Below, one piece after another: positions 1 to 64,000 of a DNA stretch of 64,000 bases. The notes below the pieces were generated by a model. The model searched no databases. It worked only from the letters and a program-made list of their open reading frames with translations, and was not told where the DNA came from. Each line of letters begins with the position of its first letter. Within the stretch, counting starts at the first letter, position 1. A program made the translations under genes and the position numbers. Source of the stretch: Balanoglossus misakiensis (Eukaryota > Animalia > Hemichordata); the NCBI GenBank assembly GCA_040954595.2, contig CM082593.2, forward strand, positions 10,239,200 through 10,303,199, given 5' to 3'.

Positions 1-3000
1 GACTTAACCCAAATATTTTGATAATTTTGGCAATGACCCTTGATCTACTTAGATATGTCTCTTGATAAAAAGCACAACAGTCATGATTGTGTTCACACGA
101 GTTTTATTGCTGCCAGGACATAACCCAAATATTTTTATAATTTTGGCAATGACCCTTGAACTACTTGGATATGTCTCTTGATAAACAGCCCAACAGTCAT
201 GATTGTGTTCACACGAGTTTTATTGCTGCCAGGACATAACAAAAATATTTTGATAATTTTGGCAATGACTCTTGATCTACTTGGATATGTCTCTTGTTAA
301 AAAGCACAACAGTCTTGATTTTGTTCACATGAGTTTTATCACTGCCAGGACATAACCCAAATATATTGATAATTTTGGCAATGACCCTTGATCTACTTGG
401 ATATGTCTCTTGTTAAAATACACAACAGTCTTGATTTTGTTCACATGAGTTTTATCGCTGCCAGGACATAACCCAAATATTTTGATAATTTTGGCAATGA
501 CCCTTGATCTACTTGGATATGTCTCTTGTTAAAAAGCACAACAGTCATGATTGTGTTCACACGAGTTTTATTGCTGCCAGGACATAACCCAAATATTTTG
601 TTAAGTTTGGTAATGACCCTTGATCTTCTTGGATATGTCTCTTGTTAAAAAGCACAACTGTCATGATTTTGTTCACATGAGTTTTATTGCTGCCAGGACA
701 TAACCCAAATATTTTGATAATTTTGGCAATGACCCTTGATCTACTTGGATATGTCTCTTGTTAAAAAGCACAACAGTCAGGATTTTGTTCACATGAGTTT
801 TATCACTGCCAGGACATAACCCAAATATATTGATAATTTTGGCAATGACCCTTGATCTACTTGGATATGTCTCTTGTTAAAATACACAACAGTCTTGATT
901 TTGTTCACATGAGTTTTATCGCTGCCAGGACATAACCCAAATATTTTGATAATTTTGGCAATGACCCTTGATCTACTTGGATATGTCTCTTGTTAAAAAG
1001 CACAACAGTCATGATTGTGTTAACACGAGTTTTATTGCTGCCAGGACATAACCCAAATATTTTGATAATTTTGGCAATGACCCTTGATCTTCTTGGATAT
1101 GTCTCTTGTTAAAAAGCACAACAGTCATGATTTTGTTCACATGAGTTTTATTGCTGCCAGGACATAACCCAAATATTTTGATAATTTTGGCAATGACCCT
1201 TGATCGACTTGGATATGTCTCTTGTTAAAAAGCACAACAGTCATGATTTTGTTTACGTGACTACTATTGCTGCCAGGACTTAACCCAAATATTTTGATAA
1301 TTTTGGCAATGACCCTTGATCTACTTAGATATGTCTCTTGATAAAAAGCACAACAGTCATGATTGTGTTCACACGAGTTTTATTGCTGCCAGGACATAAC
1401 CCAAATATTTTTATAATTTTGGCCATGACCCTTGATCTACTTGGATATGTCTCTTGATAATAAGCACAACAGTCATGATTGTGTTCACATGAGTTTTATT
1501 GCTGCCAGGACATAACCCAAATATTTTGATAATTTTGGTAATGACCCTTGATCTTCTTGGATATGTCTCTTGTTAAAAAGCACAACAGTCATGATTGTGT
1601 TCACACGAGTTTTATTGCTGCCAGGACATAACCCAAATATTTTGATAATTTTGGCAATGACCCTTGATCTACTTGGATATGTCTCTTGATAAAAAGCACA
1701 ACAGTCATGATTGTGTTCACATGAGTTTTATTGCTGCCAGGACATAACCCAAATATTTTGATAATTTTGGTAATGACCCTTGATCTTCTTGGATATGTCT
1801 CTTGTTAAAAAGCACAACAGTCATGATTGTGTTCACACGAGTTTTATTGCTGCCAGGACATAACCCAAATATTTCGATAATTTTGGCAATGACCCTTGAT
1901 CTACTTGGATATGTCTCTTGTTAAAAAGCACAACAGTCAGGATTTTGTTCACATGAGTTTTATCACTGCCAGGACATAACCCAAATATATTGATAATTTT
2001 GGCAATGACCCTTGATCTGCTTGGATATGTCTCTTGTTAAAAAGCACAACAGTCAGGATTTTGTTCACATGAGTACTATTGCTGGCAGGACATAACCAAA
2101 CTATTTTGATAATTTTGGCAATAACTCTTCATCTACTTGGATATGTCTCTTGTTAAAATGCACAACATACATGATTTTGTTCACATGAATTCTATTGCTG
2201 TCAGGACATAACCCGAATATTTTGATAATTATGGCAATGACCCTTGAACTACTTGGATATGTCTCTTGATAAACAGCCCAACAGTCATGATTGTGTTCAC
2301 ACGAGTTTTATTGCTGCCAGGACATAACCCAAATATTTTTATAATTTTGGCCATGACCCTTGATCTACTTGGATATGTCTCTTGTTAAAAAGCACAACAG
2401 TCATGATTTTGTTTACGTGACTACTATTGCTGCCAGGACTTAACCCAAATATTTTGATAATTTTGGCAATGACCCTTGATCTACTTAGATATGTCTCTTG
2501 ATAAAAAGCACAACAGTCATGATTGTGTTCACACGAGTTTTATTGCTGCCAGGACATAACCCAAATATTTTTATAATTTTGGCAATGACCCTTGAACTAC
2601 TTGGATATGTCTCTTGATAAACAGCCCAACAGTCATGATTGTGTTCACACGAGTTTTATTGCTGCCAGGACATAACAAAAATATTTTGATAATTTTGGCA
2701 ATGACTCTTGATCTACTTGGATATGTCTCTTGTTAAAAAGCACAACAGTCTTGATTTTGTTCACATGAGTTTTATCACTGCCAGGACATAACCCAAATAT
2801 ATTGATAATTTTGGCAATGACCCTTGATCTACTTGGATATGTCTCTTGTTAAAATACACAACAGTCTTGATTTTGTTCACATGAGTTTTATCGCTGCCAG
2901 GACATAACCCAAATATTTTGATAATTTTGGCAATGACCCTTGATCTACTTGGATATGTCTCTTGTTAAAAAGCACAACAGTCATGATTGTGTTCACACGA

Positions 3001-6000
3001 GTTTTATTGCTGCCAGGACATAACCCAAATATTTTGTTAAGTTTGGCAATGACCCTTGATCTTCTTGGATATGTCTCTTGTTAAAAAGCACAACTGTCAT
3101 GATTTTGTTCACATGAGTTTTATTGCTGCCAGGACATAACCCAAATATTTTGATAATTTTGGCAATGACCCTTGATCTACTTGGATATGTCTCTTGTTAA
3201 AAAGCACAACAGTCAGGATTTTGTTCACATGAGTTTTATCACTGCCAGGACATAACCCAAATATATTGATAATTTTGGCAATGACCCTTGATCTACTTGG
3301 ATATGTCTCTTGTTAAAATACACAACAGTCTTGATTTTGTTCACATGAGTTTTATCGCTGCCAGGACATAACCCAAATATTTTGATAATTTTGGCAATGA
3401 CCCTTGATCTACTTGGATATGTCTCTTGTTAAAAAGCACAACAGTCATGATTGTGTTAACACGAGTTTTATTGCTGCCAGGACATAACCCAAATATTTTG
3501 ATAATTTTGGCAATGACCCTTGATCTTCTTGGATATGTCTCTTGTTAAAAAGCACAACAGTCATGATTTTGTTCACATGAGTTTTATTGCTGCCAGGACA
3601 TAACCCAAATATTTTGATAATTTTGGCAATGACCCTTGATCGACTTGGATATGTCTCTTGTTAAAAAGCACAACAGTCATGATTTTGTTTACGTGACTAC
3701 TATTGCTGCCAGGACTTAACCCAAATATTTTGATAATTTTGGCAATGACCCTTGATCTACTTAGATATGTCTCTTGATAAAAAGCACAACAGTCATGATT
3801 GTGTTCACACGAGTTTTATTGCTGCCAGGACATAACCCAAATATTTTTATAATTTTGGCCATGACCCTTGATCTACTTGGATATGTCTCTTGATAATAAG
3901 CACAACAGTCATGATTGTGTTCACATGAGTTTTATTGCTGCCAGGACATAACCCAAATATTTTGATAATTTTGGTAATGACCCTTGATCTTCTTGGATAT
4001 GTCTCTTGTTAAAAAGCACAACAGTCATGATTGTGTTCACACGAGTTTTATTGCTGCCAGGACATAACCCAAATATTTTGATAATTTTGGCAATGACCCT
4101 TGATCTACTTGGATATGTCTCTTGTTAAAAAGCACAACAGTCAGGATTTTGTTCACATGAGTTTTATCACTGCCAGGACATAACCCAAATATATTGATAA
4201 TTTTGGCAATGACCCTTGATCTACTTGGATATGTCTCTTGTTAAAAAGCACAACAGTCAGGATTTTGTTCACATGAGTACTATTGCTGGCAGGACATAAC
4301 CAAACTATTTTGATAATTTTGGCAATAACTCTTCATCTACTTGGATATGTCTCTTGTTAAAATGCACAACATACATGATTTTGTTCACATGAATTCTATT
4401 GCTGTCAGGACATAACCCGAATATTTTGATAATTATGGCAATGACCCTTGAACTACTTGGATATGTCTCTTGATAAACAGCCCAACAGTCATGATTGTGT
4501 TCACACGAGTTTTATTGCTGCCAGGACATAACCCAAATATTTTTATAATTTTGGCCATGACCCTTGATCTACTTGGATATGTCTCTTGTTAAAAAGCACA
4601 ACAGTCATGATTTTGTTTACGTGACTACTATTGCTGCCAGGACTTAACCCAAATATTTTGATAATTTTGGCAATGACCCTTGATCTACTTGGATATGTCT
4701 CTTGATAAAAAGCACAACAGTCATGATTGTGTTCACATGAGTTTTATTGCTGCCAGGACATAACCCAAATATTTTGATAATTTTGGTAATGACCCTTGAT
4801 CTTCTTGGATATGTCTCTTGTTAAAAAGCACATCAGTCATGATTTTGTTAACATGAATTTTATTGCTGCCAGGACATAACCCAAATATTTTGATAATTTT
4901 GGCAATGACTCTTGATCTACTTGGATATGTCTCTTGTTAAAAAGCACAACAGTCATTATTTTGTTCACATGAGTTTTATTGCTGACATGACATAACCCAA
5001 ATATTTTGATAATTTTGGCAATGACCCTTGAACTACTTGGATATGTCTCTTGTTAAAAAGCACAACAGACATTATTTTGTTTACGTGACTACTATTGCTG
5101 CCAGGACATAACCCAAATATTTTGATAATTTGGGCAATGACCCTTGATCTACTTGGATATGTCTCTTGTTAAAAAGCACAACAGTCATGATTGTGTTCAC
5201 ACAAGTTTTATTGCTGCCAGGACATAACCCAAATATTTTTTATAATTTTGGCCATGACCCTTGATCTACTTGGATATGTCTCTTGTTAAAAAGCACAACA
5301 GTCATGATTTTGTTTACATGACTACTATTGCTGCCAGGACTTAACCCAAATATTTTGATAATCTTGGCAATGACCCTTGATCTACTTGGATATGTCTCTT
5401 GATAAAAAGCACAACAGTCATGATTGTGTTCACACGAGTTTTATTGATGCCAGGACATAACCCAAATATTTTGATAATTTTGGCCATGACCCTTGATCTA
5501 CTTGGATATGTCTCTTGTTAAAAAGCACAACAGTCATGATTTTGTTTACGTGACTACTATTGCTGCCAGGACTTAACCCAAATATTTTGATAATTTTGGC
5601 AATGACCCTTGATCTACTTGGATATGTCTCTTGATAAAAAGCACAACAGTCATGATTGTGCTCACATGAGTTTTATTCCTGCTAGGACATAACCCAAATA
5701 TTTTGATAATTTGGGCAATGACCCTTGATCTACTTGGATATGTCTCTTGTTAAAAAGCACAACAGTCATTATTTTGTTCACATGAGTTTTATTGCTGCCA
5801 GGACATAACCCAAATATTTTGATAATTATGGCAATGACCCTTGATCTTCTTGGATATGTCTCTTGTTAAAGAGCACAACAGTCATGATTGTGTTCACACG
5901 AGTTTTATTGCTGTCAGGACATAACCCAAATATTTTGATAATTTTGGCAATGACCATTGATCTACTTGGATATGTCTCTTGTTAAAAAGCACATCAGTCA

Positions 6001-9000
6001 TGATTTTGTTAACATGAGTTTTATTGCTGCCAGGACATACACCAAATATTTTGATAATTTTGGCAATGACTCTTGATCTACTTGGATATGTCTCTTGTTA
6101 AAAAGCACAACAGTCATTATTTTGTTCACATGAGTTTTATTGCTGCCAGGACATAACCTAAATATTTTGATAATTATGGCAATGACCCTTGAACTACTTG
6201 GATATGTCTCTTGATAAAAAGCCCAACAGTCATTATTTTGTTCACACGAGTTTTATTGCTGCCATGACATAACCCAAATATTTTGATAATTTTGGCAATG
6301 ACCCTTGAACTACTTGGATATGTCTCTTGTTAAAAAGCACAGCAGTCATTATTTTGTTCACATGAGTTTTATTGCTGCCAGGACATAACACAAATATTTT
6401 GATAATTTTGGCAATGACCCTTGATCTACTTGGATATGTCTCTTGTTAAAAAGCACAACAAGTCATTATTGTGTTCACATGAGTTTTATTGCTGCCAGGA
6501 CATAACCAAAATATTTTGATAATTTTGGCAATGACCCTTGATCTACTTGGATATGTCTCTTGTTAAAAAGCACAACAGTCATGATTTTGTTTACGTGACT
6601 ACTATTGCTGCCAGGACATAACCCAAATATTTTGATAATTTTGGCAATGACCCTTGATCTACTTGGATATGTCTCTTGTTAAAAAGCACAACAGTCATGA
6701 TTGTGTTCACACGAGTTTTATTGCTGCCAGGACATAACCCAAATATTTTGATAATTTTGGCAATGACCCTTGATCTACTTGGATATGTCTCTTGATAAAA
6801 AGCACAACAGTCATGATTGTGTTCACATGAGTTTTATTGCTGCCAGGACATAACCCAAATATTTTGATAATTTTGGTAATGACCCTTGATCTTCTTGGAT
6901 ATGTCTCTTGTTAAAAAGCACAACAGTCATGATTGTGTTCACACGAGTTTGATTGCTGCCAGGACATAACCCAAATATTTTGATAATTTTGGCAATGACC
7001 CTTGATCTACTTGGATATGTCTCTTGTTAAAAAGCACATCAGTCATGATTTTGTTAACATGAATTTTATTGCTGCCAGGACATATACCAAATATTTTGAT
7101 AATTTTGGCAATGACTCTTGATCTACATGAGTTTTATTGCTGACATGCCATAACCCAAATATTTTGATAATTTTGGCAATGACCCTTGATCTACTTGGAT
7201 ATGTCGCTTGTTAAAAAGCACAACAGTCATGATTGTGTTCACACAAGTTTTATTGCTGCCAGGACATAACCCAAATATTTTTTATAATTTTGGCCATGAC
7301 CCTTGATCTACTTGGATATGTCTCTTGTTAAAAAGCACAACAGTCATGATTTTGTTTACGTGACTACTATTGCTGCCAGGACTTAACCCAAATATTTTGA
7401 TAATCTTGGCAATGACCCTTGATCTACTTGGATATGTCTCTTGATAAAAAGCACAACAGTCATGATTGTGTTCACACGAGTTTTATTGCTGCCAGGACAT
7501 AACCCAAATATTTTGATAATTTTGGCAATGACTCTTGATCTACTTGGATATGCCTCTTGTTAAAAAGCACAACAGTCATTATTTTGTTCACATGAGTTTT
7601 ATTGCTGCCAGGACATAACCCAAATATTTTGATAATTATGGCAATGACCCGTGATCTTCTTTGATATGTCTCTTGTTAAAGAGCACAACAGTCATGATTG
7701 TGTTCACACGAGTTTTATTGCTGTCAGGACATAACCCAAATATTTTGATAATTTTGGCAATGACCCTTGATCTACTTGGATATGTCTCTTGTTAAAAAGC
7801 ACATCAGTCTTGATTTTGTTAACATGAGTTTTATTGCTGCCAGGACATACACCAAATATTTTGATAATTTTGGCAATGACTCTTGATCTACTTGGATATG
7901 TCTCTTGTTAAAAAGCACAGCAGTCATTATTTTGTTCACATGAGTTTTATTGCTGCCAGGACATAACACAAATATTTTGATAATTTTGGCAATGACCCTT
8001 GATCTACTTGGATATGTCTCTTGTTAAAAAGCACAACAAGTCATTATTGTGTTCACATGAGTTTTATTGCTGCCAGGACATAACCAAAATATTTTGATAA
8101 TTTTGGCAATGACCCTTGATCTACTTGGATATGTCTCTTGTTAAAAAGCACAACAGTCATGATTTTGTTTACGTGACTACTATTGCTGCCAGGACATAAC
8201 CCAAATATTTTGATAATTTTGGCAATGACCCTTGATCTACTTGGATATGTCTCTTGTTAAAAAGCACAACAGTCATGATTGTGTTCACACGAGTTTTATT
8301 GCTGCCAGGACATAACCCAAATATTTTGATAATTTTGGCAATGACCCTTGATCTACTTGGATATGTCTCTTGATAAAAAGCACAACAGTCATGATTGTGT
8401 TCACATGAGTTTTATTGCTGCCAGGACATAACCCAAATATTTTGATAATTTTGGTAATGACCCTTGATCTTCTTGGATATGTCTCTTGTTAAAAAGCACA
8501 ACAGTCATGATTGTGTTCACACGAGTTTGATTGCTGCCAGGACATAACCCAAATATTTTGATAATTTTGGCAATGACCCTTGATCTACTTGGATATGTCT
8601 CTTGTTAAAAAGCACATCAGTCATGATTTTGTTAACATGAATTTTATTGCTGCCAGGACATATACCAAATATTTTGATAATTTTGGCAATGACTCTTGAT
8701 CTACATGAGTTTTATTGCTGACATGCCATAACCCAAATATTTTGATAATTTTGGCAATGACCCTTGATCTACTTGGATATGTCGCTTGTTAAAAAGCACA
8801 ACAGTCATGATTGTGTTCACACAAGTTTTATTGCTGCCAGGACATAACCCAAATATTTTTTATAATTTTGGCCATGACCCTTGATCTACTTGGATATGTC
8901 TCTTGTTAAAAAGCACAACAGTCATGATTTTGTTTACGTGACTACTATTGCTGCCAGGACTTAACCCAAATATTTTGATAATCTTGGCAATGACCCTTGA

Positions 9001-12000
9001 TCTACTTGGATATGTCTCTTGATAAAAAGCACAACAGTCATGATTGTGTTCACACGAGTTTTATTGCTGCCAGGACATAACCCAAATATTTTGATAATTT
9101 TGGCCATGACCCTTGATCTACTTGGATATGTCTCTTGTTAAAAAGCACAACAGTCATGATTTTGTTTACGTGACTACTATTGCTGCCAGGACTTAACCCA
9201 AATATTTTGATAATTTTGGCAATGACCCTTGATCTACTTGGATATGTCTCTTGATAAAAAGCACAACAGTCATGATTGTGCTCACATGCGTTTTATTGCT
9301 GCCAGGACATATACCAAATATTTTGATAATTTTGGCAATGACTCTTGATCTACTTGGATATGTCTCTTGTTAAAAAGCACAACAGTCATTATTTTGTTCA
9401 CATGAGTTTTATTGCTGCCAGGACATAACCCAAATATTTTGATAATTATGGCAATGACCCGTGATCTTCTTTGATATGTCTCTTGTTAAAGAGCACAACA
9501 GTCATGATTGTGTTCACACGAGTTTTATTGCTGTCAGGACATAACCCAAATATTTTGATAATTTTGGCAATGACCCTTGATCTACTTGGATATGTCTCTT
9601 GTTAAAAAGCACATCAGTCTTGATTTTGTTAACATGAGTTTTATTGCTGCCAGGACATACACCAAATATTTTGATAATTTTGGCAATGACTCTTGATCTA
9701 CTTGGATATGTCTCTTGTTAAAAAGCACAACAGTCATTATTTTGTTCACATGAGTTTTATTGCTGCCAGGACATAACCTAAATATTTTGATAATTATGGC
9801 AATGACCCTTGAACTACTTGGATATGTCTCTTGATAAAAAGCCCAACAGTCATTATTTTGTTCACATGAGTTTTATTGCTGCCATGACATAACCCTAATA
9901 TTTTGATAATTTTGGCAATGACCCTTGAACTACTTGGATATGTCTCTTGTTAAAAAGCACAACAGTCATTATTTTGTTCACATGAGTTTTATTGCTGCCA
10001 GGACATAACCAAAATATTTTGATAATTTTGGCAATGACCCTTGATCTACTTGGATATGTCTCTTGTTAAAAAGCACAACAGTCATGATTTTGTTTACGTG
10101 ACTACTATTGCTGCCAGGACATAACCCAAATATTTTGATAATTTTGGCAATGACCCTTGATCTACTTGGATATGTCTCTTGTTAAAAAGCACAACAGTCA
10201 TGATTGTGTTCACACGAGTTTTATTGCTGCCAGGACATAACCCAAATATTTTGATAATTTTGGCAATGACCCTTGATCTACTTGGATATGTCTCTTGATA
10301 AAAAGCACAACAGTCATGATTGTGTTCACATGAGTTTTATTGCTGCCAGGACATAACCCAAATATTTTGATAATTTTGGTAATGACCCTTGATCTTCTTG
10401 GATATGTCTCTTGTTAAAAAGCACAACAGTCATGATTGTGTTCACACGAGTTTTATTGCTGCCAGGACATAACCCAAATATTTTGATAATTTTGGCAATG
10501 ACCCTTGATCTACTTGGATATGTCTCTTGTTAAAAAGCACATCAGTCATGATTTTGTTAACATGAATTTTATTGCTGCCAGGACATATACCAAATATTTT
10601 GATAATTTTGGCAATGACTCTTGATCTACATGAGTTTTATTGCTGACATGACATAACCCAAATATTTTGATAATTTTGGAAATGACCCTTGATCTACTTG
10701 GATATGTCTCTTGTTAGAAAGCACAACAGTCATGATTGTGTTCACACAAGTTTTATTGCTGCCAGGACATAACCCAAATATTTTTTATAATTTTGGCCAT
10801 GACCCTTGATCTACTTGGATATGTCTCTTGTTAAAAAGCACAACAGTCATGATTTTGTTTACGTGACTACTATTGCTGCCAGGACTTAACCCAAATATTT
10901 TGATAATCTTGGCAATGACCCTTGATCTACTTGGATATGTCTCTTGATAAAAAGCACAACAGTCATGATTGTGTTCACATGAGTTTTATTGCTGCCAGGA
11001 CATAACCCAAATATTTTGATAATTTTGGTAATGACCCTTGATCTTCTTGGATATGTCTCTTGTTAAAAAGCACAACAGTCATGATTGTGTTCACACGACT
11101 TTTATTGCTGCCAGGACATAACCCAAATATTTTGATAATTTTGGCAATGACCCTTGATCTACTTGGATATGTCTCTTGTTAAAAAGCACATCAGTCATGA
11201 TTTTGTTAACATGAATTTTATTGCTGCCAGGACATATACCAAATATTTTGATAATTTTGGCAATGTCTCTTGATCTACATGGGTTTTATTGCTGACATGA
11301 CATAACCCAAATATTTTGATAATTTTGGCCATGACCCTTGATCTACTTGGATATGTCTCTTGTTAAAAAGCACAACAGTCATGATTTTGTTTACGTGACT
11401 ACTATTGCTGCCAGGACTTAACCCAAATATTTTGATAATTTTGGCAATGACCCTTGATCTACTTGGATATGTCTCTTGATAAAAAGCACAACAGTCATGA
11501 TTGTGCTCACATGCGTTTTATTGCTGCCAGGACATATACCAAATATTTTGATAATTTTGGCAATGACTCTTGATCTACTTGGATATGTCTCTTGTTAAAA
11601 AGCACAACAGTCATTATTTTGTTCACATGAGTTTTATTGCTGCCAGGACATAACCCAAATATTTTGATAATTATGGCAATGACCCGTGATCTTCTTTGAT
11701 ATGTCTCTTGTTAAAGAGCACAACAGTCATGATTGTGTTCACACGAGTTTTATTGCTGTCAGGACATAACCCAAATATTTTGATAATTTTGGCAATGACC
11801 CTTGATCTACTTGGATATGTCTCTTGTTAAAAAGCACATCAGTCTTGATTTTGTTAACATGAGTTTTATTGCTGCCAGGACATACACCAAATATTTTGAT
11901 AATTTTGGCAATGACTCTTGATCTACTTGGATATGTCTCTTGTTAAAAAGCACAACAGTCATTATTTTGTTCACATGAGTTTTATTGCTGCCAGGACATA

Positions 12001-14983
12001 ACCTAAATATTTTGATAATTATGGCAATGACCCTTGAACTACTTGGATATGTCTCTTGATAAAAAGCCCAACAGTCATTATTTTGTTCACATGAGTTTTA
12101 TTGCTGCCATGACATAACCCTAATATTTTGATAATTTTGGCAATGACCCTTGAACTACTTGGATATGTCTCTTGTTAAAAAGCACAACAGTCCTTATTTT
12201 GTTCACATGAGTTTTATTGCTGCCAGGACATAACCAAAATATTTTGATAATTTTGGCAATGACCCTTGATCTACTTGGATATGTCTCTTGTTAAAAAGCA
12301 CAACAGTCATGATTTTGTTTACGTGACTACTATTGCTGCCAGGACATAACCCAAATATTTTGATAATTTTGGCAATGACCCTTGATCTACTTGGATATGT
12401 CTCTTGTTAAAAAGCACAACAGTCATGATTGTGTTCACACGAGTTTTATTGCTGCCAGGACATAACCCAAATATTTTGATAATTTTGGCAATGACCCTTG
12501 ATCTACTTGGATATGTCTCTTGATAAAAAGCACAACAGTCATTATTTTGTTCACATGAGTTTTATTGCTGCCAGGACATAACCTAAATATTTTGATAATT
12601 ATGGCAATGACCCTTGAACTACTTGGATATGTCTCTTGATAAAAAGCCCAACAGTCATTATTTTGTTCACATGAGTTTTATTGCTGCCATGACATAACCC
12701 TAATATTTTGATAATTTTGGCAATGACCCTTGAACTACTTGGATATGTCTCTTGTTAAAAAGCACAACAGTCCTTATTTTGTTCACATGAGTTTTATTGC
12801 TGCCAGGACATAACCAAAATATTTTGATAATTTTGGCAATGACCCTTGATCTACTTGGATATGTCTCTTGTTAAAAAGCACAACAGTCATGATTTTGTTT
12901 ACGTGACTACTATTGCTGCCAGGACATAACCCAAATATTTTGATAATTTTGGCAATGACCCTTGATCTACTTGGATATGTCTCTTGTTAAAAAGCACAAC
13001 AGTCATGATTGTGTTCACACGAGTTTTATTGCTGCCAGGACATAACCCAAATATTTTGATAATTTTGGCAATGACCCTTGATCTACTTGGATATGTCTCT
13101 TGATAAAAAGCACAACAGTCATGATTGTGTTCACATGAGTTTTATTGCTGCCAGGACATAACCCAAATATTTTGATAATTTTGGTAATGACCCTTGATCT
13201 TCTTGGATATGTCTCTTGTTAAAAAGCACAACAGTCATGATTGTGTTCACACGAGTTTTATTGCTGCCAGGACATAACCCAAATATTTTGATAATTTTGG
13301 CAATGACCCTTGATCTACTTGGATATGTCTCTTGTTAAAAAGCACATCAGTCATGATTTTGTTAACATGAATTTTATTGCTGCCAGGACATATACCAAAT
13401 ATTTTGATAATTTTGGCAATGACTCTTGATCTACATGAGTTTTATTGCTGACATGACATAACCCAAATATTTTGATAATTTTGGAAATGACCCTTGATCT
13501 ACTTGGATATGTCTCTTGTTAAAAAGCACAACAGTCATGATTGTGTTCACACAAGTTTTATTGCTGCCAGGACATAACCCAAATATTTTTTATAATTTTG
13601 GCCATGACCCTTGATCTACTTGGATATGTCTCTTGTTAAAAAGCACAACAGTCATGATTTTGTTTACGTGACTACTATTGCTGCCAGGACTTAACCCAAA
13701 TATTTTGATAATCTTGGCAATGACCCTTGATCTACTTGGATATGTCTCTTGATAAAAAGCACAACAGTCATGATTGTGTTCACATGAGTTTTATTGCTGC
13801 CAGGACATAACCCAAATATTTTGATAATTTTGGTAATGACCCTTGATCTTCTTGGATATGTCTCTTGTTAAAAAGCACAACAGTCATGATTGTGTTCACA
13901 CGACTTTTATTGCTGCCAGGACATAACCCAAATATTTTGATAATTTTGGCAATGACCCTTGATCTACTTGGATATGTCTCTTGTTAAAAAGCACATCAGT
14001 CATGATTTTGTTAACATGAATTTTATTGCTGCCAGGACATATACCAAATATTTTGATAATTTTGGCAATGTCTCTTGATCTACATGAGTTTTATTGCTGA
14101 CATGACATAACCCAAATATTTTGATAATTTTGGAAATGACGCTTGATCTACTTGGATATGTCTCTTGTTAAAAAGCACAACAGTCATGATTGTGTTCACA
14201 CAAGTTTTATTGCTGCCAGGACATAACCCAAATATTTTTTATAATTTTGGCCATGACCCTTGATCTACTTGGATATGTCTCTTGTTAAAAAGCACAACAG
14301 TCATGATTTTGTTTACGTGACTACTATTGCTGCCAGGACTTAACCCAAATATTTTGATAATCTTGGCAATGACCCTTGATCTACTTGGATATGTCTCTTG
14401 ATAAAAAGCACAACAGTCATGAGTGTGTTCACACGAGTTTTATTGCTGCCAGGACATAACCCAAATATTTAGATAATTTTGGCCATGACCCTTGATCTAC
14501 TTGGATATGTCTCTTGTTAAAAAGCACAACAGTCATGATTTTGTTTACGTGACTACTATTGCTGCCAGGACTTAACCCAAATATTTTGATAATTTTGGCA
14601 ATGACTCTTGATCTACTTGGATATGTCTCTTGATAAAAAGCACAACAGTCATGATTGTGCTCACATGAGTTTTATTGCTGCCAGGACATATACCAAATAT
14701 TTTGATAATTTTGGCAATGACTCTTGATCTACTTGGATATGTCTCTTGTTAAAAAGCACAACAGTCATTATTTTGTTCACATGAGTTTTATTGCTGCCAG
14801 GACATAACCCAAATATTTTGATAATTTTGGCAATGACCCTTGATCTTCTTTGATATGTCTCTTGTTAAAGAGCACAACAGTCATGATTGTGTTCACACGA
14901 ATTTTATTGCTGTCAGGACATAACCCAAATATTTTGATAATTTTGGCAATGACCCTTGATCTACTTGAATATGTCTCTTGTTA
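1..14983. repeat. Satellite A, 116-bp tandem monomer (runs off the left edge of the window)
   Basis: GAC(A/T)TAACC recurs at 1, 117, 233 and onward (period 116). Monomers are near-identical, with diagnostic variants recurring in blocks. Confidence 0.98.
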
Positions 14984-16507
14984 GGTCCCATTGGTATAGG
15001 CCTATATACCATGGGACCTTATGGGATGGGTTGCGTCTGTATGTATGTATGGATGGATGGATGGATGGATGGATGGATGGATGTATGTATGGATGTATGT
15101 CTGTATGTCCGTCCACATCAAAAACTTGAAAACCGCTGCGCGTATCACCTCAATATTTGGTGTGTAGGTGCAGGCAGGGCTGTAGATGGGAGTTTGGCCA
15201 AACGAAGTTGCCAGGCCCAAAAATATGCAAATTAGCTTGTAAAATGTGAAATTTATCAAAACTCTGTAAGTCAACAATTACTGGTCAGATTGCTTTGAAA
15301 ATTGGTATGCATGTACCTTATGTCAACCTCACACCGACCTGTAAGTGTTAAGTTGATATCATGGATGTTTTATTTTTTATGAATTTTTTAGTCTTTTTAT
15401 TAAATTTATACCTTTACTTATACCTCTGTGGTTAAGCTATGTCCACGTCTTATTTTGGAATTCTGGTCTGTGCAATAGTCCTGTACAGTGACTGTCTATT
15501 GGTCAGTGAGCACAATGGGGCCAAAATAAAAGGCAAATTTTTGGGCTCACCTGTGACACCTGCTTAACACATTAATTATGTGCATACCTAATTCCGGGCT
15601 AACTAATAGGGCTAGAGGTTTCGTTCTTGTGGGACATGGACCAGTATAGGGTCAAAATTTCTTGCCAAAATTTTGGGTGACCTCAGGTGACCTTTGACCT
15701 ACTTTCCTATATCTCGGCATCCAGAGCAGGTACAGACTTGGCGTTTGGAGGGTTGGGACTAAAATTGAAAAGCCAAAATATGGGTCACCTGTGACACCTG
15801 CATATCTCATTAATTATGTGCATACCTCATTCCGGGCTAACCAATAGGGCTATAGGTTTGGTTTTTGTTGAACATGGACCAGTATAGGGTCAAAATTTCT
15901 TGCCCAAATTTTGCATGACCTCAGGTGACCTTTGACCTACTTTTCCATATCTTGGCATCCAGAGCAGGTACAGACTTGGCGTTTGGAGGGTTGGGACTAA
16001 AATTGAAAAGCCAAAATTGGGGGTCACCTGTGACACCTGCATATCTCATTAATTATGTGCATACCTAATTCCAGGCTAACCAATAAGGCTTTAGGTTTGG
16101 TTTTTGTTGAACATGGACCAGTATAAGGTCAAAATTTCTTGCCCAAATTTTGCATGACCTCAGGTGACCTTTGACCTACTTTATCATATCTTGGCATCCA
16201 GAGCAGGTACAGACTTCGCATTTGGAGGGTTGGGACTAAAATTGAAAAGCCAAAATTGGGGTTCACCTGTGACACCTGCATATCTCATTAATTATGTGCA
16301 TACCTAATTCCAGGCTAACCAATAGGGCTATAGGTTTGGTTTTTGTTGAACATGGACCAGTATAGGGTCAAAATTTCTTGCCCAAATTTTGCATGCCCTC
16401 AGGTGACCTTTGACATACTTTTCCATATCTTTGCATCCAGGGCAGATATGCTTATTGCTATGTTGCTATGTGCTATGTCCTCAAATGGGACCACAGTGTC
16501 CTTGACG
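14984..16507 (+). mobile_element. Non-autonomous Helentron/HINE (DINE-1-like) element inserted in satellite A
   Basis: 5' hairpin GGTCCCATTGGTATAGGCCTATATACCATGGGACC, then (ATGT/ATGG)n microsatellite at ~15040-15105, internal ~239-bp tandem repeats and a 3' sub-terminal ATGGGACC at ~16485. The satellite resumes in register after it; CTCTTGTTA lies on both sides. Confidence 0.75.
15543..16440. repeat. ~239-bp core tandem repeat (about 3.8 copies) inside the HINE-like element
   Basis: TCACCTGTGACACCTGC at 15547, 15785, 16024 and 16263. Confidence 0.9.
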
Positions 16508-17770
16508 CTCTTGTTAAAAAGCACATCAGTCATGATTTTGTTAACATGAGTTTTATTGCTGCCAGGACATACACCAAATATTTTGATAATTTTGGCAATG
16601 ACTCTTGATCTACTTGGATATGTCTCTTGTTAAAAAGCACAACAGTCATTATTTTGTTCACATGAGTTTTATTGCTGCCAGGACATAACCTAAATATTTT
16701 GATAATTATGGCAATGACCCTTGAACTACTTGGATATGTCTCTTGATAAAAAGCCCAACAGTCATTATTTTGTTCACATGAGTTTTATTGCTGCCATGAC
16801 ATAACCCAAATATTTTGATAATTTTGGCAATGACCCTTGAACTACTTGGATATGTCTCTTGTTAAAAAGCACAACAGTCATTATTTTGTTCACATGAGTT
16901 TTATTGCTGCCAGGACATAACACAAATATTTTGATAATTTTGGCAATGACCCTTGATCTACTTGGATATGTCTCTTGTTAAAAAGCACAACAGTCATTAT
17001 TGTGTTCACATGAGTTTTATTGCTGCCAGGACATAACCAAAATATTTTGATAATTTTGGCAATGACCCTTGATCTACTTGGAGATGTCTCTTTTTAAAAA
17101 GCACAACAGTCATGATTTTGTTTACGTGACTACTATTGCTGCCAGGACATAACCGAAATATTTTGATAATTTTGGCAATGACCCTTGATCTACTTGGAGA
17201 TGTCTCTTTTTAAAAAGCACAACAGTCATGATTTTGTTTACGTGACTACTATTGCTGCCAGGACATAACCGAAATATTTTGATAATTTTGGCAATGACCC
17301 TTGATCTACTTGGATATGTCTCTTGTTAAAAAGCACAACAGTCATGATTGTGTTTAAATGAGTTTTATTGCTGCCAGGACATAACCCAAATATTTTTATA
17401 ATTTTGGCAATGACTCTTGATCTACTTGGATATGTCTCTTGTTAAAAAGCACAACAGTCATGATTGTGTTCACATGAATTCTATTGCTGTCAGGACATAA
17501 CCCAAATATTTTGATAATTTTGGCAATGACCCTTGATCTACTTGGATATGTCTCTTGTTAAAAGCACAACAGTCGTGATTTGTTCACACAAGTACTACTG
17601 CTGCCAGGGCATAACCCAAATATTTTGATAATTTTTGCAATGACCCTTGATCTACTTGGGTATGTCTCTTGTCAAAAAGCACAGCAGTCATGATTTTGTT
17701 CACATGAGTTTTATTGCTGCCAGGACATAACCCAAATATTTTGATAATTTTGGCAATGACCCTTGATCTA
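16508..17770. repeat. Satellite A continuation and array end
   Basis: Same 116-bp monomer; the array stops at ...TTGATCTACATTTCCAAAAC. Confidence 0.95.
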
Positions 17771-19830
17771 CATTTCCAAAACTTGGTATGCACAGCAGAT
17801 ACAGCTTTTAAATTTAGAGGACCGGAACACCTAATGAAATACATGTATTAACCTTAACACAATAATTATGTATATAAGCTATTTAAAGTTAACCAATAAA
17901 GCGTAGAAGTCTGCTTGTTGTTGGACACTGATCAGTTTGGTATCAAATTTTGTTGGCACATTTTGCATCACCTCTGGCGTACTTTACCATTTCTAGGCAT
18001 CCACAGCAGATACAGCCTTCACTTTCTGTTGGAACCATGCTAACCACTTTGGCCACTCCAATGCTGCTTGTAGCTCTAATTGTCTTCTTAATGGCAGCCA
18101 TATTGGATTTTCTAATAACTTTTAAAAGTTGACATTTTCATAAACTACAGGGCCAATCAAATTGTAGTTTACTGTAGGGTTGAAAGTTTGACAAAAATAT
18201 CATTAGTGGTCATGTGACTTTGGGTGCCTTATTAGATTTTTTAAAAATCTCATTAAAAAATTACAAAAAATCTTTTTCTAATCAAGTTTTCAAGTGAATT
18301 GTGATTGGTGTAACCTTATCAGAGCTAAATTGGATTTTCTGAACCCCGATTAAAAACTAAAATTCCCTATTTCTAGCCTACTCATTGAAAGCACACAATT
18401 TCCTTATATGGATACGAGTCACCATATGATTAGAATACGTTACATATTTTGGCAACTTTCACATGTTCTTTGATCCATACTGTGCAGTTAAAAGTTTGAC
18501 AATAATATCGTTAGCAGCCATGTGACTTTGAATGCCTTATTGGAATTTTGAAAAAACTCATAAAAAATTCAAACAGACGTTTTCTAATCAAGTTTTCAAG
18601 TGAAATGTGATTGGTGTTACCTTATTGGAGCCAAATTGGATTTCTCTGAACACTGATTAAAAACTAAGATTTCCTATTTCTAGCCTACTCATTGAAAACA
18701 AACAAATTAATTTTTGCCAGCAATTTGTTGGCAACTCTCGCATGTCCTTTGACCCAGTAATTCCAGAACTTAATTTTATGTGGATATGGCTCTTGTTAAA
18801 AAGCATAACAGTCTTGATTGTGGTCACATGAGTTTTATTGCTGCCAGGACTTAACCCAAATATTTTGATAATTTTGGCAATGACCCTTGATCTACTTGGA
18901 TATGTCTCTTGTTAAAAGCACAACAGTCATGATTTGTTCACACAAGTACTACTGCTGCCAGGGCATAACCCAAATATTTTGATAATTTTGGCATTGACCC
19001 TTGATCTACTTGGGTATGTCTCTTTTTAAAAAGCACAACAGTCATGATTTTGTTCACATGAGTTTTATTGCTGCCAGGACATAACCCAAATATTTTGATA
19101 ATTTTGGCAATGACCCTTGATCTACATTTCCAAAACTTGGTATGCACAGCATATACAGCTGTTAAATTTAGAGGACCGGAACACCTAATGAAGTACATGT
19201 ATTAACCTTAACACAATAATTATGTATATAAGCTATTTAAAGTTAACCAATAAAGCGTAGAAGTCTGCTTTTTGTTGGACACTGATCAGTTTGGTATCAA
19301 ATTTTAGCTTACTTTACCATTTCTAGGCATCCACAACAGATACAGCCTTTGCTTTCTGTTGGAACCATGCTAACCGCTTTGGCCACTCCAATGCTACTTT
19401 TAGTTTTAATTGTCTTCTTCATGGCGGCCATATTGGCTTTTCTAATAAGCTTTAAAAGTTGAAATTTTCATAATCTACAGGGCCAATCAAGTTCTAATTT
19501 ACTGTGCGATTGAAAGTTTGACAAAAATATCATTAGTGGTCATGTGACTTTTGTTGCCTTATGGATTTTTTAAAAATCTCATTAAAAAACTTCAAAAATC
19601 TTTTTCTAATCTAGTTTTCAAGTGAATTGTGATTGGCTAAACCTTATTGGAGTCAAATTGGATTTTCTGAACAACGATTTAAAACTAAGATTTCCTATTT
19701 CTGGCCTACTCATTAATTATTCGTGGATATGCCTCTTGTTGAAAAGCACAATGGTGATGATTTTTTTCACACGAATAGTACTGCTGCCAGGACATAACCC
19801 AAATTTTTTGATAACATTGGCATTGAACTT
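17420..19830. repeat. ~1354-bp tandem duplication containing 2-3 satellite A monomers plus element-derived flank
   Basis: Near-identical ORF-track entries at 17584 and 18938 (offset 1354). CATTTCCAAAACTTGGTATGCACAGCA occurs at ~17771 and ~19125. A degenerate monomer lies at ~19720-19830. Confidence 0.85.
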
Positions 19831-20004
19831 TGAAGTTTGGCACCTGTATTCTTTTCTGAATATCTTATGGCGCCTAGACTAATAGCACTAGAGGTTTGGT
19901 TTTTGATGTATATGGACAAGTATGGGACTTAGCTTTTTTTAGGGGCACAAGCCTATCGGGCTTGTGCCCCTATTGGTATTGTTGGAATTTTTCTTCTTCT
20001 TATT

Positions 20005-21250
20005 AGGGGCACAAGCCTATCGGGCTTGTGCTCCTATTGGTATTGTTGGAATATTTCTTTATTATTATTATTCTTCTTCCGAGAAATATGTCATGGTAGA
20101 TCTGGAAAACCGCAGCACCTAGGGGGCTGAAACTTGGTAGGGTGGTAGGGGCCAATGAGTAGACGTGCAGTGGCTCGTGAATATTTAATTAGTCACGTGA
20201 CCTGGCGGCCATATTGGATTTCCTGAAAATCGTTAAACGAGTCCTTCTCAAAAACCACTGGGCCGATCGAGTTCAAATTTGGTGTGCAGGTAGCCTACCT
20301 TCTGTCCATCATTTTACCCCATTGAAATCATGACGTCACACATAAAGTTTTTTTGCTACAATTGTTTTTCTGAAAAACTACTTAAAACTTTAAAAATCTT
20401 CTTCTCCAGAACTAGCGGTTACCGAGTCACGGGATTTGGGATATGTGGTCACCTAACCTATGTCTATCAAGTTTGCGAAGCGCACTGTGATTGGTCGATC
20501 ATTATGGCGGCCATGTTGGATTTTCGGAAAACCATTGAAAAGTGAAAATTCCGTTTTGTAGCCAAAATGTTGACAGCAGGGAAATTCTTTTTTTGGATAT
20601 GAGTCATCATATGACCGGAAGTTGTCACAATTTTTCTGGGCAATTTTCACATGACCTTTGACCCAGTTTTGCAACAACTAATTTTATATGCATATTCCCC
20701 ATACCTCCTCTTGTCAAAGCACCACAGTCATGAATTTTGTGGACATGGGTACCAATGCTGCCAGGACATGGCACAAATATTTTGGTAATTTTGGCAATGA
20801 CCCTTGACCTATTTCTGAAACATCATTTTTCTGCATATCTAATTCCAGGCTAACCAATAGGGCTAGAGGTTTGGTTTTAGTTGGACATGGCCCACTCTGG
20901 GGTCAAAATTTTATGCCCAAATTTTGGGTGACCTTGGATGACCTTTGATCTACTTTCCCATATCTCAGCATCCACAGCAGTTAGAGTCCTGGCTTTTGGG
21001 GGGCAGATGGAGCACATATGGAGTCTTACACAAGACCTCATTAATTATGCGCATACCTTATTCTAGGCGAACCAATAGAGCTAGGGGTCTTGTTTCTAGA
21101 CTTGATTTTTTTGCCCAAATTTGGGGTGACCTCAGGTGACCTTTGACCTACTTTCCCAAATCTTGGTATCCCCAGCAGATACAGCCTTGGCATTTGCTGG
21201 TCACCATGGGAACCGCTTGTGCCCCGCCAACGCTGCTTGCAGCTTTAATT
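20005..21250 (+). mobile_element. HINE-like element, complete nested copy of the same family
   Basis: Same head hairpin at 20005 and an (ATT/TTC)n tract. The body is highly similar to 22413-23617, and the 3' end is GCTTGTGCCCCGCCAACGCTGCTTGCAGCTTTAATT. Confidence 0.75.
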
Positions 21251-21253
21251 ATT

Positions 21254-22412
21254 ACGGGCCCAAGCCAAGCCAGGCTTGGGCCCGTATTGGTTTCGTTGGG
21301 GTTTTTCTTTCTTTCTTTCTTTATTCTTGGTTCATTTCTTTCGCGCGCTAGATCTCAGACACCGCTGCAGGTACAGTTCTCAAACTTGCTACAGTGGTCA
21401 AGGTCAATGAGTAGATGTGCAGTGACTTGCGAATACTTAATTAGTCACGTGACATGGCGGCCATATTGGATTTTCTGAAAAAATGCAAATCTCAGATCTC
21501 AGAAACTACAAGTCAGATCGACTACAGATTTGGCGTGCTGGTAGTATACCCTCTGCCCATCATTTTTGTAATTGGATATTTTGCTGTCAATGTTGCAGTT
21601 TTTTTGCTACAGTTGTTTTTCTGAAATCTGGTCAAAATTTCAAAAATCTTCTTCTCCAGAACCGGCGATAACCGAGTCACGCCGTTTGGGTTATGTGGTC
21701 ACCTAACTGATGTCTATCAAGTTTGCGAAGATCATTGTGATTGGTCAAAGATTATGGCGGCCATATTGAATTTTCGAAAAACCATAGTAAAACTTCAAAA
21801 ATCTTCTCCTCCAGAACGGGCGATAACCGAGTCACAAGATTTGGTGTGTGTGGTCATTAAACGGATGTCTATCAAGTTTGCGAAGGGGAATGTGATTGGT
21901 TGAAGATTATGGCGGCCATATTGGATTTTGTGAAAAACGATTAAAAAGTCAAAATTCCTTTTCTAGCCTAAAAATTGATAGCACAGAAATTATTTTTATG
22001 GATATGAATCATCATATGACAAGAATAAGCTATAAATATTTTTGTAATTTTGGCAATGACCTTTGACCTACTTTTGACGAATCATTTTTCTGCATATCTA
22101 ATTCCAGGCTAACCAATAGGGCTATAAGTTTGGTTTTTGATGTATGTGGATTTGTATGTGATCAAAACATTTTGCTACTTTTCATGACCCCTTTGACCTC
22201 TGGTGACCTCATTAAATATGCGCATACCTAATTAATGATGAACCAATAGACCTAGAGGTTTTGTTTTTGTTATACATGGACCAGTATGGGGTCAAAATAT
22301 TTTGCCCAAATGTTGGGTGACCTCGGGTGACCTTTGACCTACTTAACACTATATTAGCATCAGATCAGATAATAGAGCTTGGGCCCGGACAATGCTGCTT
22401 GCAGCTTTAATT
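21254..22412 (+). mobile_element. HINE-like element, related second family
   Basis: Head hairpin ACGGGCCCAAGCCAAGCCAGGCTTGGGCCCGT, (TTTC)n tract and 3' end GCTTGGGCCCGGACAATGCTGCTTGCAGCTTTAATT. Confidence 0.72.
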
Positions 22413-24064
22413 ATTATTATTATTATTCCGAGAAATATGTCATTGTAGATCTGGAAAACCGCAGCACCTAGGGGGCCGAAACTTGGTAGGGTGGTAGGGG
22501 CCAATGAGTAGATGTGCAGTGGCTCGTGAATATTTAATTAGTCACGTGACCTGGCGGCCATATTGGATTTCCTGAAAATCGTTAAACGAGTCCTTCTCAA
22601 AAACCACTGGGCTGATCGAGTTCAAATTTGGTGTGCAGGTAGCCTACCTTATGTCCATCATTTTAACCTATTAAAATCATGACGTCATGCATAAAGTTTT
22701 TTTGCTACAATTGTTTTTCTGAAAAACAACTTAAAACTTTAAAAATCTTCTTCTCCAGAACCAGCGATTGCCGAGTCACGGGATTCGGGGTATGTGGTCA
22801 CCTAACCTATGTCTATCAAGTTTGCGAAGCGCACTGTGATTGGTCGATCATTATGGCGGCCATGTTGGATTTTCGGAAAACCATTGAAAAATGAAAATTC
22901 CGTTTTGTAGCCAAAATGTTGACAGCACGGAAATTCTTTTTTTGGATATGAGTCATCATATGACCGGAAGTTGTCACAATTTTTCGGGGCAATTTTCACA
23001 TGACCTTTGACCCAGTTTTAAAACAACTAATTATATATGCATATTCCCCATACCTCCTCTTGTCAAAGCACCACAGTCATGAATTTTGTGGACATGGGTA
23101 CCAATGCTGCCAGGACATGACACAAATATTTTGGTAATTTTGGCAATGACCCTTGACCTATTTCTGAAACATCATTTTTCTGCATATCTAATTCCATGCT
23201 ACCCAATAGGGCTAGAGGTCTGGTATTGGTTGGACATGGCCCACTCTGGGTTCAAAATTTTATGCCCAAATTGTGGGTGACCTTGGATGACCTTTGATCT
23301 ACTTTCCCATATCTCAGCATCCAGAGCAGTTAGAGCCCTGGCTTTTATGGGGATTGAGCACATAATGGAGTCTTACACAAGACTTCATTAATTATGTGCA
23401 TACCTAATTGCAGGCGAACCAATAGGGCTAGGGGTCTGGTTTTTTGTTGGATCTAGACTAGTATGGGGTCCAATTTTTTTGCCCAAATTTGGGGTGACCT
23501 CAGGTGACCTTTGACCTACTTTCCCATATCTTGGTATCCCCAGCAGATACAGCCGTGGCATTTGCTGGTCACCATGGGAACCGCTTGTGCCCTGCCAACG
23601 CTGCTTGCAGCTTTAATGTTACATTTGGAATCCACTGGACCAATGTTGAGCTTATTAAATATGTGAATAACTAATGCTGAGCTTACCTATATTGTTACAG
23701 GTTGAATTTTTTATTAACATGCTCTACTATTGGACTTAATCTGAATTTCTTGACCAATGATAACCTTCAAATTTTGAGGGCTGGAACACCTAATTACCAG
23801 GTTAACCAATAGAGCCAGAAGTCTTGTTTTCATTTTATGCTGATTATTTTGGAAGAAAACATTGTTGACAATTTTGGGTGAGCTCTTGGTGACCTTTGAT
23901 CAGCTTTCCTATTTACATAGCAGATACAGCATTGGCACTCTCTGGTATCCATAGGAACTGCTTTGACCTAGCCAATGTTGGTTGCACCTTAATTGCACCG
24001 CAGTATGTTGGTTTGGGCGAGCTTGCCACATTAATCCTATCATTATCATTGATTTTATTGAGTT

Positions 24065-24680
24065 CATGTTTTTAATTCTTTCATTCTTTTTTTTTCTGTA
24101 GGTCCCACCGGTACTCTTCTTCTTCTCTCTCTCTCTTTCTTTTTTTCTTTTTCCTCTTCTTTCTTTTCTCTTTTTTTTTTCCTTTTTTTTTCTTTAGGCC
24201 CCAATGGTAACACCATAATCAACCTACTAACGTAAAATTTGATGGATGGAGAGAGCGGAGTGTCAACCATAGTCAACCTACTAATATAAACTTTGATGGA
24301 GGATGGATGGAGCGTCAACCATAGTCAACCTACTAATATAAACTTTGATGGATGGATGGATGGAGCGGAGCGTCAACCATAGTCAACCTACTAAAATATA
24401 AACTTTGATGGATGGATGGTGCCGTGGAGCGTCAACTTAAATGATGGAGAAGTGGAAGGATGGAGAAGTGGAGTTTTTTTCTCTGTTTTTTCCTCTTTTT
24501 TTCCTGTAGGGCTCACTGGTAACACCATAATCAACCTACTAACGTAAAATTTGATGGATGGATGAAGCGGCGTGTCAACCATAGTCAACCTACTAATATA
24601 AACTTTGATGGATGGATGGATGGAGCATCAACCTAAAGGATGGAGAAGTGGAAGAATGGAGAAGTGGAGTTTCAACATAA
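24065..24680. repeat. Pyrimidine-rich tract plus ~50-60-bp minisatellite with embedded (GGAT)n
   Basis: TCAACCATAGTCAACCTACTAATATAAACTTTGATGGATGG is repeated several times; the block ~24205-24480 is partly repeated at ~24515-24670. Confidence 0.8.
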
Positions 24681-24799
24681 TATCCTATTGACCGAAATTA
24701 TTAGTTAGAGTAATATAGACATACAAAACGAGGTGATCGTAATATAAAACTTAATAGTCCAATAAATCGGGTTAATAATTGGTAGTGATTACTTGTTTT

Positions 24800-25630
24800 A
24801 AAATTAGGTTAACAGCAATGGCTTTGTGCAGGGTATGATAATAGGTTCTGAAATGTGTATGGTATAATAACGGTGAACAAATTTGAATTTGGTTTAATAA
24901 AAGGGTTAAAAATGTGATGATGGTTTTATGGTAAAATTGGAGTGTACACAGGTTATAAAGGGGTAACAGTGGTTGCTTGTATGAAGGTAATGATAATAGG
25001 GTAACAAATGTGACTGGTATAAAAAATGTATAATAACGGGTTCATAATATGATGATGGCTTGTGTACACAGGTTATAATGGGTATATGAATGAGAAGGGT
25101 ATAATAATGGTAATAGGGTAACAAATGTGACTGGTATAAAAAGGTATAATAACGGGTTCACAATATGATGATGGCTTGTGTACACAGGTTATAATGGGTA
25201 TATGAATGAGAGGGGTATAATAATGGTAATAACTGTGTCAGGTTTAATAAGGGTAGCAATTGTGCAAGGGTATAATAACGATTAATAATTGTGGTGATGG
25301 CTTATGGTGATATTAAGTATAAAAGGGTGTTTAATATTGATGGTGATGATAAAGGTATAATAATGATAAATCGTTAAATAAGTGTCCAGGGTCTAATAAT
25401 CATGTTGGTTCATTCATTGGTTAATGTGAATATTTTATGAATAACATGCTATTATTTCTCAGATAGATAATACTCGTCAGCATCGTTATTCGGTGGAATT
25501 TCTCGCAACGGTACCCGTGATTGTATTCGCGCATCGACACATTGTACGCGACAGACATGCAGAAAATGTTAGCACAATGTTAGGTTAGCTTAACCTCCCC
25601 ACCCCATCCAAATTCCAAATTTAGCTTAGA
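24800..25630 (+). repeat. Dispersed repeat, diverged direct copy of ~43930-44555
   Basis: Shared ATTGTACGCGACAGACATGCAGAAAAT and CCTCCCCACCCCATC(C/A)AAATTCCAAATTTAGCTT. An internal ~117-bp tandem duplication lies at ~24990-25210. Confidence 0.75.
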
Positions 25631-26340
25631 TCATGGGGTGAGAGGAGGAGAGGACAGTTTTTTTCCCTCTTTTGTAATTGGTATGAGGTTTTTTAACTGC
25701 CCTTTAGGCGCGTAAATTAAATATGTTATCATACATGTAGTTATCTTGCTTTATTTTAAAACAATTGTGAATGAGCTCTGCGAGATTATGTACACGATAG
25801 TGTGTTATATAATGCTAAGGTAAAAGTAAATTTAACCCACTAACCCATCACACTATTGTGTGCATAATTAGCAGATGCTATTTTGACTAGCCCATTGTTC
25901 AACCAAATGACACCTTGTTTCAAAAAGAGCTGAAACTATATTGGTTAATTTCTTTCAGTTTAACCACATGACACATTGCTTCAAATTGGCCTGCAAGATA
26001 TGCTACTTGAACTCCCCCCCCCCCCCCAAAAAAAAAAAAATTAGGGATTAATCACTCGCTATATTATGAACATTCACATGAAAATTATGCAACCAAATTA
26101 AAGGTATTCTGGAGGCGTCTTCTGATGTCAGGTGGTTCAAATCCACCGATACCTAAGCTGGAAACATAACTTTTCATTGGTGTTCATGTATGGCGAATAA
26201 AACACGCATATTCGTATTATCATATTTCAGAAATGAACGAATTGAATAAGATTCTTTTCGATATGTCACTATAAACTTTAATCCCATTTCACCCACTTTA
26301 CTTAAAATGTAATGTTTAAATAGCAAAGAAGTAATCACTA

Positions 26341-29300
26341 AACTTTGACACCGGGGTTTAAAATGCATACAGGGATACTAAAAGTTGACTGAAAATCCCT
26401 GGGTTAATACGTGTCCAAAAGCAATTTTATTTGACATTGCTAATGCAGCGATGACATTGAATCTGATTCTTTGCATCAGGGTAAATTGTGATGCAAGCTT
26501 GATGATGCAGCCCGGTAGATAGTGATGCAAACACTTCACTTTGACATGGGTATTTAATGCATGTGCATGGGTATTTAATGTTGACTGTAAATCCCCAGGT
26601 TAATTCTTGGCCAAAAGCACTGTAATTTGACATTGCTAATGCTACCGTGACACTAAATCTGATTCTTTGCATCAGGGTAAATTGTGAAGCAAGCTTGATG
26701 ATGCATCATGATAGATGGTGTTTCAAGCCCTTCACATTGACATTGGAATATAACGCATATGGGGATTGAAAGTTGATTGTGAATCCCCAGGTTAATACTT
26801 GGCCAAAAGCACTGTAATTTAAAATTGCTAATGCAATGGTGATATTCAATGCGATTCTTTGCATTAGGGGAAATGGTGTAGGAAGCCTAATGGTGCATCA
26901 GAGTAGATGGTGATGCAAGCTCTGCACTTTGACATAGGTATTTAATGCATATGCATGGGTATTTAATGTTGACTGTAAATCATCAGGTTAATACGTGGCC
27001 AAAAGCACTGTAATTTGACATTGCTAATGCTACCGTGACACTAAATCTGATTCTTTGCATCAGGTAAATTGTGAAGCAAGCTTGATGATGCATCATGATA
27101 GATGGTGTTTCAAGTCCTTCACATTGACATTGGAATATAACGCATATGGGGATTGAAAGTTGATTGTGAATCCCCAGGTTAATACTTGGCCAAAAGCACT
27201 GTAATTTAAAATTGCTAATGCAATGGTGACATTGAATTTGATTCTTTGCATTAGGGGAAATGGTGTAGGAAGCCTAATGGTGCATCAGAGTAGATGGTGA
27301 TGCAAGCTCTGCACTTTGACATAGGTATTTAATGCATATGCATGTGTATTTAATGTTGACTGTAAATCATCAGGTTAATACGTGGCCATAAGCACTGTAA
27401 TTTGACATTGCTAATGCAACAATGATATTGAATCTGATTCTTTGCATCAGGGTTAATGGCATTGCAGGCTTGATGATGCATCCCGGTAGATAGTGAGGCA
27501 AACACTTCACTTTGACATGGGTATTTAATGCATGCACATTGATATCTAAAGTTGACTCTAAATCCCGAGGTTAATACATGGCCAAAAGCACTGTAATTTT
27601 AAATTACTAATGCAAGGGTGACATTGAATATGGGTAAATGGTGAAGCAAACGTGATGATGCATCAGGATAGATGGTGTTTCAAGTCCTTCACATTGACTT
27701 TTGAATATAATGCATATGGGGATTTAAAGATGATTATAAATCCCTAGGTTAAGACATGGCCAAAAGAACTTTTATTTGACATTGCTAATGCAACAGTGAC
27801 ATTGAATCTGATTCTATGCATCAGGGTAAATGGCGAAGCAAGCTTAATGATGCATCAGGACAGATGGTGTTTCAAGCCCTTCACATTCACATTGGAATAT
27901 AACGCATATGGGGATTTGAAGTTGACTGTAAATCCTCAGGTTAATACGTGGCCAAAAGCAATTTTATTTGACATTGCTAATGCAATGGTGACATTGAATC
28001 TGATCCTATGCATCAGGGTAAATGGCGATGCAGGCTTGATGATGCATCACGGTAGATAGTGATGCAAACAGTTCACTTTGACATGGGTTTAAATGGATAT
28101 GGGGATTTCAAGTTGATTACAAATCCCTGGGTTAATACGTGTCCAAAAGCAATGTAATTTGACATTGCTAATGAAATGGTGACATTGAATGTAATTCTTT
28201 GCATTAGGGGAAATGGCTAAGCAAGCTTAATGATGCATTGGACTAGATGGTGATGCAAGCTATGCATTTTGACATACATATTTAATGCATATGCATGTGT
28301 ATTTAATGTTGACTATAAATCCTCAGGTGAATACATGGCCATAAGCACTATAATTTGACATTGCTAATGAAATGGTGACACTGAATCTGATTCTTTGCAT
28401 CAGGGCAAATGGCGAAGCAAGCTTAATGATGCATCGGAGTAGATGGTGATGCAAGCTCTGCATTTTGACATAGGTATTAAATGTATATACATGGATATTT
28501 AAAGTTGTCTGTAAAACCCCAGGTTAATACATGGCCATAAGCACTATAATTTGATATTGCTAATGAAATGGTGACACTGAATCTGATTCTTTGCATCAGG
28601 GCATATTGTGAAGCATGCTTGATGATGCATTAGGATCAATAGTGATGGAAACACTGCACTATGACATGGGCATTTAATGCATACGCATTGATATTTACAG
28701 TTGACTCTAAATCCCGAGGTTAATACATGGCTAAAAGCGCTGTTATTTAAAATTACTAATGCAAGGGTGACATTGACTATGGGTAAATGGTGAAGCAAAC
28801 GTGATGATGCATCAGGATAGATGGTGTTTTAAGCCCTTCACATTGACTTTTGAATATAATGCATATGGAGATTTAAAGTTGATTGTAAATCCCTAGGTTA
28901 ATACATGGCCAAAAGCAATTTTATTTGACATTGCTAATTGAACGATGACATTGATCCGATTCTTTGCATCAGGGTAAATGGCGATGCAAGCTTGATGATG
29001 CATCACGGTAGATAGTGATGCAAACACTTTACTTTGACATGGGTATTAAATGCATATGGGGATTTCAAGTTGATTACAAATCCCTGGGTTAATACGCGTC
29101 CAAAAGCACTGTAATTTGACATTGCTAATGCGATGTTGACATTGAATGTAATTCTCCGCATTAGGGCAAATGGCAAAGCAAGCTTAATGATGCAATGGAG
29201 TAGACGGTGATGCAAGCTATGCATTTTGACATAGGTATTTAATGCATGTGCATGGGTATTTAATGTTGAATGTAAATTCTCAGGTTAATACATCTCCAAA

Positions 29301-32300
29301 AGCACTGTAATTTAAAATTGCTAATGTAAGGGTGACATTGAATCTGATTCTTTGCATTAGGGGAAATGGCGTAGCAAGCCTAATGATCCATCTGAGTAGA
29401 TGGTGATGCAAGCTAAGCATTTTGACATAGGTACTAAATGTATATACATGGGTATTTAAAGTTGTCTGTAAATCCCCAGGTTAATACATGGCCATAAGCA
29501 CTATAATTTGACATTGCTAATGAAATGGTGACACTGAATCTGATTCTTTGCATCAGGGCATATTGTGAAGCATGCTTGATGATGCATTAGGGTCAATAGT
29601 GATGGAAACACTGCACTATGACATGGGTATTTAATGCATACGCATTGATATTTACAGTTGACTCTAAATCCCGAGGTTAATACATGGCTAAAAGCGCTGT
29701 AATTTAAAATTACTAATGCAAAGGTTACATTGAATATGGGTAAATGGTGAAGCAAGCTTGAAGATGCATGAGGGTAGCTGGTGTTTCAAGCCCTTCACAT
29801 TGACATTGGAATATAATTCATATGGGGATTTAAAATTGATTGTAAATCCCTAGGTTAATACATGGCCAAAAGCACTGTAATTTAAAATTGCTAATGCAAT
29901 GGTGACATTGAATGTGATTCTTTGCATCAGGGCATATTGTGAAGCATGCTTGATGATGCATTAGGGTCAATAGTGATGGAAACACTGCACTATGACATGG
30001 GTATTTAATGCATACGCATTGATATTTACAGTTGACTCTTAATCCCGAGGTTAATACATGGCTAAAAGCACTGTAATTTAAAATTACTAATGCAAAGGTT
30101 ACATTGAATATGGGTAAATGGTGAAGCAAGCTTGAAGATGCATCAGGGTAGATGGTGTTTCAAGCCCTTCACATTGACATTGGAATATAATGCATATGGG
30201 GATTTAAAATTGATTGTAAATCCCTAGGTTAATACGTGGCCAAAAGCAATTTTATTTGACATTGCTAATGCAACGATGACATTGAATCCGATTCTTTGTA
30301 TCAGGGTAAATGGCGATGCAAGCTTGATGATGCATCACGGCAGATAGTGATGCAAACACTTCACTTTGACATGGGCATTAAATGCATATGGGGATTTCAA
30401 GTTGATTACAAATCCCTGGGTTAATACGCGTCCAAAAGCACTGTAATTTGAAATTGCTAATGCGATGTTGACATTGAATGTAATTCTCCGCATTAGGGCA
30501 AATGGCAAAGCAAGCTTAATGATGCAATGGAGTAGACGGTGGTGCATGCTATGCATGTTGACATAGGTATTTAATGCATGTGCATAGGTATTTAATGTTG
30601 AATGTAAATTCCCAGGTTAATACATCTCCAAAAGCACTGTAATTTAAAATTGCTAATGTAAGGGTGACATTGAATCTGATTCTTTGCATTATGGGAAATG
30701 GCGTAGCAAGCCTAATGATCCATCTGAGTAGATGCTGATGCAAGCTAAGCATTTTGATATAGGTACTAAATGTATATACATGGGTATTTAAAGTTGTCTG
30801 TAAATCCCCAGGTTAATACTTGGCAAAAAGCAATTTTATTTGACATTGCTAATGAAATGGTGACACTGAATCTGATTCTTTGCATCAGGGTAAATGGCGA
30901 TGCAAGCTTGATGATGCATCCCGGTAGATAGTGATGCAAACACTTCACTGTGACATGGGTATTAAATGCATATGGGGATTAAAAGTTGACTGAAAATCCC
31001 TGGGTTAATACAAGTCCAAAAGCACTGAAATTTGACATAGCTAATACAATGGTGACATTGAATGTGATTCTTTGCATTAGGGGAAATGGCGTAGCAAGCC
31101 TAATGATGCATCAGTGTAGATGGTGATCCAAGCTATGCTTTTTGACATAGGTATTTAATGCATGTGCATGGGTATTTAATGTTGACTGTAAATCCCTGGG
31201 TTAATACAAATCCAAAAGCACTGTAATTTGACATTGCTAATACAACGGTGTCATTTAATCTGATTCTTTGCATCAGGGCAAATTGCGAAGCAAGCTTAAT
31301 GATGCATCGGAGTATATGGTGATGCAAGCTATGCACTTTGACATACGTATTTAATGCATATGCATTGGTATTTAATGTTGACTGTAAATCCCCAGGTTAA
31401 TACGTGGCCAAAAGCACTGTAATTTGACATTGCTAATGCTACCGTGACACTAAATATGATTCTTTGCATTAGGGTAAATTGTGAAGCAAGCTTGATGATG
31501 CATCAGGATAGATGGTGTTTTAAGCCCCTCACATTGACATTGGAATATAACGCATATGGTGATTTAAAGTTAATTGTAAATACCCAGGTTAATACATGGC
31601 CAAAAGCACTGTAATTTAAAATTGCTAATGCAATGGTGACATTGAATGTGATTCTTTGCATTAGGGGAACTGGCGTAGCAATCCTAATAGTGCATCAGAG
31701 TAGATGGTGATGCAAGCTCTGCACTTAGACATAGGTATTTAATGCATATGCATGTGTATTTAATGTTGACTATAAATCCTCAGGTGAATACATGGCCATA
31801 AACACTATAATTTGACATTGCTAATGAAATGGTGACACTGAATCTGATTCTTTGCATCAGGGCATATTGTGAAGCATGCTTGATGATGCATTAGGGTCAA
31901 TAGTGATGGAAACACTGCACTATGACATGGGTATTTAATGCATACGCATTGATATTTACAGTTGACTCTAAATCCCGAGGTTTATACATGGCTAAAAGCG
32001 CTGTAATTTAAAATTACTAATGCAAAGGTTACATTGAATATGGGTAAATGGTGAAGCAAGCTTGAAGATGCATCAGGGTAGCTGGTGTTTCAAGCCCTTC
32101 ACATTGACATTGGAATATAATGCATATGGGGATTTAAAGTTGATTGTAAATCCCTAGGTTAATACATGGCCAAAAGCAATTTTATTTGACATTGCTAATT
32201 GAACGATGACATTGAATCCGATTCTTTGCATCAGGGTAAATGGCGATGCAAGCTTGATGATGCATCACGGTAGATAGTGATGCAAACACTTTACTTTGAC

Positions 32301-35300
32301 ATGGGTATTAAATGCATATGGGGATTTCAAGTTGATTACAAATCCCTGGGTTAATACGCGTCCAAAAGCACTGTAATTTGACATTGCTAATGCGATGTTG
32401 ACATTGAATGTAATTCTCCGCATTAGGGCAAATGGCAAAGCAAGCTTAATGATGCAATGGAGTAGACCGTGATGCAAGCTATGCATTTTGACATAGGTAT
32501 TTAATGCATGTGCATGGGTATTAAATGTTGAATGTAAATTCTCAGGTTAATACATCTCCAAAAGCACTGTAATTTAAAATTGCTAATGTAAGGGTGACAT
32601 TGAATCTGATTCTTTGCATTAGGGGAAATGGCGTAGCAAGCCTAATGATCCATCTGAGTAGATGGTGATGCAAGCTAAGCATTTTGACATAGGTACTAAA
32701 TGTATATACATGGGTATTTAAAGTTGTCTGTAAATCCCCAGGTTAATACATGGCCATAAGCATTATAATTTGACATTGCTAATGAAATGGTGACACTGAA
32801 TCTGATTCTTTGCATCAGGGTAAATGGCGATGCAAGCTTGATGATGCATCCCGGTAGATAGTGATGCAAACACTTCACTGTGACATGGGTATTAAATGCA
32901 TATGGGGATTAAAAGTTGACTGAAAATCCCTGGGTTAATACAAGTCCAAAAGCACTGAAATTTGACATAGCTAATACAATGGTGACATTGAATGTGATTC
33001 TTTGCATTAGGGGAAATGGCGTAGCAAGCCTAATGATGCATCAGTGTAGATGGTGATCCAAGCTATGCTTTTTGACATAGGTATTTAATGCATGTGCATG
33101 GGTATTTAATGTTGACTGTAAATCCCTGGGTTAATACAAATCCAAAAGCACTGTAATTTGACATTGCTAATACAACGGTGTCATTTAATCTGATTCTTTG
33201 CATCAGGGCAAATTGCGAAGCAAGCTTAATGATGCATCGGAGTATATGGTGATGCAAGCTATGCACTTTGACATACGTATTTAATGCATATGCATTGGTA
33301 TTTAATGTTGACTGTAAATCCCCAGGTTAATACGTGGCCAAAAGCACTGTAATTTGACATTGCTAATGCTACCGTGACACTAAATCTGATTCTTTGCATT
33401 AGGGTAAATTGTGAAGCAAGCTTGATGATGCATCAGGATAGATGGTGTTTTAAGCCCCTCACATCGACATTGGAATATAACGCATATGGGGATTTAAAGT
33501 TAATTGTAAATACCCAGGTTAATACATGTCCAAAAGCACTGTAATTTAAAATTGCTAATGCAATGGTGACATTGAATGTGATTCTTTGCATTAGGGGAAC
33601 TGGCGTAGCAATCCTAATAGTGCATCAGAGTAGATGGTGATGCAAGCTTTGCACTTTGACATAGGTATTTAATGCATATGCATGTGTATTTAATGTTGAC
33701 TATAAATCCTCAGGTGAATACATGGCCATAAACACTATAATTTGACATTGCTAATGAAATGGTGACACTGAATCTGATTCTTTGCATCAGGGCATATTGT
33801 GAAGCATGCTTGATGATGCATTAGGGTCAATAGTGATGGAAACACTGCACTATGACATGGGTATTTAATGCATACGCATTGATATTTACAGTTGACTCTA
33901 AATCCCGAGGTTTATACATGGCTAAAAGCGCTGTAATTTAAAATTACTAATGCAAAGGTTACATTGAATATGGGTAAATGGTGAAGCAAGCTTGAAGATG
34001 CATCAGGGTAGCTGGTGTTTCAAGCCCTTCACATTGACATTGGAATATAATGCATATGGGGATTTAAAGTTGATTGTAAATCCCTAGGTTAATACATGGC
34101 CAAAAGCAATTTTATTTGACATTGCTAATTGAACGATGACATTGAATCCGATTCTTTGCATCAGGGTAAATGGCGATGCAAGCTTGATGATGCATCACGG
34201 TAGATAGTGATGCAAACACTTTACTTTGACATGGGTATTAAATGCATATGGGGATTTCAAGTTGATTACAAATCCCTGGGTTAATACGCGTCCAAAAGCA
34301 CTGTAATTTGACATTGCTAATGCGATGTTGACATTGAATGTAATTCTCCGCATTAGGGCAAATGGCAAAGCAAGCCTAATGATGCAATGGAGTAGACCGT
34401 GATGCAAGCTATGCATTTTGACATAGGTATTTAATGCATGTGCATGGGTATTAAATGTTGAATGTAAATTCTCAGGTTAATACATCTCCAAAAGCACTGT
34501 AATTTAAAATTGCTAATGTAAGGGTGACATTGAATCTGATTCTTTGCATTAGGGGAAATGGCGTAGCAAGCCTAATGATCCATCTGAGTAGATGGTGATG
34601 CAAGCTAAGCATTTTGACATAGGTACTAAATGTATATACATGGGTATTTAAAGTTGTCTGTAAATCCCCAGGTTAATACATGGCCATAAGCATTATAATT
34701 TGACATTGCTAATGAAATGGTGACACTGAATCTGATTCTTTGCATCAGGGCATATTGTGAAGCATGCTTGATGATGTATTAGGGTCAATAGTGATGGAAA
34801 CACTGCACTATGACATGGGTATTTAATGCATACGCATTGATATTTACAGTTGACTCTAAATCCCGAGGTTAATACATGGCTAAAAGCGCTGTAATTTAAA
34901 ATTACTAATGCAAAGGTTACATTGAATATGGGTAAATGGTGAAGCAAGCTTGAAGATGCATCAGGGTAGCTGGTGTTTCAAGCCCTTCACATTGACATTG
35001 GAATATAATGCATATGGGGATTTAAAATTGATTGTAAATCCCTAGGTTAATACATGGCCAAAAGCACTGTAATTTAAAATTGCTAGTGCAATGGTGACAT
35101 TGAATGTGATTCTTTGCATCAGGGCATATTGTGAAGCATGCTTGATGATGCATTAGGGTCAATAGTGATGGAAACACTGCACTATGACATGGGTATTTAA
35201 TGCATACGCATTGATATTTACAGTTGACTCTTAATCCCGAGGTTAATACATGGCTAAAAGCACTGTAATTTAAAATTACTAATGCAAAGGTTACATTGAA

Positions 35301-38300
35301 TATGGGTAAATGGTGAAGCAAGCTTGAAGATGCATCAGGGTAGATGGTGTTTCAAGCCCTTCACATTGACATTGGAATATAATGCATATGGGGATTTAAA
35401 ATTGATTGTAAATCCCTAGGTTAATACGTGGCCAAAAGCAATTTTATTTGACATTGCTAATGCAACGATGACATTGAATCCGATTCTTTGTATCAGGGTA
35501 AATGGCGATGCAAGCTTGATGATGCATCACGGTAGATAGTGATGCAAACACTTCACTTTGACATGGGCATTAAATGCATATGGGGATTTCAAGTTGATTA
35601 CAAATCCCTGGGTTAATACGCGTCCAAAAGCACTGTAATTTGACATTGCTAATGCGATGTTGACATTGAATGTAATTCTCCGCATTAGGGCAAATGGCAA
35701 AGCAAGCTTAATGATGCAATGGAGTAGACGGTGATGCAAGCTATGCATTTTGACATAGGTATTTAATGCATGTGCATGGGTATTTAATGTTGAATGTAAA
35801 TTCCCAGGTTAATACATCTCCAAAAGCACTGTAATTTAAAATTGCTAATGTAAGGGTGACATTGAATCTGATTCTTTGCATTATGGGAAATGGCGTAGCA
35901 AGCCTAATGATGCATCTGAGTAGATGGTGATGCAAGCTAAGCATTTTGATATAGGTACTAAATGTATATACATGGGTATTTAAAGTTGTCTGTAAATCCC
36001 CAGGTTAATACTTGGCAAAAAGCAATTTTATTGGACATTGCTAATGAAATGGTGACACTGAATCTGATTCTTTGCATCAGGGTAAATGGCGATGCAAGCT
36101 TGATGATGCATCCCGGTAGATAGTGATGCAAACACTTCACTGTGACATGGGTATTAAATGCATATGGGGATTAAAAGTTGACTGAAAATCCCTGGGTTAA
36201 TACAAGTCCAAAAGCACTGAAATTTGACATAGCTAATACAATGGTGACATTGAATGTGATTCTTTGCATTAGGGGAAATGGCGTAGCAAGCCTAATGATG
36301 CATCAGTGTAGATGGTGATCCAAGCTATGCTTTTTGACATAGGTATTTAATGCATGTGCATGGGTATTTAATGTTGACTGTAAATCCCTGGGTTAATACA
36401 AATCCAAAAGCACTGTAATTTGACATTGCTAATACAACGGTGTCATTTAATCTGATTCTTTGCATCAGGGCAAATTGCGAAGCAAGCTTAATGATGCATC
36501 GGAGTATATGGTGATGCAAGCTATGCACTTTGACAAACGTATTTAATGCATATGCATTGGTATTTAATGTTGACTGTAAATCCCCAGGTTAATACGTGGC
36601 CAAAAGCACTGTAATTTGACATTGCTAATGCTACCGTGACACTAAATCTGATTCTTTGCATTAGGGTAAATTGTGAAGCAAGCTTGATGATGCATCAGGA
36701 TAGATGGTGTTTTAAGCCCCTCACATCGACATTGGAATATAACGCATATGGGGATTTAAAGTTAATTGTAAATACCCAGGTTAATACATGGCCAAAAGCA
36801 CTGTAATTTAAAATTGCTAATGCAATGGTGACATTGAATGTGATTCTTTGCATTAGGGGAACTGGCGTAGCAATCCTAATAGTGCATCAGAGTAGATGGT
36901 GATGCAAGCTCTGCACTTTGACATAGGTATTTAATGCATATGCATGTGTATTTAATGTTGACTATAAATCCTCAGGTGAATACATGGCCATAAACACTAT
37001 AATTTGACATTGCTAATGAAATGGTGACACTGAATCTGATTCTTTGCATCAGGGCATATTGTGAAGCATGCTTGATGATGCATTAGGGTCAATAGTGATG
37101 GAAACACTGCACTATGACATGGGTATTTAATGCATACGCATTGATATTTACAGTTGACTCTAAATCCCGAGGTTTATACATGGCTAAAAGCGCTGTAATT
37201 TAAAATTACTAATGCAAAGGTTACATTGAATATGGGTAAATGGTGAAGCAAGCTTGAAGATGCATCAGGGTAGCTGGTGTTTCAAGCCCTTCACATTGAC
37301 ATTGGAATATAATGCATATGGGGATTTAAAGTTGATTGTAAATCCCTAGGTTAATACATGGCCAAAAGCAATTTTATTTGACATTGCTAATTGAACGATG
37401 ACATTGAATCCGATTCTTTGCATCAGGGTAAATGGCGATGCAAGCTTGATGATGCATCACGGTAGATAGTGATGCAAACACTTTACTTTGACATGGGTAT
37501 TAAATGCATATGGGGATTTCAAGTTGATTACAAATCCCTGGGTTAATACGCGTCCAAAAGCACTGTAATTTGACATTGCTAATGCGATGTTGACATTGAA
37601 TGTAATTCTCCGCATTAGGGCAAATGGCAAAGCAAGCCTAATGATGCAATGGAGTAGACCGTGATGCAAGCTATGCATTTTGACATAGGTATTTAATGCA
37701 TGTGCATGGGTATTAAATGTTGAATGTAAATTCTCAGGTTAATACATCTCCAAAAGCACTGTAATTTAAAATTGCTAATGTAAGGGTGACATTGAATCTG
37801 ATTCTTTGCATTAGGGGAAATGGCGTAGCAAGCCTAATGATCCATCTGAGTAGATGGTGATGCAAGCTAAGCATTTTGACATAGGTACTAAATGTATATA
37901 CATGGGTATTTAAAGTTGTCTGTAAATCCCCAGGTTAATACATGGCCATAAGCATTATAATTTGACATTGCTAATGAAATGGTGACACTGAATCTGATTC
38001 TTTGCATCAGGGCATATTGTGAAGCATGCTTGATGATGTATTAGGGTCAATAGTGATGGAAACACTGCACTATGACATGGGTATTTAATGCATACGCATT
38101 GATATTTACAGTTGACTCTAAATCCCGAGGTTAATACATGGCTAAAAGCGCTGTAATTTAAAATTACTAATGCAAAGGTTACATTGAATATGGGTAAATG
38201 GTGAAGCAAGCTTGAAGATGCATCAGGGTAGCTGGTGTTTCAAGCCCTTCACATTGACATTGGAATATAATGCATATGGGGATTTAAAATTGATTGTAAA

Positions 38301-41300
38301 TCCCTAGGTTAATACATGGCCAAAAGCACTGTAATTTAAAATTGCTAGTGCAATGGTGACATTGAATGTGATTCTTTGCATCAGGGCATATTGTGAAGCA
38401 TGCTTGATGATGCATTAGGGTCAATAGTGATGGAAACACTGCACTATGACATGGGTATTTAATGCATACGCATTGATATTTACAGTTGACTCTTAATCCC
38501 GAGGTTAATACATGGCTAAAAGCACTGTAATTTAAAATTACTAATGCAAAGGTTACATTGAATATGGGTAAATGGTGAAGCAAGCTTGAAGATGCATCAG
38601 GGTAGATGGTGTTTCAAGCCCTTCACATTGACATTGGAATATAATGCATATGGGGATTTAAAATTGATTGTAAATCCCTAGGTTAATACGTGGCCAAAAG
38701 CAATTTTATTTGACATTGCTAATGCAACGATGACATTGAATCCGATTCTTTGTATCAGGGTAAATGGCGATGCAAGCTTGATGATGCATCACGGTAGATA
38801 GTGATGCAAACACTTCACTTTGACATGGGCATTAAATGCATATGGGGATTTCAAGTTGATTACAAATCCCTGGGTTAATACGCGTCCAAAAGCACTGTAA
38901 TTTGACATTGCTAATGCGATGTTGACATTGAATGTAATTCTCCGCATTAGGGCAAATGGCAAAGCAAGCTTAATGATGCAATGGAGTAGACGGTGATGCA
39001 AGCTATGCATTTTGACATAGGTATTTAATGCATGTGCATGGGTATTTAATGTTGAATGTAAATTCCCAGGTTAATACATCTCCAAAAGCACTGTAATTTA
39101 AAATTGCTAATGTAAGGGTGACATTGAATCTGATTCTTTGCATTATGGGAAATGGCGTAGCAAGCCTAATGATGCATCTGAGTAGATGGTGATGCAAGCT
39201 AAGCATTTTGATATAGGTACTAAATGTATATACATGGGTATTTAAAGTTGTCTGTAAATCCCCAGGTTAATACTTGGCAAAAAGCAATTTTATTGGACAT
39301 TGCTAATGAAATGGTGACACTGAATCTGATTCTTTGCATCAGGGTAAATGGCGATGCAAGCTTGATGATGCATCCCGGTAGATAGTGATGCAAACACTTC
39401 ACTGTGACATGGGTATTAAATGCATATGGGGATTAAAAGTTGACTGAAAATCCCTGGGTTAATACAAGTCCAAAAGCACTGAAATTTGACATAGCTAATA
39501 CAATGGTGACATTGAATGTGATTCTTTGCATTAGGGGAAATGGCGTAGCAAGCCTAATGATGCATCAGTGTAGATGGTGATCCAAGCTATGCTTTTTGAC
39601 ATAGGTATTTAATGCATGTGCATGGGTATTTAATGTTGACTGTAAATCCCTGGGTTAATACAAATCCAAAAGCACTGTAATTTGACATTGCTAATACAAC
39701 GGTGTCATTTAATCTGATTCTTTGCATCAGGGCAAATTGCGAAGCAAGCTTAATGATGCATCGGAGTATATGGTGATGCAAGCTATGCACTTTGACAAAC
39801 GTATTTAATGCATATGCATTGGTATTTAATGTTGACTGTAAATCCCCAGGTTAATACGTGGCCAAAAGCACTGTAATTTGACATTGCTAATGCTACCGTG
39901 ACACTAAATCTGATTCTTTGCATTAGGGTAAATTGTGAAGCAAGCTTGATGATGCATCAGGATAGATGGTGTTTTAAGCCCCTCACATTGACATTGGAAT
40001 ATAACGCATATGGGTATTTAAAGTTAATTGTAAATACCCAGGTTAATACATGGCCAAAAGCACTGTAATTTAAAATTGCTAATGCAATGGTGACATTGAA
40101 TGTGATTCTTTGCATTAGGGGAACTGGCGTAGCAATCCTTATAGTGCATCAGAGTAGATGGTGATGCAAGCTCTGCACTTTGACATAGGTATTTAATGCA
40201 TATGCATGTGTATTTAATGTTGACTATAAATCCTCAGGTGAATACATGGCCATAAACACTATAATTTGACATTGCTAATGAAATGGTGACACTGAATCTG
40301 ATTCTTTGCATCAGGGCATATTGTGAAGCATGCTTGATGATGCATTAGGGTCAATAGTGATGGAAACACTGCACTATGACATGGGTATTTAATGCATACG
40401 CATTGATATTTACAGTTGACTCTAAATCCCGAGGTTTATACATGGCTAAAAGCGCTGTAATTTAAAATTACTAATGCAAAGGTTACATTGAATATGGGTA
40501 AATGGTGAAGCAAGCTTGAAGATGCATCAGGGTAGCTGGTGTTTCAAGCCCTTCACATTGACATTGGAATATAATGCATATGGGGATTTAAAATTGATTG
40601 TAAATCCCTAGGTTAATACATGGCCAAAAGCACTGTAATTTAAAATTGCTAATGCAATGGTGACATTGAATGTGATTCTTTGCATCAGGGCATATTGTGA
40701 AGCATGCTTGATGATGCATTAGGGTCAATAGTGATGGAAACACTGCACTATGACATGGGTATTTAATGCATACGCATTGATATTTACAGTTATCTCTTAA
40801 TCCCGAGGTTAATACATGGCTAAAAGCACTGTAATTTAAAATTACTAATGCAAAGGTTACATTGAATATGGGTAAATGGTGAAGCAAGCTTGAAGATGCA
40901 TCAGGGTAGATGGTGTTTCAAGCCCTTCACATTGACATTGGAATATAATGCATATGGGGATTTAAAATTGATTGTAAATCCCTAGGTTAATACGTGGCCA
41001 AAAGCAATTTTATTTGACATTGCTAATGCAACGATGACATTGAATCCGATTCTTTGTATCAGGGTAAATGGCGATGCAAGCTTGATGATGCATCACGGTA
41101 GATAGTGATGCAAACACTTCACTTTGACATGGGCATTAAATGCATATGGGGATTTCAAGTTGTTTACAAATCCCTGGGTTAATACGCATCCAAAAGCACT
41201 GTAATTTGACATTGCTAATGCGATGTTAACATTGAATGTAATTCTCCGCATTAGGGCAAATGGCAAAGCAAGCTTAATGATGCAATGGAGTAGACGGTGA

Positions 41301-43114
41301 TGCAAGCTATGAATTTTGACATAGGTATTTAATGCATGTGCATGGGTATTTAATGTTGAATGTAAATTCCCAGGTTAATACATCTCCAAAAGCACTGTAA
41401 TTTAAAATTGCTAATGTAAGGGTGACATTGAATCTGATTCTTTGCATTATGGGAAATGGCCTAACAAGCCTAATGATCCATCTGAGTAGATGGTGATGCA
41501 AGCTAAGCATTTTGACATAGGTACTAAATGTATATACATGGGTATTTAAAGTTGTCTGTAAATCCCCAGGTTAATACATGGCCATAAGCTCTATAATTTG
41601 ACATTGCTAATGAAATGGTGACACTGAATCTGATTCTTTGCATCAGGGCATATTGTGAAGCATGCTTGATGATGTATTAGTGTCAACAGTGATGGAAACA
41701 CTGCACTATGACATGGGTATTTAATGCATATGCATTGATATTTACAGTTGACTCTAAATCCCGAGGTTAATACATGGCTAAAAGCGCTGTAATTTAAAAT
41801 TACTAATGCAAAGGTTACATTAAATATGGGTAAATGGTGAAGCAAGCTTGAAGATGCATCAGGGTAGATGGTGTTTCAAGCCCTTTACATTGACTTGGAA
41901 TATAATGCATATGGGGATTTAAAATTGATTGTAAATCCCTAGGTTAATACGTGGCCAAAAGCAATTTTATTTGACATTGCTAATGCAACGATGACATTGA
42001 ATCCGATTCTTTGCATCAGGGTAAATGGCGATGCAAGCTTGATGATGCATCATGGTAGATAGTGATGCAAACACTTCACTTTGACATGGGCATTAAATGC
42101 ATATGGGGATTTCAAGTTGATTACAAATCCCTGGATTAATACGCGTCCAAAAGCACTGTAATTTGACATTGCTAATGCGATGTTGACATTGAATGTAATT
42201 CTCCGCATTAGGGCAAATGGCAAAGCAAGCTTAATGATGCAATGGAGTAGACGGTGATGCAAGCTATGCATTTTGACATAGGTATTTAATGCATGTGCTT
42301 GGGTATTTAATGTTGAATGTAAATTCCCAGGTTAATACATCTCCAAAAGCACTGTAATTTAAAATTGCTAATGTAAGGGTGACATTGAATCTGATTCTTT
42401 GCATTATGGGAAATGGCATAGCAAGCCTAATGATCCATCTGAGTAGATGGTGATGCAAGCTAAGCATTTTGATATAGGTACTAAATGTATATACATGGGT
42501 ATTTAAAGTTGTCTGTAAATCCCCAGGTTAATTCTTGGCAAAAAGCAATTTTATTTTACATTGCTAATGAAATGGTGACACTGAATCTGATTCTTTGCAT
42601 CAGGGTAAATGGCGATGCAAGCTTGATGATGCATCCCGGTAGATAGTGATGCAAACACTTCACTTTGACATGGGTATTAAATGCATATGGGGATTAAAAG
42701 TTGACTGAAAATCCCTGGGTTAATACAAGTCCAAAAGCACTGAAATTTGACATAGCTAATACAATGGTGACATTGAATGTGATTCTTTGCATTAGGGGAA
42801 ATGGCGTAGCAAGCCTAATGATGCATCAGTGTAGATGGTGATCCAAGCTCTGCGCTTTGGCATACATATTTAATGCATGTGCATGGGTATTTAATGTTGA
42901 ATGTAAATTCCCAGGTTAATATATGCATGGGTATTTAATGTTGACTGTAAATCCCTAGGTTAATACATGGCCATAAGTACTGTAAGGGGTAGATGGTGAT
43001 GCAAGCTCTGCACTTTGACATGGGGATTAAATGCATGCTGAGGGGGATTTTAAGTTGTCTGTAAATCCCCAGGTTGATATGTGGCCAAAAGCACTGTAAT
43101 TTGACATTGCTAAT
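26341..43114. repeat. Satellite B, ~192-196-bp divergent monomers organised in 3262-bp and 1930-bp higher-order repeats
   Basis: GGTTAAT core at 26402, 26598, 26790 and 26986. Matching spurious ORFs recur at offsets 3262 (29003/32265, 33063/36325/39587, 34195/37457) and 1930 (31133/33063, 32265/34195). Confidence 0.97.
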
Positions 43115-43540
43115 GATGGTGAGCTGTACTCCCCAGGGAGTTGAATGGAATGTTTAGGTCCAACGACCTAGGTCAAATGACCATGGGACAACTTTAAAGC
43201 ATGTTGAGATTTAATGTGCTACATAAGTTATAAATATTATATTAATATTATTACATAAACAACACTCTTACCTAGCTAAGGAAGTGGTCAGGTGAAAAAT
43301 ATTTGCAGAGCTGACCAATTATTTAAGGAATATTAAAGTTGGGTAATTTGGACGTATTCATACGGGTGTTGGTCAATGGAAAGTCCTTTGTTCATTTTCA
43401 AAATGGCAACCAAAAATGCGAACAAAACACACTGAATTATGTACGGGATATTGGTGTTGCCTAATTTGCGTGTTTCCACATTTACTTAAACTCTCACAGG
43501 GAGACAAATGTCACAGCAAACGGAAAAATGACTATGCTAC
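43020..43540 (+). repeat. Segment duplicated at ~49876-50405 (partial satellite B monomer, SINE 3' tail and unique flank)
   Basis: Both copies read CATGGGGATTAAATGCA...CCCCAGGTT...CTAATGATGGTGAG...CAGGGAGTTGAATGGAAT...CACAGGGAGACAAATGTCACAGCAAACGGAAAAATGA. Confidence 0.85.
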
Positions 43541-43929
43541 ACACAACACTTTTATTGATCATGGAAAATGTTCATGAGAATTGTGTTATGGTACTTTTCG
43601 GGGCTCACGACCTGTGTTATAGGAAATCTGACAAGGAATCCAAACTGTACCACATACACAACACTTTAATTAAGCATGGGAAATGGTCCTGAGAACAATA
43701 TTCTCAGAGTTGACAAACTGTGTTATCTGCGTTATATTGATGTTGTCTAATTTACACGCCTGTACATTTATTTATACTCTGACTTTGAGCTTAATAAGGC
43801 AGCGCCTGCTAAGGTCAATTTGCCACGTACACTTTTAATTAGCATAGATAATGATCATGATAACTTCATTTTCAGAGCTGACAAACTGTGTTATGTGAAA
43901 TTCATGTTGCCTATTTCATGATAATGGCT

Positions 43930-44555
43930 TGTGGTACACAATGGTTAACAGCAATCAGCAATTGCTTGTATGATAGGTATAATGATCGATTTACAAATTT
44001 CAATGGTATAATAATGGGCAACACATGTGGAAGTGTTTAATAAACAGTTAACTGATGTGGTGATGGTTTGTGGTAAAATTGAGGGTACACAGATTATAAT
44101 GGGCAAAACAATGAATATAATAGAGGTTGATGATGGTGAATGGTTTCATATGAATGGTGTAATAAAGGTTAACAAATGTGGTGATAGCTTTGGTGTACAG
44201 GGCTGTTCATATCTTTAGTAATGACAAAGGTATAATAGTGATAAAAGCTTAAATAAGTGTTAGGGCACAATCTTCATGATGGTTCTTTCATTGGTTAATG
44301 TGTATATTTTATTAATATCATGCTATTGTTTATCAGTTAGATCATAATCAGGGTTTTTCCATGCACATAGTCATCATGAATCAGCGGAATTCTTCTGAAT
44401 AGTACCTGTGATCATTTTTGCGCACCGACGCATTGTACGCGACAGACATGCAGAAAATATTAACATGTAACTCACAGGCATAGTGTTAAATCTAAACGAC
44501 TATATGTTAGATAAGCTTTACCTCCCCACCCCATCAAAATTCCAAATTTAGCTTG
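43930..44555 (+). repeat. Dispersed repeat, diverged direct copy of ~24800-25630
   Basis: Same shared motifs as 24800-25630; boundaries are approximate. Confidence 0.7.
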
Positions 44556-45229
44556 ATGTGACGTTTTCGGGTAGTACCAATTCGGAAACTTTCATGGTTC
44601 ATTCATTGAACCAAATATTGGATTTGACACACTGTGTCTTGGGTGGGTAAAGCATGGTGAAATGTTGGCAGTAAACTTTAACCAGACAGGTCACATGAAA
44701 GGAAGATTTTATCATTTGAGTTCGATGGCATACATGATAAGATATGTCAGTTCTGACACCTTTTTTGCAGACGTAGATGCTGATGTATTTTTTCCATTGG
44801 ACACAATACTCAAAGTCCAGTCTGTGTTTAAAATGATACCCTGGTCACACACAGTGAGAAATGTCAGCCTTTGACTTAATTATCTAATTTATGCATTGTT
44901 AACAATGCACTGTGACATTTACTGCATGTATTTTTCCCCCTGTGGAAACTTACTATGCTTTGAATACATGTTCCCTAATGGGGTGTTAAAGGATACAGTA
45001 GGATCTGTTTCGGTAGCAAATATGACACTGTTTTCAACATATTTGACTGGTGGCAATATGTGGTTTTACGTTGGTATCCATCATGTAACTCAGATCACCT
45101 ATATGAAGCTCCATAGTAAATTTCACAGAAGTCGGCTGATCAATTCCAGAAAAGTAGATTTTTTACCAAAAATGTGGAAAAAGACAAAAAAATGCATAAC
45201 AAGTAGAAAATTCACACTATTAGCTTAAA

Positions 45230-45567
45230 ACATACAGAAATGTGTGAGGCTAATATAAGGTACTATCATACCATTTTTTCAAATCAATATGACCAGGACT
45301 TGTCGAGTTTCTGAGTTTTGACCAAATTAAGGTTTTCCCAGCTAATTTGTATATATTTTTGGCAATGACAACTTCGTTTGAACAAACTCCCATCTACAGC
45401 CTAGCATGCATCTACACACCAAATATTGAGGTTATTGGCGCAACGGTTTTCAAGTTTTTGATGTGTACGGACATACATCCATCTATCCGTCCATATGTCC
45501 ATACATACATACAGACGCAACCAAATCCATAAGGTCCCACTGTATATACCTATACAAATGGGACCAA
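45230..45567 (-). mobile_element. 5' part of a HINE-like element related to 14984-16507, inverted
   Basis: Reverse complement of 14984-15340: hairpin GGTCCCACTGTATATACCTATACAAATGGGACC, (CATA/CATC)n and CAAACTCCCATCTACAGCC. Confidence 0.8.
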
Positions 45568-45582
45568 ATAAAACACACAAAA

Positions 45583-48345
45583 AATTAAAGCTGCAAGCAG
45601 CGTTGAAGGGGCCCAAGCATAGAGTTAATAACCATTAGACTCCATTCAGGGTTGTACCATTCAAATGCGTAGGCTGTATTTGCTCTGGATGTGGAGATAT
45701 GGGGAAGTAGGCAACCACCCGAAATGGATGTCTTACAAATACAAACACAACAACCAAAGGTGAACTTCTACGTTGTAAGTACTTCAGTTACTTCAAAGGT
45801 CAGCTGAGGGTATCCAAAAATTGGGCCAAAAATTAGGATTCTTATTTGGTTCATATTCAAGACAACGGAAAATCCTCGCTGTTTGGGTTTGTCAAATTAG
45901 ATATGGCCATAATAATGAGTTACGCTAGTAAGTTACAGGTAGCCCCTAAAATTTAGCATTTCATGACGCAGAGGGTCCTACCCTACCCCTCCAAACACCT
46001 GGCTATACATGATGTGCATGCTAACATATGGAAAGCAGGTCAATGGACACCTGATGTCACCCAAAAATTTGACAAAAAATGTTCATTCCTGTTTATGTCA
46101 TGTGCAACAAATCCTACATTTGCAGCCCTTTCACTTTGCCTACCATTAGGTATGCACGTAATACATGAATCAAGCAGGTGTCGCAGGTATCCCCCTGTAT
46201 TTGGCATTTCATGATAGTTTCGCTCCGAATACCAAAGCTGCACTTGTACAACGGGCTGAGATATGGCACTGTACGACAGAGGTCATCCAAATCAACTTAT
46301 ACATTTGGGCAAAAACAAACTGACACTTACATTCGTCCCTGTGGAACAAAAACCACACCTATTGCCCTGTTGGTTAGTGTCCAATTAAATGTACAAAATC
46401 AATGACTTAGGCAGGTGCAACAGGTGACCCCGCCTTTGGTATATCTTTATGGTCCCATCCGTATATGCCCCCCCCCCCCCCCACGCCAAAGCCGCATGCA
46501 TCTGCTGTGGATGCTCACTAAGCAAAAGTAGGTGAAATGTCACATAAGATCGCCCATAAGGCTGCATTCACAAACACCTCTTGAGGGGGGGGGAGAATTC
46601 AATTTTTTTTACCGCTAATTTTCACATGCCCCCGTACACAACCCGAATAATTTCAAATCCCCCCCTTCCGAACTGCCAAAATTTTGAAATCCCCCCCTCC
46701 CCATTTTCTTTCACAGAGCAAAACAGATCACCTAGTATCTATCTTGTAAAAAAAGAAAAACAGCGCTCCCATTTTTTAAGTATTTGTATCCTGTGTTGGG
46801 AGACATTGTAAACCGAGAATTGAAGGGGGTGGGTTTGGGAGCGTGTGCACGTAAGAAAATTTTATAAAATACAGAGCTCAAAGCTGCATTTTAATGAACC
46901 CGGCAAAGGCAAATTAACTCAACTACCGGTATGTTGGGGAGGACAAATTTAACCGTCGACGCTCAGAGTTATCATGGGGTTGGGGCAAGTCCCCAAACCT
47001 GGGACACTAGATAAACCAATCAATGATTGAAAGGTGTTGATGAATGGAGGGGGTGGGTGTGGGAGGGGGTGTCCCTCTCCCCATTAGAAAATTTTGTAAA
47101 ATAAAGGGCGCGAAACTGCATTTTTGTGGACTCAAAATAAATATTTAGTCGTCAAAGTTTTCAAGTCCCCCCCCTTTCAATCCCTAAATTAGTTCAAATC
47201 CCCCCCTTACATACCCTCAATTTTTTCAAATCCCCCCCTCAATTCTCCTGCCCCCCCCTCCTGAGGATTTTGTGAATGCAGCCTAACTTCACAGGAAAAT
47301 CGGACTTCATATTGATCCATTTGCAACAAATACCACACTAGCATCCCTTTCATTGACCCCACAATTACGCATGCTCATAATTGAGTTACGCAGGTGTCAC
47401 AGGTGACCCCCGAATCGGGCGTATTATTTTGGTCCCATACAGCTGCATGAAGCTGCGTGCCATTACGGGCGACCTGATAACCCCCACGGCCACCTGCGGG
47501 CCGAACCCCATACTGAACGTTCAGTTGCAACGTCACGACTGAAGTAGGAAGTGTTGAACGGCAAAGAAGCCTGATCTCTGATTATTGCTGGTACCATACT
47601 CCCTTCGTGCAAGAAAATCATTGGTCTGCTGACGTATTTCGGCCACATTAGCGACTGAGGGTCAAAGTCCGCTGCCGCATTACATTGAATGTTAACCAGT
47701 GTAGCCGGGTCTAGATAGAAACATTTGAACGGCAACAGCTAACAAACTCAGCGTAATTCAATAAAACGCCCAAACACAGCCTGAACTCCGATAATGTGTT
47801 ATCCCAAAATTCATTCCGTGGAAAATAATCACTGGTCTGTTTACGTATTTCAGCCGATTTTCCAAGGACTACTGCAACCCGCCAGAAGTGAGTAGCCTGC
47901 TAATGAGATCTCCACAACATTACGTAATGACGGTCAAAGTCCGATGCCCCAGTGTCCGTCCTCAGCCCACCAAAAATGCGAAAAATATTACAAAAATCTT
48001 CTTCTCAAAATCGACGTGGCCTAGGACCTTGAAATTTGGCACAGGGGATTTTGGCCACATGGTCTACAAAAATCGCGAAAAGAATGTACATTCCCCCATT
48101 AACGTGCAAATTAGGTCAATTTGAAAATTTCGCTCGATTATAGCCACCAAGTCACGTGACTAATTACAAATTCAAAGGGCAGGTGCACTAGTACTCATGG
48201 GCCCCAATCATCGTGCCAAACTTCATAGGCGCAGGTGCCGGAATTTCAGAGAAAAACGGGAGCAAAAAAACGACTCAAGAAGAAAGAAGAAAAACTCCAG
48301 CAATAACAGAAGGGGACCAAGCGCCTGAGGGCGCTTGGTCCCCTA
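45583..48345 (-). mobile_element. HINE-like element on the minus strand (same class as 20005-21250) with a nested MITE
   Basis: 3' end AATTAAAGCTGCAAGCAGCGTTG at ~45583 is the reverse complement of the tail at 21230. Head hairpin AGGGGACCAAGCGCCTGAGGGCGCTTGGTCCCCT lies at 48311-48344 next to an (AGA)n tract. Pairing these two ends into one element is inference. Confidence 0.65.
46560..47283. mobile_element. PIF/Harbinger-type (Tourist-like) MITE, 724 bp
   Basis: Perfect 15-bp TIR GGCTGCATTCACAAA / TTTGTGAATGCAGCC, extending imperfectly to ~40 bp. 3-bp TSD TAA at 46557-46559 and 47284-47286. Confidence 0.85.
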
Positions 48346-49104
48346 ATAACACTTAACATCTTACAGTGCAGGGCCTTGCTAGTTGATGTGGTACAATTCT
48401 ATCATATCACTTCACAGCTGGTAGCCAAGGGCAGTGTTTGCACAGAGGAGCCTCCTGAATGTCTTCGCTCGTTCACACCTCTTCAGTGATAATGTCTGGA
48501 TTACATTGACATGAAACTGTTTGTTCACTAGTGTTTCAACTGCCAGCTACCTGGGTTCATTTTACACCCAAACACTGAAAATATTGCAGCAGTCAATAAT
48601 ATAACCTACACACTGTGTGAAATTCACCATGTTCTAAAGTAATGTTGATGTCTAATGTGCATTGTGACTTACAGGGCATGCACGGCTAAAGCTTGTCGAA
48701 AGTTGACAAAGCAAAAGACCAGACCAGTTGCCTGTTTTAAAATGTGCTTCATTCCAAGGACCTTGGCGATGAGTCATGAATTGGGAAACGTTCATGAGAC
48801 CCATTTTTTTTCACTGGACCAGCACATTTAATGATATGACCATGAAATTGAACTGTTCCCAGGAGCTACTGAGAGTTGCCTTGTTTCACCCCCAAGTTAC
48901 TACCTGGGGTTTTTACAATGACGACAGTAGTTCCAAAAAAAAACGTTGTACTTTTATGAATAATCGATTAGGGTAGATTTATTCATGGTAGTAAAACTTT
49001 TTGGCCTGCAGTTGCCAAACAAAGACAATTACAAGTAAGGGACTGGACGTAAACTACCAGGGGGAGCGCAGGGGAATTGACGAAAGCGATGGCCTCAAAT
49101 TAAT

Positions 49105-49460
49105 GTCATAGTCCAGTGGTTAGAGCATCAGACCCATAATCAAAGAATCAAGAGTTTGATCCCTGGCATGGTTGTGGTGTTGTGTCCTCTGGCAAGGCAA
49201 TTTACATCTCCTTGCCTCTCCCTGCCTATAAGAAAAGGGTAATTTGGTGGATCGGATATTGTAATGTGTATGTATAGGTCTGCTTTGCTGATATAAAAGC
49301 TGCACATGTGAGCTGTTGTTTGCTCCCCATGGAGTGGAATGGAATATTTTAGGTCCAACGACCTAGGTCAAATTACCATGGGAAACACTTCAAAGCAGCA
49401 CATTGAGATTTATTGCATAATGTGCTATATAAGTAATAAATATTATATTGATATTATTAC
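49105..49460 (+). mobile_element. tRNA-derived SINE (degenerate)
   Basis: A-box-like TAGTCCAGTGG at ~49109, B-box-like GTTTGATCC at 49154-49162, central GTGTCCTCTGGCAAGGCAATTTAC resembling conserved SINE core domains, and an AT-rich tail. Confidence 0.65.
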
Positions 49461-49532
49461 ATAAACAACACTCTTACTTAGCAAAGGAAGTGGTCAGGTG
49501 AACTATATTCGCAGAGCTGACCAATTGTTTAA

Positions 49533-49875
49533 AGTGGCAAAGTCTCTCATCGCTGCCTTTTTTCAATTAATTATGTATGATACAAGACGCCATTGATGTT
49601 ATTCTACATGTGGATATATGGTGAATCAACATTCGACCACACACAACTTCCGTCTCGTTTGTACGATATGAGAGTAAAAACTCGCCCAAAATGAATAAAT
49701 GGTAAAGAACGATTATTCATTTTGGCGAGTTTTTCACTCTCCTGTCTATAAGAGGGATGGAAGTTGTGTGTGGTTGAACGTTCATTCGCTATATATCCAC
49801 ATGTAGAATAACAAACGGTGTCTCTTATCAAATATAATATGGGAAAAAGGGCAGCGAGAGAGAGACTTTGTCCCT
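49533..49875. mobile_element. Foldback (fully palindromic) MITE-like element, ~340 bp
   Basis: Nested arm pairs CAAAGTCTCTC/GAGAGACTTTG, GTTATTCTACATGTGGATATAT/ATATATCCACATGTAGAATAAC, ACCACACACAACTTCC/GGAAGTTGTGTGTGGT and CAAAATGAATAA/TTATTCATTTTG; centre ~49703. Confidence 0.85.
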
Positions 49876-50405
49876 CACATGGGGATTAAATGCACATGCG
49901 TGTGTATTTAAAGTTAACTGTAAATCCCCAGGTTAATACGTGGCCAAAAGCACTGTAATTTGGCATTTCTAATGATGGTGAGATGTTGTTTGCTCCTCAG
50001 GGAGTTGAATGGAATATTTAGGTCCAACATCCTAGGTCAAATGACCATGGGACAACTTAAAGCACGTTGAGATTTAATGTGCTACATAAGTTATAAATAT
50101 TATAAAAATATTATTACATAAACAACACTCTTCCTTAGCAAAGGAAGTGGTCAGGTGAAATATATTCGCAGAGCTGACCAATTCTTTAAGGAAAATTAAA
50201 GTTGGGTAATTTGGATGTATTCATACGAGTGTTGGTCAATGATAGGAAAGTCCTTTGTTCATTTTCAAAATGAAAACCAAAAATGCGAACAAAACACACT
50301 GAATTACGTATGGGATATTGATGTTGCCTAATTTGCGTGACTCTACATTTACTTAAACTCTCACAGGGAGACAAATGTCACAGCAAACGGAAAAATGATT
50401 ATGCT
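49876..50405 (+). repeat. Duplicate of 43020-43540
   Basis: Direct sequence similarity along the whole segment. Confidence 0.85.
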
Positions 50406-52315
50406 AAGCAATACGCCAACCTTTAAAATATTACTTTAGAAAGTTTGTATTCATACTTTCTTCAAGTTGTCATAACGCTACCCCGAAATGTGTTTAAGTA
50501 TTGCCTTTGTATTAATGGGCTAGATTCATGGCGTTATATGTCATAAATTAAAAAGCCAACCCTTATTGATTTTGATAATATTTATGTCGGAGAATCCACA
50601 ATGAAAAATATGTATTTCAATTTCATAACTCAAAATGATTTTCAAATCCATGACCTTATTTTCAACTCCAGTGATCGTACATCCTGAACCTTGTGCCAGT
50701 AAATGATTGGCCATTACAGGGTTAATGGGCACTCTCCCGTTCTCTTCCTCCGCAGTTTCATTCATGTTCTTGTTTGACGGAAATGGGTGTGACCAGACGC
50801 TTGAATGTTTTCATGTGGGTGTCGTTGTTCATCGGGATCGGTCTCCTGGTGTGTCTGTACAGGTACGCAAGGAGAAACTGCCCACAAGAAGCTGCGAGTG
50901 AAACTATTTAAGGTAGTATGTGCCTCGCGGTCCGAGATTCAGACAAATGATAGTCCTCAAAACTTTTTCAAGTCTTTGATTTACTAAAGTGTATGGTGAG
51001 TCTCTTTGAAAACAACAAAAACATTACTCACCATATTGTTATTTTTTTGAAAGTTTAAAATGAAGTTGACAATGTACCAAACAGATTCTATTTATTTCTT
51101 CATGACCATGTTCACCCCAAGGTCATATGGACCTGCAAGTATATGCCAGAGCCAGAGTCGACATTACCGAAGCCAGAGTTCAAAGCTTGCAGGTCACCCC
51201 TTGCCAGCTCATGTCTAGCTAAACTGCCATGGATGCCAAGAGATATAGGACTACAGTAACCTGTAGATGGTTTCAGTATGTTTGAAGAAAGTGGTGGCGC
51301 ACTTTTGGCTACATTTGAAATGGCTATGGTACCAGTGGTTGAATTTGCAAAGGTGACCTTTGACCTGGTATCATTAAAGATATTAAAGAACGATTGAACA
51401 TTCCTTGTTGTCGTAAAATGACATCTGTAATAACTTATATTTTATCTGTTCATCTTGAAGTACTATATATTTAAACGCCAATTTTCCATTGCCAATCAAT
51501 TTTTACAAATAAATTGTAATATGCATGTTGATTTTACAAAAACTCCTTACTTCCAAGTGAATTCTGTTACACATCACGTAAATATTTTCCCCACGAATTC
51601 TTCAGTTGCTGACTCGGAAATTTCATATATTGGGCAGAAATTGGATACATTACCGAGCCATTAAAATTACAGTTTTCTATTTTAATTGATCTTCCATAAC
51701 TTCAAGTACTTTGATTTGACATAAATTAAAAACATCATGGTGAATAAATAAAAAATCTTTGATTATCTAATTGTGCATGTTTACATGGTTTTATTTTAGT
51801 ATGCTGGGTACTTAATGTCTAATTGCTCGCTGATTTTATACTGTTCAAGATGACAATCTAATTTTAGTTTTCAGCTGATAATGGAAATTACTGATTAAAA
51901 AAATTGAATTTTGTCATGAATAAACTTGTTGTTCATGGCAGTTGCTGTATTTTGTTTCATGTGTATTCAATTTTTGCAAGAATACCATTGAGCACAGTTT
52001 GATTTGATTAAACACGTTTATCGGAAAATTTTGTCATTTGAAATATCTGTTTTTGCGCCCTCTACCATTTGACCAAATGATTCTCTTATTTTGGTGGCCT
52101 TTGTCTGTGTATATGAGAATACTATAGTACTCTCGCATCGATGATAGTAGAAGTTGAAAACGTCTCTTGCCACGTGGCCTAGAAGAAAGGTGATCTTTAG
52201 AGTAAAATAAAACAAACTATCCAGATAGGAAGCTAGAAAAGAAGTTGAATCGTTGAAATTTTATTTATTTTTATATTGTTAATATCGTTGGTGATGTTGA
52301 CTGGCCGACAATCTT

Positions 52316-53887
52316 TGTCACACCAGTATTTGCAGGTAGATTAAAACATTGCCTATTCCAGCAATAATCACAACAGTCTTACTTTTTCTATCTTTGTAAG
52401 CGTTAATCTTTATTGACCTCGCTTGTTGTTTTGTGTTTTTGTGTTGGTTTTGTTTTTGTTTTGTTTTTTTAGTAGTTTCATAATTTTATTTGTATTTTTA
52501 AAATGTTTTCCTGTTTTTTGTTTACTTTTTTATTTGTTTTACTATTTGTTGATTGTAATGCTGTATGGGTCTCGACTGTCGGTCCCAACTTGTCATATAA
52601 TTAGGTAGTACTGGAGTCAGTGGAAACCCAGGTGCCCGCATAATTTCAGGTGTAGTGACACCGTGTATTGTTATGTTAATGAATAGGGCTTCGTTAGCTA
52701 AGTTTCGTGTAGTAAGAGAGCACACTTCAATTTAGGTCTTGAAGGGAGCAACAAGTCGGGTCTCCCTGCTCAGTGAGTAGAAATACTAGGGGAAATATTG
52801 CACCATACCTTGCTGTGTCCATGTAATGCTGTAGCGCGCATTAGTGCTCTCAGGACCACTGTTTCTGCAATTCGAGTGGAAGTAAATTCAGTACTTCTAG
52901 AAAGCAGAATTGTGCTTATTCAGTGCAAACCGGTGTGGTCGGGCGATTGGCGTGGCTGGCATGGTCGTATGTGGTGTGGCTGGAAATTGCTCCAAGCAGA
53001 GTTCTGTGGAACCATCCTATAGACCCGGTATTGCTGAGCATGAAGTGTGGTGAAGAATTCTCGTGTAAGTAATGTATTTGTTTATTTATTTACTATAACT
53101 TAAATTTATATTTTATGGATATTTATGTCAAATTCGACAATTTGTAAGTAATAGGACGGTCATAGTTAAAGCATAATTTTCCATGATATCACATGTAATC
53201 ATGACGCTTTAACTAGTCCAAATTTCTGATAATTATTATTGAGAAACGTCAGTATTCATTTGTGAACAGTTGCTAAGGTGGACATTTCAGTCAATGTTTG
53301 TTGATTTTTCATTCAGCCATTTAACCCAAGACTTGCATCTAACAAGTCAGTCTTCAGTGTGTTTACTTGACTACTGGAGGACTACAAGTGGTAGAAAACA
53401 TGGTGTATCACAGATTGTATGTGTAATGTGGATCGTCGCTACATCGTTCATCTATACAGGACTCCATCCCATATTGTGGTTGAATCATGATTGTTTACTA
53501 TGAATGTTATATACAGCTAAGTGACACTTACCATTGTTTAGACAATATGCAATAGACAATAAACTATAGTGATATTGTGAATATATTCATTTATGTAATA
53601 TATTAAGTAACCCATTGTATTGTATGACCAATTGTATCAGCATACCTGTACCTGCTAAATTGGTTAGGACAGAGACATTTGATATTGTGCATATTGTGCA
53701 AAAAAATTATATTCCTAGTATTATCTTTATATTATTTAATTGATTTAAATTAAATCAACTGTATTATTGTATCCGCACTGGTTTGTGTAGTTTCTCCCCA
53801 TACCTTATCCACGGATGTTTACTCCTTGGCACTGAGAGCTGCTCAATATTTATCCTGGAATCAGAGGGGTGCCCTCCACCTCTGACA
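52316..53887 (+). repeat. Putative 5' LTR (3' end firm, 5' end tentative)
   Basis: Ends TCTGACA at 53887, two bases before the PBS. TGTCA start candidates are 52316 and 52591; no second LTR is available to confirm. Confidence 0.5.
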
Positions 53888-53889
53888 TT

Positions 53890-53906
53890 TGGGGGCTCGT
53901 CCGGGA
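53890..53906 (+). promoter_or_regulatory. Primer-binding site complementary to the tRNA-Pro 3' end
   Basis: TGGGGGCTCGTCCGGGA matches the first 17 of 18 nt of the MLV tRNA-Pro PBS (TGGGGGCTCGTCCGGGAT). Confidence 0.92.
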
Positions 53907-54189
53907 GTTTTATCGTTTTGTTGTGCATTTGTTTGTATACTATCATAAATTGTTGCCATATAGTGGAGACCATGGTTTTGATAGGTAGAGATTCTGCAAA
54001 TTGTGAAGACGGTGCTGGGTCTGTAGGCTGGTACTGTTACTGTATGTGCGCTTGTGGTTTCCTGCTATATAATATGGGCCGTGTTGGTTTGCGTCGTGCG
54101 TTCGGCTGTGTTGACTTGTGCTGAATGCCCTGTACTGCTAGGGGTTGTCAAACTGGGGGTTGTAAATCGCGATACAGCAAGGCATATAT

Positions 54190-55998
54190 GCAGAAAGAAT
54201 ATCTAAGATAGGGAGAAAATTTGGGTTGGAAGGGACTGCTTTAAAAGATTATGTTAGAGAGGAACAAATTAGACAGAGGGATCTTAGGGCTACTGAGAGA
54301 GAGGAGCAGAGAGAAGATAATAGGCGGCGCGAGGAACATGAGAGAGAGATACTGAAAATGCAAATTCACTTACAAGAATTAAAATTGAAAGGGGAAAATA
54401 CAGAACAGCAGGTTACTGAAAATAATTTGGCAAAAGCGCGTGCTCCGAGACTACAGGGTTTACGTGAGGATGTTGATGATATGGATGCGTACCTTCAACG
54501 TTTTCAGCGCTACGCCACTGCTCAGAAGTGGGAAAAAGATGACTGGGGGTGAATCTCAGTGCATATTGTTACAAGGTAAGGATGTATCCACATACAACCA
54601 AATGCCTGCAGCGTCTGCAAATAATTATGATGAATTGAAACCAGAGTTATTGAGGGCTTACCAGTTAAGTGAGGAGAGTTTTCATGACAAGTTCCGTTCG
54701 TGTATGCCACATTATGATGAAAGTGCTCAAAAGTTTATGGACCGTATTGGTGACTATTTGGGCAGATGGGTAGAACTGGCTGGTACTCCAAAGACGTACA
54801 ATGGGCTTACAGATCTGTTACTTCGAGAGCAGTTTATTGGAGTATGTTCCAGAGACATGGCAATGTTCATTAGAGAGCGACGGCCAGAGAATGTCCAAGA
54901 GATGGTATCTACTGCCTCAAAATACTTAGATGCCCGAGGGTGGTGGAAACTGCCAAGTAATGCCAAGAATAATCCAAGGAGCCAGCCGACAGCAAATACC
55001 AAGCCTGCTGTATATCCAAATCAAGTAAATAAGTTTAATAACAAAACCAATGGTTCCCATGTTTTTAAAGGTACGTGCTTCGTATGTGGTAAAGGTGGTC
55101 ATATGGCCAAAGATTGTAGAAGTAAGCCAAAGATGCATAAGACGGCGGTATTGTTAACTGAAGAAGATAGAAACTATCCACCTAAACAAGAATGTACACA
55201 TTGGGGCAACCGTCAACAGCCCAGGGGACAAGACACTGGTTATGCATGTATGGTGGTAGCAATGGAAATAGATAAAACAGATGCAACACTGAATAAGGAG
55301 TTCGTGTTACCATGTGGTCATAAGCTCCCAGTGATGAGTGCTGCTTGTAGTGCCCATGGAGTGAAGAAGATGCCGGTAATGAAGGGATTGGTCGATGGTA
55401 AGCTGGTTAGCGTTTTGCGTGATAGTGGGTGTAGTAGCGTGGTAGTTCGAAGAAGTCTGGTGTCAAGTAATCAGCTGACTGGTGAGTACAGGACGTGTGT
55501 TCTGATAGATGGGACTATTAGAAGAGTACCTGTAGCCTCTATAAAAGTTGATACCCCTTACTTTGTTGGTGAAGTTACTGCACTGTGCATGATGAACCCT
55601 GTGTATGATTTAATACTGGGCAACATTGATGGTGTATCTGACCCTTCGAATCCTGATACTACATGGCAGGAACCATTGCCGACATGTAGACTGTGTACAA
55701 CTGTTGGACAGGTACCAGGTTTAGCAAATGCTGTGGAGACCAGAGCCCAGAAGATAGCCAACCAAAAACCAATCAGAGAGCTTAAAGTACCTAAAGCTGT
55801 TGGTGAAGTGGTGATGCCAGGGAAGCTTCAACAAGCTCAAGAAGAAGACTCCACTCTTGACAAACTACGTGAGAAGGCAATTTTTGGTGACGAGAAAGTG
55901 ACTAGGAATGGAGGTAGGTTGAAGTTCATCATGAAAGATGGGATCCTGTACAGAGAGTTCAATTCGCCAATGGTCCAATTTGGTGAAAAGCTGTTACA
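54190..55998 (+). pseudogene. gag-pol: Gypsy gag-protease (frameshifted near 54550, interrupted at 55998)
   Basis: N-terminal coiled coil, DMDAYLQRFQRYA, capsid/SCAN-like LLREQF, zinc knuckle CFVCGKGGHMAKDC and aspartic protease LRDSGCS. The last ~34 aa of ORF 54440-56101 is read-through into the inserted transposon. Confidence 0.88.
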
Positions 55999-56040
55999 CA
56001 CTGCGGGAAATACTAGAGCTATGTTGGGCAGTATTCCGCG
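55999..56040 (+). repeat. Left bipartite TIR
   Basis: CACTGCGG + 18 nt + TGGGCAGTATT (56025-56035) + CCGCG. Confidence 0.85.
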
Positions 56041-56082
56041 AAGCGCGAGCTCCCATGTTCACCATAGCAACGCATTGCCAAG

Positions 56083-56733
56083 ATGGCGGCGCCCGTGTTG
56101 ATCGATGCCGAGAAAGTTATAAAACGCAAATTGCGAGAGGCAAAATCTGTGCTTAAACGTAAAAAATGCGTGTCGGACAATCTGTATATACACCCACTCT
56201 TTGATGAACTTGAGGATGTGACAACAAGGGCCATATTTCGAAACGACAAGCTGTCAAAGGACAAGATTCCTTGGCGTGACGTCGCCGTATTTCCCATGTT
56301 TCAGCGTGATATGACCTACTGGCAGAAGACCTTCTACGCTCGGCTGTCAACATCCCCGTCGTTAAGGTCACCATGGCAAAGCAGCTTTACACAACAAATG
56401 CCGAGGGAAGTATTTGATGTTTTTCATCAGTTTGCTACTCGGACCGGTTTTGGTATCGACGAGAAGACCTCCAGGGCTATCATAACCTTGACCTTCACAA
56501 GTTCCTCGAAGCTATTGTATGTGATACGGAAAGGTTATTGCTACGAGGGCGCTATCGGTCAGCATACAGAGAATATCCTAGAGAAGAAAGTCCGTGGAAA
56601 GAGGGTAGCTGTTATATGCACACCTGAGAAGCCCTGTGTTGTGAAATATTTTATCAACAGGGAGACTGTTGCTGTTAGATTCAGCTTTGGTGCCTGGAAC
56701 AAACATGGAATTCCATTACATCCAGAGAACTGA
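56083..56733 (+). CDS. 216-aa basic protein of unknown family, second gene of the transposon
   Basis: Uninterrupted ORF with ATG in CAAGATGGCGGC context, 84 bp inside the left end. Basic N-terminus (KRKLREAKSVLKRKK), AT-rich 3' flank and AATAAA at 56862-56867. Confidence 0.7.
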   Translation: MAAPVLIDAEKVIKRKLREAKSVLKRKKCVSDNLYIHPLFDELEDVTTRAIFRNDKLSKDKIPWRDVAVFPMFQRDMTYWQKTFYARLSTSPSLRSPWQSSFTQQMPREVFDVFHQFATRTGFGIDEKTSRAIITLTFTSSSKLLYVIRKGYCYEGAIGQHTENILEKKVRGKRVAVICTPEKPCVVKYFINRETVAVRFSFGAWNKHGIPLHPEN

Positions 56734-57585
56734 ACCCTATTGATTTTTCACACTGATTCAACCCATCTGACGAACATTTTTTTCCTGATCTGTGGCACAT
56801 GTTGTTCAGTGTAGATGTATCAGTCTGTCAAGACAGTCCTCTCACAATTGACATATATTCAAATAAAAAAAGGAAAATTAGAAGACTCAAAAATTCATCA
56901 CTTGTCTTTATTTATCTACATTCAATACAAATGAACAGATAACGTTTACAAAATTTCCTAAACTGTAAAATTCTTTTTTTCCATCATTATTGTAACATAG
57001 ATTTTTCATTAGTTTCAGAAAAAAATGTATGTTACCTACAATCAACATTGATAAGTCAATCAAAACTGCTCATCTAACAGTTAACCAGGATTTCTGGTCT
57101 AAATTTAATTAATATTTACAATTAATTCCATGACAAAATTTATAAATATCAAGAATTTGATGAGACTTAATTCTTTATTTTTTCACAAATTCATTAAAAT
57201 TTCGTGCAGGTGCAGAATAAACAACTCCTCAAGAAAAATGTAAAACTTTTCTATCAAGCTTATGTATGTCATACATTTTAATTTTGCAAAGCACTGCAAT
57301 CACTATACGATTAAGGGTTTATTCACAATACTTAATAGTGGTAAGATAAGTTTCAATTTCCCTGTCCCCATACATGCACACAAATACAAAATCCCATAAG
57401 AAACATATCATCTCCAGTTCAAAAAGTGTGAATTCATGTGATTTGTGATCTCCATTTTTATTAAATGCAGCTCTCAACTACAGATGAGTCTTTATAATTC
57501 TGTAATGTAATTAATACCATAGTTATCCTTTAATTCTAAAGTAGCACACAGTGACACAATCCACTGTTTCAAATTCAATCATTGT

Positions 57586-59826
57586 TCACAGCATAAGTTT
57601 CTTGAGTTTATTTGATATTTTACCAGTGACAGCTGCTTTTTTTATGTCATCCATAATTGGGTCAACACATATTTCACAGGCAGTCATTGTTTCATTTTTC
57701 AAATTGCCACACATACAGTAGCCTGCATTCTCATAATATCGACTGGGAATGTATTTTTCTTTTTCTTTAAGCTCAAATTGACCTACATTTGCCCTTCTAT
57801 AGTTGTCAGCTTTTGGACTTTTGTTCCTCAGCCAAAAAAGCATCACATATTCGTGTCGAAATATGAGGGCCCACCTATTTTGAGGTGTAGAATTTTCACT
57901 GAATTCTAGCAGGCGTAGATGCTTTGCCTCTCTGCCTTCCATTGTGTTTAGGCCTAATCCCAGACTGAATTGCTTATAGATACTAGTGGTGTGTTTTGGG
58001 ACTACAAAACCAATGTGCCACACAGTATTATTGACATTCAGAAACAGGGAATGTAGATTAAAGTACCACCGACACTTATGCCTAAGTACAAGCAAATCTC
58101 CCTCATTTATGTTGAATCGTGAGAATAACAAAGTGATATCTCTAAGCAAGATACCAGTATATGTGTAGAGAGCTAATTGAGCCCGACGCTTTGGACTGTC
58201 TGTATCACTTCTCAATGCTAATACCAATCCCATGAAATGCCAAGCAAGTTTGCGAGACTCCTCACCAGTGAAGCGATAAACCACATTAATGTTGGCATTT
58301 GACTTGACACTATTTTCATTGAAGTATTTTACAATCTTATTATACAACTTTCCAGCTTTTACTTGATATTTTAGGGCAGACAGGAATTTGTACAGATATG
58401 ACTCGTTAGGTAGATTCTCAATTTTAACTCCATTTTCACGACCCTTTTCCGAAGTGTGGGCAACTGCGTCAATCAGTAATCGTTGGAAGTAGTATTGCCA
58501 TGCATTGTTCTTTAAATGCAATGGCTCAGCCTTGGCACAATCAATAAATCTACCCAACGGTGGTACAAATTCCTGTCTTGACCTCAGACTGGCTATAAAT
58601 TGTGTGATTTTGGGTCGCACTGTTTTGGGCTTTCCAGTTTTAATTTTCTTAGTTGACTTCAACTTTTCAACAGCTTCTGCATCTTTAATTCTTTTCTGAT
58701 ATTTCCATTCATCCCACTTCTGACCTGGGCCAATTTCTGCTCCAATACAATCAATATCATTTTTGGAAACGTTAGCAAATGAGCTGAAATACTTTGCTGC
58801 ATTGCTTAGTTCTCCAGACACACTGGCCAATCCCTTCTGATCAAAGGGTAAAAGTGACACCTGAAAAGTTACATCAAGACTGCCAACTTTATATTTACGT
58901 TTCTCAATACACTCAAGGTCTTTTGACAATGCAATTGCAAATTCAATCATTATGGGGTCATCCTCTTTTATGTTTGCCCCTAATAGGAGAAAATTGTGGT
59001 CTGGGCTAGCAACACGGTGGGTCACATTCAAGAAACTAACTAGCCATGCAGTGGCCTGTCCATGTTTGCCAAACGGAGCCCCGTCAGCACCTATACTGAT
59101 TTGAAATGAGCCCTCCTGTTTACCGAACCAGTTAAGAATATCAGGCTGTGTTTCCCCCATATTTAAATATAAACTGGCAATCTTAATAAGCAACTCCTCA
59201 GGGTTTCTTTTTAAGCCGACTTGTTTGCCTTCAGATGATATAATTGGCTCAAGATTTCCAATGTCAAGGTTACTTACATACTGTACAACTTTTGTGTATG
59301 GGAGCAGTCTTGGTATTCTACAGCCAGAATGAATTTCTAATGCTTTCCTAGGATGTTTCAAGTTGGAGAACATCTGAAGTTCACTCTGCCTCAGACAGTT
59401 ATATTTTCGTTTGGATAGTACTCCGCCCTCATACATAGTTCTGACACTCCTCACCAAATTGTTCTCACTTTTCTCAAATTTACTGATGTATTTATCAAAT
59501 ACTGATGGCATTACTTTTTTACTGATTTGGGGAGAGGTTCTGAAGTATGTTTTCATTTGGTCAGGAGTGGCAGAATTAACAAGAGTATACCACAAACCAT
59601 CAAGTGCTGCTTTTGGTGGATGTAGTACATTCGGTTTATTTATACCTTTGGCTGGGCTTACATCTGTAGTTGCTACATGAATATTTATGGCTGCTGATAA
59701 GGTTTCACACCTACGTTCATACTGTTGACGTCGCGACAGCTTCAAAGATTCACTATTATCTGCACATACTTCAGTGTTCTTGTGGACCCATTTAGAGCGT
59801 TTCACATTAACATCATCAACAGGAAT
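57586..59826 (-). CDS. Transposase main coding exon (DDE catalytic core, C-terminal CxC-x11-CxxC)
   Basis: Open for 746 codons from a phase-0 acceptor (TTTCAG|ATT at 59827/59826). Motifs GADG (D at 59083-59085), PFDQK (D at 58840-58842), AEPLH, RFTGEESRKL and GLGLNTMEGREAKH (E at 57928-57930) parallel RAG1 CDG, GYDEK, DALH, MNGNFARKL and GAWASEGNES. Confidence 0.85.
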   Translation of the reverse strand: MPVDDVNVKRSKWVHKNTEVCADNSESLKLSRRQQYERRCETLSAAINIHVATTDVSPAKGINKPNVLHPPKAALDGLWYTLVNSATPDQMKTYFRTSPQISKKVMPSVFDKYISKFEKSENNLVRSVRTMYEGGVLSKRKYNCLRQSELQMFSNLKHPRKALEIHSGCRIPRLLPYTKVVQYVSNLDIGNLEPIISSEGKQVGLKRNPEELLIKIASLYLNMGETQPDILNWFGKQEGSFQISIGADGAPFGKHGQATAWLVSFLNVTHRVASPDHNFLLLGANIKEDDPIMIEFAIALSKDLECIEKRKYKVGSLDVTFQVSLLPFDQKGLASVSGELSNAAKYFSSFANVSKNDIDCIGAEIGPGQKWDEWKYQKRIKDAEAVEKLKSTKKIKTGKPKTVRPKITQFIASLRSRQEFVPPLGRFIDCAKAEPLHLKNNAWQYYFQRLLIDAVAHTSEKGRENGVKIENLPNESYLYKFLSALKYQVKAGKLYNKIVKYFNENSVKSNANINVVYRFTGEESRKLAWHFMGLVLALRSDTDSPKRRAQLALYTYTGILLRDITLLFSRFNINEGDLLVLRHKCRWYFNLHSLFLNVNNTVWHIGFVVPKHTTSIYKQFSLGLGLNTMEGREAKHLRLLEFSENSTPQNRWALIFRHEYVMLFWLRNKSPKADNYRRANVGQFELKEKEKYIPSRYYENAGYCMCGNLKNETMTACEICVDPIMDDIKKAAVTGKISNKLKKLML

Positions 59827-60179
59827 CTGAAAGATTAAGTGTGTGATAAATATATACTAATTAGAATATAATCATTATATATAAAATAAAATCTTCTTAC
59901 AAGTTAATCATTAATTTAAATGTCCTTGATAAGAAATACACACGTGTAGCCTGTATTTTTCTGACAACTTCTGCAATAAAAATCCTAAAAAATATATATA
60001 GTTTGTTGGAAAACCTAGATGTTTTGCATCAAAGCTGAACCCATTTTGTTATCATTGTTTACACAGGATCATGTGACATGAAGTTCAAAAAGCGAATTTG
60101 GGCTAAAATTTGAAGAGGATTTATACAAATCTGAGATTTTTAAAATTATGACTAAGTCTATTTATCTGATCTAGCTTAC

Positions 60180-60623
60180 CTTTCTCTTATTATTCTTTGT
60201 AGCTAAGATCTCACAAATCTTACTGTTCTTCTTCTCTAGTCTAGCTAGCTGGGTTGAGGATCTTTTTACTAGTCTCCTAGCTGCACTCAACTTATTCAAC
60301 TTATCCTGAATTATGCTTTCTTCCTCATCTCTCTTTCTCTTTCTCTGTCTACACCACTCTCCTAAGTTAAACCTGTGTTTAGTCTGTCCTCTCTTTGTTC
60401 TAACTACCAATAGGTTGTTGGCCACGCTCCCAGACAAAGATCTAGTCTTCAATTTCTCCTGATATGGTTGTTGCAAACACTTCTCTTCAGCTACCTGTCT
60501 CGCTATCTTTTGGTCCTTTGCCCACTGGCCTATGTTGAAGTAACTTTTCCCTTTTCTATTCGGCATAACAATAGACAAACTTTTAAGAAGTGCGCTACTC
60601 CTGTTGAATAGTTTGCCCCACAT
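60180..60623 (-). CDS. Transposase first coding exon (148 aa, basic, coiled-coil)
   Basis: GCCATGTGG start at 60623. Phase-0 donor AAG|GTAAGC at 60180/60179 joins in frame across a 353-bp GT-AG intron (59827-60179) to give ~894 aa. An upstream acceptor TTTTCAG at 60640 means the true start could lie in an earlier exon. Confidence 0.72.
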
Positions 60624-61429
60624 GGCTCTAAATCTATACCTGAAAAGGGTGAACAAGAGAAATATCTTGACAATAATTATCTATCCGAGGGAAGCAAAAA
60701 CAAAACACCTGCTCATTATACTTCCTCCAGAAATTGAGGTCAAAGGTGACATAGAAAGAATGTGGGTAACCTTACCATAACAATCTCGCCCGTTCATTTT
60801 TTTCTTATTTCGTTTTCACCCTCGAATTTCCAGCGAATTATATCAAGAATATATTTTAGCACAAACTATTGGTTTCTGATTTTTCAGTTACGGTCTTATT
60901 TTCTGTCAATTCTATGAACAATATCACCATGTCGCTGAAAATTCGAAGCGCCGCCATTACAATCAATGTAACCCGTGCTGCTGCCAAGGAACACACAGGG
61001 TCGTATATTTTCGCTTGGTATGATTTCGTCATATTGCTTGTAGCAGCATTTTAAACATGGAATCCTATGTTTACGTATAAAAGACTAAATTCGTATGGTT
61101 TTCAAATTGAAAAAAACAATTCTGTGAAGCTGAATCGTTGTAATTTTTAGTGTTTGTTTATGGTTGCTTAGGACGGCTTCTGCTATAGCAACGGCCAGGG
61201 ACTGTCAGCGGGTGATCAAAATGTTCAAGTTATTTGGCTGATACACATAAATAACACAGCAGAATCGCAACTTTATTTCATATTGTCTCTGACATCTTGC
61301 TAATTTTACTAAACAAAACTTGGAATAAAGCAATATTACTCACCGAATTATGCTGTGCATCGACAGCTGTGTTCGATCGCGAACGCCATTACTGTGTCTA
61401 ATTAAATATTCATGAGCTTCATAGGCTGC

Positions 61430-61472
61430 CACGGAAATACTGCCCATAGGTGGCGTCGTTCAAGCTGTAGTG
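61430..61472 (-). repeat. Right bipartite TIR
   Basis: Minus strand reads CACTACAG + 18 nt + TGGGCAGTATT (61446-61436) + TCCGTG. Confidence 0.85.
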
Positions 61473-62742
61473 ACAGGTGGTGGTTCCCAGAGTGTATCGT
61501 AACCAGGTGATGAGACTAGCCCATGAATCAGTGCTGGGTGGTCACCACGGAACTCACAAGACCACAGACAAGATCCTCAGCAACTTCGTTTGGCCTGGGC
61601 TAACATCAGATGTTTCCCGTTACTGTCAGTCCTGTGATTCATGTCAACGGACACAACCAAAGGGACGGGTGACCAAGGTACCACTTGGAAGTATGCCACT
61701 AATAGATATCCCTTTCCTACGTATTGCAGTAGACCTGGTTGGCCCTATTCATCCATGCACTGAACGCAAGAATAGGTACATACTTACTGTTGTTGATTAT
61801 GCAACACGCTATCCGGAGGCTGTTGCATTGACTAACATTGATACCAAGACTGTTGCAGAGGCGCTCCTGGACATCTACTCAAGAGTGGGGTGTCCACGTG
61901 AAATTCTGACAGATCAAGGAACTCAATTTACATCAGATGTGATGCGTGAGGTCAGCCGGCTTTTGTCTATAAAGCAGAAGACTACCACCCCATACCACCC
62001 AGCATTCAATGGTCTAGTGGAACGGTTCAATGGTACATTGAAACTCATGCTCAGGAAGATGTGTGAGGAACGTCCAACATATTGGGATCGTTATCTGAAT
62101 GCTTTACTATTTGCCTACAGAGAAACGCCTCAATCGAGCACAGGATTCTCTCCGTTTGAATTACTTTATGGGAGGAGTGTGCGTGGTCCAATGGCTATCT
62201 TGAAAGAACTATGGACTGGAGAGATCAGTGAACCAGAAACCAAAACGACTTATCAATACATCCTTGATCTTCAAAAGAAATTAAAGAAGGCATGCGATTT
62301 AGCAAGACAAGAACTGAAGATATCACAAGGCAAATACAAGTCCTACTACAATAGAAAGGCCAAATGGAGGAAGTTCAACAAAGGTGACGAGGTGTTATTG
62401 CTACTACCTACTGACCATAATAAACTACTTATGCACTGGAAGGGTCCTTTTCCAGTGGTGGAGAAAGCGAGCAATATGGATTACAAGATTGACTTTGGTC
62501 ATAGGGTGAAAACATTCCATGCCAACCTGTTGAAGAGGTACTATCGAAGAACTGATCAGCTAGATGAAGTATCAGCTGGACTTCTTGAGATTGTGTGTGT
62601 ATCTGTGATAGATGAGCAGAGTTATGAATCTTCAGAAGTACAAGAGAACACAGGGGTTAAAGTAAACGATGACTTACTGCGGGTTCCTGCATTCAAGCAG
62701 AAAGAATTTGCTGCAGATGTGAATGTATGTGACAACTTGTAA
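61473..62742 (+). pseudogene. pol: Gypsy integrase region of pol
   Basis: HHCC motif (AHES..GHHG..CQSCDSC), catalytic VDLVGP / TDQG / VERFNG and GPY/F-like WKGPF. The TAA at 62740-62742 is premature, because the same frame continues into the RT region. Confidence 0.9.
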
Positions 62743-63482
62743 GACATACAGGAGCAAGTGGTGAGGAGGTTGCTGATCAATTACAAAGATATGTTAACTG
62801 ATATTCGTGGTAACACCAACCTGGGTTTCCATGACATCAAGTTGATGGATCCAACACCAGTATGCAGTAGGCCATACCCCATCCCTCATGCACTCCGTGA
62901 AGCAGTGAAAGATGAAGTCAAAACGATGATTAAGATGGGAGTAGCTGAACCTTCAGAGAGTCCATATGCTGTTCCATTGGTAATGGTGAAGAAATCTGAT
63001 GGGTCCAATCGTTGTTGTGTTGACATGAGAAAGCTCAATCGCATAACAGTGTTTGATGCAGAGCCTACACCAGACCTGAGTGAGCTTTTTGCTTTTTGCT
63101 AAGTTATCCAAGGATCACTATTTCACTAAAGTAGATCTCAGCAAAGAATATTGGCAAGTCCCGTTGACTGATAATTCTAAACAATTGACGGCATTTATCA
63201 CGCATGATGGGCTATACCAATTTATCAAAATGCCTTTCGGACTTGTAAATAGTGCTGCGACTTTTAGCAGAATTATGAGAAGATTGTTAAGAGATATGAA
63301 GAACGTAGACAACTATATCGATCACATACTGATCCACACTGCATCATGGGAAGAACATATCAAGACAATTACAGATTTGATGAGCAGACTACGAAAGGCA
63401 AAGTTAACAGCGAGACCAACTAAGTGTTATGTGGGTTATGAGCAGATCGATTTCCTGGGTCATGTGGTTGGTCATGGTGAAC
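62743..63482 (+). pseudogene. pol: Gypsy reverse transcriptase region, frameshifted and truncated
   Basis: RPYPIP, SPYAVPLVMVKKSDGSNRCCVDMRKLN, KVDLSKEYWQVP, MPFGLVNS and FLGHVVG. YIDD reads YIDH; a 7-bp duplication (CTTTTTG x2) at ~63085 causes a frameshift. Confidence 0.9.
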
Positions 63483-64000
63483 TAGTCCTGTTTCAAAATG
63501 ACCTACATTACAGGTCCTATGCACACGTATTACATGTTCTGATTGGTTTATCCACTTCTCTAAGGTCCACTTGCGGCTCGCTGATTGGAGGGACCTTATG
63601 TGTTAGGTCTTATTACTATGTATTATTCACCAGACCTTGTAGGTTAGGTCTTATTACAATGCATTATTCACTTTACAGCTCCCTGATTGGTTAATGTGTA
63701 GGTCTGGTCCTCCAGTGTTCACTGCCTCATTATGCAGGACCTTGTAGGTTAGGTCTTATTAATATGTATTTATTCACCATACAGCTCCCTGATTGGTTAA
63801 CGTGTCAGTCTGGTCCCCCCCCAGTGTTCACTGCCTCATTGTGAAATGTCCCATGTGCTTCCTGGCTAGCGTTGTGGTAACATATTATTCGGGGTGTCCG
63901 CAGATCGTTCATTGATTTTCTGAGAAATAGCCTAACTGATACTATCTCCAACATAAACCGCACCCTGGAAAGATTAAATGATCTTTTAGGTGGACTTTGA
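63483..64000. mobile_element. Unrelated repeat-containing sequence that truncates RT (probable further insertion)
   Basis: RT similarity stops after GHGEL. The new sequence starts TAGTCCTG and has ~106-bp tandem copies (~63632-63842) of GACCTTGTAGGTTAGGTCTTATTA...CAGTGTTCACTGCCTCATT. Confidence 0.5.

Follow-up and report, generated by a model that had tools for sequence, protein, structure and literature searches.

The window analysed here, a stretch of 64,000 nucleotides from the hemichordate Balanoglossus misakiensis, contains an element of 5474 bp whose limits, read from the sequence, are positions 55999..61472. It starts with CACTGCGGG at 55999 and finishes with GCTGTAGTG at 61472, the ends being CACT, and sits inside the pol gene of a Gypsy-type retrotransposon, the flanks being pieces of a single gag-pol gene (Table 1). 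Both flanks share one reading frame across the insertion, in agreement with the exact boundaries, the ACA target-site duplication (TSD) and the restored pol frame reported in a first-pass annotation of this DNA. The two ends agree at positions 1-4 and once more, at positions 27-37 of each, in the 11-bp block TGGGCAGTATT; the CACT...AGTG termini and bipartite ends described earlier were thereby recovered. A 4-bp terminal match combined with an in-register 11-bp run was seen in none of 200,000 random position pairs drawn from the element, in a test devised post hoc with the pattern already known. A diverged relative from the same sample (loose end before 56024) showed CACTACGGG, followed by a 16-nt spacer of unrelated sequence and by block TGGGCAGTATT in equal register. 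From run X2, the short loose ends were set aside, several of them carrying one sequence that resembles a library linker.

Table 1. Features of the element and of its host site (positions in the window).
Feature	Position	Strand	Basis
Host Gypsy-type retrotransposon, gag/protease side, outside element	54389..55998	+	SCAN, zf-CCHC
Left target-site duplication ACA	55996..55998	.	sequence
Partner-side end: CACTGCGGG, 16-nt spacer, block (T)TGGGCAGTATT	55999..56035	+	
216-aa basic partner gene, predicted helical hairpin + alpha/beta domain	56083..56733	+	ORF, homologues, model
Main transposase exon, 746 aa, predicted RAG1/Transib fold	57586..59826	-	open frame, structure model
C-terminal CxC...CxxC motif (C704, C706, C717, C720)	57667..57717	-	104-106/110 rows, rest mostly gaps
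Predicted catalytic Glu, E633	57928..57930	-	110/110 aligned proteins
Second predicted catalytic Asp, D329	58840..58842	-	110/110 aligned proteins
First predicted catalytic Asp, D248 of exon	59083..59085	-	110/110 aligned proteins
Predicted GT-AG intron, 353 bp	59827..60179	-	donor AAG/GTAAG, acceptor TTTCAG, phase 0
Predicted first coding exon, 148 aa, Lys/Arg-rich (38/148), no CxxC	60180..60623	-	predicted start
Transposase-side end: CACTACAGC, spacer, block TGGGCAGTATT	61436..61472	-	
Right target-site duplication ACA	61473..61475	.	sequence
Host retrotransposon, integrase then RT, further broken, outside element	61473..63694	+	Integrase_H2C2, rve, RVT_1

The element carries two genes in convergent (tail to tail) orientation, their stop codons separated by 852 bp. 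A predicted ATG at 60623 would give a transposase of 148 + 746 = 894 aa; the upstream frame is open and in phase with the 746-codon exon, and the predicted first exon resembles family N-termini weakly (best phmmer E 0.007 among 329 proteins). Both the spliced minus-strand frame of ~894 aa and the convergent plus-strand frame of 216 aa proposed earlier were found, intron and start as predictions only.

The structural comparison suggested in the first-pass annotation pointed to a RAG1/Transib DDE fold. The AF2 model of the transposase (pLDDT 89.9) had RAG1 as its top match in Foldseek (E 1e-12), followed by HzTransib (6e-8), BbRAGL (4e-6) and the P element (8e-3), and again in VIA, with Z scores of 21.9 (rmsd 6.4, 515 aligned) and 21.8 (rmsd 3.8, 463) for RAG1, 20.0 (rmsd 4.2, 460 aligned) for BbRAGL, 14.3 (rmsd 7.4, 396 aligned) for HzTransib and 10.8 (rmsd 5.4, 359 aligned) for the P element. 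Identity to RAG1/Transib in the structural alignments was ~10-13%, and PDB sequence searches with the protein and with the family profile gave nothing meaningful, RAG1 and HzTransib included. No Pfam transposase family, EnSpm-type or RAG1, matched the window protein or 82 homologues. That RAG1 ranks first does not prove it to be the nearest relative: the structural matches included no EnSpm or Chapaev chain, and to our knowledge no structure of an EnSpm or Chapaev transposase has been solved.

The insertion stretch D329-E633 has no cysteine conserved at 80% or more in the alignment, and CxxC (C(2)C) occurred in none of 171 family proteins within the expected stretch, which we take to be the positional equivalent of the RAG1 site. 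Judged on these sequences, the C(2)C zinc motif, which defines the CMCT clade, is lost in the family; this is its strongest departure and was overlooked by the first-pass annotation. According to the CMCT survey (PMC12730594), C(2)C is common to the EnSpm, Mirage, Chapaev and Transib elements of Repbase without exception. The LH motif is present (L436 in 109/110 proteins, H437 in 110/110). As to the H(3-4)H motif, H612 was found in 150/171 proteins and H607 in 59/171, the window copy having F607. The predicted first exon holds three scattered cysteines, and the longer homologues inspected show no Chapa zinc-finger domain, the 5' end of the gene being predicted. The C-terminal CxC...CxxC motif is likely a zinc site.

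Transposase relatives run to hundreds, all without a name, and the family to 1448 representatives at E<=0.001. Identity to the transposase was 74% for a hemichordate relative and 34-45% for relatives from cnidarians and from marine records. The hosts are cnidarians (corals and anemones, Nematostella included), a nemertean, a hemichordate and a lancelet; every named homologue is annotated 'uncharacterized' or 'hypothetical', and the viral contigs searched contained no relatives. The single prokaryote-genome match, L081, was rejected as a sign of a bacterial host, since it is embedded in a 294-bp satellite and resembles animal DNA that ended up in a MAG. In the only sample whose contigs contain this insertion, it differed by 12 non-synonymous and 3 synonymous changes and had two 1-bp indels in the large exon, and all four allele differences in the partner ORF were non-synonymous. 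To go by these differences, the window copy drifts neutrally. The earlier description 'intact' holds for the open frames of this copy but not for the allele with its two indels.

Among 16 partner-side and 9 transposase-side ends of relatives, CACGCYGGG-like termini were common, together with a weaker second block near positions 22-37; the transposase-side end of the window copy deviates from the family GGG at positions 7 and 9. The TSD measured 3 bp in 5 of the 12 loci having both ends and 4-6 bp in none (binomial p ~2e-6). The other seven were without a 3-bp match, one of them showing 2 bp, which is likely due to collapsed short-read assembly because two loci (L016 and L018) agree on the left flank yet differ on the right. 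L081 is bounded by a 15-bp TIR free of mismatches and flanked by an ATA duplication; its empty site was present 13 times in the flanking satellite (unit 294 bp) and not once when 2 or 4 bp were removed. The observed TSDs (n=7) were ACA, TTA, TAG, ATT, AAT, AGC and ATA, of which one is TWA. The 3-bp TSD claimed earlier was confirmed, but not the idea that 3 bp is foreign to Transib: it does not discriminate, since Hayabusa and Transib-6 share it (bioRxiv 10.64898/2026.08.26.747230, accessible part). The CA..TG termini and 3-bp TSD of the family also fit the 2-5 bp TSD definition in the available part of PMC12730594.

The partner gene accompanied the transposase in relatives. With the window partner as sole query it was found at 32/80 loci (E<1e-3), always on the opposite strand and downstream of the transposase; a partner profile was positive at 35/80 loci, all 35 convergent with the transposase. 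Where there was at least 1.5 kb of room, the partner was present at 32/34 loci and in 17/19 clusters (90% transposase identity); in two clusters, L031 and L071, it was not found despite sufficient flank. These counts refer to the best 80 of 242 loci and cover marine-metagenome contigs and the genome of the window. In most relatives the partner starts ~76-106 bp inside one element end. Over 18 clusters with transposase identities of 30-83%, co-descent gave a Spearman coefficient of 0.70 (0/2000 permutations), and the trees of both genes share most clades; elements keeping the partner had a median transposase identity of 38%. The partner is a family trait, co-inherited with the transposase. This shows retention rather than a catalytic role, because genes within one element share a tree regardless. 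CAC ends, 3-bp TSDs and a convergent partner occur together in homologues, the association that the first-pass annotation had proposed to look for. It had named a missing DDE fold and unlinked homologues as grounds against its reading; the model has the fold, and the homologues are linked.

Complete partner homologues have ~200-240 aa and bear the precomputed Pfam label PF26709; the model consists of helices over residues 3-87 followed by a mixed alpha/beta domain. The profile retrieved 56 homologues, among which F111 is the sole invariant residue and R87 nearly invariant, with no invariant acidic or metal-binding residue and no conserved Cys/His. The pI was 8.7-10.3 in 22/22 rows, and a Pfam search with 22 members returned no Myb/SANT and no other known DNA-binding family. 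Three unsaturated pairs, all including L003, gave dN/dS values of 0.26, 0.33 and 0.29; one near-identical pair had 5 non-synonymous and 1 synonymous changes, and three further pairs were saturated. Fold searches with the partner model returned nothing convincing in Foldseek (best E 0.019 in the PDB, 1.2e-3 in BFVD); the best hit in a wide VIA search (Z 7.7) was confined to the N-terminal hairpin, and a second look with the alpha/beta domain gave Z<=4.6. We do not claim a new fold, because this domain was modelled only within the whole protein. In the ESM Atlas the partner pointed to Argonaute N/L1/PAZ, with a score of 0.93 at low recognition and 148 features in common; this lead was dropped as a relative gave no usable match.

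The family shares certain characteristics with several known systems, but also shows differences. Like RAGL/ProtoRAG, it combines two convergent genes with bipartite ends that have CAC at their termini, and its hosts span a similar range of cnidarians, nemertean, hemichordate and lancelet (PMC7204232 and PMC9435367, available parts); RAG1 is the best structural match, and the RAG1-like DDE core is recognised by predicted fold and by the invariant D-D-E, not by sequence. However, the partner is modelled as an alpha/beta protein of ~210 aa, whereas RAG2L is a six-bladed kelch propeller with a PHD, the TSD is 3 bp instead of 5 bp, C(2)C is absent, and the tail reads CxC-x10-CxxC in place of the RAGL CTT motif Cx2Cx3GHx4C (PMC7204232, in the same part). 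Membership in RAGL was rejected on the absent RAG2 propeller and 5-bp TSD. With Transib (HzTransib; Nozomi/Hayabusa lineage) the family has in common the fold (Z 14.3), CAC ends with a distal block and, for some Transib, the 3-bp TSD. Transib elements encode one protein in the sections available of PMC4411706 and PMC1131882, whereas a conserved second gene is found here, and the family has neither a sequence match to HzTransib nor C(2)C. Chapaev/Chapaev3 are similar in their CAC...GTG ends, 3-4 bp TSD and LH motif (L436-H437), but the TSDs here are not confined to the TWA of the Chapaev3 rule (both after the available part of PMC4079192). The family differs from them further in its missing C(2)C and in its second gene; H(4)H occurs in a minority only (H607, 59/171), and the N-terminus, as predicted, shows no cysteine-rich Chapa domain. 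In En/Spm, the second protein is a spliced product of the transposase gene; here it has a separate, convergent gene, and no Pfam transposase matches. The CACTA/CACTG ends of the window copy, the 3-bp TSD, the RAG1-related DDE core and the second protein are likenesses to EnSpm/CACTA and CMCT (Mirage, Plavaka, ESTA, Lanisha), as far as PMC12730594 was available. With C(2)C in 0/171 proteins, membership in Chapaev/CMCT was rejected as well. For the candidate name Lanisha, the only transposon-related papers among those listed were the CMCT paper and moss-genome papers.

We conclude that the family forms a lineage of two-gene elements within the RAG1/CMCT radiation, new as far as the literature covered and Pfam show. 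The fold, linkage, ends and Pfam negatives support the earlier suggestion of a possible undescribed lineage in the RAG/Transib/Chapaev radiation. We think it rather probable that the window element is one copy of a widespread two-gene family with a transposase of predicted RAG1/Transib fold, and that the partner would be a required DNA-binding cofactor of the cut-and-paste complex. By analogy with RAG/Transib chemistry, the enzyme would bind the terminal CAC 9-mer and cut at CAC, the element would be excised with hairpins remaining on the donor flanks, and its ends would be joined to target DNA with a 3-nt stagger. More speculatively, the second block (~22-37) might be read by the transposase N-terminus, by its C-terminal CxC-CxxC motif or by the partner. 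The partner might also stabilise end binding or the insertion domain without C(2)C zinc ligands. It might by analogy occupy the place of RAG2 in RAGL, though the fold is unrelated. Stimulation of Transib transposition by RAG2 in vitro, reported in the part available of PMC4840297, is a precedent for such a helper.

A question of novelty, separate from mechanism, is whether the family already stands in Repbase or Dfam as EnSpm or unclassified (from Nematostella, Acropora, oyster or lancelet), so that only the structure and the partner would be new. We lean against this while giving it appreciable weight: CACTA/CACTG or CACGC ends with a 3-bp TSD satisfy the EnSpm filing rule, and Repbase covers the Nematostella genome, in which the family occurs (PMC12730594 and PMC4455052, available parts). 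However, no EnSpm-type or RAG1 Pfam match was obtained with 83 proteins, named homologues are unannotated, the C(2)C of the Repbase groups surveyed is missing, and no published description was found in the literature covered, which excludes most subscription papers, Repbase Reports and bioRxiv supplements.

On the mechanistic side, the partner could be a regulator or anti-silencing protein and not a subunit, binding the subterminal block or element chromatin and tuning expression or protecting the ends. Second regulatory proteins are known from En/Spm, MuDR and Harbinger (PMC1131882, available part), the uniformly basic partner has no invariant acidic or metal-binding residues, and its retention and purifying selection are equally compatible with this role. 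We give it some weight but hold it less probable than the cofactor role, as the partner is a separate convergent gene near one end, in the manner of RAGL and not of the En/Spm spliced product, and its 22 members matched no known DNA-binding family in Pfam. A reading of the 216-aa ORF as captured passenger or chance ORF without a role for the element is very improbable: the single-sequence search without a homologue at E<=0.001 among 85 candidates, the two clusters without partner and the non-synonymous allele differences speak for it, but position and orientation are kept at a median of 38% transposase identity, the trees match, dN/dS is near 0.3, and the profile does retrieve homologues.

Beyond the cofactor reading, we tentatively raise a bolder one, which we hold to be the less probable side of the question: an undescribed superfamily-level RAG1-fold branch in cnidarians, ribbon worms, hemichordates and lancelets, having lost the zinc site, depending on a small partner as obligate second subunit of its transpososome, and being a second independent invention of RAG1 plus helper with fixed-spacer bipartite CAC ends.

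The family adds a large unclassified group of elements to coral and invertebrate genomes and accounts for many 'uncharacterized' proteins, and it suggests a function for the unnamed protein family PF26709. Compact open-frame copies bring a transposition assay within reach. A central issue for the origin of V(D)J recombination is the way in which a Transib-type enzyme, encoded by a single gene, became dependent on RAG2; in the literature covered, no partner other than RAG2 is described for the RAG1 fold. The lineage offers a natural comparison, as fold, tail-to-tail layout and bipartite CAC ends are shared whereas the partner differs and C(2)C is absent. It poses the questions of what a helper contributes to the RAG1 fold and whether the zinc site is dispensable when a helper is present. 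If the reading is true, the two-gene RAG layout would have had a second, separate origin.

The element qualifies as a mobile unit: its ends are defined, its insertions duplicate 3 bp, its D-D-E protein is conserved and its second gene is inherited along with it. In the window an ACA triplet flanked it on both sides and the flanks formed one Gypsy-type gag-pol gene, in a single frame across the insertion, as the first-pass annotation had claimed for the boundaries, the duplication and the restored pol frame. The element starts with CACTGCGGG and finishes with the complement of CACTACAGC. Its two ends were identical at positions 1-4 and in an 11-bp block at positions 27-37, an agreement seen in 0 of 200,000 random position pairs drawn from the element, in a test devised post hoc with the pattern already seen. 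The block had no window occurrence beyond the two ends; about 2.3 chance matches are expected in the window at one mismatch, and the register of the block, not its count, is therefore the evidence. An inverted pair, GGAAATACT ... AGTATTCC, lies inside the partner-side end (window 56000-56040), which therefore holds the distal motif twice, in opposite orientations.

The bipartite end with fixed spacing is independently backed by a diverged relative (~82% alike) in the sample that bears the insertion. This relative starts with CACTACGGG and, after 16 unrelated bases, shows the conserved block in exactly the register of the window end; it also has both ends of the partner gene. The consensus from 16 partner-side and 9 transposase-side ends was CACGCYGGG(C), with a second, weaker block around positions 22-37. 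Twelve metagenome loci encoding transposase relatives had both ends: a 3-bp duplication was found in 5 (p about 2e-6), a 2-bp match in 1 and none in 6, and 4-6 bp duplications were absent from all 12. Loci lacking the 3-bp duplication are likely collapsed assemblies. The element at locus L081 is 8542 bp long, carries both genes and has a perfect TIR of 15 bp. It is inserted inside a 294-bp satellite and flanked by an ATA duplication; its empty site was present 13 times in adjoining satellite units. This settles the duplication length at 3 bp and bears out, in a relative, the value claimed for the window element. L081 (1-14043) is a contig of a bacterial MAG; it is probably animal host DNA in the MAG assembly. 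One coral-type family carried a pair of CAC-type left ends separated by 845 bp (L009:668 and 1513; L013:2395 and 3240; L011:4274), which suggests a nested or extended end; the duplication call for L011 uses the inner one.

Features of the window
Feature	Position	Strand	Description
Satellite array	1-19125		116-bp unit, higher-order periods
Satellite array, 16.5 kb	26381-42925		196/388-bp unit
Host LTR retrotransposon	54166-63694		gag with SCAN domain and zinc knuckle; integrase before RT
Two-gene transposon	55999-61472		5474 bp
Partner ORF, 216 aa	56083-56733	+	open frame
Main transposase exon, 746 codons	59826-57586	-	open frame

The proposed tail-to-tail pair stood as far as the two frames are concerned, which are convergent with a gap of 852 bp; the 894-aa product is a prediction, with a canonical phase-0 intron joining the main exon to an upstream frame and a predicted start ATG at 60623. 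Contigs from one sample spanned both insertion junctions at ~0.5% divergence; the ORFs differed by 12 non-synonymous and 3 synonymous changes, and the large exon by two 1-bp indels. The insertion is thus a shared one that is drifting. The frames of the window copy are open, and it is putatively active at most. In sequencing run X1, contig depth was ~1500-1700 over the element and both flanks (window 55200-62300), whereas two diverged relatives had 114 and 262; depth does not equal copy number, and the whole locus may be amplified as one block. Additional stop codons and a shift of frame after 62742 also interrupt the host retrotransposon. Its domain order is that of Gmr1-like Gypsy elements, the source of SCAN domains. 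Window 17000-54000 contained no ORF of at least 150 aa.

The large protein had 243 homologues out of 7995 candidates scored, and 1448 representatives at E<=0.001. Named homologues came from Ptychodera flava (74%), Nematostella, Exaiptasia, Actinia, Actinostola, Porites, Acropora, Dendronephthya, Lineus and Branchiostoma, all annotated 'uncharacterized' or 'hypothetical'. A PDB sequence search with the window protein and a 110-sequence profile gave no meaningful match. Pfam showed no transposase family in the window protein or in 82 homologues, of which 24 were scanned at E<=0.05 and 58 at E<=0.01. AF2 modelled the main exon with confidence (pLDDT 89.9, pTM 0.86). Foldseek placed RAG1 first (E 1e-12), then HzTransib (6e-8), BbRAGL (4e-6) and the P element (8e-3); VIA against 48,161 chains gave RAG1 Z 21.9 (rmsd 6.4, 515 aligned; a second RAG1 figure was Z 21.8, rmsd 3.8 over 463), BbRAGL 20.0, HzTransib 14.3, P element 10.8 and Hermes 5.0, a ranking that shows fold and not nearest relative because neither search returned an EnSpm or Chapaev chain. 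No structure of either is known to have been solved. A RAG1/Transib fold is thereby predicted for the transposase, in agreement with the DDE enzyme originally suspected. D248, D329 and E633 (main-exon numbering) were invariant in 110/110 aligned rows. The LH motif was retained, H(4)H was partial (H612 in 150/171, H607 in 59/171), and a C-terminal CxC...CxxC is a new motif conserved in the family. Three proteins of a distant subfamily (P0208, P0243, P0245; lancelet and unnamed, 26-27% identity) carried an extra C-terminal SAP domain, two of them with weak C2H2 matches.

With RAGL the element shares layout, ends and predicted fold (PMC7204232, PMC9435367), but it lacks a RAG2-type partner and a 5-bp duplication and has another tail motif; it is therefore not a RAGL member. 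The second gene sets the element apart from Transib, which is single-gene (PMC4411706). The 3-bp length claimed as a contrast with Transib held for the element but not as a contrast, since 3-bp duplications are known within the Transib lineage (bioRxiv 10.64898/2026.08.26.747230). Chapaev's three motifs are given as C(2)C, LH and H(4)H (PMC4079192); in the family LH is present, H(4)H is partial and C(2)C is absent from all 171 proteins. Chapaev3 is ruled out by its TWA target rule and C(2)C. Ends and duplication fit the Repbase working rules for EnSpm (PMC4455052), but the element fails the C(2)C test, and C(2)C plus H(3-4)H is Kojima's definition of the CMCT clade (PMC12730594). The claim that the element fits no recognised family is supported for the families compared here.

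Searched by itself, the window partner sequence gave no homologue in the protein database. Of the 242 metagenome loci that encode the transposase, the best 80 were compared with it; 32 of these matched at E<1e-3, all downstream of the transposase on the opposite strand. A profile, made in part from these 32 matches, reached 35 of the 80 (35/35 convergent), among them 32 of the 34 loci having at least 1.5 kb downstream. Once loci had been clustered at 90% transposase identity, the convergent partner was present in 17 of the 19 clusters with that much room, as the tail-to-tail claim anticipated; in L031 and L071 it was not found. Pairwise identities of both genes correlated over 18 clusters (rho 0.70; 0/2000 permutations), and most clades were common to the transposase tree and a quick partner tree, the main discord being L028 and the L066/L075 pair. 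Partner dN/dS was 0.26-0.33 in three unsaturated pairs, all including L003; one other pair was near-identical (non-synonymous:synonymous 5:1) and three were saturated. Of the 56 database proteins that the profile matched, 52 bore the label PF26709, and named members come from Stylophora and Pocillopora; a local Pfam scan of 22 partner members did not find PF26709, and a literature search found no paper on it. All 22 aligned sequences were basic (pI 8.7-10.3). The partner model (pLDDT 82) showed three long helices, then a mixed alpha/beta domain, which differs from a kelch propeller and is consistent with the non-RAG2 partner first described. In L020/L021/L042/L054, L039 and L019, longer internal inverted repeats lay over the 5' part of the partner gene and also overlapped a site upstream of the transposase.

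By the established chemistry of RAG and Transib, the transposase would cleave the element at CAC, leave the donor flanks as hairpins and transfer strands to the target with a 3-nt stagger. The partner would be a DNA-binding cofactor that the transpososome requires, a role that we favour with some reserve on the parallel of RAG2, whose addition stimulates Transib in vitro (PMC4840297). The main rival is a regulator or anti-silencing role such as En/Spm, MuDR and Harbinger give to their second proteins (PMC1131882); we consider it rather unlikely. That the partner is a passenger is most improbable.

No description of the family turned up among the papers searched, and a broad DDE survey limited its seeds to known superfamilies (bioRxiv 10.1101/2021.09.26.461848). 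That the family already bears a database name is conceivable, though we lean against it. The lineage is possibly of superfamily rank. Even if the family is already named, its conserved partner, its RAG-like layout and its lost zinc motif seem not to have been described before.

Follow-up and report, generated by a model that had tools for sequence, protein, structure and literature searches.

Two-part, RSS-like ends of a DNA transposon with a predicted RAG1/Transib-fold transposase in the hemichordate Balanoglossus misakiensis

How RSS-type two-part ends and the RAG1–RAG2 partnership arose has been argued from a few lineages (Transib and the RAGL elements). The CMCT clade (CACTA, Mirage, Chapaev, Transib and RAG1) is characterized by 5'-CA..TG-3' termini and a duplication of 2–5 bp (PMC12730594), and a C(2)C zinc motif has been reported as common to CACTA, Chapaev, Transib and RAG1. 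The 38-bp termini of Transib were described as a heptamer, a variable 23-bp spacer and a nonamer, mostly symmetric at the two ends (Kapitonov and Jurka 2005, PMC1131882), and canonical Transibs are described as encoding one protein (PMC4411706). In some Nozomi-related Transibs 3-bp duplications were reported, this trait being labile (bioRxiv 10.64898/2026.08.26.747230). According to the descriptions available, RAGL elements carry convergent RAG1L and RAG2L genes, are flanked by 5-bp duplications, and have a core with four zinc ligands and a tail of the form Cx2Cx3GHx4C (PMC7204232, PMC10629977). The ends of ProtoRAG contain two conserved blocks, TR1 and TR5, with spacers of 27 and 31 bp whose length matters (PMC8289069). 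The Chapaev3 duplications were given as TWA, between A and T (PMC4079192), and an element with the footprint of CAC..GTG termini and a 3-bp duplication could be filed as EnSpm (PMC12730594). The available part of a survey of DDE transposases (10.1101/2021.09.26.461848) contains nothing on the lineage treated here. The end design that we describe is of a known kind, since symmetric heptamer–spacer–nonamer ends were reported for Transib in 2005; less ordinary is the element itself, with its RAG1-type predicted fold, no C(2)C and a convergent non-kelch gene.

The window analysed (the whole 64-kb stretch of B. misakiensis DNA) contains at 55999–61472 a DNA transposon of 5,474 bp with CAC..GTG ends, and ACA is duplicated on both sides of it (Table 1). 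The proposal of the initial annotation that these are real transposon ends with a 3-bp target-site duplication thus holds, and half of the related end pairs carry such a duplication likewise (see below). The element interrupts the pol of a Gypsy-type retrotransposon, as found by a Pfam scan of the flanks. In one public sample, possibly related to the source of the window, contigs carry the same insertion across both junctions; over 6.5 kb they show 26 listed substitutions and 2 single-base indels relative to the window, and the end motifs show 0 differences from the window in the main contigs of that sample. A tip at 55997 with a 1-bp duplication is formally possible from the flank (..ACA|CAC..) but disfavoured on three grounds: the inner-block matrix of the relatives gives its highest score at offset 0 of 30 in both ends, the tip of a sister family stands in the 55999 register and the relatives have 3-bp duplications.

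Table 1 Positions in the window of the features of the element and of its host site
Feature	Position	Strand	Basis or remark
Left flank: Gypsy-type gag-protease frame, cut by the element	54389..55995	+	Zinc knuckle, SCAN-like, weak aspartyl protease match
Left target-site duplication copy, ACA	55996..55998	.	Same ACA at 61473–61475; 3-bp duplications in relatives
Left tip motif CACTGCGGG	55999..56007	+	Relatives' consensus CACGCYGGG
Left variable spacer	56008..56024	+	4/18 against right end (positions 9–26); 5/16 against sister family (positions 10–25, hand count)
Left inner block TGGGCAGTATT, element positions 27–37	56025..56035	+	Overlaps relatives' conserved block at 23–33
ORF2, 216 aa, convergent with the transposase	56083..56733	+	Predicted three N-terminal helices and alpha/beta domain
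Transposase core exon, 746 aa, open	57586..59826	-	Predicted RAG1/Transib fold; homologues
Four-cysteine motif C704, C706, C717, C720; candidate DNA-binding tail	57667..57717	-	Each in 104–106/110 homologues
Presumed catalytic residues D248, D329, E633	Codon starts 59085, 58842, 57930	-	Alignment with homologues
Helical region, residues 30–115, at RAG1 nonamer-binding domain position; candidate inner-block binder	59482..59739	-	Superposition, Foldseek lengths
Putative upstream transposase exon	60180..60639	-	Open frame between splice acceptor and in-phase donor
Right inner block TGGGCAGTATT, positions 27–37 from right tip	61436..61446	-	End comparison
Right tip motif CACTACAGC	61464..61472	-	End comparison
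Right target-site duplication copy, ACA	61473..61475	.	Same ACA at 55996–55998
Right flank: Gypsy-type integrase frame	61476..62742	+	H2C2 zinc-binding, rve, SH3

When the left end, read from 55999, was compared with the reverse complement of the right end (tip at 61472), identity was 6/8 in the tip, 4/18 in the spacer, 11/11 at positions 27–37 and 4/23 at positions 38–60; the letters and coordinates first given for both ends were exact. Overall, the termini agree at 6/10 and 21/37 positions. Exactly two copies of TGGGCAGTATT are present in the 64-kb window (56025 on the plus strand, 61446 on the minus strand), and no one-mismatch copies. Among 200,000 shuffles, an in-register run of at least 11 appeared in 3. 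If one gap is allowed, the shared block grows to TATTCCG/TATTTCCG. Subterminal repeat arrays were absent from the terminal 400 bp. The true ends were not among the 25 listed of 104 pairs from a generic inverted-repeat finder, which fits the expectation that standard TIR finders would miss them. These bipartite ends are real, and they are probably functional.

The gene for the putative transposase lies on the minus strand. Among 7,995 scored candidates, 243 homologues were found, the best being an uncharacterized protein of Ptychodera flava (74% identity); among the 120 matches listed, the other named homologues come from sea anemones and corals (34–45%). The profile matched 3,282 clusters at 50% identity, fragments included, and near-identical copies are present at six gene loci of Nematostella vectensis. 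In the alignment of 110 sequences (the window protein and 109 homologues) D248, D329, H437 and E633 are invariant. The 746-aa protein had no Pfam match above the cut-off, the putative upstream exon no BLASTP match among 265 proteins compared, and the transposase sequence 0 matches among solved structures (PDB). The predicted model (pLDDT 90) found RAG1 as its first structural match (Foldseek E 6e-13), and its residues 116–680 superpose on RAG1 459–1008 with a Z of 21.8 (range 21.8–22.9), an rmsd of 3.9 and 467 residues aligned. Further matches were BbRAG1L (Z 20.0), HzTransib (14.6, up to 20.4 in other conformations) and the P element (10.9), values that rank folds and not ancestry. Identity in the RAG1-type structural alignments was 8–13%. 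With profiles built from 110 and from 49 sequences, no chain of Transib or RAG1 was retrieved at E up to 10, and the profiles of the transposase (110; 49), its N-terminal region and ORF2 gave only unrelated matches among solved structures (E 0.24 or worse).

The Foldseek alignments were about 100 columns longer against RAG1 chains of 589–623 residues than against those of 541–552 residues, one of the shorter chains being titled 'without NBD'. The predicted helical segment of residues 30–115 occupies in the model the position of the RAG1 nonamer-binding domain and is a candidate reader of the inner block; an N-terminal profile built from 36 segments did not retrieve RAG1. A CxxC within 45 residues past D329 was found in 0/110 and 0/49 homologues, and the window protein has no CxxC anywhere from D329 to E633. 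YFSSF or YPSSF stands in place of C(2)C, at what we take to be the corresponding position from the RAG1 spacing. For the H(3-4)H pair, H612 is present in 107/110 and 35/49 sequences, and position 607 is H in 51/110 and 4/49 and F in the window. Three distant homologues (P0219, P0225 and P0234) carry a C-terminal SAP domain after the cysteine tail, two of them also with a weak C2H2 finger match, which is consistent with extra DNA-binding modules at the tail.

ORF2, analysed from its second codon, matches 36 of the 81 related loci described below, always on the opposite strand and downstream of the transposase. When it was searched for with its own profile, it was present in 33/35 loci with at least 1.5 kb downstream and in 36/44 with at least 1 kb; 32 of the 36 copies are without a stop in the extracted frame and a few are short. 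The ORF2 model from 22 sequences (pLDDT 83) consists of three helices and an alpha/beta domain and is not a propeller, and a kelch Pfam match was found in none of the 22 members. A single-sequence search found no homologue. With the model, neither Foldseek nor a viral fold library gave a match at E 0.001, and in a wide structural search only the first two helices were matched (Z up to 8.5), the alpha/beta part being barely covered. PF26709 is annotated on all 20 ORF2 homologues found. An assignment to Argonaute N/PAZ from Atlas features (0.91) was rejected as weak, with low recognition and few shared features, and the Atlas features of an ORF2 homologue gave no usable match. By analogy, ORF2 most likely acts as an accessory factor of transposition. 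In one family a short extra ORF2-like fragment lies on the plus strand near the left end (L016 1168–1263, L017 3228–3323, L018 804–899).

With the CMCT clade the window element shares CA..TG termini, a duplication within 2–5 bp and a DDE core with the predicted RAG1/Transib fold, but neither its transposase nor the homologues have C(2)C. It resembles Transib in the CAC..GTG termini of about 38 bp, composed of a tip, a variable spacer and an inner motif, and in the predicted fold (Z 14.6–20.4). It differs from Transib in the absence of the CACAATG heptamer and of an A-rich nonamer at positions 31–38, only CAC being shared, in a D-to-E spacing of 304 aa (206–214 in Transib), in the second convergent gene, and in the lack of C(2)C; the profile searches gave no sequence match to Transib. 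Its 3-bp duplication also contrasts with the 5-bp duplication of Transib, although exceptions exist within Transib. The likeness to RAGL/ProtoRAG and to RAG1–RAG2 includes the best structural match, two convergent genes between CAC ends, ends of two conserved blocks and a spacer, and a cysteine-rich C-terminal tail. However, the partner is a 216-aa alpha/beta protein and not a six-bladed kelch-PHD RAG2L, the duplication is 3 bp and not 5 bp, the C(2)C zinc ligands are missing and the tail reads CxC-x10-CxxC, not Cx2Cx3GHx4C. The spacers are equal at both ends of the window element, whereas those of the RAG/RSS system follow the unequal 12/23 rule. The analogy to the RSS drawn in the initial annotation is better founded than could be judged from the letters, given the RAG1 fold predicted for the transposase.

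Chapaev3 shares with the window element the 3-bp duplication, an LH motif and animal hosts, but only 1/8 duplications is TWA, C(2)C is absent, the first histidine of H(4)H is not conserved and a second gene is present. EnSpm/CACTA elements encode two proteins, and the window element agrees with them in CAC..GTG termini (here CACTG and CACTA) and the 3-bp duplication. It differs from them in that no transposase Pfam family was matched by the window protein or by its 49 homologues, in the convergent genes, in the absence of C(2)C and in the lack of subterminal repeat arrays. The element would work like Transib and ProtoRAG, yet it lacks defining features of each of Transib, RAGL, Chapaev3 and CACTA. 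In the literature outside most subscription journals and Repbase Reports, no paper was found to describe an element that combines a RAG1 fold and a convergent non-kelch gene with the lack of C(2)C, and the four family motifs had no match in the part searched of one published supplement. An entry for the lineage in Repbase under EnSpm or Transib is quite possible, considering the multi-copy family in Nematostella.

With the boundaries, the 3-bp duplication, the lineage-wide in-register inner block, the conserved DDE residues, the absence of C(2)C and the conserved convergent ORF2 at hand, we consider the element to be, with good probability, a cut-and-paste DNA transposon whose transposase, of predicted RAG1/Transib fold, reads each end at two sites, the CAC tip and the inner block. 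Cleavage would take place at the tip, and the inner block, about three helical turns in, would be held by a domain of its own for DNA binding. As in RAG and Transib, a transposase dimer may nick at the tips, excise the element through hairpins on the flanks and integrate it with a 3-bp stagger. The N-terminal helical region at the RAG1 nonamer-binding position or the four-cysteine tail might contact positions 23–37. The bases between tip and block would be constrained more in length than in sequence, so that the left and right spacers drift apart, completely in the window family and partly in others. ORF2 would be the accessory factor, in the genomic position that RAG2L has in ProtoRAG but with an unrelated fold.

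The two-site reading was compared with the ends of related elements. With the transposase profile 81 related loci were gathered, mostly on marine-animal contigs in metagenome assemblies; they form 48 families at 88% nucleotide identity, the window family being the 49th. Viral contigs contained no related locus and genome contigs one, on a bacterial-MAG contig that is likely stray animal DNA. Homology from copy to copy stops at CACGC-type tips. A 3-bp duplication was found in 7/14 end pairs from the same contig against 10/182 cross pairs; among the same-contig pairs a 2-bp duplication was found in 1/14 and duplications of 4 bp and 5 bp in 0/14. Several of the 7/14 pairs that have no 3-bp duplication have one flank in common with another contig and resemble mosaics formed in the assembly. 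The duplications of the window and its relatives are ACA, TTA, TAG, ATT, AAT, AGC, GAT and ATA.

From 108 tip-like matches 62 were kept on positions 1–9 only and reduced to 39 non-redundant ends; the 46 dropped comprise 19 in a tandem array at L081 (hand count) and others that failed the rule on positions 1–9. In these 39 ends, which probably include a few false tips and which, as the families are related, are not independent trials, positions 23–32 hold 4.7 bits, compared with a maximum of 1.4 in 2,000 shuffles and of 1.36 in 2,000 rotations. Conservation is moderate at positions 10–15, lowest at 16–20, rises to a second peak at 23–33 and is at background after 37; the inner block of the relatives reads AAAT..GGCCA at 23–33. 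The background-level identity past position 37 argues that neutral DNA between the families is saturated. The best-scoring register was the expected one in 23 ends, -1 in 3 and elsewhere in 13. For both window ends, which did not enter the matrix, the highest score falls at offset 0 of 30, although the two share 6/10 of the scored bases and so are nearer one test than two. The window motif TGGGCAG overlaps a motif that stands equally far from the tip in families with transposases only about 35–40% identical to that of the window. An inner motif at a fixed distance from the tip, as first proposed from the window, is thus seen across the lineage.

The strict form of the proposal did not extend to the relatives. 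The exact 11-mer is family-specific, with 0 copies in the 81 related loci, 7 of which contain one one-mismatch match each. The bipartite pattern had 0 matches in viral contigs. The 8-18-11 geometry is likewise specific to the family, since a number of relatives have near-continuous TIRs of 35 bp. A clean rule of an 8-mer, an 18-bp free spacer and an 11-mer does not describe the relatives: they have a tip of 9 bp, which in most cases reaches about 15 bp when left and right ends are compared, their least conserved stretch is at 16–22 and their inner block at 23–33. In 13 related pairs left/right identity was 0.97 (positions 1–9), 0.79 (10–15), 0.49 (16–22), 0.61 (23–33), 0.38 (34–37) and 0.26 (38–60). 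Continuous TIRs or a variable distance in other copies had been named as evidence against the two-part design: 23/39 ends are in register, but some pairs have near-continuous TIRs (L011 with 33/40 and L021 with 31/40) and some ends are shifted by one base. The family of the window is, as judged from these alignments, the extreme of a tip-plus-inner-block design shared in graded form by the lineage.

This gradation speaks for an alternative of low but not negligible probability, in which ordinary, imperfect TIRs about 35 bp long are bound as one continuous footprint. Positions 9–26 would then have drifted in the window family, and the perfect 11-mer would come from co-evolution of its two ends and would not mark a separate binding module. 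The near-continuous TIRs of some relatives and the information at positions 10–15 agree with it (positions 10, 11, 13, 15 and 21 of the 39 ends are likewise above the shuffle threshold). In the account of ProtoRAG, too, the bases adjacent to the heptamer are important, and activity falls with most mutations of the spacer (PMC8289069). A single footprint is, however, at odds with the second peak at 23–33 past the trough at 16–20 across families and with L008, whose ends are of two blocks like those of the window, independently. The sister family also speaks against it, as it replaces positions 10–25 almost wholly and is yet 82% alike from position 26.

The contig of this sister family was found at 80% likeness in the public sample that carries the insertion of the window. 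It aligns from 56024 (element position 26) to 56137 with 94/114 identical letters, 20 differences and 2 gaps, differences being listed only more than 30 letters from contig ends, and its 11-mer may differ from that of the window. The unaligned letters 5' of the alignment read GTTTT CACTACGGG CCAGACCCACTGTAGT; if the 30 unaligned letters abut the junction, the tip falls in the 55999 register and is identical to the window at 8/9 positions, against 5/16 in the spacer (hand count). With a tip in the same register beside a different spacer, the difference between the window spacers is not the decay of a once-continuous TIR, the case that was initially named as refuting the two-part design. A 70-letter contig of low depth differs from the window in its flank before 55997 and by one change inside the 11-mer, at 56028; it may be a second copy or a library artefact, the latter because other loose ends of that run look like linker.

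Somewhat less probable than a continuous footprint, and compatible with reading of the end at two sites, is that the inner block is bound by ORF2 or a host factor, or that it is a promoter element for the two inward-facing genes. ORF2 starts 84 bp from the left tip in the window and about 70–115 bp from its tip in most relatives, which places the inner block within the promoter zone of ORF2, and the two genes are both directed inward. A second protein binds subterminal motifs in CACTA elements, a precedent for such a role of ORF2. Against a promoter stands that the distance from the block to the tip is fixed at both ends whereas the distance to the start codons differs widely, and a promoter motif would not need to keep register with the tip. 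An origin of the match by chance, or by decay of an old copy with a formerly continuous TIR, to which a tip identity of only 6/8 and the two indels in the transposase frame in contigs of the other sample might point, is very improbable in view of the 3/200,000 shuffles, the two open reading frames of the window, the only 26 listed differences in 6.5 kb of that sample with none in the end motifs of the main contigs, and a 4/18 spacer beside an 11/11 block in register with distant relatives, which is beyond what decay gives.

With its predicted RAG1-type fold and its facing second gene, the element is probably a little-known relative of the transposon from which vertebrate adaptive immunity arose. 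A wider interpretation, which we put forward tentatively and hold to be possible rather than probable, is that the lineage forms a so far undescribed branch of the RAG1/Transib clade, common among cnidarians and found also in a hemichordate. It would have dropped the core zinc site regarded as universal in the clade, would read two-part RSS-like ends and would have acquired independently a convergent partner of a different fold that acts as its RAG2. If true, this would be a second, parallel origin of a two-subunit recombinase of the RAG type. The family of the window offers an independent comparison: it has the same predicted catalytic fold and a tip-plus-inner-block end, but its stagger is 3 bp, the C(2)C zinc motif is missing and the partner that takes the RAG2 position is not a kelch protein. 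Its abundance, the near-identical copies in N. vectensis and the many intact frames mean that the lineage can be reconstituted, which would show whether a second subunit, a zinc domain and a spacer of given length are general needs of this enzyme class. Elements of this class are overlooked by Pfam scans and inverted-repeat finders.

Several structures were observed beside the ends proper. In one family (L009, at 668 and 1513; also L012, L013 and L014) there are two nested left ends 845 bp apart, the inner of which pairs better with the right end (33/40) and in L011 has a 3-bp duplication. In L009–L014, L020/L021/L042/L054, L019 and L039, the transposase-side interior is bounded by long internal inverted repeats that lie within the true ends and are possibly nested elements or a derived foldback structure. 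An ungated CAC..GTG search had proposed such repeats as ends in L009–L014, L020/L021/L042/L054 and L081; they were rejected because their flanks are complementary too. The L081 element lies within an array of roughly 294-bp repeats that start with the tip-like CACGCCTGGG; these repeats (552–883 and 16971–22038) are inverted between the two sides, and their contig, assigned to a bacterial MAG, is probably animal DNA gone astray.

In the contigs of runs X1 and X2 the two single-base indels relative to the window, at 57694 and 58767, fall inside the transposase exon, so that the frame is broken there and open in the window. By eye, the host Gypsy-type element (window 54389–63694) has its integrase frame (61474–62742) 5' of frames resembling reverse transcriptase, which are broken (62743–63694); integrase first is the order of the Gmr1 clade. 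The window further contains two large satellite arrays, at 1–19125 and 26381–42925, with units of 116 bp in a higher-order structure and of 196/388 bp in about 86/43 copies.
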